Below are positions 1 through 64,000 of a stretch of DNA of 64,000 bases, piece by piece. The first letter of the stretch is position 1. The number at the start of each line of letters is the position of its first letter. The DNA lies in contig JAJYDJ010000002.1 of assembly GCA_021777565.1 (NCBI GenBank), forward strand, positions 69,082-133,081, written 5' to 3'. Made by a program: the position numbers and the translations under genes. Origin of the DNA: a bacterium. Lineage in GTDB: Bacteria; Patescibacteriota; Microgenomatia; Levybacterales; UBA12049. The notes under the pieces are model-generated. The model worked only from the letters and a program-made list of their open reading frames with translations, was not told where the DNA came from and did not search any database.

Positions 1-1079
1 CAAATCCAGCTCTTAATCCAATTAATATAGAAGGTAATGCCCAAAATAATAGCAATGTTGTCTCTGGGAGTAATACTGATATCCCAACCATCCTTACTGG
101 ACAACCAAATCATATATTTAATTACTATATTACGAATGCATATATTGGTCCCCTTGAAAACTTGCTTGGATTAACTCCTCTCACAGATTCTCCGTCAATA
201 ATTGGCTATAACTTACTAAATGGCCTCCTTCCAGGTGTTGGCACGCTTTTTGGGACACTTCAAGCAATTTCCCATGGATTGAGTCCTATTGAAGGACTTT
301 TTTATATGATTTCTGCAGATATGGCAGCTCCAGGAGCTACTTTTATGGGTGATCTTGCATCTCGAATAGAAGTAGGAGGTACTAACTTGTGGGCACCAGT
401 ACTTGGGGTAGGGGCGAGTACAGCAGCCTATGCGATTCTTGTCCCTATAATTATGGGGCTTATTAGCCTAAACATAGCAACCATCTTTCAGGTTATTCTT
501 ATCGTTTCTGTATTTATAGGTGTAATTATGCTTCTCATCATGCTCATTAAGGCTTTCATGTCTATCATTTTTTCTACTGTCCTTGCGCCTCTTGCTATTG
601 TTCTTGGTATTTTCCCTGGATCTGGAGAAGGATTTGGACATTGGGCTAAAGGTCTTATTGCAGACTTTCTACTCTTTCCAGCAGTACTTGGATTATTTCA
701 TCTTGGTTATGACATTGCAAGTGTGATCAATACGGATACCACAGGCTTCTTTACTCCGCTCTTCATTCCTTCTAGCCTTCTTAAGGCTACAACCGACCAT
801 GGCTATGGCCAACTAAACTTTGCTCATAGTGGGACAATTAATGGGCTTTCTTTAATTGTAATTTACTTTACAATTTTTGCTGCAGCTTCATTGAGAGATG
901 TTCTTAGGAAGAGTCTCGGAGTTGCTGATAATCCACTAGTTACTGCAGCCATGGGAATAGCTTTGGGTGGGAGTAAACAGGTACAAAGTCGTTTAGGTCT
1001 AAAAATGAGTAAAATACCGGAGCTTAAAAACACAGCTCAGTTCAAAAGTGCAATGCTAGGAAAGATTGGCGGCCCCTAA
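1..1079 (+). CDS. Polytopic membrane protein, VirB6/TrbL-like (T4SS inner-membrane channel component); 5' partial because the reading frame is open to the window edge
   Basis: Frame 3 has no stop from nt 3 to the listed ORF at 162. The protein has more than five hydrophobic helices. It sits immediately upstream of the pilin-like genes and VirB4. The family assignment rests on topology and context only. Confidence 0.4.
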   Translation, partial: NPALNPINIEGNAQNNSNVVSGSNTDIPTILTGQPNHIFNYYITNAYIGPLENLLGLTPLTDSPSIIGYNLLNGLLPGVGTLFGTLQAISHGLSPIEGLFYMISADMAAPGATFMGDLASRIEVGGTNLWAPVLGVGASTAAYAILVPIIMGLISLNIATIFQVILIVSVFIGVIMLLIMLIKAFMSIIFSTVLAPLAIVLGIFPGSGEGFGHWAKGLIADFLLFPAVLGLFHLGYDIASVINTDTTGFFTPLFIPSSLLKATTDHGYGQLNFAHSGTINGLSLIVIYFTIFAAASLRDVLRKSLGVADNPLVTAAMGIALGGSKQVQSRLGLKMSKIPELKNTAQFKSAMLGKIGGP

Positions 1080-1084
1080 CGATA

Positions 1085-2959
1085 ATGAAAAAATATATTT
1101 TTACATCGCTTTTATTTTTAGTATTGTCCTATCTTATATATCTCCCTGAGAACGCTTTTGCTCGCATAAATGCAATCTGTACTACAGATTTTGGGAAAGC
1201 TGATGACCATAGTCTTATGCTCGTAAATTCCTCTTTACCAACTCAAACCCAACCGACACCAACACCAGTTTGTTATTCTCCGCCGGTTTTGAATTACCCA
1301 ACATGCGCCCCAAGCCCAACCTCAATAGCAACTCAACCAACTATTACACCAGCTTCACCAACAACCATTGATCCCATTTTTTTCTCCTATGCAATTACGA
1401 ATCAACTTGATTTTGTTGACAGTCCCAAAAATAATTTATATATAACTAGTAACTATGTCGGACCACAATCACCGACAGGGACTCTCTCTGTACCAGTACC
1501 ATTTCAAAAATACAACGCAGATCTTGGGTTTTATTATAGTTTTATTCCAGGCACAATCCATTTCAGTGATGCCGGGGGAACAACAGGTGCTACAAATGGC
1601 GACTATCATGGGACAAGAACCGATGGGTCCCCATATAGTAGCCAGTGTGAATCGTCAGCTGACCCAGCAATTAACCAAATGTGTGTAAGTAGCACTGATA
1701 TTGACACTCCTGGAGTACACTATCAATCTCTCCCCGACAATCAAAATTCTGCTTGCTATAGCTATTGTGAATGTGGATATCAAATAGGAGATATCACTGT
1801 GACCACGCAAAATGTTGCAAGTGGGACACAGACATTAATTGATTATAGTAAATTACGATTTGCACCAACCGCAGGAGGAGAATTATCTGCCCCACAAATT
1901 AATGTCACCTATCAATCACAAAATTGTGATGTGGGATTTAAAAATTGTAAGCCCGATACCACAATTAGCCCTCAGGTAGTATCTATACCAGGAAAGGTTG
2001 GATACTTCTGTGGAATTGCACATAATACTTATTATGTACTGCAAAGTGCTATCCCACAAATATCATCATCTATTTCTAATACAACACAGTCCTTTGACTC
2101 CCTTTTCCCCGTGCCAGCGGGTAATCAAGTTGAAATAGGATCAACGAAAGAGTCATACTATGGCAGAGAGTTCGGACATGGAATTGACATCGAAAGTAAT
2201 CCTAGTGCAAGTGGTATAACCAATCTCCCCCAAGGGCTAACCAATTCGGATATCCCAACTGTGTGCATGAATCTTGACTATAAAAACAGTGGTCCAAATG
2301 CACAAAATGGAGGAGATCAAGGCATTATTAAATTTGTTCCTGTATTTGGAGCCAACGACTGCAAGCAAATTGGGGCATTAAATTCGTATAGCTGTTGGTT
2401 TGATGGATACGCTACGGTGAATACTTGCCCTCCGGGTACAAGTTATAATAGTAAGGCCAACTGGGGATGGCCATGTTCACAAAACAATAGTACTGATCCT
2501 AAATATCAAGCAGTAACTAGTCCAATACCAAATAGTTTACTTGTCAATCATACTGCTGCTGGTATTAAGTACAGTACCCCCCCTCTCATTTATCCCAGTG
2601 ATGCTATACCAAATATCAATTTATTGACCAATACCTCATTTACTAATATCGAAACAAAAGCTCAATCGTGTGATGCTACGGGCTGTGATACAGCAATAGG
2701 CAGAATCCCTACCGATCCAAAACTTTTTACTGGAAGTATCATGCAATATATTCTGGGATTTAGTGGTATAACTGCACTTATTCTTATTATTCTTGGCGGA
2801 TATGAGTTAATAACATCTCAAGGAGATGAAACAAAAGTGAAAGCAGCTCGAGAGAGAATAACATCTGCTATTATTGGACTTCTCTTTATAATTTTTTCAG
2901 CAACATTCTTACAAATTCTTGGCATAGACATCTTGAACTTGCCTGGATTAGGGAAATAA
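1085..2959 (+). CDS. Secreted Cys/Thr/Asn-rich extracellular protein (about 560 aa) fused to a C-terminal VirB2/TrbC-like pilin hairpin domain
   Basis: N-terminal signal peptide MKKYIFTSLLFLVLSYLIYLPENAFA. Many Cys residues sit in the exported part. The C-terminus ILGFSGITALILIILGGYELITSQGDETKVKAARERITSAIIGLLFIIFSATFL has the same two-helix W/L-I-T-S-Q-G-D-x-K motif as the three downstream small proteins. Confidence 0.5.
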   Translation: MKKYIFTSLLFLVLSYLIYLPENAFARINAICTTDFGKADDHSLMLVNSSLPTQTQPTPTPVCYSPPVLNYPTCAPSPTSIATQPTITPASPTTIDPIFFSYAITNQLDFVDSPKNNLYITSNYVGPQSPTGTLSVPVPFQKYNADLGFYYSFIPGTIHFSDAGGTTGATNGDYHGTRTDGSPYSSQCESSADPAINQMCVSSTDIDTPGVHYQSLPDNQNSACYSYCECGYQIGDITVTTQNVASGTQTLIDYSKLRFAPTAGGELSAPQINVTYQSQNCDVGFKNCKPDTTISPQVVSIPGKVGYFCGIAHNTYYVLQSAIPQISSSISNTTQSFDSLFPVPAGNQVEIGSTKESYYGREFGHGIDIESNPSASGITNLPQGLTNSDIPTVCMNLDYKNSGPNAQNGGDQGIIKFVPVFGANDCKQIGALNSYSCWFDGYATVNTCPPGTSYNSKANWGWPCSQNNSTDPKYQAVTSPIPNSLLVNHTAAGIKYSTPPLIYPSDAIPNINLLTNTSFTNIETKAQSCDATGCDTAIGRIPTDPKLFTGSIMQYILGFSGITALILIILGGYELITSQGDETKVKAARERITSAIIGLLFIIFSATFLQILGIDILNLPGLGK

Positions 2960-2960
2960 T

Positions 2961-3290
2961 ATGAACAATATTGCCTTATCAATTAACGGTGTTCAATATA
3001 ACCTCCCTGGACCAATTGAAAATCTCAACAATGCAGCAGGAAGCCTTGGTGTAAATATTATAAATACTACTATTAACCTTCTTTTCATAATTGCAGTTAT
3101 TATTGCCTTGTTTTATTTAGTTTCTGGGGGAGTTAAGTGGATAATCTCTGGGGGTGATCAAAAAAAAATAGAAGGAGCACGTAATACCATTACATATTCT
3201 GTAATTGGACTTGTACTTGTCTTCATTTCATTTATTATTATGAATTTCCTGTCTAATTTCTTTGGTATTCCTCTTCTTGGGAATTCATAG
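2961..3290 (+). CDS. T4SS pilin-like protein (VirB2/TrbC-like two-helix hairpin)
   Basis: The motif LFYLVSGGVKWIISGGDQKKIEGARNTITYSVIGLVLVFISFIIM is shared with the three neighbouring paralogues. The start codon is 2 nt after the upstream stop. Confidence 0.5.
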   Translation: MNNIALSINGVQYNLPGPIENLNNAAGSLGVNIINTTINLLFIIAVIIALFYLVSGGVKWIISGGDQKKIEGARNTITYSVIGLVLVFISFIIMNFLSNFFGIPLLGNS

Positions 3291-3528
3291 ATCTGCCAAT
3301 GTGCTCAGTATAGGACAAACGGATTAAGTAAAAAATAAATTCTGAAAGAGATGGAAATGCATCTTCTCTGGAGACCATGACATGATATAAACTTTTTCAC
3401 CAGATCAGACAACAAAACAAAGATTGGGTTCATAGAATATACTCATTTTCACAATTAACTACGGCTGATACTACCAACCAGCTTGCCTATTGACAAAATG
3501 TAAAAACTTACCTAGGCTTAATATAGTT

Positions 3529-3933
3529 ATGAAAAAAATAATCGTCTTTGCGAGTAGTCTCGGAGCAGTACTGTCTTTGGCAACCCCAGCATTTGCTACA
3601 GGTGGACTTGGAAGCATTTGCCCTCAAGGTGCATTTGGTAACCTTTGTGGTAATTCACAAAATGCCTTTGGTAGTACTATTAGTTCATTTTTGACTCTTA
3701 TTTTTGTTGTTTCCGCTATCATTGCATTGGTCTTCTTGGTTTTGGGTGGTATCCGTTGGATTACCTCACAAGGAGATGCAAAAAATGTCGGTTCAGCAAG
3801 AGATCAAATTATCAATTCTTTAATTGGTTTAGGAGTTGTATTTATCTCATACATTTTGATTAACGTTATTCTCTACTTCTTTACTGGCGGAAGTCTTAGT
3901 CAAGTCAATATACCAACATTTAACGCTCAATAA
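3529..3933 (+). CDS. T4SS pilin-like protein with a cleavable signal peptide
   Basis: The internal start MKKIIVFASSLGAVLSLATPAFA is signal-peptide-like. The motif LVLGGIRWITSQGDAKNVGSARDQIINSLIGLGVVFISYIL follows. The ORF-track start at 3490 is probably an N-terminal over-extension. Confidence 0.5.
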   Translation: MKKIIVFASSLGAVLSLATPAFATGGLGSICPQGAFGNLCGNSQNAFGSTISSFLTLIFVVSAIIALVFLVLGGIRWITSQGDAKNVGSARDQIINSLIGLGVVFISYILINVILYFFTGGSLSQVNIPTFNAQ

Positions 3934-3939
3934 TCCTCT

Positions 3940-4281
3940 ATGTTTAACTGGGGAACATGCATGCAAGACCCAATCACAGGTGCTACTAATCTGGGTTACT
4001 TGACGTTTAACTGCCTTCCAAATTTTTTTCAAGGGGTCATCCAGACAGCACTCTCATTCGTAGGGATCACTTGTGCTATTTTTATTATTATTGCGGGATT
4101 TAAACTCGTATCCTCACAAGGTGATGCAAAAAAAATTGCAGAAGGGAGAAACACTCTCACATTCGCACTTATTGGACTTGTAGTGGTTATCCTTTCCTTC
4201 ACTATTATTCACTTCTTCTCATACGTTACTGGTTTAGGATGTTTGATGAATCTTAACTTTGGAACTGGTTGTACACAATAG
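3940..4281 (+). CDS. T4SS pilin-like protein
   Basis: The motif IIAGFKLVSSQGDAKKIAEGRNTLTFALIGLVVVILSFTIIH is a paralogue of the three upstream pilin-like domains. Confidence 0.5.
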   Translation: MFNWGTCMQDPITGATNLGYLTFNCLPNFFQGVIQTALSFVGITCAIFIIIAGFKLVSSQGDAKKIAEGRNTLTFALIGLVVVILSFTIIHFFSYVTGLGCLMNLNFGTGCTQ

Positions 4282-4323
4282 GTCTTCTTGCACCAGTTAA
4301 CTCGTCCATAGTAGAGTATATAT

Positions 4324-5688
4324 ATGGACCAAGATATGCGCCATCCCATCCCTCAGGACATTACTGGATTTAAATTTAGATTAGTTGGAGATATTACGCT
4401 GAAACAATTTACTTATCTCGCCATCGGCGGAGGTGCAGCGTGGTTTATCTATTCCCTCCCAGTCTGGGGCGTAGTGAAATATCCAATAGTCGGCATATTT
4501 ACTATTGGAGCTCTCATTCTTACCTTCCTGCCGATCCAAGGCCGTCCTGCAGACGCCATGATTATGTTGTTTTTTAAAACTGTTTTTCGCAATAATCAAT
4601 ATACTAAGCGTCCTAAGAGACCAGCACCTGCTATGACACCAAATCAACCTACCAGTACACCACCAACGCCGGCACCTGCTGCTGCCGAAGCTCAAACACC
4701 ACCCGATATGCTGGCTATACCAGTAATTGATGAATCAGCACTGCACAATGAAGCTGCGTCACAACCGACCTTTCCTGAGCAACCTACCACACCATCTAAG
4801 ACAACCCCTCAGATCGCACCTGAATCACCTATTACGACAGAGCAAACACCTGAAACTCCATCAACAAAGATAGCCATACCTTCACAGCCAGCCATGCCAG
4901 AGACACCTGTTACAACAAGCATGACAGAGCAACCATCAACAGAAGCGCCAACAGCTCCAACCCAACCTGAGACAACGGCCGAAGAGATGACTCAGCCGTC
5001 AGAGATACCTCAATCAGCACCAACAGGTACTCCTACCCCATCGTTTGAAGTGACAGAGATTCATGCACGGCCTCATGATGATAAAGAAGATCTTCTCAAG
5101 CGTATTCAGGAGCTTGAGGCACAACTAAAGGCTCAAGCACAAGAACAACAACCTACTGTGCAAGAGGCAGCGATGCAAGAAACTACTACACAAACAGCTC
5201 CTGAAACGACAGTGCAAGCACTTGATCAACTTCAAACACAGCCTGTTCAGGCACTTGTTGATGCTACGCGAGTAGAGACATCGGAACCTATGAACCCCAC
5301 ACCCGTGGCTGAGCCTGTTACGACACAACCGACGGTTCTAACACCAACACCAACGACGCCTGCGTTGCAATCTAGTGATGTACCAAATATGGTGATTGGC
5401 CAGATTATTGACCCACGTGGATTGCCACTTGCAAATATCTTAGTTGAGATCGTTGATACACAGAAAAACCCGGTGAGAGCTTTTAAGTCAGCACAGAATG
5501 GTCAATTTGCCACAGCGACCCCACTGACAGCAGGCTCTTATCTGCTGATGTGTGAAGATCCCGAAGGAAAGCAGAAATTTCAACCAATGCCTCTTTTGGT
5601 TAATGATACTATCCTCTCCCCTCTCACTATTCAGTCTACCGATGAGCGCGAAGAATTACGAAAAGCACTCTTTACACCCAGTGTATGA
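4324..5688 (+). CDS. PrgI/VirB3-like membrane protein with a roughly 230-aa Pro/Thr/Glu-rich linker and a C-terminal transthyretin/carboxypeptidase-regulatory-like beta-sandwich domain
   Basis: The N-terminus FKFRLVGDITLKQFTYLAIGGGAAWFIYSLP followed by two TM helices resembles the PrgI family and lies directly upstream of VirB4. A low-complexity PT-rich tract follows. The C-terminal VIGQIIDPRGLPLANILVEIVDT...GSYLLMCEDPEGKQ has a CarbopepD_reg-like pattern. Confidence 0.5.
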   Translation: MDQDMRHPIPQDITGFKFRLVGDITLKQFTYLAIGGGAAWFIYSLPVWGVVKYPIVGIFTIGALILTFLPIQGRPADAMIMLFFKTVFRNNQYTKRPKRPAPAMTPNQPTSTPPTPAPAAAEAQTPPDMLAIPVIDESALHNEAASQPTFPEQPTTPSKTTPQIAPESPITTEQTPETPSTKIAIPSQPAMPETPVTTSMTEQPSTEAPTAPTQPETTAEEMTQPSEIPQSAPTGTPTPSFEVTEIHARPHDDKEDLLKRIQELEAQLKAQAQEQQPTVQEAAMQETTTQTAPETTVQALDQLQTQPVQALVDATRVETSEPMNPTPVAEPVTTQPTVLTPTPTTPALQSSDVPNMVIGQIIDPRGLPLANILVEIVDTQKNPVRAFKSAQNGQFATATPLTAGSYLLMCEDPEGKQKFQPMPLLVNDTILSPLTIQSTDEREELRKALFTPSV

Positions 5689-6245
5689 GCCAAATTGTTT
5701 CAACACAAGATTTTACAGAGATAGCGGACATCCAAGGTGATATTGTTGTTATGACCAATGGTGGTGCCTGTATTATTGTGGAAATTTTCTCCACCAACTT
5801 CGCCCTTCTCTCTCAAGATGAACAGATGAGTAAAATCGTTGGCTTTAGTTCTTTTCTTAACTCCATCACGTTCCCGTTACAAATTCTGGTCATCAATAAG
5901 CGTGTTGATATTAGTAACTACATCGCAGTGCTAAAAAGCGAAGAAACACACGCACAAAACCCCGAGGCCAATGCGTACATCAGTGCCTATACCAACTTTG
6001 TACAAAATTTAGTGAAAGATAATATCGTCCTAGATAAACGTTTTTTTGCAGTGATTTCTTATTCTCCGCTTGAATCGGGTGTTATTGGACTTGTCGATCC
6101 AAAAGATATTGTTGAAAAAGCAAAGGCAAGTCTGCAATCCAAAGCACAGTCGGTGCAGAGCCTTCTTACTCGAATGAATTTTCAGTCAAAAATCCTAGCT
6201 GATGATGCATTGAAAGGAGTGTATCTATCACTTTACATACAATAA
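5685..6245 (+). CDS. VirB4 N-terminal domain fragment (split VirB4, part 1)
   Basis: MSQIVSTQDFTEIADIQGDIVVMTNGGACIIVEI...LSQDEQ resembles the start of VirB4/TrbE/CagE. The ORF stops 1 nt before the next ATG. Confidence 0.5.
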   Translation: MSQIVSTQDFTEIADIQGDIVVMTNGGACIIVEIFSTNFALLSQDEQMSKIVGFSSFLNSITFPLQILVINKRVDISNYIAVLKSEETHAQNPEANAYISAYTNFVQNLVKDNIVLDKRFFAVISYSPLESGVIGLVDPKDIVEKAKASLQSKAQSVQSLLTRMNFQSKILADDALKGVYLSLYIQ

Positions 6246-6246
6246 T

Positions 6247-8028
6247 ATGGCAAGCATAGCACCAAAGAAATATACCAAAGAGGAAGTAGTAATCAAAAGA
6301 GTCAATGCTGAGTTGCAAGATAGCATTGCGCCACAGACTATTGAGACAGATTTCTCATACGTAAAAGTAAACGATAAATTCTATCGAACTTTTTTCGTAA
6401 ACGGTTACCCTCGTTATGTCTCAACAAACTGGCTCCAGCCTTTGATTGATTTTAACCACGAGTTAAATATTAGTTTTTTCATTTATCCCTCAGAGTCAGC
6501 TGAAGTGCTTGATAACATCCAGAGAAAGATTGCAGAACTGGAAGCGACACTCTCTTCCAACGCTGATACAGGGAAACCGGTTGATCCTAAAATTACTGCG
6601 ACACTAGAAGACGCGCTTAATATTCAAGAAGAGCTTGCAAAAGGAATAGAAAAATTCTTTCATCTTGGTTTGTATATGACTCTCGTTGGATCAACGCTTG
6701 CTGAGCTCAATACAACTTCAAAACAGTTAACCACAACCCTTGGCTCACTCCTTCTGGCGACACAGCCTGCAACACTACAGATGGAAGATGGCTTTAAAAC
6801 AACTCTTCCTTATGGACTAGATCGCGTACAACAAACAAGAAATATGGATACGACATCTCTGTCGTCCATGTTCCCTTTCTCAAGTGCCACTCTGACGCAA
6901 AATAAGGGGGTTCTATACGGTATTAATGAACAGAACGCCTCACTAGTCGTCTTTGATAGATTCTCCATGGAAAACGCCAATGAAATCGTTTTCGGGAAGT
7001 CTGGTTCTGGGAAGTCTTACCTTATTAAATTAGAAATTTTAAGAACCTTCATGTTTGGGACAGAAGTGATTGTCATCGATCCTGAAAATGAATATGAGCT
7101 GGTGGCCAAGGCGCTGGGAGGAGAATATGTTGCATTCTCTGCTGAGTCTGCTGTGCGCATTAATCCATTTGATCTTTCTGGGATGCATGATGATAGTACC
7201 AATGAACTTGGAGAAAAAATATTATCACTCCACGCTTTACTAAAGATAGCTATGGGAGAGATCTCACCAGTTATGGATGCCATTTTAGATCGTGCTCTTA
7301 TCCAGACCTACGAACAAAAAGGCATTACGCAGGACCCAACAACTCAAAGTAAAACACCACCTATCATGCAGGATTTGTATGACACACTCAATACAATGAA
7401 AGAGACAGAAGCAAAAGAGCTCGCACTGAGACTAGAGAGATTCATTCGTGGGAGTCTTGCTGGATTTTTCAATCAACAATCTAATTTCAATATCACCAAT
7501 CCTCTTACGGTCTTTTCAATTCGTGATGTAGAAGATGAACTCAGACCACTCGTTATGCATATAATCCTTGACTTTATTTGGACTAAAGTTCGAAAAACCC
7601 TCAAAAAGCGTCTTTTGATCGTTGATGAAGCCTGGCTTCTGATGCGCTACGAAGATAGTGCATCTTTTATCTTTGGTATTGCAAAACGAGGACGTAAATA
7701 CTATCTCGGCTTGACTACGGCTACCCAAGATGTGGCTGACTTTTTGAGTACGCAATATGGGAAAGCTATTCTTTCCAACGCTTCTATTCAGATTCTTCTC
7801 AAACAGAGTACAACTGAAATTGATGAAGTTGCCAATATTTTTTATCTTTCACAAAACGAGAGACAATTACTCATGTCAGCTGAGGTTGGAGAAGGACTTT
7901 TCTTTGCTGGGCAGAATCATGTCGCAATACGTGTCGTTGCAGCAAGCTTTGAACATCAAATTATTACCTCAAAACCAGAAGACGTATTGAAAGCAAAAGC
8001 GCTGCTTACTACACCCGAACAGGCATAA
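6247..8028 (+). CDS. virB4: Type IV secretion ATPase VirB4 (TrbE/CagE family), C-terminal two-thirds
   Basis: Walker A GKSGSGKS, IDPENEY, Walker B LLIVDEAW and RKYYLGLTTATQDVAD are characteristic VirB4 motifs. Confidence 0.8.
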   Translation: MASIAPKKYTKEEVVIKRVNAELQDSIAPQTIETDFSYVKVNDKFYRTFFVNGYPRYVSTNWLQPLIDFNHELNISFFIYPSESAEVLDNIQRKIAELEATLSSNADTGKPVDPKITATLEDALNIQEELAKGIEKFFHLGLYMTLVGSTLAELNTTSKQLTTTLGSLLLATQPATLQMEDGFKTTLPYGLDRVQQTRNMDTTSLSSMFPFSSATLTQNKGVLYGINEQNASLVVFDRFSMENANEIVFGKSGSGKSYLIKLEILRTFMFGTEVIVIDPENEYELVAKALGGEYVAFSAESAVRINPFDLSGMHDDSTNELGEKILSLHALLKIAMGEISPVMDAILDRALIQTYEQKGITQDPTTQSKTPPIMQDLYDTLNTMKETEAKELALRLERFIRGSLAGFFNQQSNFNITNPLTVFSIRDVEDELRPLVMHIILDFIWTKVRKTLKKRLLIVDEAWLLMRYEDSASFIFGIAKRGRKYYLGLTTATQDVADFLSTQYGKAILSNASIQILLKQSTTEIDEVANIFYLSQNERQLLMSAEVGEGLFFAGQNHVAIRVVAASFEHQIITSKPEDVLKAKALLTTPEQA

Positions 8029-9109
8029 TAAGATGAAGGAATGATTCATCGTTGGTATTTTTCAACACGGCAGGACTTAACGGTGCGGTCATCTCAAATA
8101 CAACCTCGTCAGTCGAAATTGCATTTACCCCATCTAGTAAAAATCGTGGATTAAACGCTATCGCATTCTCCTCACCCTTGAGTGTCCCTTCAATAGTCAC
8201 CGTACTCTCCCCTACTGATGCTGTCTGGGCAAACATGCGCATCTGGTCTTTATGTAACTCACAGACCAAAACACTGGTGCTGTCCCGTGCAACCACAGAA
8301 CAAATCTTAACAGCTCGAAGCAAATCATCTTTTTTCACGATTATTTTGCTCGAGGCTTCATGGGGAATAATTTTACTATAGCTTGGGAACTCTCCCTCGA
8401 TTTTTCTTCCCGCGATACGTACTCCGTCCTGAACAGCCACAATTTGATTTACCTGGTCTGATAAATAGAATTGAATTGGCATATCTTCTCGCAGTGCCCC
8501 AAGTTCTTTTAAGAATCGCGATGAGAACACAATCCCTTTCTGCTCTTCTCCAGCCTCTTCACGTGGGATACTTACTAAAGAAAGTCTAAATCCATCAGTT
8601 GCGACAAAACGGATTTCATTTTCTTTCCTTTCACACAAAACCCCTGACCAGATCGGCTTAGTTACCTCACTACTGGTAGCAAACAACGTATATTTTGTGA
8701 TTTTCTCCATGTCTTTTGGTTGAAGGGTCAAAAATGCTACTTTAGTTTCCTCAAAAATATCAGGGAATTCATCGGCGGGCTGAACTTGTAATTTACTACT
8801 AATGCTCTCCCCTACTATCTGAATTGTGTTTTGTGCAGATGTTTTAAGGGTAATCTTTCCTTCAGGTACTTGTGATAATAGTTCGAGAAATGTTTTTGCT
8901 GGAACCGCTACTTCCCCTTCTTCATCTACTACACACTGAAACGTTGTTTCTATACTGAGTTCCAAATCTGTTGCAGTAAGAGTAACACTGTCTCCTTTGG
9001 CACGTACAAGAATTGACGACAATATAGGAAGTTGAGTGCGTGTCGAGATACTATGTGCAGTAAGCGCTAAATGTTTTTGTAAAATTCCAGATAAAACAGT
9101 GAACACCAT
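8009..9109 (-). CDS. dnaN: DNA polymerase III beta sliding clamp
   Basis: The length and sequence (LHLIMPVRV at the C-terminus, three-domain clamp pattern) fit DnaN. It lies downstream of dnaA. It overlaps the virB4 3' end by 20 nt in convergent orientation. Confidence 0.9.
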   Translation of the reverse strand: MVFTVLSGILQKHLALTAHSISTRTQLPILSSILVRAKGDSVTLTATDLELSIETTFQCVVDEEGEVAVPAKTFLELLSQVPEGKITLKTSAQNTIQIVGESISSKLQVQPADEFPDIFEETKVAFLTLQPKDMEKITKYTLFATSSEVTKPIWSGVLCERKENEIRFVATDGFRLSLVSIPREEAGEEQKGIVFSSRFLKELGALREDMPIQFYLSDQVNQIVAVQDGVRIAGRKIEGEFPSYSKIIPHEASSKIIVKKDDLLRAVKICSVVARDSTSVLVCELHKDQMRMFAQTASVGESTVTIEGTLKGEENAIAFNPRFLLDGVNAISTDEVVFEMTAPLSPAVLKNTNDESFLHLIMPVRV

Positions 9110-9239
9110 AGATTTATTCTAGTAGTTGTAGTAGTGTACCGGGAAAAGTGGAAAAACGCAAGGGATCGAGGCTAAAATAATGTGGATAACCGTGTGTACA
9201 ACTTTGGGGATGAAATGGGGACAACCCACCTCCTTCTAG
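9110..9239. promoter_or_regulatory. dnaA-dnaN intergenic region with DnaA boxes (candidate oriC or DnaA-box region)
   Basis: A perfect TGTGGATAA (reverse of TTATCCACA) sits at about 9181-9189, and a 7/9 box at about 9147-9155. Two further TTATCCCC boxes lie just inside the dnaA 3' end (about 9240-9247 and 9260-9267). Confidence 0.4.
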
Positions 9240-10622
9240 TTATCCCCTGAGATTTCGAGTTATCCCCATGATCTCCTCATTGAGTTCTGCACTGTTTTTC
9301 AACAGGTTTTCCACCTTTTCGATTCCATGCATAATGGTTGTGTGATCTCGTCCCCCAAGTAAATTCCCAATTTCAACCAGTGTTGTACCTAATTCTTGTT
9401 TAAGAAGAAACATTGTCACTTGTCGTGCCTTGACCAAGGCTGCATCTCGCTTGGGGCCTTTGAGCTGGGTAGGTTTGACATCATAGTACTCACAGGTGCT
9501 TTTAATAATATCGTCTGAGTGCAGGCGGAAACCAATTGGTTTGGCGTCTTTTAATATATTTGAAGCTAGTATTTTCTCTGCAGAGACCTGTCGTGTCTGA
9601 GCCTCAGTCATTACTCGAAGCAACGCTCCCTCAAGGCTTCTCACGTCCTGTTCTTTCTCTGCAATTGCCTTGGCTATCTCAATATCTATGTCATAGCCAA
9701 ACTTCTCTGCCTTTTTCATGATGATTGCGGTACGCATGGCAAAATCTGGTTCTTGAATATCAATGGTTAGCCCCCCAGCAAATCGTGAAGAGAGTCTTGC
9801 TTCAAGTTTTTTAATCTCCTGTGGTGGTTTATCTGAAGTCAGAACAATCTGTCCACCAGCATCGATAATAGCGTTAAAGGTGTGAAAGAGCTCTTCCTGC
9901 ACTTTCTCCTTACCCGAGATGAACTGAATATCATCAATAATGAGCAGATTGGCACTTCTAAAATATCGTTTCATAGCACTCGTATTATTGTTTCGAATGG
10001 CGTCAACAACACGGTTAATAAAATCTTCACTGGTGCAATAAATAATGGTGAGTGAACTGTCTTTTTGGTATGCCTGATTGGCAATGGCGTGCATGATATG
10101 CGTCTTCCCTACTCCGGTTGGACCATACACAAAAAGAGGGTTGTATGATCGCCCTAAGTTATTGGCCACGGTTTGAGCAGAGACATAGGCAAGTTGGTTG
10201 CTGTCTGAGACCGCTAAGTTTTCAAAGGTGAAATCTTTTCGTACGCGTGGAATATGTCCCATACTTGGCATGACTTCCTTTTTCTCAGTGAAGTCAAATT
10301 GGTCTTGCGGGAGTTTCTCTTTTACTTGTTTTTTAACCGTTTTCGTAGCGAACTCAAGTGTTGTAACTGGGGTAGGAGTGTATTTACTCATGGTCTCTTT
10401 CAGAAGGCTTGAAAACTTCTTATCTAAAAAGTCAGCAACGACTGTGGATAACGTCGCAATTTTTACTGTTGAGTCTTGAATTTCTATAACTTCTGATGTT
10501 TTAAAAAATGAAGTAAAATTACCCATGGAAACCTCAGTTTTTATATCCTGGAGCGTTTTCTCCCAAATTTCTTCCGTAGTCATCGTAGACTCAATTAAAG
10601 AATGTGGATAACTTCTTGTCAA
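9240..10622 (-). CDS. dnaA: Chromosomal replication initiator DnaA
   Basis: AAA+ Walker A GPTGVGKTH and box VII are present, together with the C-terminal DNA-binding signature KARQVTMFLLKQELGTTLVEIGNLLGGRDHTTIMH. It starts with TTG, and a perfect DnaA box (10603-10611) overlaps the start region. Confidence 0.95.
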   Translation of the reverse strand: MTRSYPHSLIESTMTTEEIWEKTLQDIKTEVSMGNFTSFFKTSEVIEIQDSTVKIATLSTVVADFLDKKFSSLLKETMSKYTPTPVTTLEFATKTVKKQVKEKLPQDQFDFTEKKEVMPSMGHIPRVRKDFTFENLAVSDSNQLAYVSAQTVANNLGRSYNPLFVYGPTGVGKTHIMHAIANQAYQKDSSLTIIYCTSEDFINRVVDAIRNNNTSAMKRYFRSANLLIIDDIQFISGKEKVQEELFHTFNAIIDAGGQIVLTSDKPPQEIKKLEARLSSRFAGGLTIDIQEPDFAMRTAIIMKKAEKFGYDIDIEIAKAIAEKEQDVRSLEGALLRVMTEAQTRQVSAEKILASNILKDAKPIGFRLHSDDIIKSTCEYYDVKPTQLKGPKRDAALVKARQVTMFLLKQELGTTLVEIGNLLGGRDHTTIMHGIEKVENLLKNSAELNEEIMGITRNLRG

Positions 10623-10669
10623 TAGATCACATAGACACAGGACAAAAGTTTTGGTACAATTACCCTGTT

Positions 10670-10804
10670 ATGGAAAGACTTCGTACCACAAAAGGAACCA
10701 AAAAAGCGCGCAAGCATGGATTCCTTGCTCGTCGCAAAACGGCAAATGGACGCACTGTCATTGCTCGTCGCCGCGCAAAAAATCGCAAAAGAATAGCTCA
10801 GTAA
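10670..10804 (+). CDS. rpmH: 50S ribosomal protein L34
   Basis: MERLRTTKGTKKARKHGFLARRKTANGRTVIARRRAKNRKRIAQ is a canonical L34. The ORF track extends it upstream from a GTG at 10604. Confidence 0.9.
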   Translation: MERLRTTKGTKKARKHGFLARRKTANGRTVIARRRAKNRKRIAQ

Positions 10805-11124
10805 TGTTTGCAAAACCTTTTCGCCTCACTCTTGGCAGACAAAAAATTCTTGGTCAGAGATTCACGTCCCCTACTCTTTCTCTTGTCGTTTCAGATAATG
10901 GTCTCGAGCATAATAGGTATGCCTGTCTTGTGACTAAAAAAGTAGACAAGAGAGCAGTCATTCGTAATCGAATCAGAAGGCTTGTTATTTCAGAACTCCA
11001 GGCGAAACATCTCCAAATTCACCCCAGACATGATCTTTTTTTTATGGCAAAAGTAACACAACAAGATGAAAAACAAATCCAAAGTGATGTCTCATCTCTT
11101 CTTGAACAAGCTCATCTGTTATGA
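10804..11124 (+). CDS. rnpA: RNase P protein component
   Basis: MFAKPFRLTLGRQ...VTKKVDKRAVIRNRIRRL is the RnpA pattern. Its ATG overlaps the rpmH stop (TAATG), the classical rpmH-rnpA arrangement. Confidence 0.85.
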   Translation: MFAKPFRLTLGRQKILGQRFTSPTLSLVVSDNGLEHNRYACLVTKKVDKRAVIRNRIRRLVISELQAKHLQIHPRHDLFFMAKVTQQDEKQIQSDVSSLLEQAHLL

Positions 11125-11333
11125 AATATTTTTTTATTGCCAGTATCTGGATTTATCATGTTATCCTCTCCCCTATTCTTCGTAGTATTGTAGGAACAAA
11201 AAATGTCTGTCGATATACTCCTTCCTGCTCAGAATATGCTCTCGAGCGTTTACAAAAAGACGGGATCAAAAGTCTTCCTGATATTACTCGTCGTTTGCTC
11301 TCGTGTCATCCTTTTGGTACAATACAAAAGTGA
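11121..11333 (+). CDS. yidD: Membrane protein insertion efficiency factor YidD
   Basis: CRYTPSCSEYALE...RRLLSCHPFG is the YidD signature. Confidence 0.8.
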   Translation: MKYFFIASIWIYHVILSPILRSIVGTKNVCRYTPSCSEYALERLQKDGIKSLPDITRRLLSCHPFGTIQK

Positions 11334-12157
11334 AAATAACTGGCATCTTTGCAACTCCTGTTCTTGGCCCAATTACTATCCTTCTAACCAATTTCCTTTT
11401 GATTTTTTATCATGGGTTTGTTTTTGCTAATATTCCTTATGCGCTTGGGTTTTCCATTATTGCGCTGACTTTGTTTTTTAGAATTGTTCTATATCCATTT
11501 ACTGCATCTCAAATCAGAACATCCGTAAAAATGCAAAAAATTGCTCCTCATGTGAATAAGCTCAAAGAACTCCATAAAAATGATTCCAAAAAACTGCAGG
11601 AAGAAACAATGAAACTCTATAAAGAACACGGGGTTAATCCTGCTGCAGGATGTCTGCCTATGATTATCCAGCTTCCCTTTATCTGGGCACTGTATGCGCT
11701 CCTGCAATATGTGGTAAAAACAGCCCCAACACAGGTGCTAACCGCGGTAAATAATGTCGTGTATTTCCCTTTCTTGAAGCTTCCCATGGTATGGGATCAG
11801 CACTTCTTTGGCCTTTCTCTTGGTCAAGCCCCTGCAGACATGTTCAAGCATGGGATGGTATGGATTTTGATCTTCCCAGCACTTACTGCGGCGTTACAGT
11901 TTATTCAATCAAAAATGATGTTTAACACTCCTGCTCCAGAGCCAGGGGCGCAAAAGAAAGACGACCTTTCTAGTGCAATGCAAACTCAATCTCTGTATAT
12001 CTTCCCAATCATGATTGGATTCTTCTCATATACCCTTCCATTTGGTCTCACTCTCTACTGGAATACGTTCACACTTTTTGGTATACTACAACAGTACTTA
12101 GTTGCAGGATGGGGTGGACTTGAATCCCACATTGAGAAATTCCTGCGAAGAAAATAA
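11303..12157 (+). CDS. yidC: Membrane protein insertase YidC (short form)
   Basis: The Oxa1/YidC core is present: ...GCLPMIIQLPFIWALYAL..., with 5 TM helices, in the conserved rnpA-yidD-yidC-jag order. Confidence 0.85.
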   Translation: MSSFWYNTKVKITGIFATPVLGPITILLTNFLLIFYHGFVFANIPYALGFSIIALTLFFRIVLYPFTASQIRTSVKMQKIAPHVNKLKELHKNDSKKLQEETMKLYKEHGVNPAAGCLPMIIQLPFIWALYALLQYVVKTAPTQVLTAVNNVVYFPFLKLPMVWDQHFFGLSLGQAPADMFKHGMVWILIFPALTAALQFIQSKMMFNTPAPEPGAQKKDDLSSAMQTQSLYIFPIMIGFFSYTLPFGLTLYWNTFTLFGILQQYLVAGWGGLESHIEKFLRRK

Positions 12158-12158
12158 T

Positions 12159-12602
12159 ATGGAACAAACAGCAAAAGAACTTATTCAGCAATTCTTCGAC
12201 GTCCTTGACGTTAAGACAGAATTTTCTGTCACAGAGGCAGACGGAGCTATTGAAGTTGAACTTACGGGTGAAGAAAATGGCATGCTCATTGGCTATCACG
12301 GTGAGACACTTGAAGCTCTCCAAGTTTTGATTAGTCTCATGCTTGCAAAAAAGACTGGAAGTTATATGCCAGTTTCCCTTGAAGTTGGTGAATATAAGAA
12401 AAATCGTATTGAACATTTGAAAGAAATAGTTGAGAATATGAAAGCTGACGTACTCAGTCAGCATCGTGCAATTGCATTCCCAAGACTCAAGTCATGGGAA
12501 CGTCGGTTTGTACACACATACCTTAAAGATGATCCAGAAGTTGGTACCCAATCAGAAGGAGAAGGTCGTGACCGCACTCTCTCAATTTATCCAAAAGCAT
12601 AA
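12159..12602 (+). CDS. jag: Jag/KhpB-like RNA-binding protein (KH plus R3H)
   Basis: It has an R3H-like C-terminus and lies immediately after yidC. The start was chosen at MEQTAKE, directly after the yidC stop. Confidence 0.7.
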   Translation: MEQTAKELIQQFFDVLDVKTEFSVTEADGAIEVELTGEENGMLIGYHGETLEALQVLISLMLAKKTGSYMPVSLEVGEYKKNRIEHLKEIVENMKADVLSQHRAIAFPRLKSWERRFVHTYLKDDPEVGTQSEGEGRDRTLSIYPKA

Positions 12603-13785
12603 GCTTCTAGAATATTCTTTTTTTCTTCTTATTTTTTGTTTTCCCATACAACTTGGTAAACATTTTTGGCCCTCATGGAGTTATCTACATGGAGTGAGAC
12701 TTGATTACCTCTCCCCCACACTCTACCTTACCGATATCCTGTCGCTTGTTGTGATCATCCTAGGAAGTATCACTCTGTATAAGACGTCACTTTATAAGTT
12801 CTCTCCTCGATCGCTTGTTTTAGGTGCCTTTTTATTGGTCAGCACAAGTATCAGTATTGCACTGTCATCAAACCCTTTTTTTGGATGGTATGAAATCATA
12901 AAAGGATTCGAATTTGTTTGTTTATTCCTTGTAGCAAAAAATCTTTTCAAAGATAAAAAAATACTAAGTACAAGTATTGTGATTTTGGTTGTAAGTTTGT
13001 TTTTGCAAATTGCACTCGCAAGTTATCAAGTTTTTTTTGCACATAGCGCGGGAGGACTTTTTTGGCTTCTTGGGGAAAGAACATTTGATGTAAGCACTCC
13101 AGGAATTGCACGTGATTCTCTTTCAGGCGTGTTACTTCTTCGTGGATATGGGACCTTTGCACATCCAAATGTTTTTGCGGGATACGTGGTTATTGTGGGC
13201 ATTGCAGCATGGTTTCTTTTTGGGGAAAGTAGATTGCGCTCTGCTCTCCTTTCATTACTCAGTCTTGGCCTCTTAGTAAGTATGAGCCGATTCCCACTTC
13301 TCCTGTGGGTCACATTCCTTACAACCGTCTCGCGCGGCACAGGAAAGATACTGTTTGGTTCCCTTTTTGTTTTGTTCATAGGTCTCCTACTACTTTTTAA
13401 TCCTCTTTCAGATCCGTCTCTTGCCGCAAGATTCGTGTATGTTCAAGACGTGTTTTATCACATCCAAAAGTATCCTCTATTTGGAATGGGGTTCGGAAAT
13501 TTTCTTGCTTTACCGGCGAGATTGGAGGCTGGAATAGGGCTTCCACAACCCGTACACAATGTTTTTCTTCTTATCTTGGATAGTCTTGGAATAGTGGGAT
13601 TTTCTCTTGTCTTAGTAGTGCTGTTTAAAACATTTCAGACCGCAAAAAAAGATAGGATGTCACTTCTGCTTTTTCTTGCCTGGATTGCGCTGGGGAGTTT
13701 TGACCATTATCTTTTGTCTCTTCAGCAGGGTCAACTGCTGACCACCCTTGTTTTTGCACTCATTTGGAGAGAGAATACGGTATGA
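12529..13785 (+). CDS. O-antigen ligase / Wzy-like polytopic membrane protein
   Basis: There are about 10-12 TM helices and a large outward loop containing a conserved His (GYGTFAHPNVFAGY). The start is uncertain: the ORF has no internal Met after the overlap with jag. Confidence 0.5.
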   Translation: MIQKLVPNQKEKVVTALSQFIQKHKLLEYSFFLLIFCFPIQLGKHFWPSWSYLHGVRLDYLSPTLYLTDILSLVVIILGSITLYKTSLYKFSPRSLVLGAFLLVSTSISIALSSNPFFGWYEIIKGFEFVCLFLVAKNLFKDKKILSTSIVILVVSLFLQIALASYQVFFAHSAGGLFWLLGERTFDVSTPGIARDSLSGVLLLRGYGTFAHPNVFAGYVVIVGIAAWFLFGESRLRSALLSLLSLGLLVSMSRFPLLLWVTFLTTVSRGTGKILFGSLFVLFIGLLLLFNPLSDPSLAARFVYVQDVFYHIQKYPLFGMGFGNFLALPARLEAGIGLPQPVHNVFLLILDSLGIVGFSLVLVVLFKTFQTAKKDRMSLLLFLAWIALGSFDHYLLSLQQGQLLTTLVFALIWRENTV

Positions 13786-14216
13786 ATGTCATCCTTATTC
13801 GAACTGATGGAGGATCACGAGGAAACCCTGGTCCAGCAGCCTCAGGGTATGTGATTGAGAAGGACGAGAATGTTATCGCTTCAGAAGGATATCCACTCGG
13901 TGACACAACCAATAATGTTGCTGAATATACTGCCGTGCTTCGTGCCTTTACTTGGTTAGCCTCACATCGGGAATCGATCGGGGATATTTCGGGAATAGAC
14001 CTCCGCATGGATAGCCTCCTTGTGTGCCAGCAGCTTAACGGCGTGTATAAAATAACCAAACCTCATTTACAGGAGATTTATGCTCAGATACAGGCACTTA
14101 TGAAGCAATTCCAGGTGCCAATTACCATAAAGCATGTGTACCGGGAAGAAAACACAAAGGCTGACTGGTTGGTGAACCTTGCGCTAGACAGTAAGATGAC
14201 GGTTTCTCTACAATAA
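13782..14216 (+). CDS. rnhA: Ribonuclease HI
   Basis: MNVILIRTDGGSRGNPGPAASGYVI...NNVAEYTA...N..AD is the RNase H catalytic pattern. Confidence 0.8.
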   Translation: MNVILIRTDGGSRGNPGPAASGYVIEKDENVIASEGYPLGDTTNNVAEYTAVLRAFTWLASHRESIGDISGIDLRMDSLLVCQQLNGVYKITKPHLQEIYAQIQALMKQFQVPITIKHVYREENTKADWLVNLALDSKMTVSLQ

Positions 14217-14220
14217 CAGT

Positions 14221-16884
14221 GTGTCTGCCCCAACAATTACACCAGAAACACAATCCATGGCGCCAATCCTTATTGTTGATAAGGGAGGGTTTTGGGGGGA
14301 GAGAATAGCCGATATTCTCAAGGATTTCTCTCAGGTAGTCCTGGTGTCCCCTCAGGAAAACGAGGCTACAGTCAACCCACTCTTCGTAAAATTTCATGAA
14401 AACATACCACAAATACCATCCGATAATTATTCACACGTGATTATTTTCTGGGATGGGGACAGTGTGACAAAGTTGCTTGTTGAGGCAAGTTTGGAGAAGG
14501 CTAAGGCAGACAATGCACGGATGCTTGTGTTTTTTACACAGAGCACATGGAACAGTGATATCGCGGCAGTGGTGAGACAGCACGGGGGAGTGGTTGGGGT
14601 TATTGGAGATGTATTTGGATCAGGGAGTAGTAGTCTTGCCCACGTACCACTAGATCATTACATTGTTGATGCAAAGAAAAAACATGGTGTCGAGCTTGCA
14701 GATATGGGACTTGTGACGAGAATGCCTATCTCATACAGTGAGACAGTAAAAGCACTCCTGACTCTCATCTTCCAGGAAGATAAACCTGCGCAGATACAAC
14801 TTCTCTACCCAGCAATCCCGACAACTGAATTGGGCTTTTTAAATGCACTAAAAAAGATTGACCCTGAGATTGGAATACGATTTCTTCCAAAAAAAGACTT
14901 GCCGACAACAAGAGAGATACCAGGTGTCTATGTACTCAATGACATTACTGATCCATTGAAAGAACTCCCTGACGTATATGCGCATACGGAAGTCACAAAA
15001 GAGGAAATAGCGGAGTTTGAGGAGCAGGTAAGACAAATGCAACCACCAGCGATAGTAAAGCATATAAAAAAACAAAAGCCGGTAGGGAAATGGTTTGTCT
15101 GGATGGTGAGTACGACGATCCTACTTAGTATTTTTGCCCCGTTGTTACTTCTCTTGGGGGCAGGGGGTTTTTTTCTCTCAGCAAAAAATGCAATTGAGTC
15201 GGGGAATGTTAAACAGAGTATCCAAAGCTTAACGCGAGGAGTGCAGTTAATAGATGGATACCAGGTTACTAGTTCGCCATGGCTACGATTGGCAACAAAT
15301 ATCTTGCCGCAAATACTTCCTTTGTCAGATCGGATCAATGGACTGTCAGTGGTAGGCAATAGTGCTCTGACGATCATGAGTTCTGCGGAAGGTATGACAC
15401 AATCTGGTGGGTATGCATCAGTAAACCTTTCTGAAGTGGGAGCAGTGAGCCGTCTTGGGATACAGCAGTTGCTAACAAATCAATGGCTTGCAGGAGAAAA
15501 AAAGAACTTTTCAATCACTGATATAAACACAACCCTCAGCGCACTTTCTCTTTTGCCTGTCATGGCTCCGCAACAGGGAACAAAACACTATCTTATTCTT
15601 TTCCAGAACAATGCAGAGCTGAGGCCGGGTGGTGGATTTATCGGTTCATACGCCATAGCAGATGTTACTAATGGGCAGTTGGCAAATCTTGATATTAAGG
15701 ATGTCTATGACGCTGATGGACAATTGAAGGGGCATGTTGAGCCACCATTTTTCTATCGACGATATCTGGCGCAACCTCACTTGTATCTGAGAGATAGCAA
15801 TTATGAATTTGATTTTCCAACGAACGCGCAGCATGCAGAGAGCATGCTCCACGCAGAACTTGGTCAGGATGTGGATGGAGTCATTGGCGTTGATCTTTTT
15901 GTTGTACAAGGCTTGTTGCAAGCGGTTGGCCCGGTCTATATTCCAGATTTTCAGGAAACTGTTACTGCAGACACATTCTTTCAACAAGCAGAGTCTCATT
16001 CTCAGGACAATTTCTTTGCAGGGTCCACACAAAAGAAAGATTACTTAGGAAGTGTTGTTCGTGCCCTTATGCCTAAACTCTCAGAGCAGGGGAACATGCT
16101 TTCGCTATCACGTGAACTTTTGAGTCTTGTCCAGAAAAAGCATATTCAGATATATAGTAATGATCAGGCGGCACTGGATATTCTCACCGCATCACATATG
16201 TCAGGTTCAGTTTGGGATGGAAGACCAAAAGGTGCAGGAAGATTAAATGACACGTTGTTTGTTAATGAAGCAAATGTTGGCGTGAACAAAGCGAATCAAG
16301 CAGTTACACGCACGCTTGATCAGACACTCATCGCCAGCAGTGACGGCACACTCTCAGACCAGGTTGTGCTTCAGATACAAAACACTAACCAAGAGGCGAG
16401 CGCTGCTGCAGGCATGTACACGAGTTACGTCCGTTTCCTTATCCCAGATGGTTCTACCCTTAGTACTATTGCTATTGATGGTGGGCTGCAACATGTCGTG
16501 CTTGCCGTGACTGATCCAAAGATATATGAAGGGAAAACATTTAAAGTTGATCCTATGGTGCTAGAAGTGAATCAAACGAGCGAGTTTGGAAAGAAAAGTA
16601 TTGGATTCTTGATCCGTGTTCCACAAAACACCACACAAAACATTCAACTAACGTATCAGCTTCCTTGGAGACTGACCTCTGCACAATCTCTGTTAACGTA
16701 CTCACAGCAACTGATAAAGCAATCTGGTATCGAAAGTATCCCGTATACCTTCCACACCCAATTTAATGGACTCTTTCACGCACTTACCAGTGATGCAGGG
16801 AAGCCAAACAGTGATGGAAGTCTTGAGAAGGCAATTGATTTACAATCAGATGTGACATTTACTTTCCCACTGGCAAGAAATTAA
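14221..16884 (+). CDS. Large bitopic membrane protein: N-terminal cytoplasmic domain (about 285 aa), one TM helix, then an extracytoplasmic DUF4012-like domain
   Basis: The TM helix is WFVWMVSTTILLSIFAPLLLLLGAGGFFLSA. YLILFQNNAELRPGGGFIGSYAIADVTNGQL matches my recollection of the DUF4012 core motif. Confidence 0.45.
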   Translation: MSAPTITPETQSMAPILIVDKGGFWGERIADILKDFSQVVLVSPQENEATVNPLFVKFHENIPQIPSDNYSHVIIFWDGDSVTKLLVEASLEKAKADNARMLVFFTQSTWNSDIAAVVRQHGGVVGVIGDVFGSGSSSLAHVPLDHYIVDAKKKHGVELADMGLVTRMPISYSETVKALLTLIFQEDKPAQIQLLYPAIPTTELGFLNALKKIDPEIGIRFLPKKDLPTTREIPGVYVLNDITDPLKELPDVYAHTEVTKEEIAEFEEQVRQMQPPAIVKHIKKQKPVGKWFVWMVSTTILLSIFAPLLLLLGAGGFFLSAKNAIESGNVKQSIQSLTRGVQLIDGYQVTSSPWLRLATNILPQILPLSDRINGLSVVGNSALTIMSSAEGMTQSGGYASVNLSEVGAVSRLGIQQLLTNQWLAGEKKNFSITDINTTLSALSLLPVMAPQQGTKHYLILFQNNAELRPGGGFIGSYAIADVTNGQLANLDIKDVYDADGQLKGHVEPPFFYRRYLAQPHLYLRDSNYEFDFPTNAQHAESMLHAELGQDVDGVIGVDLFVVQGLLQAVGPVYIPDFQETVTADTFFQQAESHSQDNFFAGSTQKKDYLGSVVRALMPKLSEQGNMLSLSRELLSLVQKKHIQIYSNDQAALDILTASHMSGSVWDGRPKGAGRLNDTLFVNEANVGVNKANQAVTRTLDQTLIASSDGTLSDQVVLQIQNTNQEASAAAGMYTSYVRFLIPDGSTLSTIAIDGGLQHVVLAVTDPKIYEGKTFKVDPMVLEVNQTSEFGKKSIGFLIRVPQNTTQNIQLTYQLPWRLTSAQSLLTYSQQLIKQSGIESIPYTFHTQFNGLFHALTSDAGKPNSDGSLEKAIDLQSDVTFTFPLARN

Positions 16885-17712
16885 TTAGTGTGTAAAAAGG
16901 TGGAAGACTTCAACAAATCCCCAGAAAGCAATGGCGACAAACGCAATACTGCCAATGAGGGCAATGATAGGCTCGCGAACAATTTTGATCGTTCTTGTTG
17001 GTGAAGCAAAAAGTGCCATATTAAGGATCATATGTCCCAAAAAGACACCGGTTGAAAAACTCACAACATTTACAATTGAAAAAAGTGGGATGTAGCCTGC
17101 AAAATCATCAAGACCGAGAATGAAGGGGATAGTGAAAGCAAAAATGATTAACGTGATAAAGGAGGGAAGTGTTGTCGCTTTTGTCCCGGATGCTGGCAGC
17201 AGTACTCGAAGAAGTGGTGCGGTGATTTTATTGATGGGACTTAGTAATTGCACGCCACTCTGAGCAAGTCTCTGTATCAATGAACCGCGTGATGACTCTT
17301 CAAGAATCTCAGAAAGGCCATCCTCGCCCATACGCAGAAGAACAAAGGCAGCAAGAATGATCATAACAGCCAATAGTGGTTGTATCTCCTTAAAGAATGT
17401 CCAGATGATAAGAATAAGAAATGTCCCAAGACCATTACCCAAGGCTGTCCCAACCTCAATAGCTATACGATTTTTCCATCCTTGGTTTTTTGACATAAGA
17501 TTGCCAATAAAAAGTGCAAAATCAATAGAGGTTTTTACATAGATTGTGAACCCGACAAGAATATCCGCGACGTAAAATTGTGGAAAGATTTTGTCTTTAG
17601 TTGGGAAAAGATTAAGGACATGAGTAAGTCCTAGAAGCATAAGAATGAGCACGCCACAAGTGATTGCGGTAAGAAATATAGGAATTAGTTGATTTTTAAT
17701 GGAACTCTTCAT
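16885..17712 (-). CDS. Integral membrane protein, function unknown
   Basis: It has about 7 TM helices. The start was chosen at MKSSIKNQ to abut the nth stop; the ORF-track start at 17787 would overlap nth by 74 nt. Confidence 0.4.
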   Translation of the reverse strand: MKSSIKNQLIPIFLTAITCGVLILMLLGLTHVLNLFPTKDKIFPQFYVADILVGFTIYVKTSIDFALFIGNLMSKNQGWKNRIAIEVGTALGNGLGTFLILIIWTFFKEIQPLLAVMIILAAFVLLRMGEDGLSEILEESSRGSLIQRLAQSGVQLLSPINKITAPLLRVLLPASGTKATTLPSFITLIIFAFTIPFILGLDDFAGYIPLFSIVNVVSFSTGVFLGHMILNMALFASPTRTIKIVREPIIALIGSIAFVAIAFWGFVEVFHLFTH

Positions 17713-17713
17713 G

Positions 17714-18409
17714 TTAGGCACACAGAATGCAGGATGGGTCATTGCAGCGGATTTGTTTGGCTTTTGCCATCCTTTTATTTCTCCCATGTTCTATAAGCAT
17801 ATAAGTAAGTTGATGCCACTGACTTTGTGGGAAGAGTGCCATTAAGTCTTGTTCAATTTTTTCTGGTGTTTTATTTTTTGACAAACCCAAAAGCTGAGAT
17901 TGTTTCATGACGTGTGTGTCAACCGCAATTCCTTCATCAATATGGTAGGCATTGGAGAGAAAGACATTGGCTGTTTTCCTCCCAACTCCTGGTATTGTTG
18001 TCATTTCAGTAATTGTTTTAGGAAGTATCCCATGGAACGTATCAAGGACAACTTTTGCAGCTTTCTGCACGTTATTTGCCTTATTGTGGTAAAACCCAGT
18101 CTGTTTAATATCCTGCTCAAGTTCGTGGAGGGGAGTAAAAGCAAAATTCACTATTTGTACCAGCTCATCATGAGGAAGTTTCACCGTCTTCTCATATGTT
18201 GCATATGTTTGTTTCAGTTCACTGCGTTCTTTTTTAAATTTGGGGAAGAGAAGAGCTGTCACCTCATTTACTTTTTTGTCAGTACACTGAGCAGAGAGAA
18301 TAATTGCGACTAGAAGTTCAAAATGATTACTAAAGTCGAGAACAATGTGAGCATGAGGGTAATGTTTTTGAAGGAGGTCAAAGAGTTTTTGTGCTTCTTG
18401 GGTTGTCAT
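17714..18409 (-). CDS. nth: Endonuclease III (HhH-GPD base-excision glycosylase)
   Basis: LVAIILSAQCTDKKVN and the HhH motif IPGVGRKTANVFL are present. Confidence 0.85.
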   Translation of the reverse strand: MTTQEAQKLFDLLQKHYPHAHIVLDFSNHFELLVAIILSAQCTDKKVNEVTALLFPKFKKERSELKQTYATYEKTVKLPHDELVQIVNFAFTPLHELEQDIKQTGFYHNKANNVQKAAKVVLDTFHGILPKTITEMTTIPGVGRKTANVFLSNAYHIDEGIAVDTHVMKQSQLLGLSKNKTPEKIEQDLMALFPQSQWHQLTYMLIEHGRNKRMAKAKQIRCNDPSCILCA

Positions 18410-18421
18410 ACGGCGAGTATA

Positions 18422-19135
18422 TCATGAATGCTCTGTAAACGTGGCGTATAGTCCAATTCCAACGGCGATAGAAAGATTGAGACTATCGATCACGTCTGTC
18501 TGTTCAATTCTGACTGGTATGCACGACTTGGCAAAGGATTCATCAAGTCCAGCTCCTTCAGGACCAAATACAAGAGTGTAGGGGGGAGTAAAAGTGATAG
18601 ATTGTAACAGCTTTGATCCCGTGAGCATAAACGCATAGCAGGTTCGAGAAAATACTTTTTGGTAATTTTCAAATGTTTGGAAATACATAACGTTTGTGTG
18701 AAAGACCTCGCCCATAGATGCGCGAATAACCCGAGGATCATAGATATCTACTGCAGGAGTGACAATTGCAAGATTATTTGTCGCAAATCCAGACATCGTG
18801 CGGATGATGGTCCCAAGATTGCCGGTATCGCTTGGATTGACAAGAATCACATGATTTTCTTCAGGAATAAGTTGAGTTTGGTATTTTTCAAAAATACCTA
18901 TGACATACGTATTCTCACTTTTACTTAATACTTCGATTTGTTTGTCGTCAATGCGTGAGGGGATATTATGCTTTTTGAGTAGCGCTCTTACTTTTTCTAT
19001 TCCTTCTCCTTGCGCTTTTGATGAGAAGAGAACTTCTTGTACATGTTGGGGTTGGTACGCTAAAAGTCCAATAGTTGGGGATGTCCCAAGCGTATAGGAA
19101 TATGAAAAATCTTTTTTGTATGGTTTATATTTCAT
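18422..19135 (-). CDS. SpoU/TrmH-family RNA 2'-O-methyltransferase
   Basis: LVNPSDTGNLGTIIRTMSGF, ...LVFGPEGAGL and ...IPV are SPOUT motifs. Confidence 0.8.
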   Translation of the reverse strand: MKYKPYKKDFSYSYTLGTSPTIGLLAYQPQHVQEVLFSSKAQGEGIEKVRALLKKHNIPSRIDDKQIEVLSKSENTYVIGIFEKYQTQLIPEENHVILVNPSDTGNLGTIIRTMSGFATNNLAIVTPAVDIYDPRVIRASMGEVFHTNVMYFQTFENYQKVFSRTCYAFMLTGSKLLQSITFTPPYTLVFGPEGAGLDESFAKSCIPVRIEQTDVIDSLNLSIAVGIGLYATFTEHS

Positions 19136-19153
19136 GTGGCAAGTATAGCAAAC

Positions 19154-20326
19154 TTAACGCTTTAGTACTTCAAGACCGGGGAGTGTGCCTTTCTCAATAT
19201 ATTCAAGCATCGCACCTCCACCAGTTGAAATATGAGAGATCTTTTCAAGATATTCTTCTTTTTCGATCGCCGTAATGGTGTCTCCACCGCCGATGAGTGA
19301 ATATACGTGAGGGTTTTGTGTGATGGCATAGTAGAGAAAATCTGTTCCACGTGAAAACTCTGGTTTTGTTGTATCTCCGACAGGTCCATTCCACACGATC
19401 GTATGTCCCATTGCAATGGTCTCTCCCCATATCGCCTGTGTCTCAGGGCCTATATCAAAGATTGAAGCGTTCTGGGGCACTCTAGAGGCCTTACAGACTA
19501 TAGTATTTGTTTCTTGTTGAATAACCACATCAATCGGGAAAAGAATTGTTTTATTTTTTTCTGCTGCTAACTGGAGTAACTGTTTTGCTTCATCAATATA
19601 CTGACTATCAAAAAGACTTGTGCCGATTTCTTTTCCTTGGGCTGCAAAGAATGTGTTTGCAAGCGCGCCACCAATGAGAAGTGTGTCGGCAATATCTAGA
19701 AACTTTTTAATGACTCCAATTTTTGTTTCTACTTTGGCACCACCAATGATTGCAATAAAAGGTTTTTCTGTTTCTTGTAATACTTTATCAATCGCAACAA
19801 CTTCTTCTTTGAGGGCGAGACCGCCGTAAGAGGGAATGAGTTTTGCTACTTCAGTCACAGAAGTTTGTTCCCGGTGGCAGACATCAAAGGCATCTTCTAC
19901 GAAAACATCTGCCAAGGATGCAAGTTTTTTTGCAAACTCAGGATCTTTGTCCAACTCCTGGGGATAAAAACGAATATTTTCAAGAACGAGAATCTGGTTT
20001 GTCTGTTGATTGGCAAATGTCTCTTGGGGTTCTGTTAAGAAGTCATGGATAAGGGTGACGGTAACTTCAGGCAACAGGTGTTGGAGTCTATCGGCAACAA
20101 TTTGCAGAGAATATGTTTCATCCCTTCCCTCAGGTCTACCCAAATGCCCAACACAAATAACCTTATTCTTATCTGCGAGCAATTTTTTTATGGTAGGGAT
20201 ATTTTTTTGGATACGAAGATCATTGGCAATGGTATGGTTTTGATTTAATGAAACATCAAAGTCTGCACGAAGTAGGACTTTCTTTTCGCTGATGCCAGCG
20301 GTGTCAATATAAGTTATCTGCCCCAT
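19154..20326 (-). CDS. pgk: Phosphoglycerate kinase
   Basis: The N-terminus KKVLLRADFDVSL...VICVGHLGRPEG and the C-terminal GGGD/GGGA motifs fit PGK. Confidence 0.95.
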   Translation of the reverse strand: MGQITYIDTAGISEKKVLLRADFDVSLNQNHTIANDLRIQKNIPTIKKLLADKNKVICVGHLGRPEGRDETYSLQIVADRLQHLLPEVTVTLIHDFLTEPQETFANQQTNQILVLENIRFYPQELDKDPEFAKKLASLADVFVEDAFDVCHREQTSVTEVAKLIPSYGGLALKEEVVAIDKVLQETEKPFIAIIGGAKVETKIGVIKKFLDIADTLLIGGALANTFFAAQGKEIGTSLFDSQYIDEAKQLLQLAAEKNKTILFPIDVVIQQETNTIVCKASRVPQNASIFDIGPETQAIWGETIAMGHTIVWNGPVGDTTKPEFSRGTDFLYYAITQNPHVYSLIGGGDTITAIEKEEYLEKISHISTGGGAMLEYIEKGTLPGLEVLKR

Positions 20327-20490
20327 AGTATTATTTGTGAGAAGTTATCCACTTTTCCACATTTTGGTGTGTTTGTGGATAAAGTGAACTGACTCTTGGG
20401 CATACAACATAGGTTTTCCCCATGATTTTCAACAAGTTTTCCACATCTTTGACTGGTGGGTGTAAAACATGTTTTTGTGTATACGACATA
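20327..20490. promoter_or_regulatory. Intergenic region carrying five DnaA-box-like 9-mers
   Basis: The motifs are TTATCCAC (20346-20353), TTTTCCACA (20353-20361), TGTGGATAA (20374-20382), TTTTCCCCA (20414-20422) and TTTTCCACA (20437-20445). Confidence 0.4.
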
Positions 20491-21444
20491 TTATTGATAG
20501 ATTTTTACGACTTCCTCAATTGGTTTACCTTCGCATACCAAAGCGGAAATTGCGTCACAAAGCATAATGCCATCCTGTAATGATTTTTCATGAATATTAC
20601 GTCCCGTTGCGCTCCCACCAGTGCCACCAACAGCAAGCTGTTCAGCGAGGTTTTGAAGGAATACCAGGGGGATGGTCTGCTCACCACCAATACAAACAAC
20701 TCTAGTCCTTCCTGCTGCTTTTACTGCTTGCTGGACAAGCTGCGCACTTGTCTGCGTTTTGGTAGCTGTCGGAGGATATACCTTCACAAAATCAGCACCA
20801 AGACAGGCGCCAACCCCAGCAGCGCCAGCAATCGCCGCTGCGTCTTGCTCATCGCTCTTTTTTAATTCTTTCCCGCGAACATACATCCAAATGATTGCAA
20901 GCATCCCCTGTTCATGTGCTTGTTTTACAACTTGTGCTGCTTCACGAAGATGATACGTTTCATATTCTCCACCAAGATAGACGGTGTATCCAACTCCCAG
21001 GATATTTAGCTTGGATTGTTTTTGAAAATCAACAACATCCTGCACGCTGTACCAAGCAGGACTATAAGGATCAAATTTGTCTTTTGGCAGCAAGTTAGTT
21101 TTAGAGTTTATCTTTACAAGATAGGGGACGTGTGCATAATCGCTTCCATAGCGTGCAATGAGACCAAGTTGAGAAGCAAATACGCCAATCTTTGCTTTGG
21201 ATGCGATCTGAAAAAGATGTTCAGGATTTGCATCCTCAGGAGAGATATTCTCCCCAAAGAAATCTTTGTTTAGATGCTCAACTTTTTGATCACCCGCAAA
21301 AAGCATAAGTCTGCCACTCCCACGAGTCGCGATATCAAAATTGTGATGATACTGTTTCTCTTTGTCACGTGCTACATCAAGTGGAATATGCAGTGTATAA
21401 CTTCCCATACCCTTAGTATGTACAAAAATCATATAAAAAGACAA
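20491..21444 (-). CDS. Class I fructose-bisphosphate aldolase (DhnA/FbaB archaeal type)
   Basis: The DeoC/LacD-like TIM barrel has a Schiff-base Lys region (FVKVYPP). It lies in a glycolytic neighbourhood with pgk. Confidence 0.65.
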   Translation of the reverse strand: MSFYMIFVHTKGMGSYTLHIPLDVARDKEKQYHHNFDIATRGSGRLMLFAGDQKVEHLNKDFFGENISPEDANPEHLFQIASKAKIGVFASQLGLIARYGSDYAHVPYLVKINSKTNLLPKDKFDPYSPAWYSVQDVVDFQKQSKLNILGVGYTVYLGGEYETYHLREAAQVVKQAHEQGMLAIIWMYVRGKELKKSDEQDAAAIAGAAGVGACLGADFVKVYPPTATKTQTSAQLVQQAVKAAGRTRVVCIGGEQTIPLVFLQNLAEQLAVGGTGGSATGRNIHEKSLQDGIMLCDAISALVCEGKPIEEVVKIYQ

Positions 21445-21486
21445 GTCTTACTGTCGTTTCGAGCCTGAACGTGTTACAATTGCACC

Positions 21487-23649
21487 ATGGCACAAACAAC
21501 ATTACCAAAAGAAACAGAACAAAAAATCTATCAAATGTGGGAGGAGGGTGGCTATTTCAAGGCAGATCCTGACAGTGAAAAGAAACCATACTCTCTTCTT
21601 ATGCCCCCACCAAATTTAACTGGAAAACTGCACATGGGTCATGCCATGCAACATTCCATCCTTGATGCGCTGGCCCGATTCAAGCGTATGCAAGGCTATG
21701 ATGTATTGCTCCTTCCTGGGGTGGATCATGCTGGAATTTTGTTTGAAGGGACACTAAACAAACAGCTTGCAAAAGAGAACCTTTCAAAACAGAAATTAGG
21801 CAGAGATGCCTGGATGGAGAAGGCATGGGCATTTAAAGAAGAAAACTACAATGCATTTCATAACACCTGGAAAGTTATTGGCGTGTCTGCTGATTGGTCA
21901 CGAGAAGTATTTACGTTTCAAGAGAGTGTGCAACAGTCAGTGGTGGAAGAGTTTAGAAAGTTCTGGGATCAGGGCTTGTTATATAAAGGTGCTTACATTG
22001 TGCAGTGGTGTCCTAAATGTGGTACAGCAATTGAAGATCTAGAAATGGAATATGAAGAGCGAAAAGAGAAGCTTTACTACGTAAAGTATGCTGTCGAAGG
22101 GAAGAGTGAAGAATTTGTAACAATTGCAACAGCCAGACCGGAAACTATTTTTGCAGATAGTGCTATCGCGGTCTATCCTGGTCACCCAGAGTTTCAACAA
22201 TATGTTGGATCGCTGGTCATAAATCCGCTCACTGGCGCTCAGATTCCAGTGATTGAAGACAAGCGAGTAGATAAAGATTTTGGTACTGGTGCCCTTAAAA
22301 TTACGCCAGGGCATGACCCATTGGATTATGAAGTTGGCAGGGACCATGACCTCCCAATGTTTCATGCGATTGATAAGACAGGGCACATGACGCACCTGGC
22401 TATGTATGGAGATGGGAAAGATGACACCATGGAAGGCTTTACGATTACTGAAGCACGATCCCGAAGTGAGGCTATTCTGCAAGAGCGGGGAGCGATTGAG
22501 AAAATTGAAGAATATACACACTCCGTACCGGTGTGTGAGAGATGCAAGACAACAGTAGAGCCATTGGTTTCTGAGGAATGGTTTGTGAAGATGAAAGATA
22601 TTGCTGCCAAAGCGATAGAACATATTGGCGAAATTAACTTTGCACCAAAACATTACGAAGAGATGCTATCTGATTGGCTCTCAAAGATTCATGATTGGTC
22701 CATCTCTCGTTCTCTCTGGTGGGGACACCGTATCCCTGTCTGGTATTGTGAAAATTCTAACCCAGGACACAAGGTAGGGAAGGATCAAGATTTGGTGATA
22801 TCATTTGCCAAACCTGAAGTGGCCTGTTCGTGTGGTGCACAGAATTGGGTTCAAGATGAACAAGTGCTAGACACGTGGTTCTCAAGTGGCATGTGGCCAC
22901 TCGTTACTCTTGGGTGGCCTGAGAAAACAAAAGAATTTACTAAATATTTCCCATTTGATTTTGAACTGACATCACCTGATATTCGCTATTTATGGATTGC
23001 ACGCATGATTATGCTCGCACTTCATTTCGAGGATAGCATCCCGTTTAAAAACATGTTCTTTCATGGAAGACTTCTTGATTTACAAGGTAGGAAGTTCTCA
23101 AAGTCACTCGGAAATGGTATTGATCCGGATGAACTGCGTGAAGCATGGGGAACAGATGCAATGCGTATGACGCTTTACAGCTATAGTGCACCAGGACGAG
23201 ATGCGAAGGTTAATCGTCAGATTATGGATGAAAGGTGTAAGAGTTATCGAAACTTTGCAACAAAGCTGCAAAACCTGGCAAGATTTATTTATGAATTGAA
23301 ACCAGAGGAGACAGATGGGGAATCGAGTGGACAACACGAAGACGATACAAAAATGAGAGAGAGAATGCAGGGGGTCATTAAGGAAGTGACAGGTTATATT
23401 GATGGATTTCAGCTCCATTTGGCAGTTGACACGCTCTATTCATTTGTGTGGCATGAATTTGCTGATATCTATGTGGAAAGCACCAAATCACGTCGAGCAC
23501 AAGCTCAAGAGACACTGGAATACATTTTCTCAACAAGTTTGACACTCCTGCATCCATTCATGCCGTTTGTGACTGAGGATATTTATCAGAGACTGTATCC
23601 TGAAGAGGCGAGAAAAGCCCCCCTCATGATCAAAACCTGGCCAAAATAG
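21487..23649 (+). CDS. valS: Valyl-tRNA synthetase (short form lacking a C-terminal extension)
   Basis: PPPNLTGKLHMGHAMQHSILDALARFKRMQGYDVLLLPGVDHAGI and KFSKSLGN (the KMSKS motif) are present. Confidence 0.85.
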   Translation: MAQTTLPKETEQKIYQMWEEGGYFKADPDSEKKPYSLLMPPPNLTGKLHMGHAMQHSILDALARFKRMQGYDVLLLPGVDHAGILFEGTLNKQLAKENLSKQKLGRDAWMEKAWAFKEENYNAFHNTWKVIGVSADWSREVFTFQESVQQSVVEEFRKFWDQGLLYKGAYIVQWCPKCGTAIEDLEMEYEERKEKLYYVKYAVEGKSEEFVTIATARPETIFADSAIAVYPGHPEFQQYVGSLVINPLTGAQIPVIEDKRVDKDFGTGALKITPGHDPLDYEVGRDHDLPMFHAIDKTGHMTHLAMYGDGKDDTMEGFTITEARSRSEAILQERGAIEKIEEYTHSVPVCERCKTTVEPLVSEEWFVKMKDIAAKAIEHIGEINFAPKHYEEMLSDWLSKIHDWSISRSLWWGHRIPVWYCENSNPGHKVGKDQDLVISFAKPEVACSCGAQNWVQDEQVLDTWFSSGMWPLVTLGWPEKTKEFTKYFPFDFELTSPDIRYLWIARMIMLALHFEDSIPFKNMFFHGRLLDLQGRKFSKSLGNGIDPDELREAWGTDAMRMTLYSYSAPGRDAKVNRQIMDERCKSYRNFATKLQNLARFIYELKPEETDGESSGQHEDDTKMRERMQGVIKEVTGYIDGFQLHLAVDTLYSFVWHEFADIYVESTKSRRAQAQETLEYIFSTSLTLLHPFMPFVTEDIYQRLYPEEARKAPLMIKTWPK

Positions 23650-23677
23650 GGAAACACAAAAATGTGAGGAATGGGGA

Positions 23678-24361
23678 TTATCCTTCTGATTCTTCAGCTG
23701 CAGCTTCTTCAGTCTTTTCTTCTTCGCCCTCAGTTCCTTCTTCACCTTCTGGAGTCTCCGCACCTTCTTCGCCTTCAGTGACAACTGGTTCTTCTTCAAC
23801 CTCTTCTGGAACGCCGGCTATCTTTACAATGGTCTCCTCGGCACCGGTCAGAATCTCAACGCCTTCTGGGGCTTTCAAATCACCAACAGTGATTCCTTCA
23901 TCAACGGCGGTTAATTTTTCAACGTTGACCACAAAACTTTCTGGAAGATTGGTTGGGAGCGCTTCAACTTCAACCTCGCTGAGAACCTGCATAAGCATGC
24001 CAAGCCCTTCTGTGACTGCTGGGGATTCTCCTTCGAGAACAACGGGGACCATTGAAGTAAGTTTTTCTTTCAAGTTTACTTGCAGAAGGTCTGCGTGGAT
24101 CGGGACTCTTTTGACATAATCATATTGCACATCCTGGATAAGGATTGGGTGCACCTCTCCTGCGATAGTAAGGTCGGTCAAACCGTTGGCGCCTGCTTCT
24201 TTATACAGTGCCATAAAAGTTTTAGTGTCTGCTTGAAGCGCCATGGGTTCAGTCCCAGCGCCATATAAATGAAGTGGGAGAATGCCTTTCGCACGAAGCT
24301 GTTTCACTTTTTTGCCCGTGACACTTCGTACATCTGCGGAAAGCTGATATCTTTTTTGCAT
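23678..24361 (-). CDS. rplY: 50S ribosomal protein L25 / general stress protein Ctc, with an acidic C-terminal tail
   Basis: MQKRYQLSADVRSVTGKKVKQLRAKGILPLHLYGAG is the L25 N-terminus. Confidence 0.85.
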   Translation of the reverse strand: MQKRYQLSADVRSVTGKKVKQLRAKGILPLHLYGAGTEPMALQADTKTFMALYKEAGANGLTDLTIAGEVHPILIQDVQYDYVKRVPIHADLLQVNLKEKLTSMVPVVLEGESPAVTEGLGMLMQVLSEVEVEALPTNLPESFVVNVEKLTAVDEGITVGDLKAPEGVEILTGAEETIVKIAGVPEEVEEEPVVTEGEEGAETPEGEEGTEGEEEKTEEAAAEESEG

Positions 24362-24416
24362 GCTGATATTATACCGGATGGATGACTTTTCTGCAAACGT
24401 AAGCTACGATAGGGGC

Positions 24417-24899
24417 ATGCGTATCTTAGGAATCGATCCCGGAATTGGAAGAACCGGTTGGGGAATCATTGATACAGACGGCCAAAAATCAACAGTTGTT
24501 GCGTATGGGTGTATAGAAACTGAACCAAAATCAGAAACTCCAGGGAGGCTTTTTGCACTCTACGATGAAGTGACAAACATAATGAAAGAATACTCGCCTG
24601 AAGCATTCTCTATTGAAGATCTTTTCTTCAACAAAAATGTTACGACAGCGCTGACGGTGGGGCAGGCTCGAGGAGTAATTATTCTGGCCGCGGTACAGCA
24701 CAATCTTCCTGTTGCGGTATATACACCCCTACAAGTAAAAATGGCACTCACAGGCTATGGTAGGGCAGAAAAATCACAAGTAGGGAAAATGGTACAGCTA
24801 ATACTTAAACTGCCCAAAATTCCAACACCCGATGATACCGCTGATGCCCTGGCTATAGCACTTACTCATGGGATGAGCTATAAGATGAAGCGAAAGTGA
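24417..24899 (+). CDS. ruvC: Holliday junction resolvase RuvC
   Basis: MRILGIDPGIGRTGWGII is the RuvC start. The ORF-track start at 24360 looks over-extended. Confidence 0.85.
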   Translation: MRILGIDPGIGRTGWGIIDTDGQKSTVVAYGCIETEPKSETPGRLFALYDEVTNIMKEYSPEAFSIEDLFFNKNVTTALTVGQARGVIILAAVQHNLPVAVYTPLQVKMALTGYGRAEKSQVGKMVQLILKLPKIPTPDDTADALAIALTHGMSYKMKRK

Positions 24900-24944
24900 C
24901 CTTTCCTATTTGTATTTTTTTCTGCTATTCTTGAGAAGTAAATT

Positions 24945-25499
24945 ATGATTGGAAGTCTTCGTGGTACAGTACTATCTCTGAGCGGTGGCATATTACTTCT
25001 GGATGTTCATGGGGTTGGGTATCGTGTCTTTGTCCCAGTTTCACTTTTAAGTAAGAAGGTGGGAGATGAAGTCATTATCTATACGCATTTACATGTAAAG
25101 GAAGATGCGCTTGATCTTTTTGGATTTGAAAATCCAGATGAGCTTTCCCTTTTTGAGAAACTCATTACAGTTTCGGGCGTTGGTCCCAAAACAGCACTTG
25201 GTGTATTTACCCTTGGCACTGGACAAGAGATTGTTACGGCACTGGAAAAAGGGGATGTCGCATTTTTTACTCGAGTCCCTCGTCTGGGAACAAAGAATGC
25301 GCAGAAGATTATTGTAGAACTCAAGGGAAAGATCGATCTGTCTGATATGAATGTCGGCGCAGGAGACAGAGACGTGGTTGATGCCCTGATTGGCTTTGGA
25401 TTTAGCGAAAAGGAAGCTCGAGATGCTCTCAAACTGGGTGATGCCAATGCCGAAACCTCAACTCGTATAAAAATGGCATTAAAAAATTTGGGGAGATAA
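24945..25499 (+). CDS. ruvA: Holliday junction branch-migration protein RuvA
   Basis: MIGSLRGTV...GVGYRV and the HhH pair are present. Confidence 0.9.
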   Translation: MIGSLRGTVLSLSGGILLLDVHGVGYRVFVPVSLLSKKVGDEVIIYTHLHVKEDALDLFGFENPDELSLFEKLITVSGVGPKTALGVFTLGTGQEIVTALEKGDVAFFTRVPRLGTKNAQKIIVELKGKIDLSDMNVGAGDRDVVDALIGFGFSEKEARDALKLGDANAETSTRIKMALKNLGR

Positions 25500-25502
25500 T
25501 CT

Positions 25503-26501
25503 ATGGAAGAAAATATATTTGATCCAGTGATTGTGCAAGAAGAAGAAAAACTGTTTGCATCTTTACGGGCAGACAATTGGGATAGCTTCTTAGGACAAGA
25601 AGGAATAAAAGAATCATTACATGTTGCCATCACTGCTGCAAAGAAGCGCAATGAGGCTATGGAGCATGTTCTTTTTTATGGGCCCCCGGGTTTGGGCAAA
25701 ACCACACTTTCTCATTTGATTGCGAAAGAAATGGGTACGAATATCCGCGTGACGAGTGGCCCCGCCATTGAAAGAGCGGGAGATCTGGCAGCCATTCTAA
25801 CTAATCTTGAGAAAGGGGATATTTTGTTTATTGATGAGATTCACAGACTGCGCACTCAAATTGAAGAAACGTTATATTCTGCCATGGAAGACTATGCACT
25901 AGATATCGTGGTTGGCAAAGGGCCGTCTGCACGAACACTTCGTATTGATTTACCCCAATTCACACTCGTTGGTGCGACGACAAAAGCAGGAAGCCTTTCA
26001 GGGCCTTTGAGAGATCGTTTCGGTGTGGTGCATCGACTTAATTTTTATAGCCCTGAGGAAATCATGAAAATTCTTGAGTCAGCTGCAGAGAAATTGCACA
26101 TTACTATAGATAAACCAAGTCTTCGTGCCCTGGCTGATAGGTCACGTGGGACGCCTCGTATTGCCTTGAGACTCTTGAAGAGAGTGCGAGATATGGCACA
26201 GATTCAAGATATTTCCCATGTTAACGAACATATTACTGCGCAAGCACTTTCACTGTTATCTATTGACGAAAAAGGCTTGGATGACTTGGACAGACGGTAT
26301 CTGTCCTCTATAATACATATGCACCGAGGTGGGCCAGTTGGTGTTGAAACATTGGCCGCGAGCCTGTCAGAAGATATAGGGACACTTGAGGAAGTAGTTG
26401 AGCCATATTTGTTGCAAATTGGATTCTTACAGAAAACCCCACGTGGGAGAGTGGCTAATGACAGCGCGTACTCGCACCTTCATGTTGAAAAAAAAGTATG
26501 A
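25503..26501 (+). CDS. ruvB: Holliday junction helicase RuvB
   Basis: GPPGLGKTTLSHLIAKEMG and DEIHRL are the RuvB motifs. Confidence 0.95.
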   Translation: MEENIFDPVIVQEEEKLFASLRADNWDSFLGQEGIKESLHVAITAAKKRNEAMEHVLFYGPPGLGKTTLSHLIAKEMGTNIRVTSGPAIERAGDLAAILTNLEKGDILFIDEIHRLRTQIEETLYSAMEDYALDIVVGKGPSARTLRIDLPQFTLVGATTKAGSLSGPLRDRFGVVHRLNFYSPEEIMKILESAAEKLHITIDKPSLRALADRSRGTPRIALRLLKRVRDMAQIQDISHVNEHITAQALSLLSIDEKGLDDLDRRYLSSIIHMHRGGPVGVETLAASLSEDIGTLEEVVEPYLLQIGFLQKTPRGRVANDSAYSHLHVEKKV

Positions 26502-27376
26502 TACTTCTCAAAAGCAAACATCATCAACTCAAACCTCACGAACACCAAACTATCACACTTACTGATGGGAGACTTTTGGGATTTGCAGAATATGGTGATC
26601 CAAAAGGGAGCCCATTATTTTATTTCCATGGGTGGCCAGGCTCACGACTTCGTATATCATCCCTTGATGAGGATGCAAAAGCAGCCGGGATTCGCATGAT
26701 TAGTCTTGATAGACCCGGGTATGGCCTCTCTACGTATAAAAAGGAGAGACAACTGCTTGATTGGCCAGATGATGTTACTGCCCTCGCCGATCATCTCAAG
26801 ATAAAAAAATTTGCTATTGCTGGAATATCGGGAGGAGGGCCATATGCGGCCGTGTGCGCATACAAGATCCCAGAAAGGCTCACGAAAGTAGGTATCGTAG
26901 TAGGACTTGCTCCAACATATGTGCCAGGTGTTTTGAGTGACATGCCACTTGCTTATAAGGCAGGGTGGGCAAATTACGCAAAGTCACCAGTAATCGCCCA
27001 TATTGGTTCATCATTTCATCATTTAGCTGTCAAATTCCCTTTGGGATTATCTGATCCATTCTCTCCAAAAGTAGATAGAAATGTTATTGGTCCACAGCGC
27101 AAAGAGTCTTTAGTCAGTCTTCGCGAGGCATTCCGACAAGGGAGAAAAGGTCCGGCGCGGGATCTTATGATTTATAGCAAAGACTGGGGATTTGATTTGA
27201 GGGATATTCATGTACCAGTGCATCTTTGGTATGCACAAAAAGACAAAAATGTTCCTGTGACGATGGGTGAATATTACCACAAACAAATTAAGGGAAGTAC
27301 GCTTGTGATATACCCACAAGAAGGTCACATGGTATCCATAACGCACGCAAAAGAAATATTTGAAGTACTCTCTTAA
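26498..27376 (+). CDS. Alpha/beta-fold hydrolase (proline-iminopeptidase-like)
   Basis: HGWPGS and the nucleophile elbow GISGGG are present. Confidence 0.6.
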   Translation: MILLKSKHHQLKPHEHQTITLTDGRLLGFAEYGDPKGSPLFYFHGWPGSRLRISSLDEDAKAAGIRMISLDRPGYGLSTYKKERQLLDWPDDVTALADHLKIKKFAIAGISGGGPYAAVCAYKIPERLTKVGIVVGLAPTYVPGVLSDMPLAYKAGWANYAKSPVIAHIGSSFHHLAVKFPLGLSDPFSPKVDRNVIGPQRKESLVSLREAFRQGRKGPARDLMIYSKDWGFDLRDIHVPVHLWYAQKDKNVPVTMGEYYHKQIKGSTLVIYPQEGHMVSITHAKEIFEVLS

Positions 27377-29724
27377 AGAGTAAGATGGAATATCTCCTGT
27401 AAGAAAGGTGTAAAAGTAAGTAAACATTGGAGCAAGATAGTAAGAATTGCTGTCCCAATAAGAAACATATTTGAAAATATTTTTTGCTTTCCACGCACAA
27501 CAAAAACAAGAACAATTTCCATAACGATTAAAAAGTTAAAGACAACTGTTCGTGCGATAGAGACTCCAAGAACATGATCTAACTGCGAGAAGAGGAAGAA
27601 GCAAAGGCTGGCAAGAAAGGTCCCTGCCGTCAGGACAAATATGAGCCTTTTACTTGTTAAGAAATGATCGCGTATTGCATGGGGATGGCTATTTTTTAGC
27701 ACACCATCGTGGGGATCATTAGCAAGTGCAAGGGCTGGAAGTCCATCAGTAATAAGGTTGATCCAGAGAATTTGTGTGGGCAGAAGTGGCATGTCTGTAT
27801 TGCCAAAGGTGGCAAACATCACGAGTAGGAGTTCTCCTAAATTGCCACTGACAAGATAAGTAATTGCTTTCACGACGTTGGCATATATTCTTCTTCCTTC
27901 ATGAACCGCAGAAACAATGGTTGCAAAGTTATCATCCTGAAGGACAATATCACTTGCTTCACGCGCGACATCGGTCCCTTTTTCTCCCATCGCGAGTCCA
28001 ACATTTGCTTGTTTCAGGGCGAGGGCATCATTCACTCCATCACCAGTAACCCCAACCAGGTGGCCAGCGCTTTGAAATGCTTTTACTAGGCGAAGTTTAT
28101 GTTCCGGCGTTGTCCTTGCAAAGAGATTTGTTGTTTCAATAGTCTGCAAAAGATCGGCATCATTCATCTCATCAATCTCGCTCCCTGTTACAACATGAGA
28201 AGATTTTTGTGTGATGCCAACATCCTGCGCAATTGACTCAGCCGTGAGGGGATTGTCTCCTGTAACCATAACAACACGAATACCAGAATTGTGCGCATCA
28301 TCTACCGCCTGTTTTGCCTCCTTACGAGGAGGATCGTAAAGACAAAGAAATCCTAAGAAGGTTAAGTTCTCCTCAATCTCCGTTCGGGAAAATTTTTTGC
28401 CCTTAGTAATTCCTTTTTGTGCTGCAGCAATAACACGCAGCCCTTTTGCTGCATACGATTGATAGCGCCTTGTTAAAGATTCTTTTTCACTTTCAGAAAT
28501 ACGACACATGTTCAGAATACTCTCTGGAGCGCCACGGGAGATGACTAATGTTTTTTTGTGATACGATGCTATCGTTGTAATACTTTTTGTTTTGGGATTA
28601 AAAGTGTATTCATCAATAATCTCGATTGGTTCATCGATATATTCGTTCCCTTGTTCAGTAGCCCAGAGAAGGAGTGCCCCATCTGTCTTATCTCCAATGA
28701 TGCGTGGTTGTCCGTGTTGGTCAGTTATATGGGCAGTGTTACCGATCATACATGCGTGAATTAGCTCATGTAAAAACTTCTTTTGCGGCACCCAAACATC
28801 TTTAACTTTCATATCGTTTTGAGTAATTGTCCCGGTTTTATCTGTCAGGATAACCGTAATTGCGCCAATAGTCTCTATACTGGAAAGTCGCCTCACAATT
28901 GCATGCTTTTGTGCCATGCGGTTGGTCCCCAAAGAGAGTGCAATAGTTATAACAACAGGCAGGCTCTCTGGGATTGCGGCAACGCTGATACTAATAACCA
29001 ATAAAATAAGGGGATACAAGTCTTTGCCATAGGCGATGCCTGCAGGAAGGATAAGGAGGGCCATTAAAAGGGCGAATAAAGAAAGGATACGGGTAAGTCC
29101 TGAAATCTGGTGCTGGAGTGGTGTTTCTTCCTCGGTGACGGTGCCAAGCGTGGTAGAGATTTGCCCAAGCTTGGTTGTTTTACCTATTTTGACAACCTCC
29201 ATCACCCCTTTCCCCTTTGCAACAAAGGTCCCCATTAATACCTCCTCCTGAATAGACTTTGAGACCGGAAGCGATTCTCCAGTTACCAGTGATTCATCAA
29301 TTTCAATTTGGGTAGCCCGTTTTAAAAATCCATCTGCAGGGATGCGGTCTCCCTCGTTAAGTATGACGATGTCCCCTGGAACAAGTTGACTACTTTCTGT
29401 CTCAAATGTTTTTCCATTTCGAATAACAACGCAGCGAGGTTGAGAAAATTGTTTAAGTTTTTCAATTGCTTTTTCTGCTTTAAATTCTTGATAGAAACCT
29501 AACGTTGCACTTAGAAGAACAATAAAAAGGATGAATATACCATCCAGTGGTTCATGAATGGCAAATGAGAAGAGAGCACCCAGAGCAAGAATGCCATTGA
29601 TAAGTGTAGGGAACTGTCTTAAAAAGAGTTTTTGTGTCGTAAATCTTCTCTCAACAGATAATGCATTCTCCCCAAAAGTGTTTCGCAGCTTTAAATAGTC
29701 TTCGTTGCTGAGACCTCGTTCCAT
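27373..29724 (-). CDS. P-type cation-transporting ATPase (type II, Ca2+/Mg2+-like)
   Basis: DKTGTITQN, TGDNPLTA and GDGVNDALALK are the P-type motifs. Confidence 0.9.
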   Translation of the reverse strand: MERGLSNEDYLKLRNTFGENALSVERRFTTQKLFLRQFPTLINGILALGALFSFAIHEPLDGIFILFIVLLSATLGFYQEFKAEKAIEKLKQFSQPRCVVIRNGKTFETESSQLVPGDIVILNEGDRIPADGFLKRATQIEIDESLVTGESLPVSKSIQEEVLMGTFVAKGKGVMEVVKIGKTTKLGQISTTLGTVTEEETPLQHQISGLTRILSLFALLMALLILPAGIAYGKDLYPLILLVISISVAAIPESLPVVITIALSLGTNRMAQKHAIVRRLSSIETIGAITVILTDKTGTITQNDMKVKDVWVPQKKFLHELIHACMIGNTAHITDQHGQPRIIGDKTDGALLLWATEQGNEYIDEPIEIIDEYTFNPKTKSITTIASYHKKTLVISRGAPESILNMCRISESEKESLTRRYQSYAAKGLRVIAAAQKGITKGKKFSRTEIEENLTFLGFLCLYDPPRKEAKQAVDDAHNSGIRVVMVTGDNPLTAESIAQDVGITQKSSHVVTGSEIDEMNDADLLQTIETTNLFARTTPEHKLRLVKAFQSAGHLVGVTGDGVNDALALKQANVGLAMGEKGTDVAREASDIVLQDDNFATIVSAVHEGRRIYANVVKAITYLVSGNLGELLLVMFATFGNTDMPLLPTQILWINLITDGLPALALANDPHDGVLKNSHPHAIRDHFLTSKRLIFVLTAGTFLASLCFFLFSQLDHVLGVSIARTVVFNFLIVMEIVLVFVVRGKQKIFSNMFLIGTAILTILLQCLLTFTPFLQEIFHLTL

Positions 29725-29788
29725 ATATCTATCGTACCAAAACTACACCTCTATGGAAAAAGGTATAGTTTTTGGTAAAAAAAGACTT

Positions 29789-30052
29789 TTATCTTCGCTT
29801 CTTTTGTAGGCTGTTCCACAGCATAGCAAAAAGATATCCAGCAAGATATCCGATGCCAAAGGTAACGAGTATAAGAAGTCCTGCTTGAGTTGCATTAAAC
29901 CCAGTCACATGATACACAGGTGTGATCATATGGAGCCAGAAAATCCAGTCGATAAGTGGCTGCGCAAGGCCAATAAAAATCAAAAGACTCCAGAACGCAT
30001 GCCATCCACCAAGGAACAGACCGACAATTAGACCAACTTTGTTCTCTTTCAT
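29789..30052 (-). CDS. Small hydrophobic protein (2-3 TM), hypothetical
   Basis: The call rests on hydrophobicity and a clean intergenic fit only. Confidence 0.3.
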   Translation of the reverse strand: MKENKVGLIVGLFLGGWHAFWSLLIFIGLAQPLIDWIFWLHMITPVYHVTGFNATQAGLLILVTFGIGYLAGYLFAMLWNSLQKKRR

Positions 30053-30093
30053 CTAACTCACCTCCCTTCATATCTAGTATAGATACAAATTTG

Positions 30094-31620
30094 TCACAAT
30101 GTAAATTCCTGTTTTTGTCTATATTGAAGGCTTTCTGCTATGTGGTGCTCAAAAATCTCTTCTGATCCTTCAAGATCTGCTATTGTTCTCGCGAGCTTGA
30201 TAACTCGATTGTAGCTTCTTGCAGACAGGTGCAAATTCTCAATTGAGAGTTTCAGTAGCTGTATACAAGGATCAGATAATCTGCAGTGCATACCTACTTC
30301 TTTTGAACCCATGTCAGCATTACACGTGAGTGGCGTCCCTGCAAATCTTTCCAGTTGTCTATCCCGAGCTTTTTGTACACGCGCTCGGATGGTTTCTGAA
30401 CTTTCTTGCTCTTGTGGAGAGCTGGTAAGTTTATCAACCGGAACTGCAGGGACATCAATATGAATATCTATGCGGTCCAGAAGTGGCCCAGAAATTCGCT
30501 TCTGATAGCGAAGAATATGAAGCGGTGAGCATGAACAGGTGTGTGTAGTGTCTCCCAGGTATCCACAAGGACAAGGATTGAGTGCGGCAATGAGCATAAA
30601 CTTACAAGGGAATGTAGTCCGTCCTTTCGCTCTACTAATAGTAACGAAACCATCCTCCAAGGGTTGTCTGAGCCCTTCCAGCACAGTGCGTGGGAACTCA
30701 GGGAGTTCATCCAGGAAGAGAATACCACGATGTGCAAGGGATATCTCTCCTGGTCTAGGAGAAGTTCCTCCCCCGATAAGACCGATGTGGGAGATCGTAT
30801 GGTGAGGAGCACGAAACGGGCGCGTTTGTTTTATCCCATCTTGATCTAAAAGCCCAGCAATACTATAAATTTTAGTGATTTCAATCATTTCAGAGAATGT
30901 CATGGTGGGCAGAATTGAGGGGAAGGTACGTGCTAGAAGGGTTTTCCCAGCACCTGGTGGACCTTTAAATAGTATGTTGTGTCCTCCTGCCGCGGCGATT
31001 TCAAGTGCTCTTTTGGCTTGTTCCTGTCCTTTGATGTCTGCTATGTCATGAGGGTAGGTCTTCACAGGCGTCATTTCTGGTGGTTGTACCTGGGATGGTT
31101 CAATACTTTTTTGATTGGTCAGATGAAAATAAAGTTGGTGTAGAGATGTAATGGGATAGATATTCACACCAGAAATAACAGTAGCCTCGCGCACATTCTC
31201 CTCGGGGAGGAAGCATTCTTTTATATGTCTTTCCCTCGCCATAAGTATTTGTGGGAGGACACCAGTACATCTTCTTAGTTTCCCATCCAAAGACAATTCT
31301 CCGATAAAAAGACTGTGTGTTGTGCTAACTTGGAGCTGCCCTGTGGCGATAAGTATACCAATGGCGATGGGGAGATCATATTGTGGACCTTCTTTTGGAA
31401 GGTCTGCGGGAGCGAGATTAACTGTTATTCGTTTCGCTGGGAAATCTGCTCCAGAATTTTTGAGAGCAGCACGAACTCTTTCTCGCGACTCTTCAATTGC
31501 TTTGTCAGGAAGGCCAACAATGGTGAAGCCAGGAAGCCCGCTTGAAGCAATATCAACTTCAACCTCAATGGGAATTGCATCAAGTCCAACAATTGCTGCT
31601 GACCAAACTTTTGCTAGCAT
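30094..31620 (-). CDS. comM: Mg-chelatase-like AAA+ ATPase, YifB/ComM family
   Basis: The N-terminal Lon-like domain (MLAKVWSAAIVGLDAIPIEVEVD), Walker A GPPGAGKT and the C-terminal Mg_chelatase_C domain are present. Confidence 0.9.
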   Translation of the reverse strand: MLAKVWSAAIVGLDAIPIEVEVDIASSGLPGFTIVGLPDKAIEESRERVRAALKNSGADFPAKRITVNLAPADLPKEGPQYDLPIAIGILIATGQLQVSTTHSLFIGELSLDGKLRRCTGVLPQILMARERHIKECFLPEENVREATVISGVNIYPITSLHQLYFHLTNQKSIEPSQVQPPEMTPVKTYPHDIADIKGQEQAKRALEIAAAGGHNILFKGPPGAGKTLLARTFPSILPTMTFSEMIEITKIYSIAGLLDQDGIKQTRPFRAPHHTISHIGLIGGGTSPRPGEISLAHRGILFLDELPEFPRTVLEGLRQPLEDGFVTISRAKGRTTFPCKFMLIAALNPCPCGYLGDTTHTCSCSPLHILRYQKRISGPLLDRIDIHIDVPAVPVDKLTSSPQEQESSETIRARVQKARDRQLERFAGTPLTCNADMGSKEVGMHCRLSDPCIQLLKLSIENLHLSARSYNRVIKLARTIADLEGSEEIFEHHIAESLQYRQKQEFTL

Positions 31621-31649
31621 TATTTTATGCTAACAATCCCGTGAATATA

Positions 31650-32636
31650 TTACTGTGAGAGAAGTCGTAGAATTTGTTTTGCGAGCTTATCTGAATCATG
31701 GCGGATGATACTTCTGGTTAATGTATCAGCTTTATTTTTTTCAATTGTCTTTCTCGTAATGATATTTCCGTGAAGCAGTGTATGTGACTTTTTTGATAAA
31801 TTGTCTTGCACTGGAACTTCACCAAATTGTCGATACCACTCTCGTGTTTCTTCCGTTGGCTTGCCTGTGTTGATCAATACATGGGTTATGGTTTTATCGC
31901 CAAGATAGAGAGAAAGATCATCCAAATGGTCTTGTGCACTGTAGTCAGTTGTTTGACCTTTTTTAGTCATAAGATTCATGACAAAAAGTTTTTTCGCAGG
32001 AGATTTTTGTAATGCGTGAATAATGCCTTTAACCAAGAGATTGGGGATGATACTGGTATAGAGGTCTCCCGGACCAAGCACTACGAGGTCAGCTGATAGG
32101 ATTGCTTGAATCGCATCAGGATTGGCAGTAGCGTGAGGAGTAAGAAATGCCTTTTTGATACGTGGTCTGTTTACTTGTGCTTCAACTTCATCAATGTGTG
32201 TCTCACCAGTAATCACTGTACCGTCCACAAGTGTAACGCATAGTTGTGCTTGGTCAAACGTAACGGGGATGACATTTCCTTGGATGTGTAAAATGTCTGC
32301 CGCTTGCTTAATTGCATCTTTCATCGTCCCTGTTGTTTTCTCAAGTGCTGATAGAAAGATGTTGCCAAAGGTATGTCCTTTGAGTGAACCCTCAGTGAAA
32401 CGGTACATAAAAAGCTCTCGAAGTGTCTGAGATGAGTGGGAAAGTGCAACTAGACACTGTCTGACATCTCCCGGTGGAAGCACCCCGAGTTCGTCACGTA
32501 GTTTGCCACTTGATCCACCACTGTCCATCATGGTGACGATGGCACTAAGATCAACTGGATATTTTTTTAGACCGGACAGTGTCACAAATGTGCCTGTCCC
32601 GCCACCAATGATGACGATGCGCGGATTTTTTTTCAT
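31650..32636 (-). CDS. YvcK/CofD-family gluconeogenesis factor-like protein
   Basis: RIVIIGGGTGTFVTLSGLK...MMDSGGSSGKLR is the family pattern. The start was chosen at MKKNPR, abutting the glmS stop. Confidence 0.8.
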   Translation of the reverse strand: MKKNPRIVIIGGGTGTFVTLSGLKKYPVDLSAIVTMMDSGGSSGKLRDELGVLPPGDVRQCLVALSHSSQTLRELFMYRFTEGSLKGHTFGNIFLSALEKTTGTMKDAIKQAADILHIQGNVIPVTFDQAQLCVTLVDGTVITGETHIDEVEAQVNRPRIKKAFLTPHATANPDAIQAILSADLVVLGPGDLYTSIIPNLLVKGIIHALQKSPAKKLFVMNLMTKKGQTTDYSAQDHLDDLSLYLGDKTITHVLINTGKPTEETREWYRQFGEVPVQDNLSKKSHTLLHGNIITRKTIEKNKADTLTRSIIRHDSDKLAKQILRLLSQ

Positions 32637-32637
32637 G

Positions 32638-34404
32638 TTATTTGACGGTAACTGATTTTGCGAGATTACGTGGTTTGTCAGGATCGGCAACACCTCTTTG
32701 CAGAGAAAGGAAATAGCCAAGTAGTTGCAGGGGTATGACTTGTGTAATTAAGGGAATGCCGGTATCTTTCACTTGAATCCATTCATCGAAAATTGGTGAG
32801 TTTTTGGGAGAAATTCCGATGATATATCCACCTCGTGACTTGAGTTCCATAGCATTTGACAAGATAGCCGCATGCGTCTCGTCTTGGGGCGCGATAACGA
32901 TACACGGGGTCCCTTTGTCGATAAGAGCGATTGGGCCATGTTTTATTTCTCCTCCTGCAAGCCCTTCTGCATGTATATAGCTTACTTCCTTAATCTTTAG
33001 TGCTCCCTCCAGTGCCGTCGCATAAGACATACCACGACCAATCAAATACACGTGTTCATGCCGTGCGATTTTTTTTGCAATAGAGCGTAATGTTTTTGTT
33101 GTGTTTGGTTTCAGTAAACGTTGAATTTCTTGGGCACTTTCCAAAAGTTTCTTTTGTCCTGTTTGACTGTCCTTTGCAATGGCATATGCAAGATACGTAA
33201 GTACAGCAATTTTTGCTGTATAGGCTTTGGTTGATGCGACTGCTTTCTCGGGACCTGCCTGCAAAAGAATTGTCTGATCAGCGAGTCGATAGATGGTGGA
33301 GCCAAGCGTGTTAACAATTGCCAGGATTTTACTTCCCTTCTTTTTGGCACGAGTAAGTGGCTCGACAATATCGATGGTTTCTCCTGATTGTGAGAGAGGA
33401 ATAATAAGGCTGTCTGGAGTAAGAAAATCTTCCAGATACATAAATTCTGAGGCAGGGGCCATATTGACATGAATGTGGGCAATTTTTGAAAAAAGATACG
33501 TGCCTGCGAGACAGGCGTATGATGCAGTGCCACTTCCAATAAAGAAGGTGCCAAATGCATGCTCGATACGAGGAGCTTGTTTCTCAATGAGTTCTTTTTG
33601 TGTTTTAGCAATGGTACGAATAACTTGTGGCTGTTCGGCAATTTCCTTAAGCATGAAATGCTTATAGTTTCCTTTTGTGACGTGAGATTGTTGCCATGAT
33701 ACAGTCTCGAAATATTCTTTAATGTGTTTGTCCGTGTCGATATGCTCAAGTACCAACGAGTTCTCTCCCAAGATAGCAAGCTCATGATCGTTGAGAAAAA
33801 GAAGGGTATTTGTATAGGGGAGGATGCCCACTGCATCTGATGCAATAAAGTATTCATCTTGTCCCTTCCCAATGACGATAGGAGAACCATTTTTAACAAC
33901 GAAAATCTCTTTTGTTCTCTGGTAGAGAATAACAAGTGCGGAAAGTCCGCGCAATCTCTGGAACGTTTTTTTAACAGCATTTTTGATAGGACTGTGTTTT
34001 ACATACTCTTCAAGTAAATGGGGGACGACTTCGGTGTCAGTGTCAGAGGTGAAATGATGCCCTTTTTTTAGTAACTCTTCTTTTAGCTCTTGATAGTTCT
34101 CGATAATGCCATTGTGTAAGACAGCAATCTCCTCGTTGCAGTCCAGATGTGGGTGGGCATTCTTCTCAAATACGCCTCCATGGGTTGCCCAGCGGGTATG
34201 GCCTATCCCAATTGTTCCACCAGAGAGTTTGAGTTGTTTCTTATCAATCTTGCCAGTTTGCCTTTGTCTTTGAAGTTTCTGGTTGCTATTTAAAATAGCG
34301 ATCCCCCATGAGTCATAGCCGCGATACTCAAGTGTCTGGAGCCCTTTGAAGATCATTTCAGGTGCATTGGTTTTTGTCCCAATGTAGCCAAAAATACCAC
34401 ACAT
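32638..34404 (-). CDS. glmS: Glutamine--fructose-6-phosphate aminotransferase
   Basis: MCGIFGYIG is the Ntn Cys2 start. The ORF-track N-terminal extension to 34524 is implausible because the catalytic Cys must be residue 2. Two SIS domains are present. Confidence 0.95.
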   Translation of the reverse strand: MCGIFGYIGTKTNAPEMIFKGLQTLEYRGYDSWGIAILNSNQKLQRQRQTGKIDKKQLKLSGGTIGIGHTRWATHGGVFEKNAHPHLDCNEEIAVLHNGIIENYQELKEELLKKGHHFTSDTDTEVVPHLLEEYVKHSPIKNAVKKTFQRLRGLSALVILYQRTKEIFVVKNGSPIVIGKGQDEYFIASDAVGILPYTNTLLFLNDHELAILGENSLVLEHIDTDKHIKEYFETVSWQQSHVTKGNYKHFMLKEIAEQPQVIRTIAKTQKELIEKQAPRIEHAFGTFFIGSGTASYACLAGTYLFSKIAHIHVNMAPASEFMYLEDFLTPDSLIIPLSQSGETIDIVEPLTRAKKKGSKILAIVNTLGSTIYRLADQTILLQAGPEKAVASTKAYTAKIAVLTYLAYAIAKDSQTGQKKLLESAQEIQRLLKPNTTKTLRSIAKKIARHEHVYLIGRGMSYATALEGALKIKEVSYIHAEGLAGGEIKHGPIALIDKGTPCIVIAPQDETHAAILSNAMELKSRGGYIIGISPKNSPIFDEWIQVKDTGIPLITQVIPLQLLGYFLSLQRGVADPDKPRNLAKSVTVK

Positions 34405-34479
34405 AGGTGTTTGTATCATAACACAATTTTCTGTTGCATTTGCAATGCACCAAGCGAATGGTACAATGAGCCTAACTTT

Positions 34480-36237
34480 ATGGATAATGTGAGTACGGTA
34501 CGCGAGAGAACGGATATTGTTCAATTAATTGGAAGTTTTATTACCTTGAAAAAAATGGGTGGAAATTTTAAAGCACCTTGTCCATTTCATCAGGAAAAAA
34601 CCCCATCTTTTGTCGTCTCCCCAGAAAGACAAATCTGGCATTGTTTTGGCTGTCAAAAAGGAGGAGACGTATTTACCTTCATCATGGAATATGAGCATGT
34701 GGAATTCCCTGAGGCACTCAAAATTCTCGCAGACAGAGCGGGGATTACACTACAAAACAACTTTGATAGTAAAAATGCATCCAAGAGAGAACTTTTGCTA
34801 GAGATAAATCGATTGGCAGGAGAATATTATCATTTTCTTTTGACCAAACACGCTGTTGGTGAGAAAGCACGAGAGTATCTCAAAAAACGTGGGATCAATG
34901 AAAAACTTTGGGAAACATTTCAAATAGGTTTTGCTCCCAAAGGAGCAAATTTATATCAGTATCTTACCCAAAAAAAGCACCTTCATCCCCAGGACATTGC
35001 TGATGCAGGACTCAGTGCTGGTATGAGAAAAAATATGGATTTCTTTCAAAACAGGCTAACCTTTGCCCTCTGTGACCATCGTGGTAATATTTTGGGCTTC
35101 TCAGGAAGGGCAATTGATACAGATTTTTTTGGAGGCAAGTATATTAATACACGTGAGACAGATATCTATCACAAGGGTGAGGCCTGTTTCGGTCTCAATA
35201 TTACAAAGGATGAAATCAAAAAGAAAAATCAGGTCATGGTGATGGAAGGAGAATTTGATGTTATGAGTTCTTTCCAGGAGGGAGTAGGGAATGTCATTGC
35301 TTTAAAAGGAACCGCATTTACCAAAATGCAGGCGAAGCTTTTGAAGCGCTTTTGTAATAAAGTTACCCTGTGTCTGGACATGGATAGTGCGGGACAGGAT
35401 GCTCTGCGTAGAAGTGTCCCTGTGCTTGAAGAGGAAGATATGACGATTACAGCTGTGGTACTCCCTAGCGGGAAAGACCCTGATGAGCTTGCTCGTGAAG
35501 ATCCGATTGCCTTAAGAAAGGCACTAGAGGATGATTCGCCAATTTATGATGTCCTCTTGCAGCAATTTATGCATCTTTTTGATGGGAAGACGATCGAAGG
35601 GAAAAAACAGATTTCATCACAGTTCCTCTCTTATCTTACGACAGTGCAAAATGAAGTGGTGAAGGATCACTATCTCAAGCTTTTAGGAAAATCACTTGAT
35701 GTCTCAGTGGAGGTACTGATGCGGGAGTTTGAGAAAGCTCAAAGGGTACAGTCTCTTGGGAAGGATACTCCTATGGTGGTCAGTGAAGAGAAAAAATCTC
35801 GTCAGGACATGCTGGAGGAATACACGCTTGCGATACTTGTGCAACAATCCCAGCCTCAAATGATTATTCGAGCCCAGCAAGAGCTGTTTTCACGACTTTC
35901 TTGGCATATCCCTTCCCGAGGCAAGCTTATACAGTCATTACTGAGTTTGACTGACTATCAGCCAGCTCAGTTTGCATCTACTCTGGCCTCAGAGTTGGTC
36001 CCTGTCTTTGATATGGCTTTTTTGCAGCCGATAGCTTCATTTACTCAGGATGAAGCTGAGAAAGAGTGTGTAAAAAGTGTAAAGGAGCTCATCTCATTAT
36101 CTCTCAGACAGCAGATGAAAGAGGTCTCTGAGGAGATACAGGTTCAAGAAAAGGCGAATAATGAAGAAAAAATCGCTCAACTGGAGGAACAACTATCGAA
36201 AATTATGCAAGAAATTGCCCATATTGAAAAGCCGTAG
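34480..36237 (+). CDS. dnaG: DNA primase
   Basis: The zinc ribbon CPFHQEKTPSF...HCFGCQKGGD and a TOPRIM region are present. The start was chosen at MDNVSTV to leave a divergent promoter with glmS. Confidence 0.9.
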   Translation: MDNVSTVRERTDIVQLIGSFITLKKMGGNFKAPCPFHQEKTPSFVVSPERQIWHCFGCQKGGDVFTFIMEYEHVEFPEALKILADRAGITLQNNFDSKNASKRELLLEINRLAGEYYHFLLTKHAVGEKAREYLKKRGINEKLWETFQIGFAPKGANLYQYLTQKKHLHPQDIADAGLSAGMRKNMDFFQNRLTFALCDHRGNILGFSGRAIDTDFFGGKYINTRETDIYHKGEACFGLNITKDEIKKKNQVMVMEGEFDVMSSFQEGVGNVIALKGTAFTKMQAKLLKRFCNKVTLCLDMDSAGQDALRRSVPVLEEEDMTITAVVLPSGKDPDELAREDPIALRKALEDDSPIYDVLLQQFMHLFDGKTIEGKKQISSQFLSYLTTVQNEVVKDHYLKLLGKSLDVSVEVLMREFEKAQRVQSLGKDTPMVVSEEKKSRQDMLEEYTLAILVQQSQPQMIIRAQQELFSRLSWHIPSRGKLIQSLLSLTDYQPAQFASTLASELVPVFDMAFLQPIASFTQDEAEKECVKSVKELISLSLRQQMKEVSEEIQVQEKANNEEKIAQLEEQLSKIMQEIAHIEKP

Positions 36238-36270
36238 GAATATTCTTGCAATATTTGCTATAATAGGCAC

Positions 36271-37353
36271 ATGCAAAAGGCCCCACCAGTTGTCAATGAT
36301 ATTACTACGTCTGCAAAGAAGAGGGGATATATTACCCAAGAAGAAATTTTAAATATTTTTGCTAAGCCTGAAGAGCATCTTGAAGAGCTTGATGAATTGT
36401 ATGCAAAGCTCCTAGCAATGGACATTGATGTCTTTGAGTCAACTGCCCAACAGGATGACACTACAAAACCTATTGCCGATCTTGAAAAAGAATTAGAAGC
36501 ACTGACGGTGTTGACTGAAGGATCAGTTTCAGACCCAGTGAGAATGTATCTAAAAGAGATCGGACGGATTCCACTTTTGACATTTGATCAAGAAATAGAA
36601 TTGGCTAAAAAGGTAGAAAAAGGTGATGAAGTAGCAAAACAAAAACTTACAACTGCCAATCTTCGATTGGTTGTCTCTATTGCAAAAAAATATGTTGGGA
36701 GAGGACTGACCTTGTTGGATTTGATTCAAGAAGGGAACCAAGGACTTATTCGTGCTGTTGAGAAATATGATTGGCGAAGAGGATTTAAGTTCTCAACGTA
36801 TGCCACTTGGTGGATTCGACAGTCAATTACTCGTGCTATTGCTGACCAGGCTCGTACTATTAGAATTCCTGTTCATATGGTAGAAAACATTAATCGCTTT
36901 TTGAGAATGTCTCGAAAGTTGATGCAGGATTTGGGCCGCGAACCAACCCCTGAGGAAGTAGCAAAAGCACTTGGTATTGATGCAGAGAAAGCAATGGAAA
37001 TTATCAAGATTTCTCAAGAGCCAGCAAGTCTTGAAATGAGTATTGGTGATGAAGACGATAGTAGACTAGGAGATTTTATCTCAGATACGACTAAACCTAC
37101 CCTTTTTGATGAAGCTTCGCGTGAGCTTCTTAAAGAACAAGTAGAAAAAGTGCTTGAGTCTCTGTCAGAGCGTGAAAGAAGAGTCCTTGAAGAGCGATTT
37201 GGGCTCAGAGATGGCAAACCAAAGACTTTGGAAGAAGTTGGTAAGTTATTTGCGGTTACCCGTGAACGTATTCGACAGATTGAAGCAAAAGCGCTGCGGA
37301 AATTGCGCCATCCGACCCGTGCGCACCTCCTAAAAGACTATCTTGAATCATAA
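36271..37353 (+). CDS. rpoD: RNA polymerase primary sigma factor (short, lacks region 1.1)
   Basis: [30 protein letters not shown] and region 4 are present, in dnaG-rpoD operon order. Confidence 0.95.
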
Positions 37354-37391
37354 AACTTGACAGGAGGCTCTATTTTGAGTACCTTGTAAGT

Positions 37392-37841
37392 ATGATCACA
37401 AAAATGATTGCCCCTCTTGTCAGCATGCTTCCTGCAACTCCAGTTTACGCACATTGTGATGTTCCTTGTGGGATCTATGACCCAAAACCAGCCCAAATTG
37501 CTGCAGCAACAGTATTGAAGATGGTTCAGAAGCTTGCTGCACTTACCCCACCAAATCCAAGTTCGACGCCACAGGATATTCTTAATTATCAAAATGACAC
37601 AACGCGCATGATCTGGACGAAAGAGGAGCATGCACGCAAATGCAAAACTGAACTCTACATCCTTTGGTCAGATTATTTTAAACCAGAGCATCTCGAAAAG
37701 TTCCCTGATTTACACACAAAATTCTGGACTGCAGTAAAATTGTGCAGCGAAAATAAGCAACATGTCAGTGAAGAATCTGCACAGAAGTTGATTGCTGCTG
37801 TTGATGAAATTGCTCAGATGTTTGTTGAGAGCAAGAAATAA
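37392..37841 (+). CDS. sodN: Nickel-containing superoxide dismutase precursor
   Basis: A propeptide is followed by the Ni-hook HCDVPCGIYDP (H-C-x-x-P-C-G-x-Y), which becomes the mature N-terminus after cleavage. Confidence 0.8.
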   Translation: MITKMIAPLVSMLPATPVYAHCDVPCGIYDPKPAQIAAATVLKMVQKLAALTPPNPSSTPQDILNYQNDTTRMIWTKEEHARKCKTELYILWSDYFKPEHLEKFPDLHTKFWTAVKLCSENKQHVSEESAQKLIAAVDEIAQMFVESKK

Positions 37842-37846
37842 CTCCT

Positions 37847-38149
37847 GTGAAATTTCTTCCATTTGGTATCTTCAAAGTTGTTGGCACGAGTATGTCCCCA
37901 CTCTATACCCCCGGGATGCGTATCCTTGTTTGGAGATGGTTCCGTTTACTAAAACCAGGTGATGTTGTTGTACTTTCTGATCCCCGAGATGGGAGAAGGA
38001 TCGTTAAAAGAGTTGAGAAAATACTTGATGGGGATCTAGAAGAAAAATATCATGTTCTTGGTGATAATAAAAATGAGAGCACAGACAGTCGTGTCTTTGG
38101 GCCTGTCTCAAAAGAATCTATCTTGGGAAAAGTTGTTTGGCACGGATAG
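37847..38149 (+). CDS. sodX: NiSOD maturation peptidase SodX (signal-peptidase-I / S26-like)
   Basis: GTSMSP (Ser nucleophile), a KR motif (IVKRV) and GDN...S.DSR are present. It lies immediately downstream of sodN. Confidence 0.7.
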   Translation: MKFLPFGIFKVVGTSMSPLYTPGMRILVWRWFRLLKPGDVVVLSDPRDGRRIVKRVEKILDGDLEEKYHVLGDNKNESTDSRVFGPVSKESILGKVVWHG

Positions 38150-38150
38150 T

Positions 38151-39164
38151 TTACTTCTTTACGCGCAGAAGAATGTAGCGAAACGTGTCAGCGAAACGGT
38201 ACAGTTGATACAAGAAGGGTGATACCACCAGATCATAACTTCCCACAAACGTGTAGATATGTGACCCATATCGGACTTTAAAATCATGAAACCCATACCA
38301 AGGATCTTTTGGGTCAGCATCAGGGCCAAGCGAACCCCACATGTCAAAAAGCTCACAGTGCTGTTTCTTCCCAAACCGTATCACTTCCCACATCATTAAA
38401 TTTGGTGCCATAACATTGCGGAATTCTCTCGTAGAGTCGCCATAGGGATAGTACATCTTCTCTTTGAAAAGAAAGATGATCCATGTTGCAAGCGTTTTTT
38501 TTTCGTACATGGCCTTGAATAAATGAGCACTGAGCACATCATTGTGAGGCTCATGTGAGAGGGTTTCCCACATTTTTTTGAAATAGTTCTCAGAGTGGGC
38601 AAAAAAACCCTGTCGTTTAGTTGTTTCCTCCATGAGTGTCCAGAAGGTGTGGAGTGCTTCATCTGAATTGTCTTCAACGATTTCAACACCATGGCGCTGT
38701 GCCACCTTGATGTTATATCGCGTTTTGGGATGCATATTTTCCATGAGTGCCTTCTCATCAGGAGTCAGATCCAGAAGTAGTGTGTGCTGGGGGAAAAGTG
38801 GGTGGTGTGATGGTGTACACCCAAGACCGTGCATCAATGTCTTATTCTCTTTGCTGCTTGGCGCGTCAGGCTCAATTTGTATAAAAATACATTTATGTTT
38901 TTCTCCAATCCGTTTAAGTTGCTCAATGCTTTCTCTGTCAGGTAGTACTGACTTTGGATAGTAGCCTATTGTATAAGGAAGGCGTGGAATGGGATGAATA
39001 GTCAATTGTATTGTTTTGACAAGTTTTTTTTTCTCAAATTTCCCCATTCTTACTACTTTTACCCCTGTTTTTTCACGAAAAAGCCCCCATGAAGAGGTTT
39101 GCAATGGATGGTTTGCTATCTTGTCCATTGCTCCAAAATCTTTTTCAGTAATTTCTTGCCACAT
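38151..39164 (-). CDS. FemAB/FemX-family peptidoglycan interpeptide-bridge aminoacyltransferase
   Basis: The N-terminus ...PLQTSSWGLFREKTGVKVVRM matches the FemAB LQS..W...K pattern. Its size fits the family. Confidence 0.65.
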   Translation of the reverse strand: MWQEITEKDFGAMDKIANHPLQTSSWGLFREKTGVKVVRMGKFEKKKLVKTIQLTIHPIPRLPYTIGYYPKSVLPDRESIEQLKRIGEKHKCIFIQIEPDAPSSKENKTLMHGLGCTPSHHPLFPQHTLLLDLTPDEKALMENMHPKTRYNIKVAQRHGVEIVEDNSDEALHTFWTLMEETTKRQGFFAHSENYFKKMWETLSHEPHNDVLSAHLFKAMYEKKTLATWIIFLFKEKMYYPYGDSTREFRNVMAPNLMMWEVIRFGKKQHCELFDMWGSLGPDADPKDPWYGFHDFKVRYGSHIYTFVGSYDLVVSPFLYQLYRFADTFRYILLRVKK

Positions 39165-39165
39165 A

Positions 39166-41007
39166 TTAAAAATACTCTGGGTAAATATCGTCGTCGTATC
39201 TCTCTGTATTATATTTCATACTGTTCATACGTTGCACACCAGTTTTTGGTAAGTCCAGTAAAAAGCGAGAGATGATGCTGGTAGTTCTTTGGCCAAAAAA
39301 GAGGCGTTTTCGTGCGTAGGTCAAAAAAAGTTTCTTTTTTGCTCGCGTAATCCCTACATACGCAAGGCGTCTTTCTTCCTCAATCTCCTGTTTGTCCATA
39401 AGTGATCTGCTATGGGGGAAAATCCCTTCCTCCATCCCTATCATGAAGACAATTGGGAATTCCAACCCTTTTGCCGCGTGAAGGGTCATAAACGTGACGG
39501 CGTCAGTCTCTACCAGTCCGGGGGCACTTTCTTGCTCAACAAGTGAAACATTTTCAAGAAATTCAGTCAGCAGGGGGAACATACTCGCAACAGAGCGGAG
39601 TTCTTTAATGTTTTCAAGCCTTGCCCTGTCTTCTTCATCGTGTTCGTCATACATATCAAGGTAATTGGTTGCCGCAATCACCTCATCAAGAATATCTAAG
39701 GTCTGTTTCCCTGAAATGCCAGCAATACTTTCACAATAGTCTAAGAATTTTTTTGTTCTTCCCTTTCCAAGCTTCTCAACACGCTTGAAAGAGACACTGT
39801 CTTGTGGATTAGCAATACTGCGTAGTAAGCTCAAAACGTCTTTGACTTCTTTTCTCTCATAAAATCTGGTGCCTCCGACTAATTTATAAGGGATGCCATA
39901 ATGTAAAAAAACTTCTTCAAGAGCGCGTGATTGAGCATTCATGCGATACAACACTGCAATGTCGCTGAGATCACCGGCATGTTCTTTGACGTATTTGGCA
40001 ATAAACAGTGCTTCATCTTGCTCTGTCCCACATTCATGAACAATAACATCTTCTCCTTCGCCATTTTCAGTCCATAGATGAAGAATTGGATGGGATGTGT
40101 TTTTTTCAATGACGTTGGTGGCGGCATTTAAAATTTTTTGGGTTGATCGATAATTTTGAGAAAGTTTATAGACTTTTGCAGTAGGGAAATCTGATTGGAA
40201 TTTTTGCAAATTGGTAAAATCAGCACCACGCCAGGAGTAAATACTCTGAGAGAAATCGCCGACAACGCACAGGTTTTTTCTCTCTCCGGCAAGGAGTCGT
40301 GCAATCATGTATTGGGCTTTATTCGTATCCTGATACTCATCAATGAGGATATAGTGAAAAGTCTCTTGGTATTTTTTTAGAATCTGAGGAAAATTCTCAA
40401 AAAGGTTCACGACAAGCATGAGAAGATCATCGAAATCAACAGCATTTTTCTCTTTAAGAAGCCTTTGATAGGTTCGATATACTAACCCGGCCGTCTCTTG
40501 ATAATGGCCTCTGGCAATCTCAGAGAATTCTTGGGGACCCAGTAGCTCGTTTTTGGCTCCTGAAATAGTAGCCAGCATGCTCCCAGGCTTATATTCTTTA
40601 GTAGAAATATCAAGAAAATGCATGGCTTCTTTAATGACGTCTTCCTGATCTGATGAATCATAGATGCTGAAAGCAGTTTCATATCCAAGGTGATTGGCGT
40701 AGATACGTAATATTCGTGCACATAATGAATGGAATGTCGCTACAAGAGGTTTATCACTGGTAACCTGTTGCTCTCTAAGAAGTGTGTGGATACGTTCCTG
40801 CATCTCCTTGGCAGCCTTATTTGTAAACGTGACCGCCAGGATTTCATTTGCCGATACATGATGATTGGCAATAAGGTATGCGACCCGATGGGTAAGAACT
40901 TTTGTCTTTCCACTGCCTGCTCCCGCCAAAATAATACAAGGGCCATCTGTATGTGTTACTGCTTCTTGTTGATCTTGATTAAGCTGCTTGAGAAGTGAAT
41001 CATTCAT
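39166..41007 (-). CDS. pcrA: ATP-dependent DNA helicase PcrA/UvrD
   Basis: AGAGSGKTKVLTHRVAYLI...AVTFTNKAA and helicase motifs II-VI are present. The start was chosen at MNDSLLKQ to avoid a divergent overlap with tpiA. Confidence 0.9.
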   Translation of the reverse strand: MNDSLLKQLNQDQQEAVTHTDGPCIILAGAGSGKTKVLTHRVAYLIANHHVSANEILAVTFTNKAAKEMQERIHTLLREQQVTSDKPLVATFHSLCARILRIYANHLGYETAFSIYDSSDQEDVIKEAMHFLDISTKEYKPGSMLATISGAKNELLGPQEFSEIARGHYQETAGLVYRTYQRLLKEKNAVDFDDLLMLVVNLFENFPQILKKYQETFHYILIDEYQDTNKAQYMIARLLAGERKNLCVVGDFSQSIYSWRGADFTNLQKFQSDFPTAKVYKLSQNYRSTQKILNAATNVIEKNTSHPILHLWTENGEGEDVIVHECGTEQDEALFIAKYVKEHAGDLSDIAVLYRMNAQSRALEEVFLHYGIPYKLVGGTRFYERKEVKDVLSLLRSIANPQDSVSFKRVEKLGKGRTKKFLDYCESIAGISGKQTLDILDEVIAATNYLDMYDEHDEEDRARLENIKELRSVASMFPLLTEFLENVSLVEQESAPGLVETDAVTFMTLHAAKGLEFPIVFMIGMEEGIFPHSRSLMDKQEIEEERRLAYVGITRAKKKLFLTYARKRLFFGQRTTSIISRFLLDLPKTGVQRMNSMKYNTERYDDDIYPEYF

Positions 41008-41048
41008 AGATATAATGAAAAGACGATAGCCTCGTACCCTATTGTACC

Positions 41049-41702
41049 ATGAAGCCACTTGTTATTATTGCGAATTGGAAATCACATAAAACGTCTGCAG
41101 AGGCACTTTCCTGGTGGCAGGTCTTTTCAGAGAAGCATCAACCAGATACGACGATAATTATTCTTGCCGTGCCTTATACACTCCTCCCTATTCTTGCGCC
41201 TGTTGTTTCCAGTCGACCCGATGTCTTTTTGGCAGCACAAGATATGTCTCCGTTTGATGAAAGTGCTCATACAGGAGAGGTGTCTGGGCAGCAAATTAAA
41301 GAATTTGCAAAATATGTCCTCATTGGCCATTCAGAAGTGAGAAAAGAGACTGGAGAAACAGTAGATATGCGCAGGCAAAAGATCCTGCAGGCTCAAGTCT
41401 CAGGGTTGACCCCTTTTGTTTTCTACGGTGGAACTGACGATACGTTATTGCAGTCGCCATTTCTTGTCTATGAACCGCCTGGTGCGATCAGTCCAAACCC
41501 TCCTGAGACACCAGAGGAGGTTGCCCGTATGACAGAGGCAATGCATCTATCATCACCCGAATCAAGGATACTCTATGGTGGTAATGTCACCCCAGAGAAT
41601 GTAAAATCTTATGTGACGCTGCCCCTTGTTGAAGGGGTTGTTATCGGGCGAGCGAGTCTGGACCCACTTGAGTTTTTGGAACTAATAGCACATGCACAAT
41701 AG
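41049..41702 (+). CDS. tpiA: Triosephosphate isomerase (short form)
   Basis: The start IIANWKSHKT, the His region VLIGHSEVR and YEPPGAI are present. Confidence 0.75.
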   Translation: MKPLVIIANWKSHKTSAEALSWWQVFSEKHQPDTTIIILAVPYTLLPILAPVVSSRPDVFLAAQDMSPFDESAHTGEVSGQQIKEFAKYVLIGHSEVRKETGETVDMRRQKILQAQVSGLTPFVFYGGTDDTLLQSPFLVYEPPGAISPNPPETPEEVARMTEAMHLSSPESRILYGGNVTPENVKSYVTLPLVEGVVIGRASLDPLEFLELIAHAQ

Positions 41703-42873
41703 ACGCAAAAGACGATGGATTCCACTTGTTGTGACACTCCTTGTTGTAGGGGTTATTGGTTATGCTCTCTTCCAGACTATCAACCACCCGGGGAAAGTTA
41801 TGCAATTGGTGACTGGGAAAAAATCACTGATTGCAGAAGTGAATGGGAGAACAAACGTGCTGCTTCTTGGAATTGGTGGAGGCAATCATGATGGTCCTAA
41901 TTTGACGGACACAATCATGTTGGCATCTCTGGACCGAGCGACAAATGATGTAACACTCGTCTCTATCCCACGTGATCTTTGGACTGTAGATAGTAATGGC
42001 AACGGAGGTAAGATCAACAGAATGTATGCGGTCGGGCAGGAAGTAGATAACCCCAAAGATGGTCTTTTTCTTGCTTCACAAACGGTTACTCAGGTGACAG
42101 GACAACCTATTCAATACGCATTTCGACTCGATTTTGATGGATTCACAAAAGTAATTAATCTCCTTGGTGGCATTGATGTACAGGTGGAGCGAACGCTTGA
42201 TGATTATGCCTACCCAATTGAAGGGAAAGAAGATGATACCTGTGGATATACGCCAGATCAACTCAAGGAATTCGCCGCTCAAATTGCCTCAGGGAGCGCA
42301 GATGATACCGCGATTTTTAGTTGCCGATACATGCATCTGCATGTTGATAAAGGGTTACAACATATGGATGGAGATCTTGCTCTTCGATTTGTCAGATCTC
42401 GACATGCTGCCGGTCCTGAAGGGACAGACTTTGCCAGAAGTCATAGGCAACAGCTTGTTATTGAAGCGGTACGAAATAAAATTTTCTCCATAGGGACTCT
42501 CACGGATATAAATAAGCTAATGGGCTTGTATAACATTGTTCAGAGCAGTATTGATACCAATATCCCACAAAATACGATCCCAGAATGGGTAGATATTCTT
42601 AGGGGTATGCAAAAGACTGCAATCCATACGGCTGTCATTGACTTTGGAGATAGTGACACCGGAAGATATGGATTGTTGGATTTGGCACCAATAGAGGCAC
42701 AATATAACTATGGATCAGTATTAATTCCTCGTCTTGGAGGTACGGATTACTCGGAGATTCATGCCTTTGTTACCTGCGAACTTGCGACTGGGAACTGCCC
42801 AATTGGGCCAACACCATTTGCAAGTCCTGAACCAACGGCAACTCCAAGTGGAACTCTAAAGCAGGCAAAGTAA
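41692..42873 (+). CDS. LytR-CpsA-Psr (LCP) family cell-wall glycopolymer ligase
   Basis: An N-terminal TM anchor is followed by LLLGIGGGNHDGPNLTDTIMLASLD...VSIPRDLW. Confidence 0.85.
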   Translation: MHNRRKRRWIPLVVTLLVVGVIGYALFQTINHPGKVMQLVTGKKSLIAEVNGRTNVLLLGIGGGNHDGPNLTDTIMLASLDRATNDVTLVSIPRDLWTVDSNGNGGKINRMYAVGQEVDNPKDGLFLASQTVTQVTGQPIQYAFRLDFDGFTKVINLLGGIDVQVERTLDDYAYPIEGKEDDTCGYTPDQLKEFAAQIASGSADDTAIFSCRYMHLHVDKGLQHMDGDLALRFVRSRHAAGPEGTDFARSHRQQLVIEAVRNKIFSIGTLTDINKLMGLYNIVQSSIDTNIPQNTIPEWVDILRGMQKTAIHTAVIDFGDSDTGRYGLLDLAPIEAQYNYGSVLIPRLGGTDYSEIHAFVTCELATGNCPIGPTPFASPEPTATPSGTLKQAK

Positions 42874-42893
42874 CTCTCCTGGATCTATTAAAA

Positions 42894-45005
42894 CTACTGT
42901 ATTTGGAAGATCTGTGTATCTTGATTGGAGTAGATGAGTGTTCCCATTTGATAGAATTTGTCTTCATTCAGATTGGTGTATTTCTTTCTTTCCAGCCCGC
43001 CAATATATATGAGGGTGACATTGTATTTTTGCATAAGAGATTTGGCAGTTGCTATATCGGTTGTCTCATAGATCGTCTGGATGTCCTGCATGCGTGGTGG
43101 GAGAGGGTTATAGCTTCCGCGCCATAACCACTCATGTACTGTCCATCCAAGTACGGTGGGCAACCCCGTATTGGCTGAAATGCGTGCATAGTTTGTATAT
43201 GAGTCACCTTGTGCCTCCAGGATAACTGGTTGTCCAGTAATGTTGTGATTTAGCCATATTACTGCTGCATAGTCTTGTGGATAGTCGTTGGCAAGATAGG
43301 TAAGTCCATACAGCCCACTGGGAGGTGTTGAAAAATTATAATATCCAGGAATTGCAAGATATGGATAAATAAGTGCAGGGGTAATAAGAATAAGGGAGGC
43401 TAAAAGAAAAGGAAGGACATAGATTCTCTTGAGTGACTTTGCAATACGAGCTATCGTATATGCGCTTGCCATACCAAAAAGCATGAAGGACTGATAGGTG
43501 AGTTTAAACATCGTGTTTGCACGGTAGTGCTCAGGGTAAATGTCTTTCATATAGAGGAATTCTGGAATGAGGACTAAAATAAAACCAACTGCAAAAAGAC
43601 AAATCACGAAGATATCAATTGGATTTTGTTGTTTTTTCTGTCTCTTCATAAAGAAAAGAAAACTGATAAACAGAATGAAAGGAATTCCCCAAAGAATAAA
43701 GAGCTGATACAGAGGGGACCTCTGGCAGTGGTTTGGCTCAAAAAGAAACGGCCCAAGGTGCCCAATATTTGTGAGGAAGGTAGGTGCACATAAGACGCCA
43801 ATGCCTGAGACAAGCTCACTCGCATTGAAAAATGCAGAAAAAGGGCGGGAGAGGATGAAAAATGTGAGTAAAGGAACACCCAAATGGATTGCCATACTCT
43901 TCCAATCATCTTTAATAAATACCAGAAGTAGGACAATCCAGAATCCAAAATAAATGAGACTATCCCATGCGTTGGTCATGTACATAATAGACAGTAAAAA
44001 GCCTAAAAATACGAGAAAATAAACATGCTGGCGTTGCAATTTTTGATTTATATAGTCTTTGACATAGATAAAGGCAAGGCCAACAAAAAGAAGTACATTT
44101 GGAATATCTAAAACATGCCCATGCAGGTCAGAAACAATAAATGAATAGATAGGGAATTCATGGATAGTATGATAAATAAAGCGTGTTGCATTTGGATACC
44201 AATAGCTATTTGGAAATGTGAATGGACTAAATACTAATTGCCACAGTGGGACTGGGTTCTCATTCGGATAGGCCACGAAAAACGCATAGAGACTGTGTAA
44301 GTTTCCTCCACAGGCGACAAGAAATCCCCCAATGAGTCCGGCAATAGTACTTGCTATCGCAAGCGAACGGGCCATGGTCTTGCCACTGAGAACAAGTCGT
44401 GTGAGATTCGTGACCAGAGAAAATGAGAGAGTAAACGTGAATGAGAAAAGAGTCGCGAGCATGAGGTTATAGGTGATGGCACTATCTAAAAATGATAGTT
44501 TTGTGATTACAGCAGTAGTGAGGTGTCCGAAATAGTAGTAATTGATTGGCAACGGTGCATACCACATGTCTTTAGGGGGAAAGTATGTCGTTCTAAGAAT
44601 GGTATTTAAGAATCCAAAGTCCATATATTTTTCTAGCCCAAAAATGTCTGGCTGGAAGCTCCTTACCTGTGCCCAAACACAAAGAAGTGCAAAAAAGAGG
44701 ATTTCCTCTCCAAGAAAAACGCGGATGTCTTTTGATGTAATACGTTTATCCCAATATAGGAGATTGATTGCAAGAAGAAAGCCCATCACGCCTATAATAG
44801 TGTAATGAGTAAACGGGAGTAGATGAAAAATTCCAAGAATAAAGACAAGAAAACTTGTTGTGGTGAGCGAAAAAACCTTTGCAAAAAGGTACCCTTTGTC
44901 AAAAAAAGAGGCAAAGACACGTGTTGTAATGGGGATGAAAATGATCCCACTGATAAAAAGCCAAAACCACCAGATAATAAGTGATTGAAAGTCAATCTGT
45001 GTCAT
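42894..45005 (-). CDS. DUF2298 / Chlor_Arch_YYY-family polytopic membrane protein (putative GT-C-like glycosyltransferase)
   Basis: There are about 20 TM helices. The conserved stretch PLPINYYYFGHL carries the eponymous YYY motif. Confidence 0.55.
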   Translation of the reverse strand: MTQIDFQSLIIWWFWLFISGIIFIPITTRVFASFFDKGYLFAKVFSLTTTSFLVFILGIFHLLPFTHYTIIGVMGFLLAINLLYWDKRITSKDIRVFLGEEILFFALLCVWAQVRSFQPDIFGLEKYMDFGFLNTILRTTYFPPKDMWYAPLPINYYYFGHLTTAVITKLSFLDSAITYNLMLATLFSFTFTLSFSLVTNLTRLVLSGKTMARSLAIASTIAGLIGGFLVACGGNLHSLYAFFVAYPNENPVPLWQLVFSPFTFPNSYWYPNATRFIYHTIHEFPIYSFIVSDLHGHVLDIPNVLLFVGLAFIYVKDYINQKLQRQHVYFLVFLGFLLSIMYMTNAWDSLIYFGFWIVLLLVFIKDDWKSMAIHLGVPLLTFFILSRPFSAFFNASELVSGIGVLCAPTFLTNIGHLGPFLFEPNHCQRSPLYQLFILWGIPFILFISFLFFMKRQKKQQNPIDIFVICLFAVGFILVLIPEFLYMKDIYPEHYRANTMFKLTYQSFMLFGMASAYTIARIAKSLKRIYVLPFLLASLILITPALIYPYLAIPGYYNFSTPPSGLYGLTYLANDYPQDYAAVIWLNHNITGQPVILEAQGDSYTNYARISANTGLPTVLGWTVHEWLWRGSYNPLPPRMQDIQTIYETTDIATAKSLMQKYNVTLIYIGGLERKKYTNLNEDKFYQMGTLIYSNQDTQIFQIQ

Positions 45006-45019
45006 AGTGATAGTATATC

Positions 45020-45565
45020 TTATCTCTTATTTGCTATATCTTGAATATCTGTTGTTGCAAAGAGATTAGGGAGTATTTTTTTATTCTCAGTATGGTTGTA
45101 CCAGAAAAAGAGCGTCTGCGGATTTTTGTGTGCCAGATAGGTTACTAGGGCAAGATCATCATCAATATACCGTTCAATTTTTTTCTTTTTTATCATCATG
45201 TCTTTAAAAAAGTGTGGTTGCTCGTTTTCGAAGTTAAAGAAAAGTTCGGTGAACACATCAGTGAGCCCATACTTTTTTGCAAGGGCATGTGTTTGACGTT
45301 TTAAAAATCCGAACCTGCTTGAGATGAGATAAAGCTCATGCTTATTCTCATTGTGCAGTTTTTGAAGAAAGGACAGGTTTCTTTTAATTGGAAGTCGAAG
45401 GAAAGGAAGGTGTAATAGTTGTCTACCTTTTTGCTCAATCTTACCTGGAATGCGATACCTGAGTGTTGTATGATCTTTCTCTTTATAAAATGTGTCAAAC
45501 ACCCATTCGGGAACTACAGGTGGATAGTGAATAATGACGTTATCCAGGTCAAATCCGAGTCTCAT
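45020..45565 (-). CDS. HAD-superfamily hydrolase (5'(3')-deoxyribonucleotidase-like)
   Basis: Motif I FDLDNV lies at the N-terminus, and a late Lys / DDD motif is present. The start was chosen at MRLGFDLDN to abut the upstream stop. Confidence 0.5.
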   Translation of the reverse strand: MRLGFDLDNVIIHYPPVVPEWVFDTFYKEKDHTTLRYRIPGKIEQKGRQLLHLPFLRLPIKRNLSFLQKLHNENKHELYLISSRFGFLKRQTHALAKKYGLTDVFTELFFNFENEQPHFFKDMMIKKKKIERYIDDDLALVTYLAHKNPQTLFFWYNHTENKKILPNLFATTDIQDIANKR

Positions 45566-46605
45566 GGTAACAATCTCTCGATCACATCGAGGATTCCGAA
45601 GTTCCATCCAACTCGATGGGTCATACCTTTCCTGTTTTTGATTTCCTCACGATGTTTGGCATACCAGTCGTATGACTCAATGAGCAAGTCTTTATCAGAT
45701 TTTTGTGCTTTCCAGCCAAGTAGCTTTTCGGCTTTTTCTGTTGAAACGTAAGAATCTACCGGTAAGGTTCTGTAGTGCCATTCTGCAATAGGAGAGAGGT
45801 TCAGTTTATCAAAGAGCGCCAATATAATCTGAGATGGCTTAACAGGGAGACCAAGTATTCTTGATTTTGATTTCGCAAATTTGATTGTGGCACCAAGGTC
45901 TTCATTCCATGTCCCAAAGTTCTTTGCACCAATATTAAATGTCTCTCCATGAACTTTTGCTGTCAGTGCTTTAAGGATTGCATCTGCAATGTCTCCAACC
46001 CAGAGAAGCTGGTATTTATTATTCCCATCGCCTAAAATGACCACTGGTTTCCCTGTATAGATGGCGTCAAACCAGATTTGAAACACACCAAGTCTCTCCA
46101 CTCCCAGAAATGTCTTTGGGCGAATGATATTACATTGCAGCCCTTCTTTTTCGTATGCACGACAAAGGTTCTCTCCTGCGATTTTAGATTCACCATAATA
46201 CCCAATTGGATCAAGTGGAGCTTCTTCAGTTTCTGGCCATACTTTTGGTACGCCATAGACGGCAGTAGAAGAGATATAAACAAGGCGCTTTATCTTTTGT
46301 TTTTTTGCTGCAAGCAATACTTTCTCAGTCCCATAAATGTTGGTGCTGAATATTTTTTCTTTGGTTCTTTGAATTGGGAGGGCTGCTGCCGCATGGACAA
46401 CATAATCAATCCCTTTCAGTGCTTTTGTGATGCTTTCTTGATCTCTTACGTCTGCTTGGACGACAGTCACTTTGTCTTTGAGATCTTCTGCGGTGAGAGG
46501 GGCTATATCATACAACGTGACATCATATCCTTGTTTGAGGGCCAGACGAGCAACGTGGCAGCCCAGGAAGCCGGTGCCGCCAGTAATCAGAAGTTTCTTC
46601 ATCAT
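45562..46605 (-). CDS. NAD-dependent nucleotide-sugar epimerase/dehydratase (extended SDR)
   Basis: LLITGGTGFLGCHVARLA and YxxxK are present. Confidence 0.85.
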   Translation of the reverse strand: MMKKLLITGGTGFLGCHVARLALKQGYDVTLYDIAPLTAEDLKDKVTVVQADVRDQESITKALKGIDYVVHAAAALPIQRTKEKIFSTNIYGTEKVLLAAKKQKIKRLVYISSTAVYGVPKVWPETEEAPLDPIGYYGESKIAGENLCRAYEKEGLQCNIIRPKTFLGVERLGVFQIWFDAIYTGKPVVILGDGNNKYQLLWVGDIADAILKALTAKVHGETFNIGAKNFGTWNEDLGATIKFAKSKSRILGLPVKPSQIILALFDKLNLSPIAEWHYRTLPVDSYVSTEKAEKLLGWKAQKSDKDLLIESYDWYAKHREEIKNRKGMTHRVGWNFGILDVIERLLP

Positions 46606-46607
46606 AC

Positions 46608-48161
46608 TTATTGTACTATCTCTCCTATTTCGAATGCAATTGATTTATTGGGGTAGTAAACAGTATGTTCTAGTTTGAAGTGGTATTGTGGATGCTTGCT
46701 CAGATAATCTGGAGTAAGTGCAAAAAGCTGTTTTGTCCCCAGAATCTGTTTGTCCTCGACCTGTCCAATACTGCATTGAGGACACCCTTGTGGCGCATAG
46801 AATTTAAGAAAAATACTAGGTGCATTGAATTCAGGCTGGAGAACAAGGTCATGATACTCATGTTGATGAGCAACAAAATACGTCATGACGTCCCTTGCTC
46901 CATATTGCCAGCCCCAGAAATCTGAAGAGTAGGCGTTATAGTGGGTAACATAGGCCTGTGTGTAGGTGAAAACTGAAAGAATAATAGCTATCCCGGTGAG
47001 AACAATAACTCCGTCTGAAAAGTATTGCCTGACTGCTTGAAGTCGTCTTATGAGGTGCACCATTCCCATTGCTGTGAGAATTTGCAAAGGAATAACCCCA
47101 ATGATCGATCGTGTTGCTTGAGGGGTGTTATCCAAGGTAAACATGCTTCCCAGGGGATACAGGAGCAGCCAAAGCAGAAGAAAGATTCCTGACTTTGTTG
47201 GTTTCCTGATTATTTCGATAACAGCCCAAAGGATAAATGGTAGTTGGATAAAAAATAGTTCTCCAAAGCCTTTTACTGAGTGCCTAGTGATAAATTGCCC
47301 TGGCATATCAATATCACCTTTGAGAAAGAGAAAGTCGGCTGAGAAATGCTGGAAATAACTTGATGCAATATGCTCAAGAGTCGTCCCTGTTGTTGGTGGA
47401 TGGGCAAAGATACTTACTTGATTCCACCTTGCCAGCCCGGAATCGGAGAAGAAATTCTGAAAGAAAGGTAAGAGTATGTACCCAAGGAGAATTGCACCAA
47501 AAATAACATGTTTGTAATGTGTACGCAGAAAGGTTCGATACATAATAAGAAGCCCTATCCCAAGTGCTGGAATAAACAGTCTTGCAGGAAAGTAACTATA
47601 GAAAGCGAGTGCAAAACAGAGAATTGAAGGGAAAAGAAATCGTATGTTTCTTTGTGCGCGCAGGAATAGATAACTTGCGAGTGTGGTGAAAAAGACATAT
47701 GGCATTAATCCTTCAAGTGCTACCCTACTAAAATGGATATCCCAGGGGGAGATAGCCAGTGAAAACATTGCTAGAAACGCTAGCATCTCTTTATTTTTGT
47801 CTGTGTGAAAAAGTTCTCTGGTTAATAAGAAAATGGCAATAAGCCCAAGCGTACCATAGAGGGCAGAAGGGAGCCTGGTGGCAAACTCGTTTAACCCGAA
47901 AACAGCAATGCTTGGGACCGTGCTGTATATTTCAATTGGGCCTTTATATTCACCAAAAGCCCTAAAGAAAACTGGGAAAACAGTACCAAACTCATCCTTC
48001 CCTTGGGTGAGGATGGTGTAGGCATTATATCCGATAGATGCTTCATCACAAAAAAACCCTGCTGGGATCGCGCCGAGTTTATAGAAACGAAGAGAAACTC
48101 CAATCAAGAGAATGCCTAAGAATATGAGGCTTGCTGCAAAGATTTGTATGTGCTTTTTCAT
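46608..48161 (-). CDS. GT-C glycosyltransferase, family 39-like (PMT_2 / ArnT-like)
   Basis: FFCDEASIGYNAY...FGEYKGPIEIY...EFATRLPSALYGTLGLIAIFLLTREL matches the PMT_2 N-terminal loop with its DE motif. Confidence 0.7.
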   Translation of the reverse strand: MKKHIQIFAASLIFLGILLIGVSLRFYKLGAIPAGFFCDEASIGYNAYTILTQGKDEFGTVFPVFFRAFGEYKGPIEIYSTVPSIAVFGLNEFATRLPSALYGTLGLIAIFLLTRELFHTDKNKEMLAFLAMFSLAISPWDIHFSRVALEGLMPYVFFTTLASYLFLRAQRNIRFLFPSILCFALAFYSYFPARLFIPALGIGLLIMYRTFLRTHYKHVIFGAILLGYILLPFFQNFFSDSGLARWNQVSIFAHPPTTGTTLEHIASSYFQHFSADFLFLKGDIDMPGQFITRHSVKGFGELFFIQLPFILWAVIEIIRKPTKSGIFLLLWLLLYPLGSMFTLDNTPQATRSIIGVIPLQILTAMGMVHLIRRLQAVRQYFSDGVIVLTGIAIILSVFTYTQAYVTHYNAYSSDFWGWQYGARDVMTYFVAHQHEYHDLVLQPEFNAPSIFLKFYAPQGCPQCSIGQVEDKQILGTKQLFALTPDYLSKHPQYHFKLEHTVYYPNKSIAFEIGEIVQ

Positions 48162-48162
48162 A

Positions 48163-49866
48163 TTAGAATCTTTTAAAAATCATTACTTTCGGATGATCGT
48201 ATACGGTAAATGATTCATCCGCACTTTGATCATAGATGGGAATATTGAGAACGGGAATAGTTGGGTATGAGCTGAACTCAGCAACTTCGTGAAACCCTAA
48301 TTCACCTGAGAATAGTTTGTGATAGTACTCGGCGGTTGTTGGATAACAACGATACGCAGGGACATTGTCACATTTCGTAAGCTTTTGTAACGGCACATAA
48401 AGCCTGTTGGAGGCGAGAATGATATAACTACTCTGTGCAACTTGTGCATTAATCTCTGTCCATTTCTGCGTACTTTCAGGATCATATAGTTTTAATGTTT
48501 GGGTTGTGTACATACTGTTATCTCCCAGTGGGAGGCTGTCATCCCAGTGTTCAACCGCAATAGTAGTGCCATGAGGGATATTGGTATAGATCCATTGGGT
48601 GGCAGTTACTCGTGTATGTGGACGGGTGTATATAGCAAAAAAGGTAATGAGCCAGAGAAGCATACTTGAAAGAAATAGTATTGTTGTTGGGATTGAAATA
48701 ATGAATTTTTCTTCGTGTAATATTTTTGCAATATCTGTGAGAATATATCCAATAAGTAGTGCAAAGAATGGGTATAGTGGCGCCATATATCTGATCCACC
48801 CTACCGCAAATTTCCCTACGACAAGAAAATAACTAATGATAAATACGGCAACGATCAGTTCTTGCGCCCAATGAAATTGTTTTTCTTTATGCCAGACTAC
48901 ACGGATGAAGGAGAGTAATCCAAACATCAAAAGAATACCCATGACAGGTCCAAGTCCCCAGAGGAAGATTTGTTTAGCTTCATAGAAGTAGGGAATGATA
49001 TGTACATATTGTAGTGTGTAGGGGAAAATGAAAGGATTATAAGTCATTGCCGATTGCTCCAGTGTTTGTGCCCAGAATGTTTTAAAATCTATAAGCGCGT
49101 AAGGTTCACATACAATAAATGTAATTCCGGTAAAAAAGACCATAAGTAATCCATCGGTAAAAAGGGATTTTATGAACTTTTTAGCATAGGGAGACCAGGT
49201 CTCAATGCGATGGGGTCTTTTTATAAATACAAGAAGAAAATCTGCAGACAAGGTCATACTCATAGCTGCAACGAGTGCAATGGCACTTGTTTTTGTGGCT
49301 AATGCAGCTCCAAAAACAATACCAATAAGTATCGCTCGTAGTGGGGTTGGTCTCTCATACCAGCGCAAAAGTAAGAAAATGGTGGCGGTCATCAGACACG
49401 TGAGTGGAATATCTACTGCATAGAAATGACTTAATTGCACTGGCAACACACTAATACAGTAGGCAAAAGCGCCTAAAAGTCCGAGGGCACTATTTTTCAA
49501 TTTTCTTCCGATGAGAAAAATAAGAAAAATGGTTACCGTATCCGCAAGGGCAGAAAGGTATCTCCCCAGTATCGTAATGCCATCATACCCTTGAAGATAT
49601 GTATTTTGGGTAAGCACACTAATACCCTTTAATGCATAGATGGGCAAGCTCCCATAGGCAAAAAAATGAGGATTGAGAGGAGAGTCAGTTGAAAGAAAGT
49701 CAGCAACAGAGAGTGGTAGCGTGAGTGGCAGCGCATAAAGGACGATTGCCCGTTCATCAGGGTGAAGGTGATAGCCACCATCCCAGTTCACATTGTACGT
49801 GCGTAAGAAAAACCCTAATGAGAGAATACAAAAAAGCAAAAAAGGTACGAGTTTTTTATGTTGCAT
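48163..49866 (-). CDS. GT-C-fold polytopic membrane glycosyltransferase candidate (HPDER motif), paralogue A
   Basis: There are about 13 TM helices. The first loop GYHLHPDERAIV and FFAYGSLPIY are shared with the next gene. Confidence 0.45.
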   Translation of the reverse strand: MQHKKLVPFLLFCILSLGFFLRTYNVNWDGGYHLHPDERAIVLYALPLTLPLSVADFLSTDSPLNPHFFAYGSLPIYALKGISVLTQNTYLQGYDGITILGRYLSALADTVTIFLIFLIGRKLKNSALGLLGAFAYCISVLPVQLSHFYAVDIPLTCLMTATIFLLLRWYERPTPLRAILIGIVFGAALATKTSAIALVAAMSMTLSADFLLVFIKRPHRIETWSPYAKKFIKSLFTDGLLMVFFTGITFIVCEPYALIDFKTFWAQTLEQSAMTYNPFIFPYTLQYVHIIPYFYEAKQIFLWGLGPVMGILLMFGLLSFIRVVWHKEKQFHWAQELIVAVFIISYFLVVGKFAVGWIRYMAPLYPFFALLIGYILTDIAKILHEEKFIISIPTTILFLSSMLLWLITFFAIYTRPHTRVTATQWIYTNIPHGTTIAVEHWDDSLPLGDNSMYTTQTLKLYDPESTQKWTEINAQVAQSSYIILASNRLYVPLQKLTKCDNVPAYRCYPTTAEYYHKLFSGELGFHEVAEFSSYPTIPVLNIPIYDQSADESFTVYDHPKVMIFKRF

Positions 49867-49871
49867 ACAAA

Positions 49872-51464
49872 TTATGTTCGTTTAAAAATAAAAACTACTG
49901 GTCTGTCAAACACGGTTGCCGTTTCTTCAAACCACAAAGGATCTCCCCAGTAGGTAAGCTTGCACAACAGGTCACAAGGAGTTTGATACACCAGGGTGAA
50001 AGCTCCGCTCGTTTCAAATAAGCTTTGATAAAGAGGAGATGTAACTGGGAAAAGCTGAGGACTTGAAAGTCGTGCCTTCATGATGCGCTGGCTTGGAAGA
50101 ATAAATACATCAGCGTTTTGAAATACACTTTTTACTTTTGCAGCTGCTGTCTGGTCTGTGTCAGCGCCATACATGTCAGGGAGTTGGATATGTGGGAAAT
50201 ACACATTAAAAGGGATAATACCTAGGTCATATGGCTCTCCCATGACGATGTTAGGATTTAAGAGATGTGTATTGGCCCATGCTGCGGCACTCACTCGTGT
50301 GTCTGGAGAGAAAAACACGGTTTTTGTATAAGCAACTGACCAAAGCATGCTCCCTGCAAGAAGAGAGAAGAGGCAGACACGCATGAGTATTTTGTGTGAA
50401 GTTGCTGACAGTGTCTGCATACACCAGGCAATAAGAAGATACATAAATGGAAGTAGTGGCATCATATACCTGGTCCATTTCACAAAAAGAAACGCATTAC
50501 TGAAAAATAAAAAGAAAATAAAACTCACAAGAAGGAGGAGACGATAGTCTGCTTTTCTCGTGCGCAGTGACCAAAAGAGGACATAAAAGAGAGAGAAAAT
50601 GCCAGCAGCATATCCAACTGGATTTAAAAGGAAGGGAAGCACATGCATGAGCTGGTAAATGCCAGGGGTGGTTTGAAGAAATCCTTGGGTGTAAAAAACA
50701 GGGAGTGTGCCTAACGCAACAGAAGACTCATAGTGAATTGAGTCAAGAAATTCCTTCGTGTCCAGAAGAACAAAAGGATTGGTAAGCGCATAGATCCCTC
50801 CACTAATGAGCAAAGTAAGAAAAAAGTGTAAGAGATGTTCTTGTTTGGGGGATGTGAAATAGCGGACTAAAAAAAGAAGGAATGGGAAGAGTAAAAAGGG
50901 CAGATATGAAACTTTTGTCCCAACCAATAATCCAAGCAGTACGGCCATCCAAAAGGTATGTTGCGCTGAGTTCTTTTTGATGCACCCAGCAAAAAAATAA
51001 AAAAACCACACCATAAGAAAGCACTGCCACATCTCAAACGTGCCGAAGTGAGCAAACTGTATGGCGCCGATACTAAATGTCCAAAGGGTAGCAGCAATAC
51101 GTGCTGCAGATATCCCCCAAAACTTCTTGCTTATAATATAAAGACTTATTAGTGTACCAATACTCAAGAGCGCTGAGATGGTTCTGAGCATAAAGAGTGC
51201 TTGGTCAAACGTAAGAGATGTCTCACGGAACTTTGCAATGGCGAGACCCAGAAAAAAAGTTATATACATTGGCATTGACCCATAGGCAAAAAAATGAGGA
51301 TTTAATTGGGTCGGGAAATTAAGCTGAGTGATACTATAAATGATATTCCTCTCGTCTGGATGAAAGAAAAAAGGTGCCCCCCATAATAAATTTACAAATG
51401 AAAGAAATGCGCAGACAATAACTAAGAGTATTATTATTTTAGAGGGCATGCTCACATGGATCAT
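49872..51464 (-). CDS. GT-C-fold polytopic membrane glycosyltransferase candidate (HPDER motif), paralogue B
   Basis: FFFHPDERNIIY and FFAYGSMPMY are present, in the same architecture as 48163..49866. Confidence 0.45.
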   Translation of the reverse strand: MIHVSMPSKIIILLVIVCAFLSFVNLLWGAPFFFHPDERNIIYSITQLNFPTQLNPHFFAYGSMPMYITFFLGLAIAKFRETSLTFDQALFMLRTISALLSIGTLISLYIISKKFWGISAARIAATLWTFSIGAIQFAHFGTFEMWQCFLMVWFFYFFAGCIKKNSAQHTFWMAVLLGLLVGTKVSYLPFLLFPFLLFLVRYFTSPKQEHLLHFFLTLLISGGIYALTNPFVLLDTKEFLDSIHYESSVALGTLPVFYTQGFLQTTPGIYQLMHVLPFLLNPVGYAAGIFSLFYVLFWSLRTRKADYRLLLLVSFIFFLFFSNAFLFVKWTRYMMPLLPFMYLLIAWCMQTLSATSHKILMRVCLFSLLAGSMLWSVAYTKTVFFSPDTRVSAAAWANTHLLNPNIVMGEPYDLGIIPFNVYFPHIQLPDMYGADTDQTAAAKVKSVFQNADVFILPSQRIMKARLSSPQLFPVTSPLYQSLFETSGAFTLVYQTPCDLLCKLTYWGDPLWFEETATVFDRPVVFIFKRT

Positions 51465-51510
51465 ATTATCTTCTATTGTACAATGTTACGCACAACAATT
51501 GAACAAAGAG

Positions 51511-52773
51511 TTATGAAGCACTTACCAACCCAGCGACCTTCTCCCCTAACTCAACAGCATAGTTAGTCCCACGATCCCATGGATATACTTGTTGCATGTT
51601 TGCAAGATAGACATGGTTGATTGGGGTTGGCAGTGGAGGAATTTGTTCTGAGTAGTGAACAGGGATGATAGGTTGTGCGAAAGGTACGGCATATGTTTTT
51701 ACGTCTATAACATTCTTCTCATACCCTGGATGAATTTTTTGGAGATATGGATCAAACTCTTTCATAAGCGCTTTCTCGGAGAGCGAGAAGTAAGGATGAT
51801 CTTTGGCAAGATAATTGCCAAGATAGACAATCGTTTCATTATTGTAGTGGCTCTTCCCCATAAAGTGGGTATGTTCAACAATTGCAAGAAGTGGGGCCTT
51901 ACTGTCACATACATTAAGCCAATAGATGTTATCAGGTAGAAAATCTTTCTTCATGCGCACAATTGCGACCAGTGCTCCCAAGGACTCAAGATTTTGCAGT
52001 TTTTTAACATATTGTGATGGCAGTTGTGGTGCCATTTTGGCAAAGACACCAGAAGGGAGTGTCACAATAACACGATCAAAAACTCCTTCTTTACCAACGG
52101 TTACTTTCCCGGCTTTCTCGGTAATGGAATCAACTGTCGTGTTGTACACAATCGTTCCTCCCTTTTGTTTAATCGTGTCAGCGAGTTTCTCGGCAAACGC
52201 TAAAAATCCGCCTTCAGGATAGGCAAGTGAGGTGGTCCTTTTTGTTACACGTGCCCAAAACCAAGCAAGAGAGATTTTGGGGACAAAAGAACGAAACTTA
52301 CCTATCAGAAGTGGTTCCCAAATCATTTTATATGCTCTTTCTCCCATGGTCATTGAAAGATATGATGCTGCTGTCACACTCTCTAGTGGTTTCCAAAATG
52401 GATTGTATCGAAGAAGGGCAAGAGAAATACCCATGCGCAGCCTGTCAAGGAGAGGGAGTTTGTTAAATGTGAGAAGCGTTAACGGGGAGTCGAGTTGCTG
52501 CATAGTGCCATTGATATATGAGGATGTATTTGGCCTTTTGATAAGAACTGGTGCACCAATCTCGTGTGCCAAATTGATAACGGCAGCATCGTTGGTGAAC
52601 CAGTGGTGATAAAAGTACTCTAACGTCCAATCCCATTCTTTCTCTTTATATCCAAGCGCAAGGCCACCAGGAGCACTGTCACGCTCAAAGATGGTAACAT
52701 TGTGTCCTTCTTGCAAGAGCTTATATGCAGCGCTTAGTCCTGTGAATCCTGCTCCGATAATGGCGATTTTCAT
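51511..52773 (-). CDS. FAD/NAD(P)-binding oxidoreductase (amine-oxidase / protoporphyrinogen-oxidase / Glf-like Rossmann family)
   Basis: MKIAIIGAGFTGLSAAYKL...TIFERDSAPGG is the dinucleotide-binding motif followed by GG. The substrate is unknown. Confidence 0.65.
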   Translation of the reverse strand: MKIAIIGAGFTGLSAAYKLLQEGHNVTIFERDSAPGGLALGYKEKEWDWTLEYFYHHWFTNDAAVINLAHEIGAPVLIKRPNTSSYINGTMQQLDSPLTLLTFNKLPLLDRLRMGISLALLRYNPFWKPLESVTAASYLSMTMGERAYKMIWEPLLIGKFRSFVPKISLAWFWARVTKRTTSLAYPEGGFLAFAEKLADTIKQKGGTIVYNTTVDSITEKAGKVTVGKEGVFDRVIVTLPSGVFAKMAPQLPSQYVKKLQNLESLGALVAIVRMKKDFLPDNIYWLNVCDSKAPLLAIVEHTHFMGKSHYNNETIVYLGNYLAKDHPYFSLSEKALMKEFDPYLQKIHPGYEKNVIDVKTYAVPFAQPIIPVHYSEQIPPLPTPINHVYLANMQQVYPWDRGTNYAVELGEKVAGLVSAS

Positions 52774-52778
52774 ACTCC

Positions 52779-54149
52779 TTATAATACTGAAAACATGAAG
52801 AGTAAGCTACCAGTAATTACGACACCTACGCCAATAAGCCCAACCATGAATGTGTTTTCTGGCCCCGTGCTTGGAAGTCCTGTCGGCTTGAGTGTTGGAC
52901 TGGTACTGCGAGTTGGGCTAAGAACAATAGTTGGGGAGGTCGATGCGGCAGGTGTCGTCGTTATCGCTGCTGTTGGTACAGGCGTATCGGTTGGGGTAAG
53001 TGATGGAGCCAGGGTTGCAGACGGCGTTGCTGTTTGGTTTACCTGTGTCCCTGCGGCATACACGGTAAAGTGATTGGTGATGGCACGAATAATCCCCGAG
53101 GCATCTTTCGTAGTTATGGTAATTGTGTGGTCCCCAGGGGTAAGTTGTTGATTTGGTCGATAGCTCCAGTTTCCAAGAGCATCTGCTGAGACGGATGCAG
53201 AAATTGCTTGATCAGAGTGAATCTCAATTTGCACTGATGAGTTTGGGAGAGCAGTCCCTTTAAAGACTGGTTGTTGATCTGTATAGGTTGCATTCTCCTT
53301 AGGAGAGGTGATTTGCACGGTTATATTTGTATCGATATTGGTGACAAATTGTGGGAACTTCGCTGCAAACGCACTTGCGGCACTTGATGCAACTGGCTCA
53401 ACACTCGTTGTGAAATCATAGTTATTCCCAAGAGTTATTTGTGGGACAACGGCATTGCTAAAGTTGGTGAGTACTTGAGAAGTGCTTGTTGGTCCATAAA
53501 ATTGAAGTTGTATAGCGGAATTTGATGCTAACGGTACATATTGCGTTAAGTCGCTGGAACGCAAGGTGTTCGTTGGGATTGCATAGGTTCCGGTAGTCTT
53601 GACGAGTGTTGAAAGGATTTGCCCATTTGGGCTAGACATCAGGACGTAACTATCTGTTGGTTTTGTCCCATCTGGCAGAATGAGAGTCCCTGATACTGCT
53701 GCTTGAGTGAGTGGTTGATCAGAAATGGTTGGCCCTGTCGTCGCAGTAAATGGTGAATTCTGGTTGAGGAAGGTATTCTCGCCAGAGGTGATGGAGAAGG
53801 TATAGTGTGTTAATGGTCTGAGTCCACGTGCTGTGATACTGTGTAGCTGGTAGGAGAGCGGCTTACCTGTGGCCTGATCGCGATCATCCAGTACGACGTG
53901 GGTTGCGCCTGTTTCATCTACCAAAGAAATTGTACCTATGACTGATGCTTCAGTGCGGTAGACAACCGTAAAGCTCTCGTCGGTAACGTTGGTAACTTGA
54001 AAATCATGTGGCTGGTTGCTTGGCGCAGCTCCCGAGAAAAGCTTAACTCCTGTTTGGACCAAGAATGTTGTCCCTGCAAGGCCACCAATGATCAACAGAA
54101 GTCCCAAGAATCCTGGTATTTTTTTCTCCCACGTGCTTATTGTGCTCAT
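52779..54149 (-). CDS. Surface protein with an N-terminal signal anchor and a C-terminal LPSTG sorting-signal-like motif
   Basis: The sequence ends ...KPTGLPSTGPENTFMVGLIGVGVVITGSLLFMFSVL with no basic tail. The middle is Thr/Ser/Pro-rich. Confidence 0.55.
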   Translation of the reverse strand: MSTISTWEKKIPGFLGLLLIIGGLAGTTFLVQTGVKLFSGAAPSNQPHDFQVTNVTDESFTVVYRTEASVIGTISLVDETGATHVVLDDRDQATGKPLSYQLHSITARGLRPLTHYTFSITSGENTFLNQNSPFTATTGPTISDQPLTQAAVSGTLILPDGTKPTDSYVLMSSPNGQILSTLVKTTGTYAIPTNTLRSSDLTQYVPLASNSAIQLQFYGPTSTSQVLTNFSNAVVPQITLGNNYDFTTSVEPVASSAASAFAAKFPQFVTNIDTNITVQITSPKENATYTDQQPVFKGTALPNSSVQIEIHSDQAISASVSADALGNWSYRPNQQLTPGDHTITITTKDASGIIRAITNHFTVYAAGTQVNQTATPSATLAPSLTPTDTPVPTAAITTTPAASTSPTIVLSPTRSTSPTLKPTGLPSTGPENTFMVGLIGVGVVITGSLLFMFSVL

Positions 54150-54493
54150 TATTTTGTCCCTCCTGGCGTTGGTGTTGCGGATGAAGTTGACAGTGGTGTT
54201 GGCGTAGCAGAAACACTTGCAATAAAAACAAGTACGGGGGTTGGGGTTGGCACTGCTGTGGGTGCCGCGGCAGTAGTTGGCGCTACGAGTATTTGTATTG
54301 GTGTTACTGCGAGCCTGCTAGAAAGCGTATTCATGGTTTTGGTATCAAAAGTTCCGTTGATTGGGATAACTTGTTCATTGACTGTTTCACTAATAGTTGA
54401 TGTAGTAAGGCGTTGCATAATACTGAAAATAATCCATGCTATAACTAGTATAACGGTCGCTGCAAGGACAAAGATAAGATCATTTCGTTTCAT
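54149..54493 (-). CDS. Small bitopic membrane protein with a Pro/Thr/Ala-rich tail
   Basis: It has an N-terminal TM helix and lies downstream of the pilO-like gene. Confidence 0.35.
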   Translation of the reverse strand: MKRNDLIFVLAATVILVIAWIIFSIMQRLTTSTISETVNEQVIPINGTFDTKTMNTLSSRLAVTPIQILVAPTTAAAPTAVPTPTPVLVFIASVSATPTPLSTSSATPTPGGTK

Positions 54494-55104
54494 AAACTTT
54501 TTTGTGCGTACGCTCTTCCTTTTATTGTAGCGCGAAAATTCCCTTTTGGTTGTGAGGAGAAAGAAAGGCTATCGATAGTGATCACTCGAGAGAGGTTAGT
54601 CATGTCTTTCATAAAAAGAATAGTACTTGGATAGGTCCCTTCCACGTTCATGCTAAATACAAATGAGAGTGGCTTATCATTCTGAGATTGAGAGAATTCA
54701 ACTGGGAAGATTTGTAGATACGTGAGAGAGATATTATCTCTTTTTGCCAGCCCTTGTAATAGTCCGGCAACACCTAACGTATCAGGGGAGTCAGGGATTG
54801 CCTGAAGAGCGAGAGGGAGACTAGTTTGGATAGTTGGATAGGCTTTTTGGAGGGAAAAAATGGATGCGATCTTGGTATCAAGTTGCTGGCTCACTGTTTG
54901 CTCATCACTTAATTGTTTTTGCAGTTCAGCAATAGTAGATAGGGTTGGGTTAATTGCAAAAAGTCCGAAGCCAGCACATGCCACGAGGGTAAAGGCGAGT
55001 GTAGTAAATTTACCGACTCTTTCTTCACCAAATTTTGGAATAATTCTCCCAACCAGCGCACCGGCTGGGATCCTATTAAATACAGATGACGTATTTGTGC
55101 TCAT
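54490..55104 (-). CDS. PilO-like type IV pilus assembly protein
   Basis: It has an N-terminal TM helix, then a coiled coil (ELQKQLSDEQTVSQQLDTK), then a C-terminal domain. The size and topology fit PilO. Confidence 0.45.
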   Translation of the reverse strand: MSTNTSSVFNRIPAGALVGRIIPKFGEERVGKFTTLAFTLVACAGFGLFAINPTLSTIAELQKQLSDEQTVSQQLDTKIASIFSLQKAYPTIQTSLPLALQAIPDSPDTLGVAGLLQGLAKRDNISLTYLQIFPVEFSQSQNDKPLSFVFSMNVEGTYPSTILFMKDMTNLSRVITIDSLSFSSQPKGNFRATIKGRAYAQKSL

Positions 55105-55652
55105 AAAATTGGTGCAATATTTTTTTGTGTAAGAGAAACAACTACGTTAACAATCCCAAGAGAGGGCTTATCGTCAATTTTATCAACACTTGTTGTCATC
55201 GTATCTGTTAAGTTACGCAGTTTATCGACAAATTGAGAGGCGCTTATCGCAGAGGTAAATTGCACATCTATACGGGTTGTCCCACCGGTCATGCTTAAGC
55301 TGTTGAGTGTAGCTGATTCCGGGATTGCCTGTAAAATTGCCTGTATTCGACTTTGCATTTGTGTATTCACTCCTTCAGCTTTTTGGATAAGCTGGAGACG
55401 GGTCTGAACATTGCGATATTTCTGCTCTTGTTGATTCATTGCAGCAACCAATGCCAATTTTTGCTTTACCTGGTCCTTGGTATCGACAATTTGTTTATCA
55501 AGGCTAAATCGATACCCAAATGCAACCAGTGCAACCAGTTCGGTTAGGACAACAAGTACTCTTCCAATAGTGACAGCCCACGCTAAGGTTTTATCAATAA
55601 GTTGGATTTTTCTTCCACGATATAAATTTACCTGGTTTTCAGGGTTTGGCAT
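55101..55652 (-). CDS. PilN-like type IV pilus assembly protein
   Basis: A short cytoplasmic N-terminus (VNLYRGRK, INLLP-like) is followed by a TM helix and a coiled coil. Confidence 0.45.
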   Translation of the reverse strand: MPNPENQVNLYRGRKIQLIDKTLAWAVTIGRVLVVLTELVALVAFGYRFSLDKQIVDTKDQVKQKLALVAAMNQQEQKYRNVQTRLQLIQKAEGVNTQMQSRIQAILQAIPESATLNSLSMTGGTTRIDVQFTSAISASQFVDKLRNLTDTMTTSVDKIDDKPSLGIVNVVVSLTQKNIAPIL

Positions 55653-55702
55653 ATATTTAGTCTACGTGGTGGGAAATATATTGTCAAAAGAAGAGGAGGA
55701 TA

Positions 55703-55948
55703 TTATTTACTCTTTGTCCCAAGGAGTTTTGAGATTGCAGATTTGATACGTGCTGCCTTATTCTTATGGATGAGATGACGCTTTGCTGCTTTATCTGCAG
55801 CCTTATATGCTAGAGAGACATTTTCTGGGGTTGGATGAGTTGTTGATTCTTTTAAGGCCTTTTTCAAGGTTGTCTTAATCGAACGATTTGCAACTGTTCG
55901 CTTGACATCTTTACGTAATTTTTTCTGCGCTGATTTAATGATTGGCAT
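55703..55948 (-). CDS. rpsT: 30S ribosomal protein S20
   Basis: MPIIKSAQKKLRKDVKRTVANRSIKT is the S20 start. Confidence 0.85.
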   Translation of the reverse strand: MPIIKSAQKKLRKDVKRTVANRSIKTTLKKALKESTTHPTPENVSLAYKAADKAAKRHLIHKNKAARIKSAISKLLGTKSK

Positions 55949-55984
55949 AATAAGATTGTAGCATGTTATACTGTAAATCACAAT

Positions 55985-57649
55985 ATGTCTACTGCTGCAT
56001 TACTGAAAAAAGGGTTATCACTTCTTCTCAAAAGGCAGACAAATATTCTCTCTGCGGCCCTTGTTATCATGATGACCGTTGTGTTGTCTCAAGTGCTTGG
56101 ATTAGTGAGGCAAAGACTGTTAGTCGGAGAATTTGGCGCTTCCAACATCCTTGGCGTTTATCTTGCTTCCTCACGTCTGCCGGATCTCCTTTTTCAAGTA
56201 ATCATCGCCGGAGGCCTCTCATCAGCATTCATCCCAGTATTCTCTGATTTCCTTGTGGCACAGAAAAAAGAAGAGGGCTTTAAATTTGCTTCCTCTCTTC
56301 TAATATTGTTGTCACTCTCATTTATAGGTATCGCAAGTGTATTCTTTATATTCTCGCAGTTCTTTGCATCTTTGATTGCACCTGGATTCTCACATTCAGA
56401 GATAGTCCTCATGGGTGAGTTGATGCGCATTATCTTCTTTGGAGAAGTTCTGTTTATGCTTGGGTGTTTTTTTGCAGCACTCTTGCAGTCATTTGATCAC
56501 TTTCTCATCCCAGGTATCGCGGCAGCTACCTATAACTTAGGGATCATTCTTGGTATTCTCTTCTTGAGTCCGTTCTTTGGAATTTTCTCAGCTGCGTATG
56601 GTGTCCTTTTGGGTGGTGTTTTCTTTATCTTGGTACAAGTGCCACTGCTATGGCGCGTTGGGTATCGATTTTCTTTTGTTATTGATATTGGCAGTAGTGC
56701 CATAAAGAAAATATTCTCACTCATGTGGCCACGAACGATCTCTCTGGGTATTTTTCAACTGGGCAGCTTGCTGACGGTAACACTGATTTCCTTTCTTGCT
56801 GATCCAGGAAGAAAATACGTGATTTTTGACTATGCTCAAACATTGGCTTTTGCGCCTGTTGGGTTATTTGGTCAGACGATGGCCCAGGCAGCTTTCCCGG
56901 TTCTTTCTAGAGAGAGAAACAAGCCAGATGAGTTTCGCCAAACTTTTTTAACGAGTTTTTACCAGCTTTTTTATCTGGTAATGCCTTTTTCAGTGCTTTT
57001 TATCGTGCTTCGCATTCCGGTCATTAGGCTTATTTATGGAGCAGAGCAGTTTGACTGGAGTGCAACGGTGTTGACCAGTAGGCTTTTGGCTTTGTTTACT
57101 CTCGGACTTTTTGCGCAAGCGTTGACCTATCTTGTTGGTAGAGCATTTTATGCCATGTATGACACCAAAACACCACTACTCATTGGTGGACTGAGTACTA
57201 TTGTTATGCTGGTGGGTAGCTTTTTTGCTATCGTGACGTTCCATTTTGATATTCAGAGCCTTGCCCTTATTTATTCACTCGCAAGCATGCTACAGCTCTT
57301 CCTGTTGGTTTATCTATTGCAGAAAAAAACTGGAAGATTTCTTGATCTTGATTTCTTTCTCTCTGTGGGTAAGATTTTGATAGCAACACTTTGTATGGGT
57401 GTTGCATTGTATGTTCCAATCAAGCTACTTGATAAACTTGTGTTTGATACGACCCACACTATTAATTTAATTATTCTCACAGGTATCTCAAGTATTTTGG
57501 GTATGGCAATGTATTTATTCCTCACATGGCTTCTTCGAGTGAAAGAGGCAGGGATGTTCCTCATTCTCTTTAAAAAGCTTGGTAATTGGCAGTCAATCTT
57601 GTCGACCAGCGATGAGCTTTTAAGTACCCCATCCAAACAACAGAGTTAG
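55985..57649 (+). CDS. murJ: Lipid II flippase MurJ/MviN
   Basis: There are 14 TM helices. The N-terminus ...LSAALVIMMTVVLSQVLGLVRQRLL and the overall size fit MurJ. Confidence 0.85.
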   Translation: MSTAALLKKGLSLLLKRQTNILSAALVIMMTVVLSQVLGLVRQRLLVGEFGASNILGVYLASSRLPDLLFQVIIAGGLSSAFIPVFSDFLVAQKKEEGFKFASSLLILLSLSFIGIASVFFIFSQFFASLIAPGFSHSEIVLMGELMRIIFFGEVLFMLGCFFAALLQSFDHFLIPGIAAATYNLGIILGILFLSPFFGIFSAAYGVLLGGVFFILVQVPLLWRVGYRFSFVIDIGSSAIKKIFSLMWPRTISLGIFQLGSLLTVTLISFLADPGRKYVIFDYAQTLAFAPVGLFGQTMAQAAFPVLSRERNKPDEFRQTFLTSFYQLFYLVMPFSVLFIVLRIPVIRLIYGAEQFDWSATVLTSRLLALFTLGLFAQALTYLVGRAFYAMYDTKTPLLIGGLSTIVMLVGSFFAIVTFHFDIQSLALIYSLASMLQLFLLVYLLQKKTGRFLDLDFFLSVGKILIATLCMGVALYVPIKLLDKLVFDTTHTINLIILTGISSILGMAMYLFLTWLLRVKEAGMFLILFKKLGNWQSILSTSDELLSTPSKQQS

Positions 57650-57693
57650 ACCTATTTGCCTACCGATACCCACTTCTCGTATACTACGGCCAT

Positions 57694-59433
57694 ATGACAT
57701 CCCAACAAACCATACGTAATTTTGCCATTATTGCCCATATTGACCATGGTAAATCGACCCTCTCAGATCGTTTTTTGGAACTGACAGGCACAATTGAGCA
57801 CGACAAACTGGTTAGGCAAGAGCAGTTTTTAGACCAAAATCCCATTTCCAGAGAACGTGGGATTACTATTAAACTGGCTCCGGTGCGCATGAAGTATCGC
57901 TATCATGAGAGTGAATACGCACTTAATCTGATTGATACGCCAGGTCACGTGGATTTTTCATACGAAGTATCTCGTACTTTGGCTGCGTGTGAAGGGGCAA
58001 TCCTATTGGTCGATGCCACGAAAGGGGTACAGGCACAAACTGTAGCCCACTTGAGAGAAGCCAGAAAACAAAATCTTGTTATTATTCCTGCTATCAACAA
58101 GATCGATGCCCCGATGGCAATGCCAGAAAAGACAGTGAAGCAACTTGAACTGCTCGGCTTTGCAAAAGAGCAGATGAGCTTTATTTCAGCTCGAACTGGT
58201 GAAGGCGTGCAGGATCTTTTAAACAGAGTAGTTGATCAGCTGCCAGCGCCAATAGGAGTAGAGCAGAACAGTCTTCGGGCACTCGTTTTTGATGCGGTGT
58301 ATGACGAGCATCGTGGTGTCATCGCCTTTGTACGTATTGTAGATGGCAGTTTAAAAACAGGGGACAGCATCCGTTTTATGCAGAGTGATGAAAGAACAAA
58401 CGTTCTGGATTGTGGTATTTTTACTCCAAGTCTTCTCACACAAGGGCAGTTGACCACCGGAGCTATTGGATATGTTGTTACTGGAATTAAAGATATTAGA
58501 AAAGCGAGGGTAGGAGATACTATCACTGTCTTTGGCCCGCAAGCAGCGAGTGAACCACTCCCTGGATATAGCACCCCGAAACCAATGGTGTTTTTTGGGA
58601 TTTATCCTCGCAGTACTGATGAATTATTGCTTCTAAGGCAATCAATTGAAAAACTTGCGCTTATGGATGCATCGATTACGTATCACGAAGAATATTCATC
58701 TTTCCTTGGGAGTGGGTTCCGTGTCGGATTTTTAGGTTTGCTGCATGCAGATATTTTCAAGCAACGTTTAGTAAGAGAGTTTCATGTAGATCCATTATTT
58801 ACGCTCCCTCAAGTGCTCTATGAAAAAAATGCAGAAGGTAATTTTGAAGAGCCATTTATGCGACTGACTATATTAGTCCCGACCGACTATGTGGGCGGTG
58901 TGATGACGGTGTGTCAGAAAAAACGTGGGGAGCTAACAGGCATGGAATATCAGGATACGAACGTGACTCTTACGTATGAGATGCCATATGCGTCCTTTCT
59001 CAAAGGATTATCACCGGACTTAAAATCAGTCTCCGCGGGATATGCGAGTATTGATTACGAAACGATTGGTTATCGAACCGCTGACCTTGTCCCACTTGAA
59101 GTGCGAGTAAACGATGTCCCTGTTGATGTATTGTCGGAGTATGCGTATCGGGATGAAGCAGAATATCTTGGGCGTGAAAAAGTAGCCAAGCTCAAAGAAG
59201 CGCTTCCTCGCCAGCAGATTAGACAAATCCTCCAGTGTGCAATTTATGGGAAAATTGTTGCGCGTGAAGATATTCCACCCTACCGTAAAGACGTGTTAGC
59301 CAAGATGAGTGGAGGAGATAGAACACGAAAAGACAAACTTTTGGAAGCGCAGAAAAAAGGCAAAAAGAAGATGCAGACAATTTCAAAGATTGATATTCCA
59401 CAGGAAGCATTATTTGGATTGTTAAATACTTAA
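57694..59433 (+). CDS. lepA: Elongation factor 4
   Basis: IRNFAIIAHIDHGKSTLSDR and DTPGHVDF are present, and the length matches LepA. Confidence 0.95.
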   Translation: MTSQQTIRNFAIIAHIDHGKSTLSDRFLELTGTIEHDKLVRQEQFLDQNPISRERGITIKLAPVRMKYRYHESEYALNLIDTPGHVDFSYEVSRTLAACEGAILLVDATKGVQAQTVAHLREARKQNLVIIPAINKIDAPMAMPEKTVKQLELLGFAKEQMSFISARTGEGVQDLLNRVVDQLPAPIGVEQNSLRALVFDAVYDEHRGVIAFVRIVDGSLKTGDSIRFMQSDERTNVLDCGIFTPSLLTQGQLTTGAIGYVVTGIKDIRKARVGDTITVFGPQAASEPLPGYSTPKPMVFFGIYPRSTDELLLLRQSIEKLALMDASITYHEEYSSFLGSGFRVGFLGLLHADIFKQRLVREFHVDPLFTLPQVLYEKNAEGNFEEPFMRLTILVPTDYVGGVMTVCQKKRGELTGMEYQDTNVTLTYEMPYASFLKGLSPDLKSVSAGYASIDYETIGYRTADLVPLEVRVNDVPVDVLSEYAYRDEAEYLGREKVAKLKEALPRQQIRQILQCAIYGKIVAREDIPPYRKDVLAKMSGGDRTRKDKLLEAQKKGKKKMQTISKIDIPQEALFGLLNT

Positions 59434-60302
59434 AGCGCTAAAAGAAGAATACCTCCAACTGTTATAAGTGCTCCGACAATTCCAGTTCCAATAATAATCT
59501 CAGATGGTCCGGTACTCGGAAGTTGTTTGGTCCCTGTTGGAGACGGGGTTGCAACTGATTTTGTCGGTGTCGCTGACGTCGACGAGGATGGCGTAACGGT
59601 TACACCACCGCCAGTACCACCACCAGTACCTCCACCCGTTCCTCCGCCACCGCTTGTGGGTTGTGTTGGGACTGGTGTCTCAGTTGGTGTTGGTGCACCG
59701 GTTGGTCCTGGTGTCGGAGTTGGGACAGGGAGAATTGTAATGCTTGCATCATTTGCACTAGCGAGTACATTCTCTGCAGGTTGATCAGAACTTGCGATAG
59801 AGAGAATTTGGGTATTACTCTGATCAAATCGCAGAATTGGTGTGAGATTAGTATCTGTTGGCGAGGCTGCGGTGAAGTTAAGGTTGCCAATCAGGATCTG
59901 ACTTGAACCAGTGAGTGGTCGTCCGGTTGCGCCGATAGACATAGTGACCTTTACTTCACAGATATTTGACTGGCATGAGACCGTTGGGCCATCAAGAGTG
60001 GTAGGAAGTTGTGCTTGATAATCCGTCAAGACTGATGCAGAACTTGCTACCGATAGCTTGTCACTATCATAGGTAATGCCTAATCGAACAAAAGAAACAA
60101 CGTTGTTGTTTGGCGTTACATAGATCCCTACACGCACAGTATCACCCACATAAAACTGCTTCGTTAGTCCAAAAGAGAGAGTAGTAGATTTGGCAGCACC
60201 AATTTGACGCGACGTCTGTTGTTGCAAGAACATAATAGTGACGGGGACGGCAAGAAGTACTAGGAGGAATCCACCAAGCAAAAATAGTCTACCACGTGAC
60301 AT
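59430..60302 (-). CDS. Surface protein with a Gly/Thr-rich repeat and a C-terminal LPSTG sorting-signal-like motif
   Basis: The sequence ends ...KQLPSTGPSEIIIGTGIVGALITVGGILLLAL. A (GGGT)n tract is present. Confidence 0.55.
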   Translation of the reverse strand: MSRGRLFLLGGFLLVLLAVPVTIMFLQQQTSRQIGAAKSTTLSFGLTKQFYVGDTVRVGIYVTPNNNVVSFVRLGITYDSDKLSVASSASVLTDYQAQLPTTLDGPTVSCQSNICEVKVTMSIGATGRPLTGSSQILIGNLNFTAASPTDTNLTPILRFDQSNTQILSIASSDQPAENVLASANDASITILPVPTPTPGPTGAPTPTETPVPTQPTSGGGGTGGGTGGGTGGGVTVTPSSSTSATPTKSVATPSPTGTKQLPSTGPSEIIIGTGIVGALITVGGILLLAL

Positions 60303-60384
60303 ACATCCATCGTATGAGATATATATAGTACTGTCAAGGAAGTGAGGCCGTTTTGAAACTTAATAGAAAAGAGACTGAGGGTAG

Positions 60385-60413
60385 TTGACCTCAAAATCTC
60401 TTTTGAGTATAAT
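60385..60413 (+). promoter_or_regulatory. Sigma-70-type promoter of groES-groEL with an inverted repeat in the spacer
   Basis: TTGACC (60385-60390), a 17-nt spacer and TATAAT (60408-60413) are present. The spacer is CTCAAAA-TCTC-TTTTGAG. Confidence 0.6.
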
Positions 60414-60439
60414 TTGAGCAGTCTTCAATAAATTTTACT

Positions 60440-60727
60440 ATGACTGTAACACCACTTTTTGATAATGTTTTAATTGAGCCGCTAGAGAGCGAAACTCAGA
60501 CCGCATCTGGACTCTATTTGCCTGACAACGCTAAAGAAAAACCTCAGATGGGTAAAGTTGTCGCTGTTGGGAAAGGGAAAGTACATCCTGATGGGAAAGT
60601 AACTGCTATGGTCGTCACCGTTGGTCAGACTGTTGTGTACAAGCAGTGGGGTGGCACCGAGGTAAAAGTCGATGGAAAAGATATGAAACTGGTAAGTCAG
60701 GAGGATATCCTGGCAGTCGTTGCATAA
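60440..60727 (+). CDS. groES: Co-chaperonin GroES
   Basis: LFDNVLIEPLE...GKVVAVG is the GroES pattern. Confidence 0.95.
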   Translation: MTVTPLFDNVLIEPLESETQTASGLYLPDNAKEKPQMGKVVAVGKGKVHPDGKVTAMVVTVGQTVVYKQWGGTEVKVDGKDMKLVSQEDILAVVA

Positions 60728-62371
<1,644 letters not shown>

Positions 62372-62394
62372 ATTATACCTGCTATACTTACTTC

Positions 62395-63249
62395 ATGCCT
62401 CTGTGGTTACTTTTTACGCTGTTAAGTATCTTAGGTTGGTCCTTTGGTGAGTTTTTTGCCAAGAAGGGGTTTGATGATGTCACGCCTGTCTGGACAAATA
62501 TCATCGCTTGCTGGCTGGGATTTTTGGTATATCTTCCGATTATTTTCATTTTTGGCAGGTCTTCACTGGTTCCGATAAATGGAGTAAATATTGTGTTCAT
62601 TACTATCGCGTGCATATGCTATCTGAGTTATTTTTATGCTCTTTCTAAAGGCAAGCTTGCCCTTACTACAACAGTGCTTTCAACCTACCCTTTGGTGACC
62701 ATCGTTTGTGCACAGCTTTTCTTGCATGAGCACGTCACCTTGCCTCAGACGATTGGTATTGGTCTTATTCTCGTAAGTGTCGTGGCACTTGGTATACAAG
62801 AGGCTTTACTCCAAAAAGAACGATTTGTCTGGGGGAACTGGCTTCTATGGGGATTTTTTGCTGCATTTCTCAACGGGATCGCAGACTTTCTTAATAAAGT
62901 GGTGATAAATCAAGTTGGCGCGTTTTCTCAGTCACTTGCATTTATTCTCATTATCCAGTTTGTATGTCTTGGGAATTACCTCTGGGACAAAAAGGGAAGG
63001 AAGCTTCCAAAATTGAACCTGAGACACCTCTTCCCGACACTTGTTGGAGGATTGCTTGTTGCTGCTGGCACTATGGCCATGCTTTTTGCCTTCCAATATG
63101 GACCGGCTACCGTCGTAGCTCCGGCAACTTCGGCATATGTTGTCGTCACGATCCTTTTGTCTTTTATTTTCTTGAAAGAGAAGGTAAGTTCTATACAGTT
63201 TTTGCTTATGGTGACGACCCTTTTAGGGGTGTTCTTACTAAGTCGATAA
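62395..63249 (+). CDS. EamA/DMT-superfamily transporter
   Basis: There are 10 TM helices in a two-fold EamA-like arrangement. Confidence 0.65.
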   Translation: MPLWLLFTLLSILGWSFGEFFAKKGFDDVTPVWTNIIACWLGFLVYLPIIFIFGRSSLVPINGVNIVFITIACICYLSYFYALSKGKLALTTTVLSTYPLVTIVCAQLFLHEHVTLPQTIGIGLILVSVVALGIQEALLQKERFVWGNWLLWGFFAAFLNGIADFLNKVVINQVGAFSQSLAFILIIQFVCLGNYLWDKKGRKLPKLNLRHLFPTLVGGLLVAAGTMAMLFAFQYGPATVVAPATSAYVVVTILLSFIFLKEKVSSIQFLLMVTTLLGVFLLSR

Positions 63250-63290
63250 CAAGCTTGTTTTCAGGCACAGTTATGCTATACTGGTGACGA

Positions 63291-64000
63291 ATGAAAACCA
63301 TAATCGCGCGAGTAAGAGAACATGCCCGTGACGTCCTCAAGGATTCTTCAGACATACTGACCTTGGATACAAAAGCAATTGATACCAATCTTATCCCACG
63401 ACTTGAAGAGCTCCACAAGGTGTGGACAAAGCTTCCTTTTACCAGAGGCCATCGACCGTTTGACCAGGACCTTGGACTTGTCGTGTTTTACAACGTCATG
63501 AATTTTTGTTTTCAGGACCCAAAAACCAAACATGAATATACCTACACTACCCAAGCAGGGAAAAAGTTGACACGCTCAACAGCCTTTTTTGATGCTCTTT
63601 CCGAGGCACCTGTTGACTGGAACGATCCAAAAGCAGTGCGCCGCATAACTCTTGAGAAATGGATGAAATGGACACAGCAATCAGATAAGAATGTGTTATA
63701 TATGGGCAAAGAGCGTCTAGAAAAGGCAATAGGATTTGCCAACTTTCTTATAGAAAAAGGATATCCATCAGTGGTTGCTTTTGTTGAGGCCGATCAACTG
63801 GATGCACAAAACATGATATATGCCTTTATCGAAAGTGGATACTACGGAGATGAGTTCCTAAAGCGTGCGCAGCTTACTATTCGTTCGATTAATGAAATTA
63901 TGATTGCGCACAGGCACCTCCATATCAAAAGAGTGGAGCTTTTAACCTGTATGGCAGACTATCGTCTTCCACAGGTGTTTTATAATACCGGCGTTGTCCT
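63291..64000 (+). CDS. Hypothetical protein, 3' partial because the reading frame is open to the window end (possibly DUF2419/Qng1-like queuosine-salvage family)
   Basis: The ATG at 63291 has no stop through position 64000. The family suggestion comes from memory of a DYRxPQ-type C-terminal motif and is weak. Confidence 0.35.
   Translation, partial: MKTIIARVREHARDVLKDSSDILTLDTKAIDTNLIPRLEELHKVWTKLPFTRGHRPFDQDLGLVVFYNVMNFCFQDPKTKHEYTYTTQAGKKLTRSTAFFDALSEAPVDWNDPKAVRRITLEKWMKWTQQSDKNVLYMGKERLEKAIGFANFLIEKGYPSVVAFVEADQLDAQNMIYAFIESGYYGDEFLKRAQLTIRSINEIMIAHRHLHIKRVELLTCMADYRLPQVFYNTGVV

Follow-up and report, generated by a model that had tools for sequence, protein, structure and literature searches.

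Gene content and operon structure

Within the window, the whole 64,000-nt stretch of DNA that was analyzed, eleven genes on the minus strand form an operon that extends from 55652 to 42894. The operon begins with genes for a pilN-like bitopic membrane protein (55101..55652, 183 aa), a pilO-like bitopic membrane protein (54490..55104, 204 aa), a small membrane-anchored protein with a Pro/Thr/Ser-rich tail (54149..54493, 114 aa), and an LPXTG Big_13 surface protein (52779..54149, 456 aa). These are followed by an FAD oxidoreductase gene (g8, 51511-52773, 420 aa), three GT-C genes (g7, 49872-51464, 530 aa; g6, 48163-49866, 567 aa; g5, 46608-48161, 517 aa), an extended SDR gene (g4, 45562-46605, 347 aa), a HAD gene (g3, 45020-45607, 195 aa as listed), and, as the last gene, a DUF2298/YYY gene (g2, 42894-45005, 703 aa). 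The true start of g3 is likely M15 at 45565, which gives a protein of 181 aa and was also found by an independent gene call. Spacing between the eleven genes is at most 46 nt or consists of overlaps of 1-4 nt; the pilN-like and pilO-like genes share 4 nt. A scan located a promoter-like site on the minus strand (TTGACA-17-TAGACT, 55659..55687, 10/12 consensus matches) in the space between rpsT and the first gene, immediately before the latter. The total of such sites in the region was no higher than in shuffled sequence, so the site is only suggestive.

The LCP gene, g1 (41692-42873, 393 aa), is located on the plus strand, opposite the operon. It is convergent with g2 and its start overlaps the stop of tpiA, indicating that g1 is a neighbor in a separate tpiA-lcp transcription unit, and evidence for its membership in the system does not extend beyond adjacency. 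A preliminary description had treated g1 to g8 as one eight-gene unit. All eight genes were recovered with coordinates that match open reading frames, and all belong to the named families, but the boundaries had to be redrawn because the LCP gene is a separate unit and the four genes at the head of the operon had been missed. The Saccharibacteria framing of that description was not supported either, since the nearest relatives are labelled Levybacteria/Microgenomates; the host is a Levybacteria-like Patescibacterium, uncultured and with a tiny genome. Genes for the envelope proteins FemAB and MurJ (MOP superfamily) also lie nearby in the window.

Predicted functions of the encoded proteins

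The pilO-like protein matched PF04350 (PilO) at 31.4 bits (cut-off 22) and the pilN-like protein gave a weak PilN match of 17.6 bits, below the cut-off; each is predicted to contain a single transmembrane (TM) segment. Both of the proteins that follow are candidate acceptors for glycosylation. The 114-aa protein reaches 60% S/T/P in its best 40-aa window. The 456-aa protein consists of an N-terminal TM segment, fn3-like and Big_13 Ig-like domains (Big_13 at 3e-10), an S/T/P-rich stalk, an LPSTG sortase motif, and a C-terminal TM segment, and its residues 399-452 matched an NCBIfam sortase-dependent surface protein model. In every Big_13 homologue an S/T/P-rich stalk precedes a C-terminal TM segment, and approximately half of the homologues carry an LPxTG-like motif. 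PT-rich wall-spanning stalks are also common in LPXTG proteins that are not glycosylated. The preliminary description had offered a wall glycopolymer or, as a second option, protein O-glycosylation; the presence of two pilN/pilO-like and two S/T/P-rich proteins at the head of the operon favors the second.

The GT-C proteins are predicted to be polytopic, and g3, g4 and g8 lack TM segments. PMT_2 was matched by g5 and g6 at 43 and 47 bits, respectively (cut-off 26), and by g7 at 21.5 bits, below the cut-off; g7 is a full-length paralogue of g6 (BLASTP 1e-29). The g5 family profile matched ArnT (5ezm, 2.7e-5), and the best PDB match of the g6 family profile was yeast Pmt2 (E=0.01). An HPDER motif is found in both g6 and g7. 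It is present in 25 of 30 g7-like ORFs, and P36, D37, E38 and R39 are invariant among 32 family members. The g6/g7 proteins are homologous to g5 (hhalign 99.6%), and HPDER aligns with the DE of the CDE motif in the first loop of g5.

The product of the last gene of the operon, g2, scored above the TIGR03662 threshold (Chlor_Arch_YYY, 500 bits, cut-off 300), which makes it a full member of that family, and matched DUF2298 at 5e-94. It has about 12 predicted TM segments, a C-terminal soluble domain, an INYYYFGH motif, and numerous invariant His and acidic residues of the kind seen in catalytic sites. In an AF2 model (pLDDT 81.7, pTM 0.87), the top 21 fold matches were all GT-C enzymes, with STT3/AglB first, although TM-scores were only about 0.4. 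The top Foldseek matches comprised STT3, AglB, DPY19, AftA, PglB and ArnT, EmbB was also among the fold matches, and the C-terminal domain matched the AglB-S2 globular domain. No sequence-level similarity to STT3, AglB or PglB was found, and the WWDYG motif of true oligosaccharyltransferases is absent from g2. Thus g2 models as a GT-C fold nearest STT3/AglB with an oligosaccharyltransferase-like layout. Together with the ArnT match of g5 and the alignment of g6/g7 to g5, this bears out the earlier assignment of the polytopic proteins as GT-C enzymes rather than transporters.

The remaining three enzymes are predicted to be soluble. Searches of Pfam and NCBIfam with g3 returned no match, and similarity to named HAD families was not detectable. 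Its motifs I-IV (FDLD, S82, K121, DDD) are invariant, with S82 nearly invariant in A3 and invariant in A5, and the top 50 PDB fold matches of its AF2 model (pLDDT 91.8) were all HAD phosphatases. The conserved motifs and predicted structure confirmed g3 as a putative HAD-fold phosphatase of an orphan family that lacks a Pfam model. Judged by its Epimerase match (PF01370, 2e-48) and its TGxxGxxG and YxxxK motifs, g4 is a predicted cytoplasmic extended SDR, an NAD-dependent sugar epimerase/dehydratase. The g8 protein matched Amino_oxidase (2e-31) and NF005560/PRK07233 (401 bits, cut-off 252) and is a predicted cytoplasmic FAD oxidoreductase of the PRK07233 family with an amine-oxidase/CrtI-type fold; its homologues are 58-68% identical. 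The g8 family is tied to lipid-linked-sugar modules: one homologue lies inside an independent, unrelated GT2-SDR-FAD-SDR-GT4 locus (L086), and in P0511 the family is fused as GtrA_DPMS_TM + FAD + GT2 + GT2. In L075, a g8-family gene adjoins UppS.

Conservation of the operon and variability of the enzyme cassette

The operon recurs in more than 100 Patescibacteria loci, mostly labelled Levybacteria. Its gene order is repeated in 80 genome and 80 metagenome loci, in which housekeeping proteins are only about 58-60% identical to those of the window, and the co-conservation that the preliminary description had presumed is thereby borne out. The position of the pilN-like gene is kept in 41 of 83 loci and that of the pilO-like gene in 43 of 83; the position of the gene for the 114-aa protein is also conserved. 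Gene order in the clade is conserved far past the operon (tpiA, uvrD, femAB), so part of this co-location could be inertia. The operon order persists in a locus where both flanks differ (L090), and a reduced FAD-GT-C-DUF2298 trio occurs in a foreign context (L075).

A variable cassette is located between the FAD and DUF2298 genes. Among 53 complete cassettes, 23 contain the GT-C pair with SDR and HAD, 14 are of F19 type, 8 have a single GT-C gene, 6 have HAD without SDR, and 2 are empty. Of 47 cases, 18 had a cassette type other than that of the nearest neighbor by UvrD. In relatives, the cassettes further encode methyltransferases and enzymes of GT4, GT87-like and PMT_2-like type, a short GT2 that resembles polyprenyl-phosphate-sugar synthases is found in 4 loci, and L022 has pilB/pilC ahead of the cassette. 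In 38 of 64 informative metagenome loci, the SDR gene immediately precedes the HAD gene. The HAD gene, wherever it is present with its neighbor visible, lies directly upstream of DUF2298, except in L171, where a second, inverted copy intervenes. The Big_13 gene abuts DUF2298 directly in L033 and L082, and in L022, L068 and L075 the GT-C/DUF2298 block has no Big_13 gene directly upstream. The enzyme set is swapped among relatives like a serotype cassette.

Proposed glycosylation pathway and comparison with known systems

We propose that the operon directs glycosylation on the external side of the membrane, with polyprenyl-phosphate-linked sugars as donors, surface proteins as acceptors and an exchangeable enzyme cassette, and we give this reading an even chance of being correct. 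We infer the type of donor, the acceptor, the direction in which each reaction would run, and the roles of g8, g4 and g3. These three enzymes, which lack signal peptides, would synthesize or modify a monosaccharide donor linked to polyprenyl phosphate, or the precursor of that donor, and the polyprenyl-phosphate-sugar synthase (GT2 or UbiA type) would be encoded elsewhere in the genome. Once the donor had been flipped, g5, g6, g7 and the oligosaccharyltransferase-like g2 could transfer the sugars at the outer face. The LPXTG Big_13 protein and the 114-aa protein would be the most likely acceptors, modified in their S/T/P-rich regions. Because the enzymes encoded between g8 and g2 form an exchangeable set, glycan structure would be expected to differ between lineages. 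Precedents are pilin arabinosylation by the GT-C enzyme TfpW (bioRxiv 10.1101/2020.04.19.049825) and three-component extracytoplasmic glycosylation (PMC11127046).

As the preliminary description had noted, the window encodes no GT-A/GT-B enzyme, Wzx or ABC exporter among ORFs of at least 150 aa, and none was called within 10 kb past either window end. Likewise, no GT2/UbiA donor synthase, GtrA/MATE-type flippase or sortase was found in the window or within 10 kb of its ends, nor any donor synthase, initiating transferase or dedicated flippase within about 84 kb. With no donor synthase, flippase or sortase nearby, the pathway as read is incomplete.

A possible but unlikely alternative is that the GT-C enzymes build or extend a wall glycopolymer on a lipid carrier outside the cell, which g1 then ligates to peptidoglycan, as in mycobacterial arabinogalactan assembly (Emb/Aft plus Lcp1). 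The g1 protein is a bona fide LCP (LytR_cpsA_psr PF03816, 3e-31; PDB matches Lmo1026, Cps2A and TagU/V/T), its Arg-containing motifs can be aligned to those of Lmo1026, Cps2A and TagU, and its gene adjoins DUF2298 in 68 of 83 genome loci. The phosphatase, FAD enzyme, SDR and GT-Cs also echo the logic of the decaprenyl-phosphate-arabinose pathway (PMC11127046), and the nearby FemAB and MurJ genes fit an envelope function. The strand and tpiA overlap of g1 speak against LCP attachment as the final step, the role given to it in the preliminary description, as does the survival of the FAD-to-DUF2298 block without LCP where the right flank differs (L039, L048, L052, L068, L022, L075, L090). In addition, g8 is not a DprE1-type (VAO-fold) enzyme. 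LCP enzymes act on polyprenyl-diphosphate-linked polymers, which require an initiating phosphoglycosyl transferase and a flippase. These are missing within about 84 kb, as are cytoplasmic GTs and a Wzx/ABC exporter, which argues against a pathway made up almost wholly of GT-C enzymes that feeds LCP. Co-encoded surface proteins are more likely acceptors than an LCP-attached wall polymer.

It is improbable that a glycan assembled on lipid diphosphate is moved by LCP onto the LPXTG protein before sortase anchoring. Such a transfer has been demonstrated experimentally in Actinomyces oris, where LcpA glycosylates GspA (PMC6381275), and the locus does combine an LPXTG protein with an S/T/P stalk, an adjacent LCP gene, and glycan enzymes. 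However, the initiating enzyme and exporter are missing here as well, the LCP gene belongs to a separate transcription unit and synteny persists without it, and no sortase was found in the window.

We see a similarly slim chance that g3 acts as a phosphoribose phosphatase and g4 as an epimerase on polyprenyl-phosphate-ribofuranose, formed from PRPP by a UbiA-type enzyme, with the GT-Cs adding Ribf, Xylf or Araf by analogy with the Citrobacter GT136 systems or TfpW. A known system of this kind combines a GT-C with a HAD phosphatase domain and a GalE-like SDR epimerase (PMC11127046), and in L025 a UbiA-family gene separates the GT-C genes from the HAD gene and has decaprenyl-phosphate phosphoribosyltransferases as its top NCBIfam matches (59 bits, below the cut-off). 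Yet this is the only UbiA neighbor found in 163 loci, the window and its vicinity contain none, the partners are more often GT2 or GT4 enzymes, g3 showed no sequence similarity to named HAD families, and the MATE flippase was not found in the window or within 10 kb.

Least probable is that g5, and perhaps g2, translocates lipid-linked sugars as proposed for archaeal Agl23 (TIGR03663), which flips lipid-linked oligosaccharide in vitro when purified (PMC11182771): the locus lacks another flippase and g5 aligns weakly over its full length with TIGR03663/Agl23, but at 38.9 bits against a cut-off of 126, with the DE motif kept and a family match to the true transferase ArnT, and the many invariant acidic and His residues of g2 are typical of catalytic sites.

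The proposed protein glycosylation pathway resembles several known systems in part. Like the three-component systems (GtrA/GtrB/Gtr*, ArnC/ArnEF/ArnT, and the pentofuranose PPPRS-MATE-GT136 systems; PMC11127046), it would use outside GT-C enzymes, polyprenyl-phosphate-monosaccharide donors, and HAD phosphatase and GalE-like SDR helpers, and the g5 family match links it to ArnT. Unlike them, the locus lacks a donor synthase and a small flippase, places four GT-C genes in one operon, encodes a differently folded FAD enzyme, and would act on an acceptor other than LPS. Mycobacterial/corynebacterial arabinan assembly (Rv3806c, Rv3807c, DprE1/DprE2, Emb/Aft, Lcp1) shares a phosphatase, flavoenzyme, SDR, several GT-Cs and a neighboring LCP gene, and AftA and EmbB are among the g2 fold matches; in contrast to it, g8 has an amine-oxidase/CrtI-type fold rather than the VAO-type fold of DprE1, g4 is an extended rather than a classical SDR, the locus contains no UbiA enzyme, and its LCP gene is not co-transcribed. 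The Actinomyces oris LcpA-GspA system (PMC6381275) likewise brings together, in one envelope process, a glycan pathway and an LPXTG surface glycoprotein with an LCP enzyme, whereas g1 is tied to the operon by adjacency only.

STT3, AglB and PglB are the best fold matches of g2 and share its polytopic GT-C core and AglB-like C-terminal globular domain, but differ in their WWDYG motif and sequence, with TM-scores of about 0.4. Pairing of TIGR03662 and TIGR03663 (Agl23) genes is noted in the TIGRFAMs family description. As in these pairs of Chloroflexi and Archaea, g2 adjoins PMT-like GT-C proteins; unlike in them, g5 falls below the TIGR03663 cut-off and the genes lie among those for surface proteins, FAD, SDR and HAD in an operon of Patescibacteria. 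In Pseudomonas aeruginosa, the GT-C enzyme TfpW glycosylates Ser/Thr of an adjacently encoded surface/pilus protein, with donor-tailoring redox enzymes (bioRxiv 10.1101/2020.04.19.049825). No pilin gene was recognised in the operon described here, with an LPXTG Ig-like protein as the candidate acceptor instead, but as in the TfpW locus there is a link to pilus genes, with pilN/pilO-like genes at the head of the operon and pilB/pilC before the cassette in L022.

Organization of the operon and its surroundings

The eight genes placed by the preliminary description at 41692-52773 were all intact ORFs with exact coordinates. From the FAD oxidoreductase gene (g8) to the DUF2298 gene (g2), they belong to an operon of 11 minus-strand genes that begins at 55652 and ends at 42894; successive genes overlap by 1-4 nt or are no more than 46 nt apart. 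The gene order is pilN-like, pilO-like, a gene for a 114-aa protein, a gene for a 456-aa Big_13 protein, g8, g7, g6, g5, g4, g3 and g2. Just upstream of the operon lies rpsT, and a putative promoter-like site was identified at 55687-55659; promoter and terminator scans returned site numbers no higher than in shuffles.

Located at the head of the operon (52779-55652, minus strand) are the pilN-like gene, the pilO-like gene (PF04350) and the two genes for small and large surface proteins. The 114-aa protein is membrane-anchored and has a PT-rich tail. The 456-aa protein consists of an N-terminal TM segment, a Big_13 Ig-like domain, an S/T/P-rich stalk, LPSTG and a C-terminal TM segment. This arrangement mirrors the pilN-pilO-pilP-pilQ order of diderm type IV pilus operons, with the small PT-rich protein and the large beta-rich wall-anchored protein following the pilN-like and pilO-like genes as the remaining counterparts. 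In a monoderm, the operon head may serve as a module for pilus alignment or for passage through the wall. Between lepA and groES/groEL, at 59430-60302 (minus strand), lies the gene for another LPXTG-anchored protein (Gram_pos_anchor, 20.7 bits).

The LCP gene g1 (41692-42873, plus strand, 393 aa) lies outside the operon and converges on g2. Its product exceeded both LCP cut-offs, with 108.9 bits for PF03816 (E = 3e-31; cut-off 24.6) and 90.9 bits for TIGR00350 (cut-off 62.3). Relatives in the PDB include Lmo1026, Cps2A and TagU/V/T. Three stretches of g1, IPRD, VRSRH and RSHRQQ, could be aligned with Lmo1026 and may include the arginines that bind the pyrophosphate of the lipid-linked substrate. 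The start of g1 overlaps the stop of tpiA by 11 nt (tpiA and g1 together, 41049-42873, plus strand), and the pair is kept in 66 of 83 loci; it is an odd, conserved housekeeping pairing. TpiA is 217 aa long, which is short for its family.

Near the start of the window (1085-8028, plus strand, and 8009-12157), a T4SS-like gene set lies directly beside the replication-origin region with dnaN, dnaA, rpmH, rnpA, yidD and yidC. The set comprises genes for a TraG/VirB4-type ATPase, a TraC-like protein and several T4SS_pilin proteins.

Enzymes of the operon

The families named for g1, g2, g4, g5, g6 and g8 were borne out by Pfam and NCBIfam, and that of g7 by its paralogy to g6. Three minus-strand genes encode GT-C enzymes of the ArnT/PMT type: g5 (46608-48161, 517 aa), g6 (48163-49866, 567 aa) and g7 (49872-51464, 530 aa). 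Against the PMT_2 Pfam cut-off of 26.1 bits, g5 scored 43.3 and g6 47.1 bits; g7, at 21.5 bits, fell under the cut-off but is paralogous to g6 over its full length (BLASTP, 1e-29). Homology also joins the g6/g7 and g5 families (hhalign 99.6%, E = 4.5e-25), and the g5 family profile matched ArnT (5ezm) at 2.7e-5. Both HPDER and NPHFFAYGS are present in g6 and g7. Residues P36, D37, E38 and R39 are invariant in a 32-member alignment of the g6/g7 family, and 69 of 82 related ORFs contain HPDER. HPDER aligns with the DE of g5, which carries CDE as its acidic Asp-Glu pair. As had been expected of GT-C enzymes, the acidic residues of all three are predicted, from sequence, to lie in the first extracytoplasmic loop. 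Assignment of g5 to TIGR03663/Agl23 was rejected, since its score of 38.9 bits falls short of the cut-off (126.25).

The DUF2298 protein g2 (42894-45005, minus strand, 703 aa) exceeded its family cut-off, with 500 bits for TIGR03662 (Chlor_Arch_YYY; cut-off 300) and 316 bits for PF10060 (E = 5e-94). Its YYYxG motif reads INYYYFGH, in which Y156, Y157, G160 and H161 are invariant, and the conserved C-terminal motif is GWTVHEWLWRG. Single-sequence PDB searches with g2, g5 and g6 gave nothing useful, so that profiles and fold searches were needed. In the AF2 model of g2 (pLDDT 81.7, pTM 0.87), a C-terminal alpha/beta domain follows about 12 TM helices. The 21 best Foldseek PDB matches of the model were all GT-C enzymes (E = 1e-6 to 6e-2), which agreed with the fold that had been proposed; STT3 was the best (1.2e-6), and AglB, DPY19, AftA, PglB, ArnT, Pmt4 and EmbB were also matched. 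Compared separately, the C-terminal domain matched the AglB-S2 globular domain. Membership of a true oligosaccharyltransferase (OST) family was rejected, as there was no STT3 Pfam match, no PDB sequence match and no WWDYG in the sequence. The model suggests that g2 is a GT-C fold with an OST-like layout, and it is not called an OST because a sequence-level link and WWDYG are lacking. Comparison of g2 with the g5 family by hhalign was not significant.

The HAD gene g3 was first called at 45020-45607 (minus strand, 195 aa). It most likely starts at M15 (45565), where it overlaps g4 by 4 nt, in agreement with a second gene call. Although neither Pfam nor NCBIfam matched g3 and a PDB profile search found nothing, its motifs and predicted fold agree with the HAD label. 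Among its relatives, FDLD (D6, D8), K121 and D135-137 (DDD) are invariant; so is S82 in one alignment (A5), while in the other (A3) at least 90% of the sequences conserve it. The AF2 model had a pLDDT of 91.8, and its top 50 PDB fold matches were HAD-superfamily proteins, mostly phosphatases, or a protein designed from a HAD scaffold. Weak Pfam matches were confined to the relatives (Acid_phosphat_B in 7 of 26, HAD_2 in 5 of 26). The family comprises about 1,180 stand-alone proteins of about 180 aa, all annotated 'hypothetical' and outside every Pfam and NCBIfam model. The neighboring g4 (45562-46605, minus strand, 347 aa) encodes an extended SDR (PF01370, E = 2e-48, 165.6 bits) with the motifs ITGGTGFLG (TGxxGxxG) and YYGESK (YxxxK); no NCBIfam equivalog reached its cut-off for g4.

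The flavoenzyme g8 (51511-52773, minus strand, 420 aa) belongs to the amine-oxidase fold (Amino_oxidase PF01593, E = 2e-31) and to PRK07233 (NF005560, 401 bits; cut-off 252). No other gene of the block is conserved as well as g8 (58-68% identity), which is present with every cassette type. Its nearest named relatives are the isoprenoid desaturases HpnE, CrtI and CrtD, and its best PDB profile matches were PF1083, amine oxidases and a gamma-carotene desaturase. A DprE1-type oxidase was rejected, since the fold is not the VAO-type FAD_binding_4; so was a UDP-galactopyranose mutase, whose matches covered only residues 2-104 or so, with no GLF Pfam match. Two independent observations from sequence suggest that the g8 family is tied to lipid-linked sugar metabolism. 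A homologue of 62% identity lies in a different glycan locus (L086), in the order GT2-SDR-FAD-SDR-GT4-GT4-acetyltransferase-GT2, followed further on by PMT_2. A metagenome protein of 1447 aa (P0511) combines GtrA_DPMS_TM, a PRK07233-like FAD domain (36% identity over the full length) and two GT2 domains, the first of them DPM1-like. This FAD-GtrA-GT2 fusion provides a concrete, testable hypothesis, namely that the metabolism of lipid-linked sugars includes a new step. In another metagenome protein (P0380), the FAD domain is fused to a SAM methyltransferase.

Conservation of the locus and variability of its cassette

A genome scan with the DUF2298 alignment identified at least 80 loci, and a metagenome search with the HAD alignment at least 80 more; the closest 80-120 matches listed per search were all Patescibacteria. 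The preliminary description had looked to Saccharibacteria for comparison, a framing that was given up because the loci are mostly labelled Levybacteria/Levyibacteriota (Microgenomates group). The conserved backbone is LepA-MurJ-rpsT-pilN-pilO-small protein-Big_13-FAD-[cassette]-DUF2298-LCP (opposite strand)-tpiA-uvrD-femAB, where the cassette is a variable set of enzyme genes. This backbone is kept although the LepA, UvrD and MurJ proteins of those loci are only about 58-60% identical to those of the window. Compared with the 80 closest GTDB species representatives, the housekeeping proteins of the window reach no more than about 60% identity in any of them, yet gene order is shared over more than 20 kb.

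Because the synteny reaches into housekeeping genes, co-location by itself is a weak argument and loci with changed flanks are informative. In L090, the genes from pilN through DUF2298 are kept, flanked on one side by EF-G/GH18 and on the other by a T4SS pilin gene. The cassette and DUF2298 are kept in L039, L048, L052 and L068, where LCP and tpiA are gone; these two are also gone in L022, where pilB and pilC lie directly upstream of the GT-C genes. Only FAD-GT-C-DUF2298 is kept in L075, adjoining UppS (6249-6998, divergent from the FAD gene). The block from FAD to DUF2298, with its variable cassette, is co-conserved across genome and metagenome loci, even where the flanks change.

Among 53 complete cassettes, the type found in the window, a GT-C pair with SDR and HAD, was the most frequent (23 loci), followed by a type built on another 540-aa membrane protein of family F19 (14 loci), a single GT-C (8), HAD without SDR (6) and an empty cassette (2). 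The exact order of the window recurs in L010, L083 and L035. Cassette type differed from that of the nearest UvrD neighbor in 18 of 47 cases. The cassette behaves like a serotype-type glycan island. Extra enzymes in other cassettes include GT4, GT87-like, PMT_2-like and methyltransferase proteins, and four loci carry a 232-aa GT2 like polyprenyl-P-sugar synthases, with matches to ArnC, AglJ and Dol-P-hexose transferase (for example L068, 5950-6648). In the metagenome loci (at least 80), HAD directly precedes DUF2298 wherever the sequence suffices, except in L171, and the gene before HAD is SDR in 38 and GT4 in 12. In L062 and L063, a second, divergent DUF2298 paralogue (matches starting at 3562 and 2108; 28-31% identical to g2) directly follows the FAD gene and precedes a methyltransferase gene, indicating that DUF2298-type enzymes can be cassette members too.

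Candidate pathway and relation to known systems

In the pathway that we propose, the donors would be polyprenyl-P-monosaccharides and glycosylation would be extracytoplasmic. The donor or a precursor of it would be made ready or modified in the cytoplasm by g8, g4 and g3, and g5-g7 and g2 would move sugars onto an acceptor outside the membrane. The co-transcribed S/T/P-rich surface proteins are favoured as acceptors because their genes head the operon wherever the full backbone was seen, because the Big_13 gene abuts DUF2298 in both empty-cassette loci, and because the enzymes are PMT-like and OST-like.

Several functions were sought near the operon. The window contained no GT-A/GT-B enzyme and no Wzx/ABC exporter, as previously stated, and no initiating phosphoglycosyl transferase, GtrA/MATE flippase, UbiA or sortase; the adjoining 10 kb on each side of the window likewise contained none of these. 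MurJ is present in the window as the housekeeping lipid II flippase. Searches of the window by tblastn for GtrA, GT2 and UbiA gave spurious matches only, one of them (63666-63845) inside a soluble queuosine-salvage gene. The unannotated ORFs 162-1079 and 16885-17787 were rejected as UbiA since they do not have UbiA motifs. The 'DUF4012/O-antigen-ligase pair' of the preliminary description corresponds to a Wzy_C/O-antigen-ligase-like membrane protein (12466-13785, plus strand; 28.9 bits, under the cut-off) and an 887-aa DUF4012 protein (14221-16884, plus strand), with an RNase H-like ORF between their genes.

A hybrid, in which LCP-mediated glycosylation acts on the LPXTG protein, is conceivable by analogy with LcpA, which glycosylates the LPXTG protein GspA in an LCP-mediated manner (PMC6381275). 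By a further analogy, a role of g5 as an Agl23-like flippase (PMC11182771) is conceivable but unlikely. A pentofuranose version of the pathway (PMC11127046; TfpW, bioRxiv 10.1101/2020.04.19.049825) would suit the HAD and SDR pair and is attractive. We downgraded it, as a UbiA-family gene like decaprenyl-P phosphoribosyltransferase occurs in only 1 of 163 loci (L025, 3955-4827, next to the HAD gene), an adjacency not repeated in at least 80 further metagenome loci, and the UbiA phosphoribosyltransferase and MATE flippase of that three-component system are absent from the window and its 10-kb flanks. The GT-C glycosylation originally proposed was retained, while its end step, ligation of a wall polymer to peptidoglycan by LCP, is not supported, because it rests on a gene outside the operon and the initiating and export machinery it requires is absent from the window and flanks.

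Glycosylation of the surface proteins can be extended to a joint reading, which we consider unlikely: the operon would be an archaeal/eukaryote-style protein O-glycosylation machine, with DUF2298 as a protein-directed transferase and PRK07233 as a new donor-acting enzyme. DUF2298, a relative of OST at the level of the modelled fold, would then target wall-anchored surface proteins. The PRK07233 enzyme could oxidise the polyprenyl-P-sugar, a DprE1-like chemistry on another fold. Alternatively, its action could be to saturate the polyprenyl carrier and so yield a dolichol-like lipid, a step for which no enzyme from archaea or bacteria was found in a 2026 review (PMC13586052).

No relevant work was found in the literature on this operon, on DUF2298 or TIGR03662/TIGR03663, on Saccharibacteria and GT-C, or on Patescibacteria and LCP. 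To our knowledge, the surface glycans of Patescibacteria (Candidate Phyla Radiation) are almost entirely uncharacterised. The surfaces of these bacteria mediate host attachment and phage exposure, and the locus is a defined, widely conserved, cassette-variable candidate for their chemistry. It provides a first functional context for DUF2298/TIGR03662, for PRK07233 flavoenzymes and for a HAD-fold family of about 1,200 members. As a system the operon is uncharacterised; it is not categorically new, since every part of it comes from a known superfamily and its logic follows known GT-C systems.
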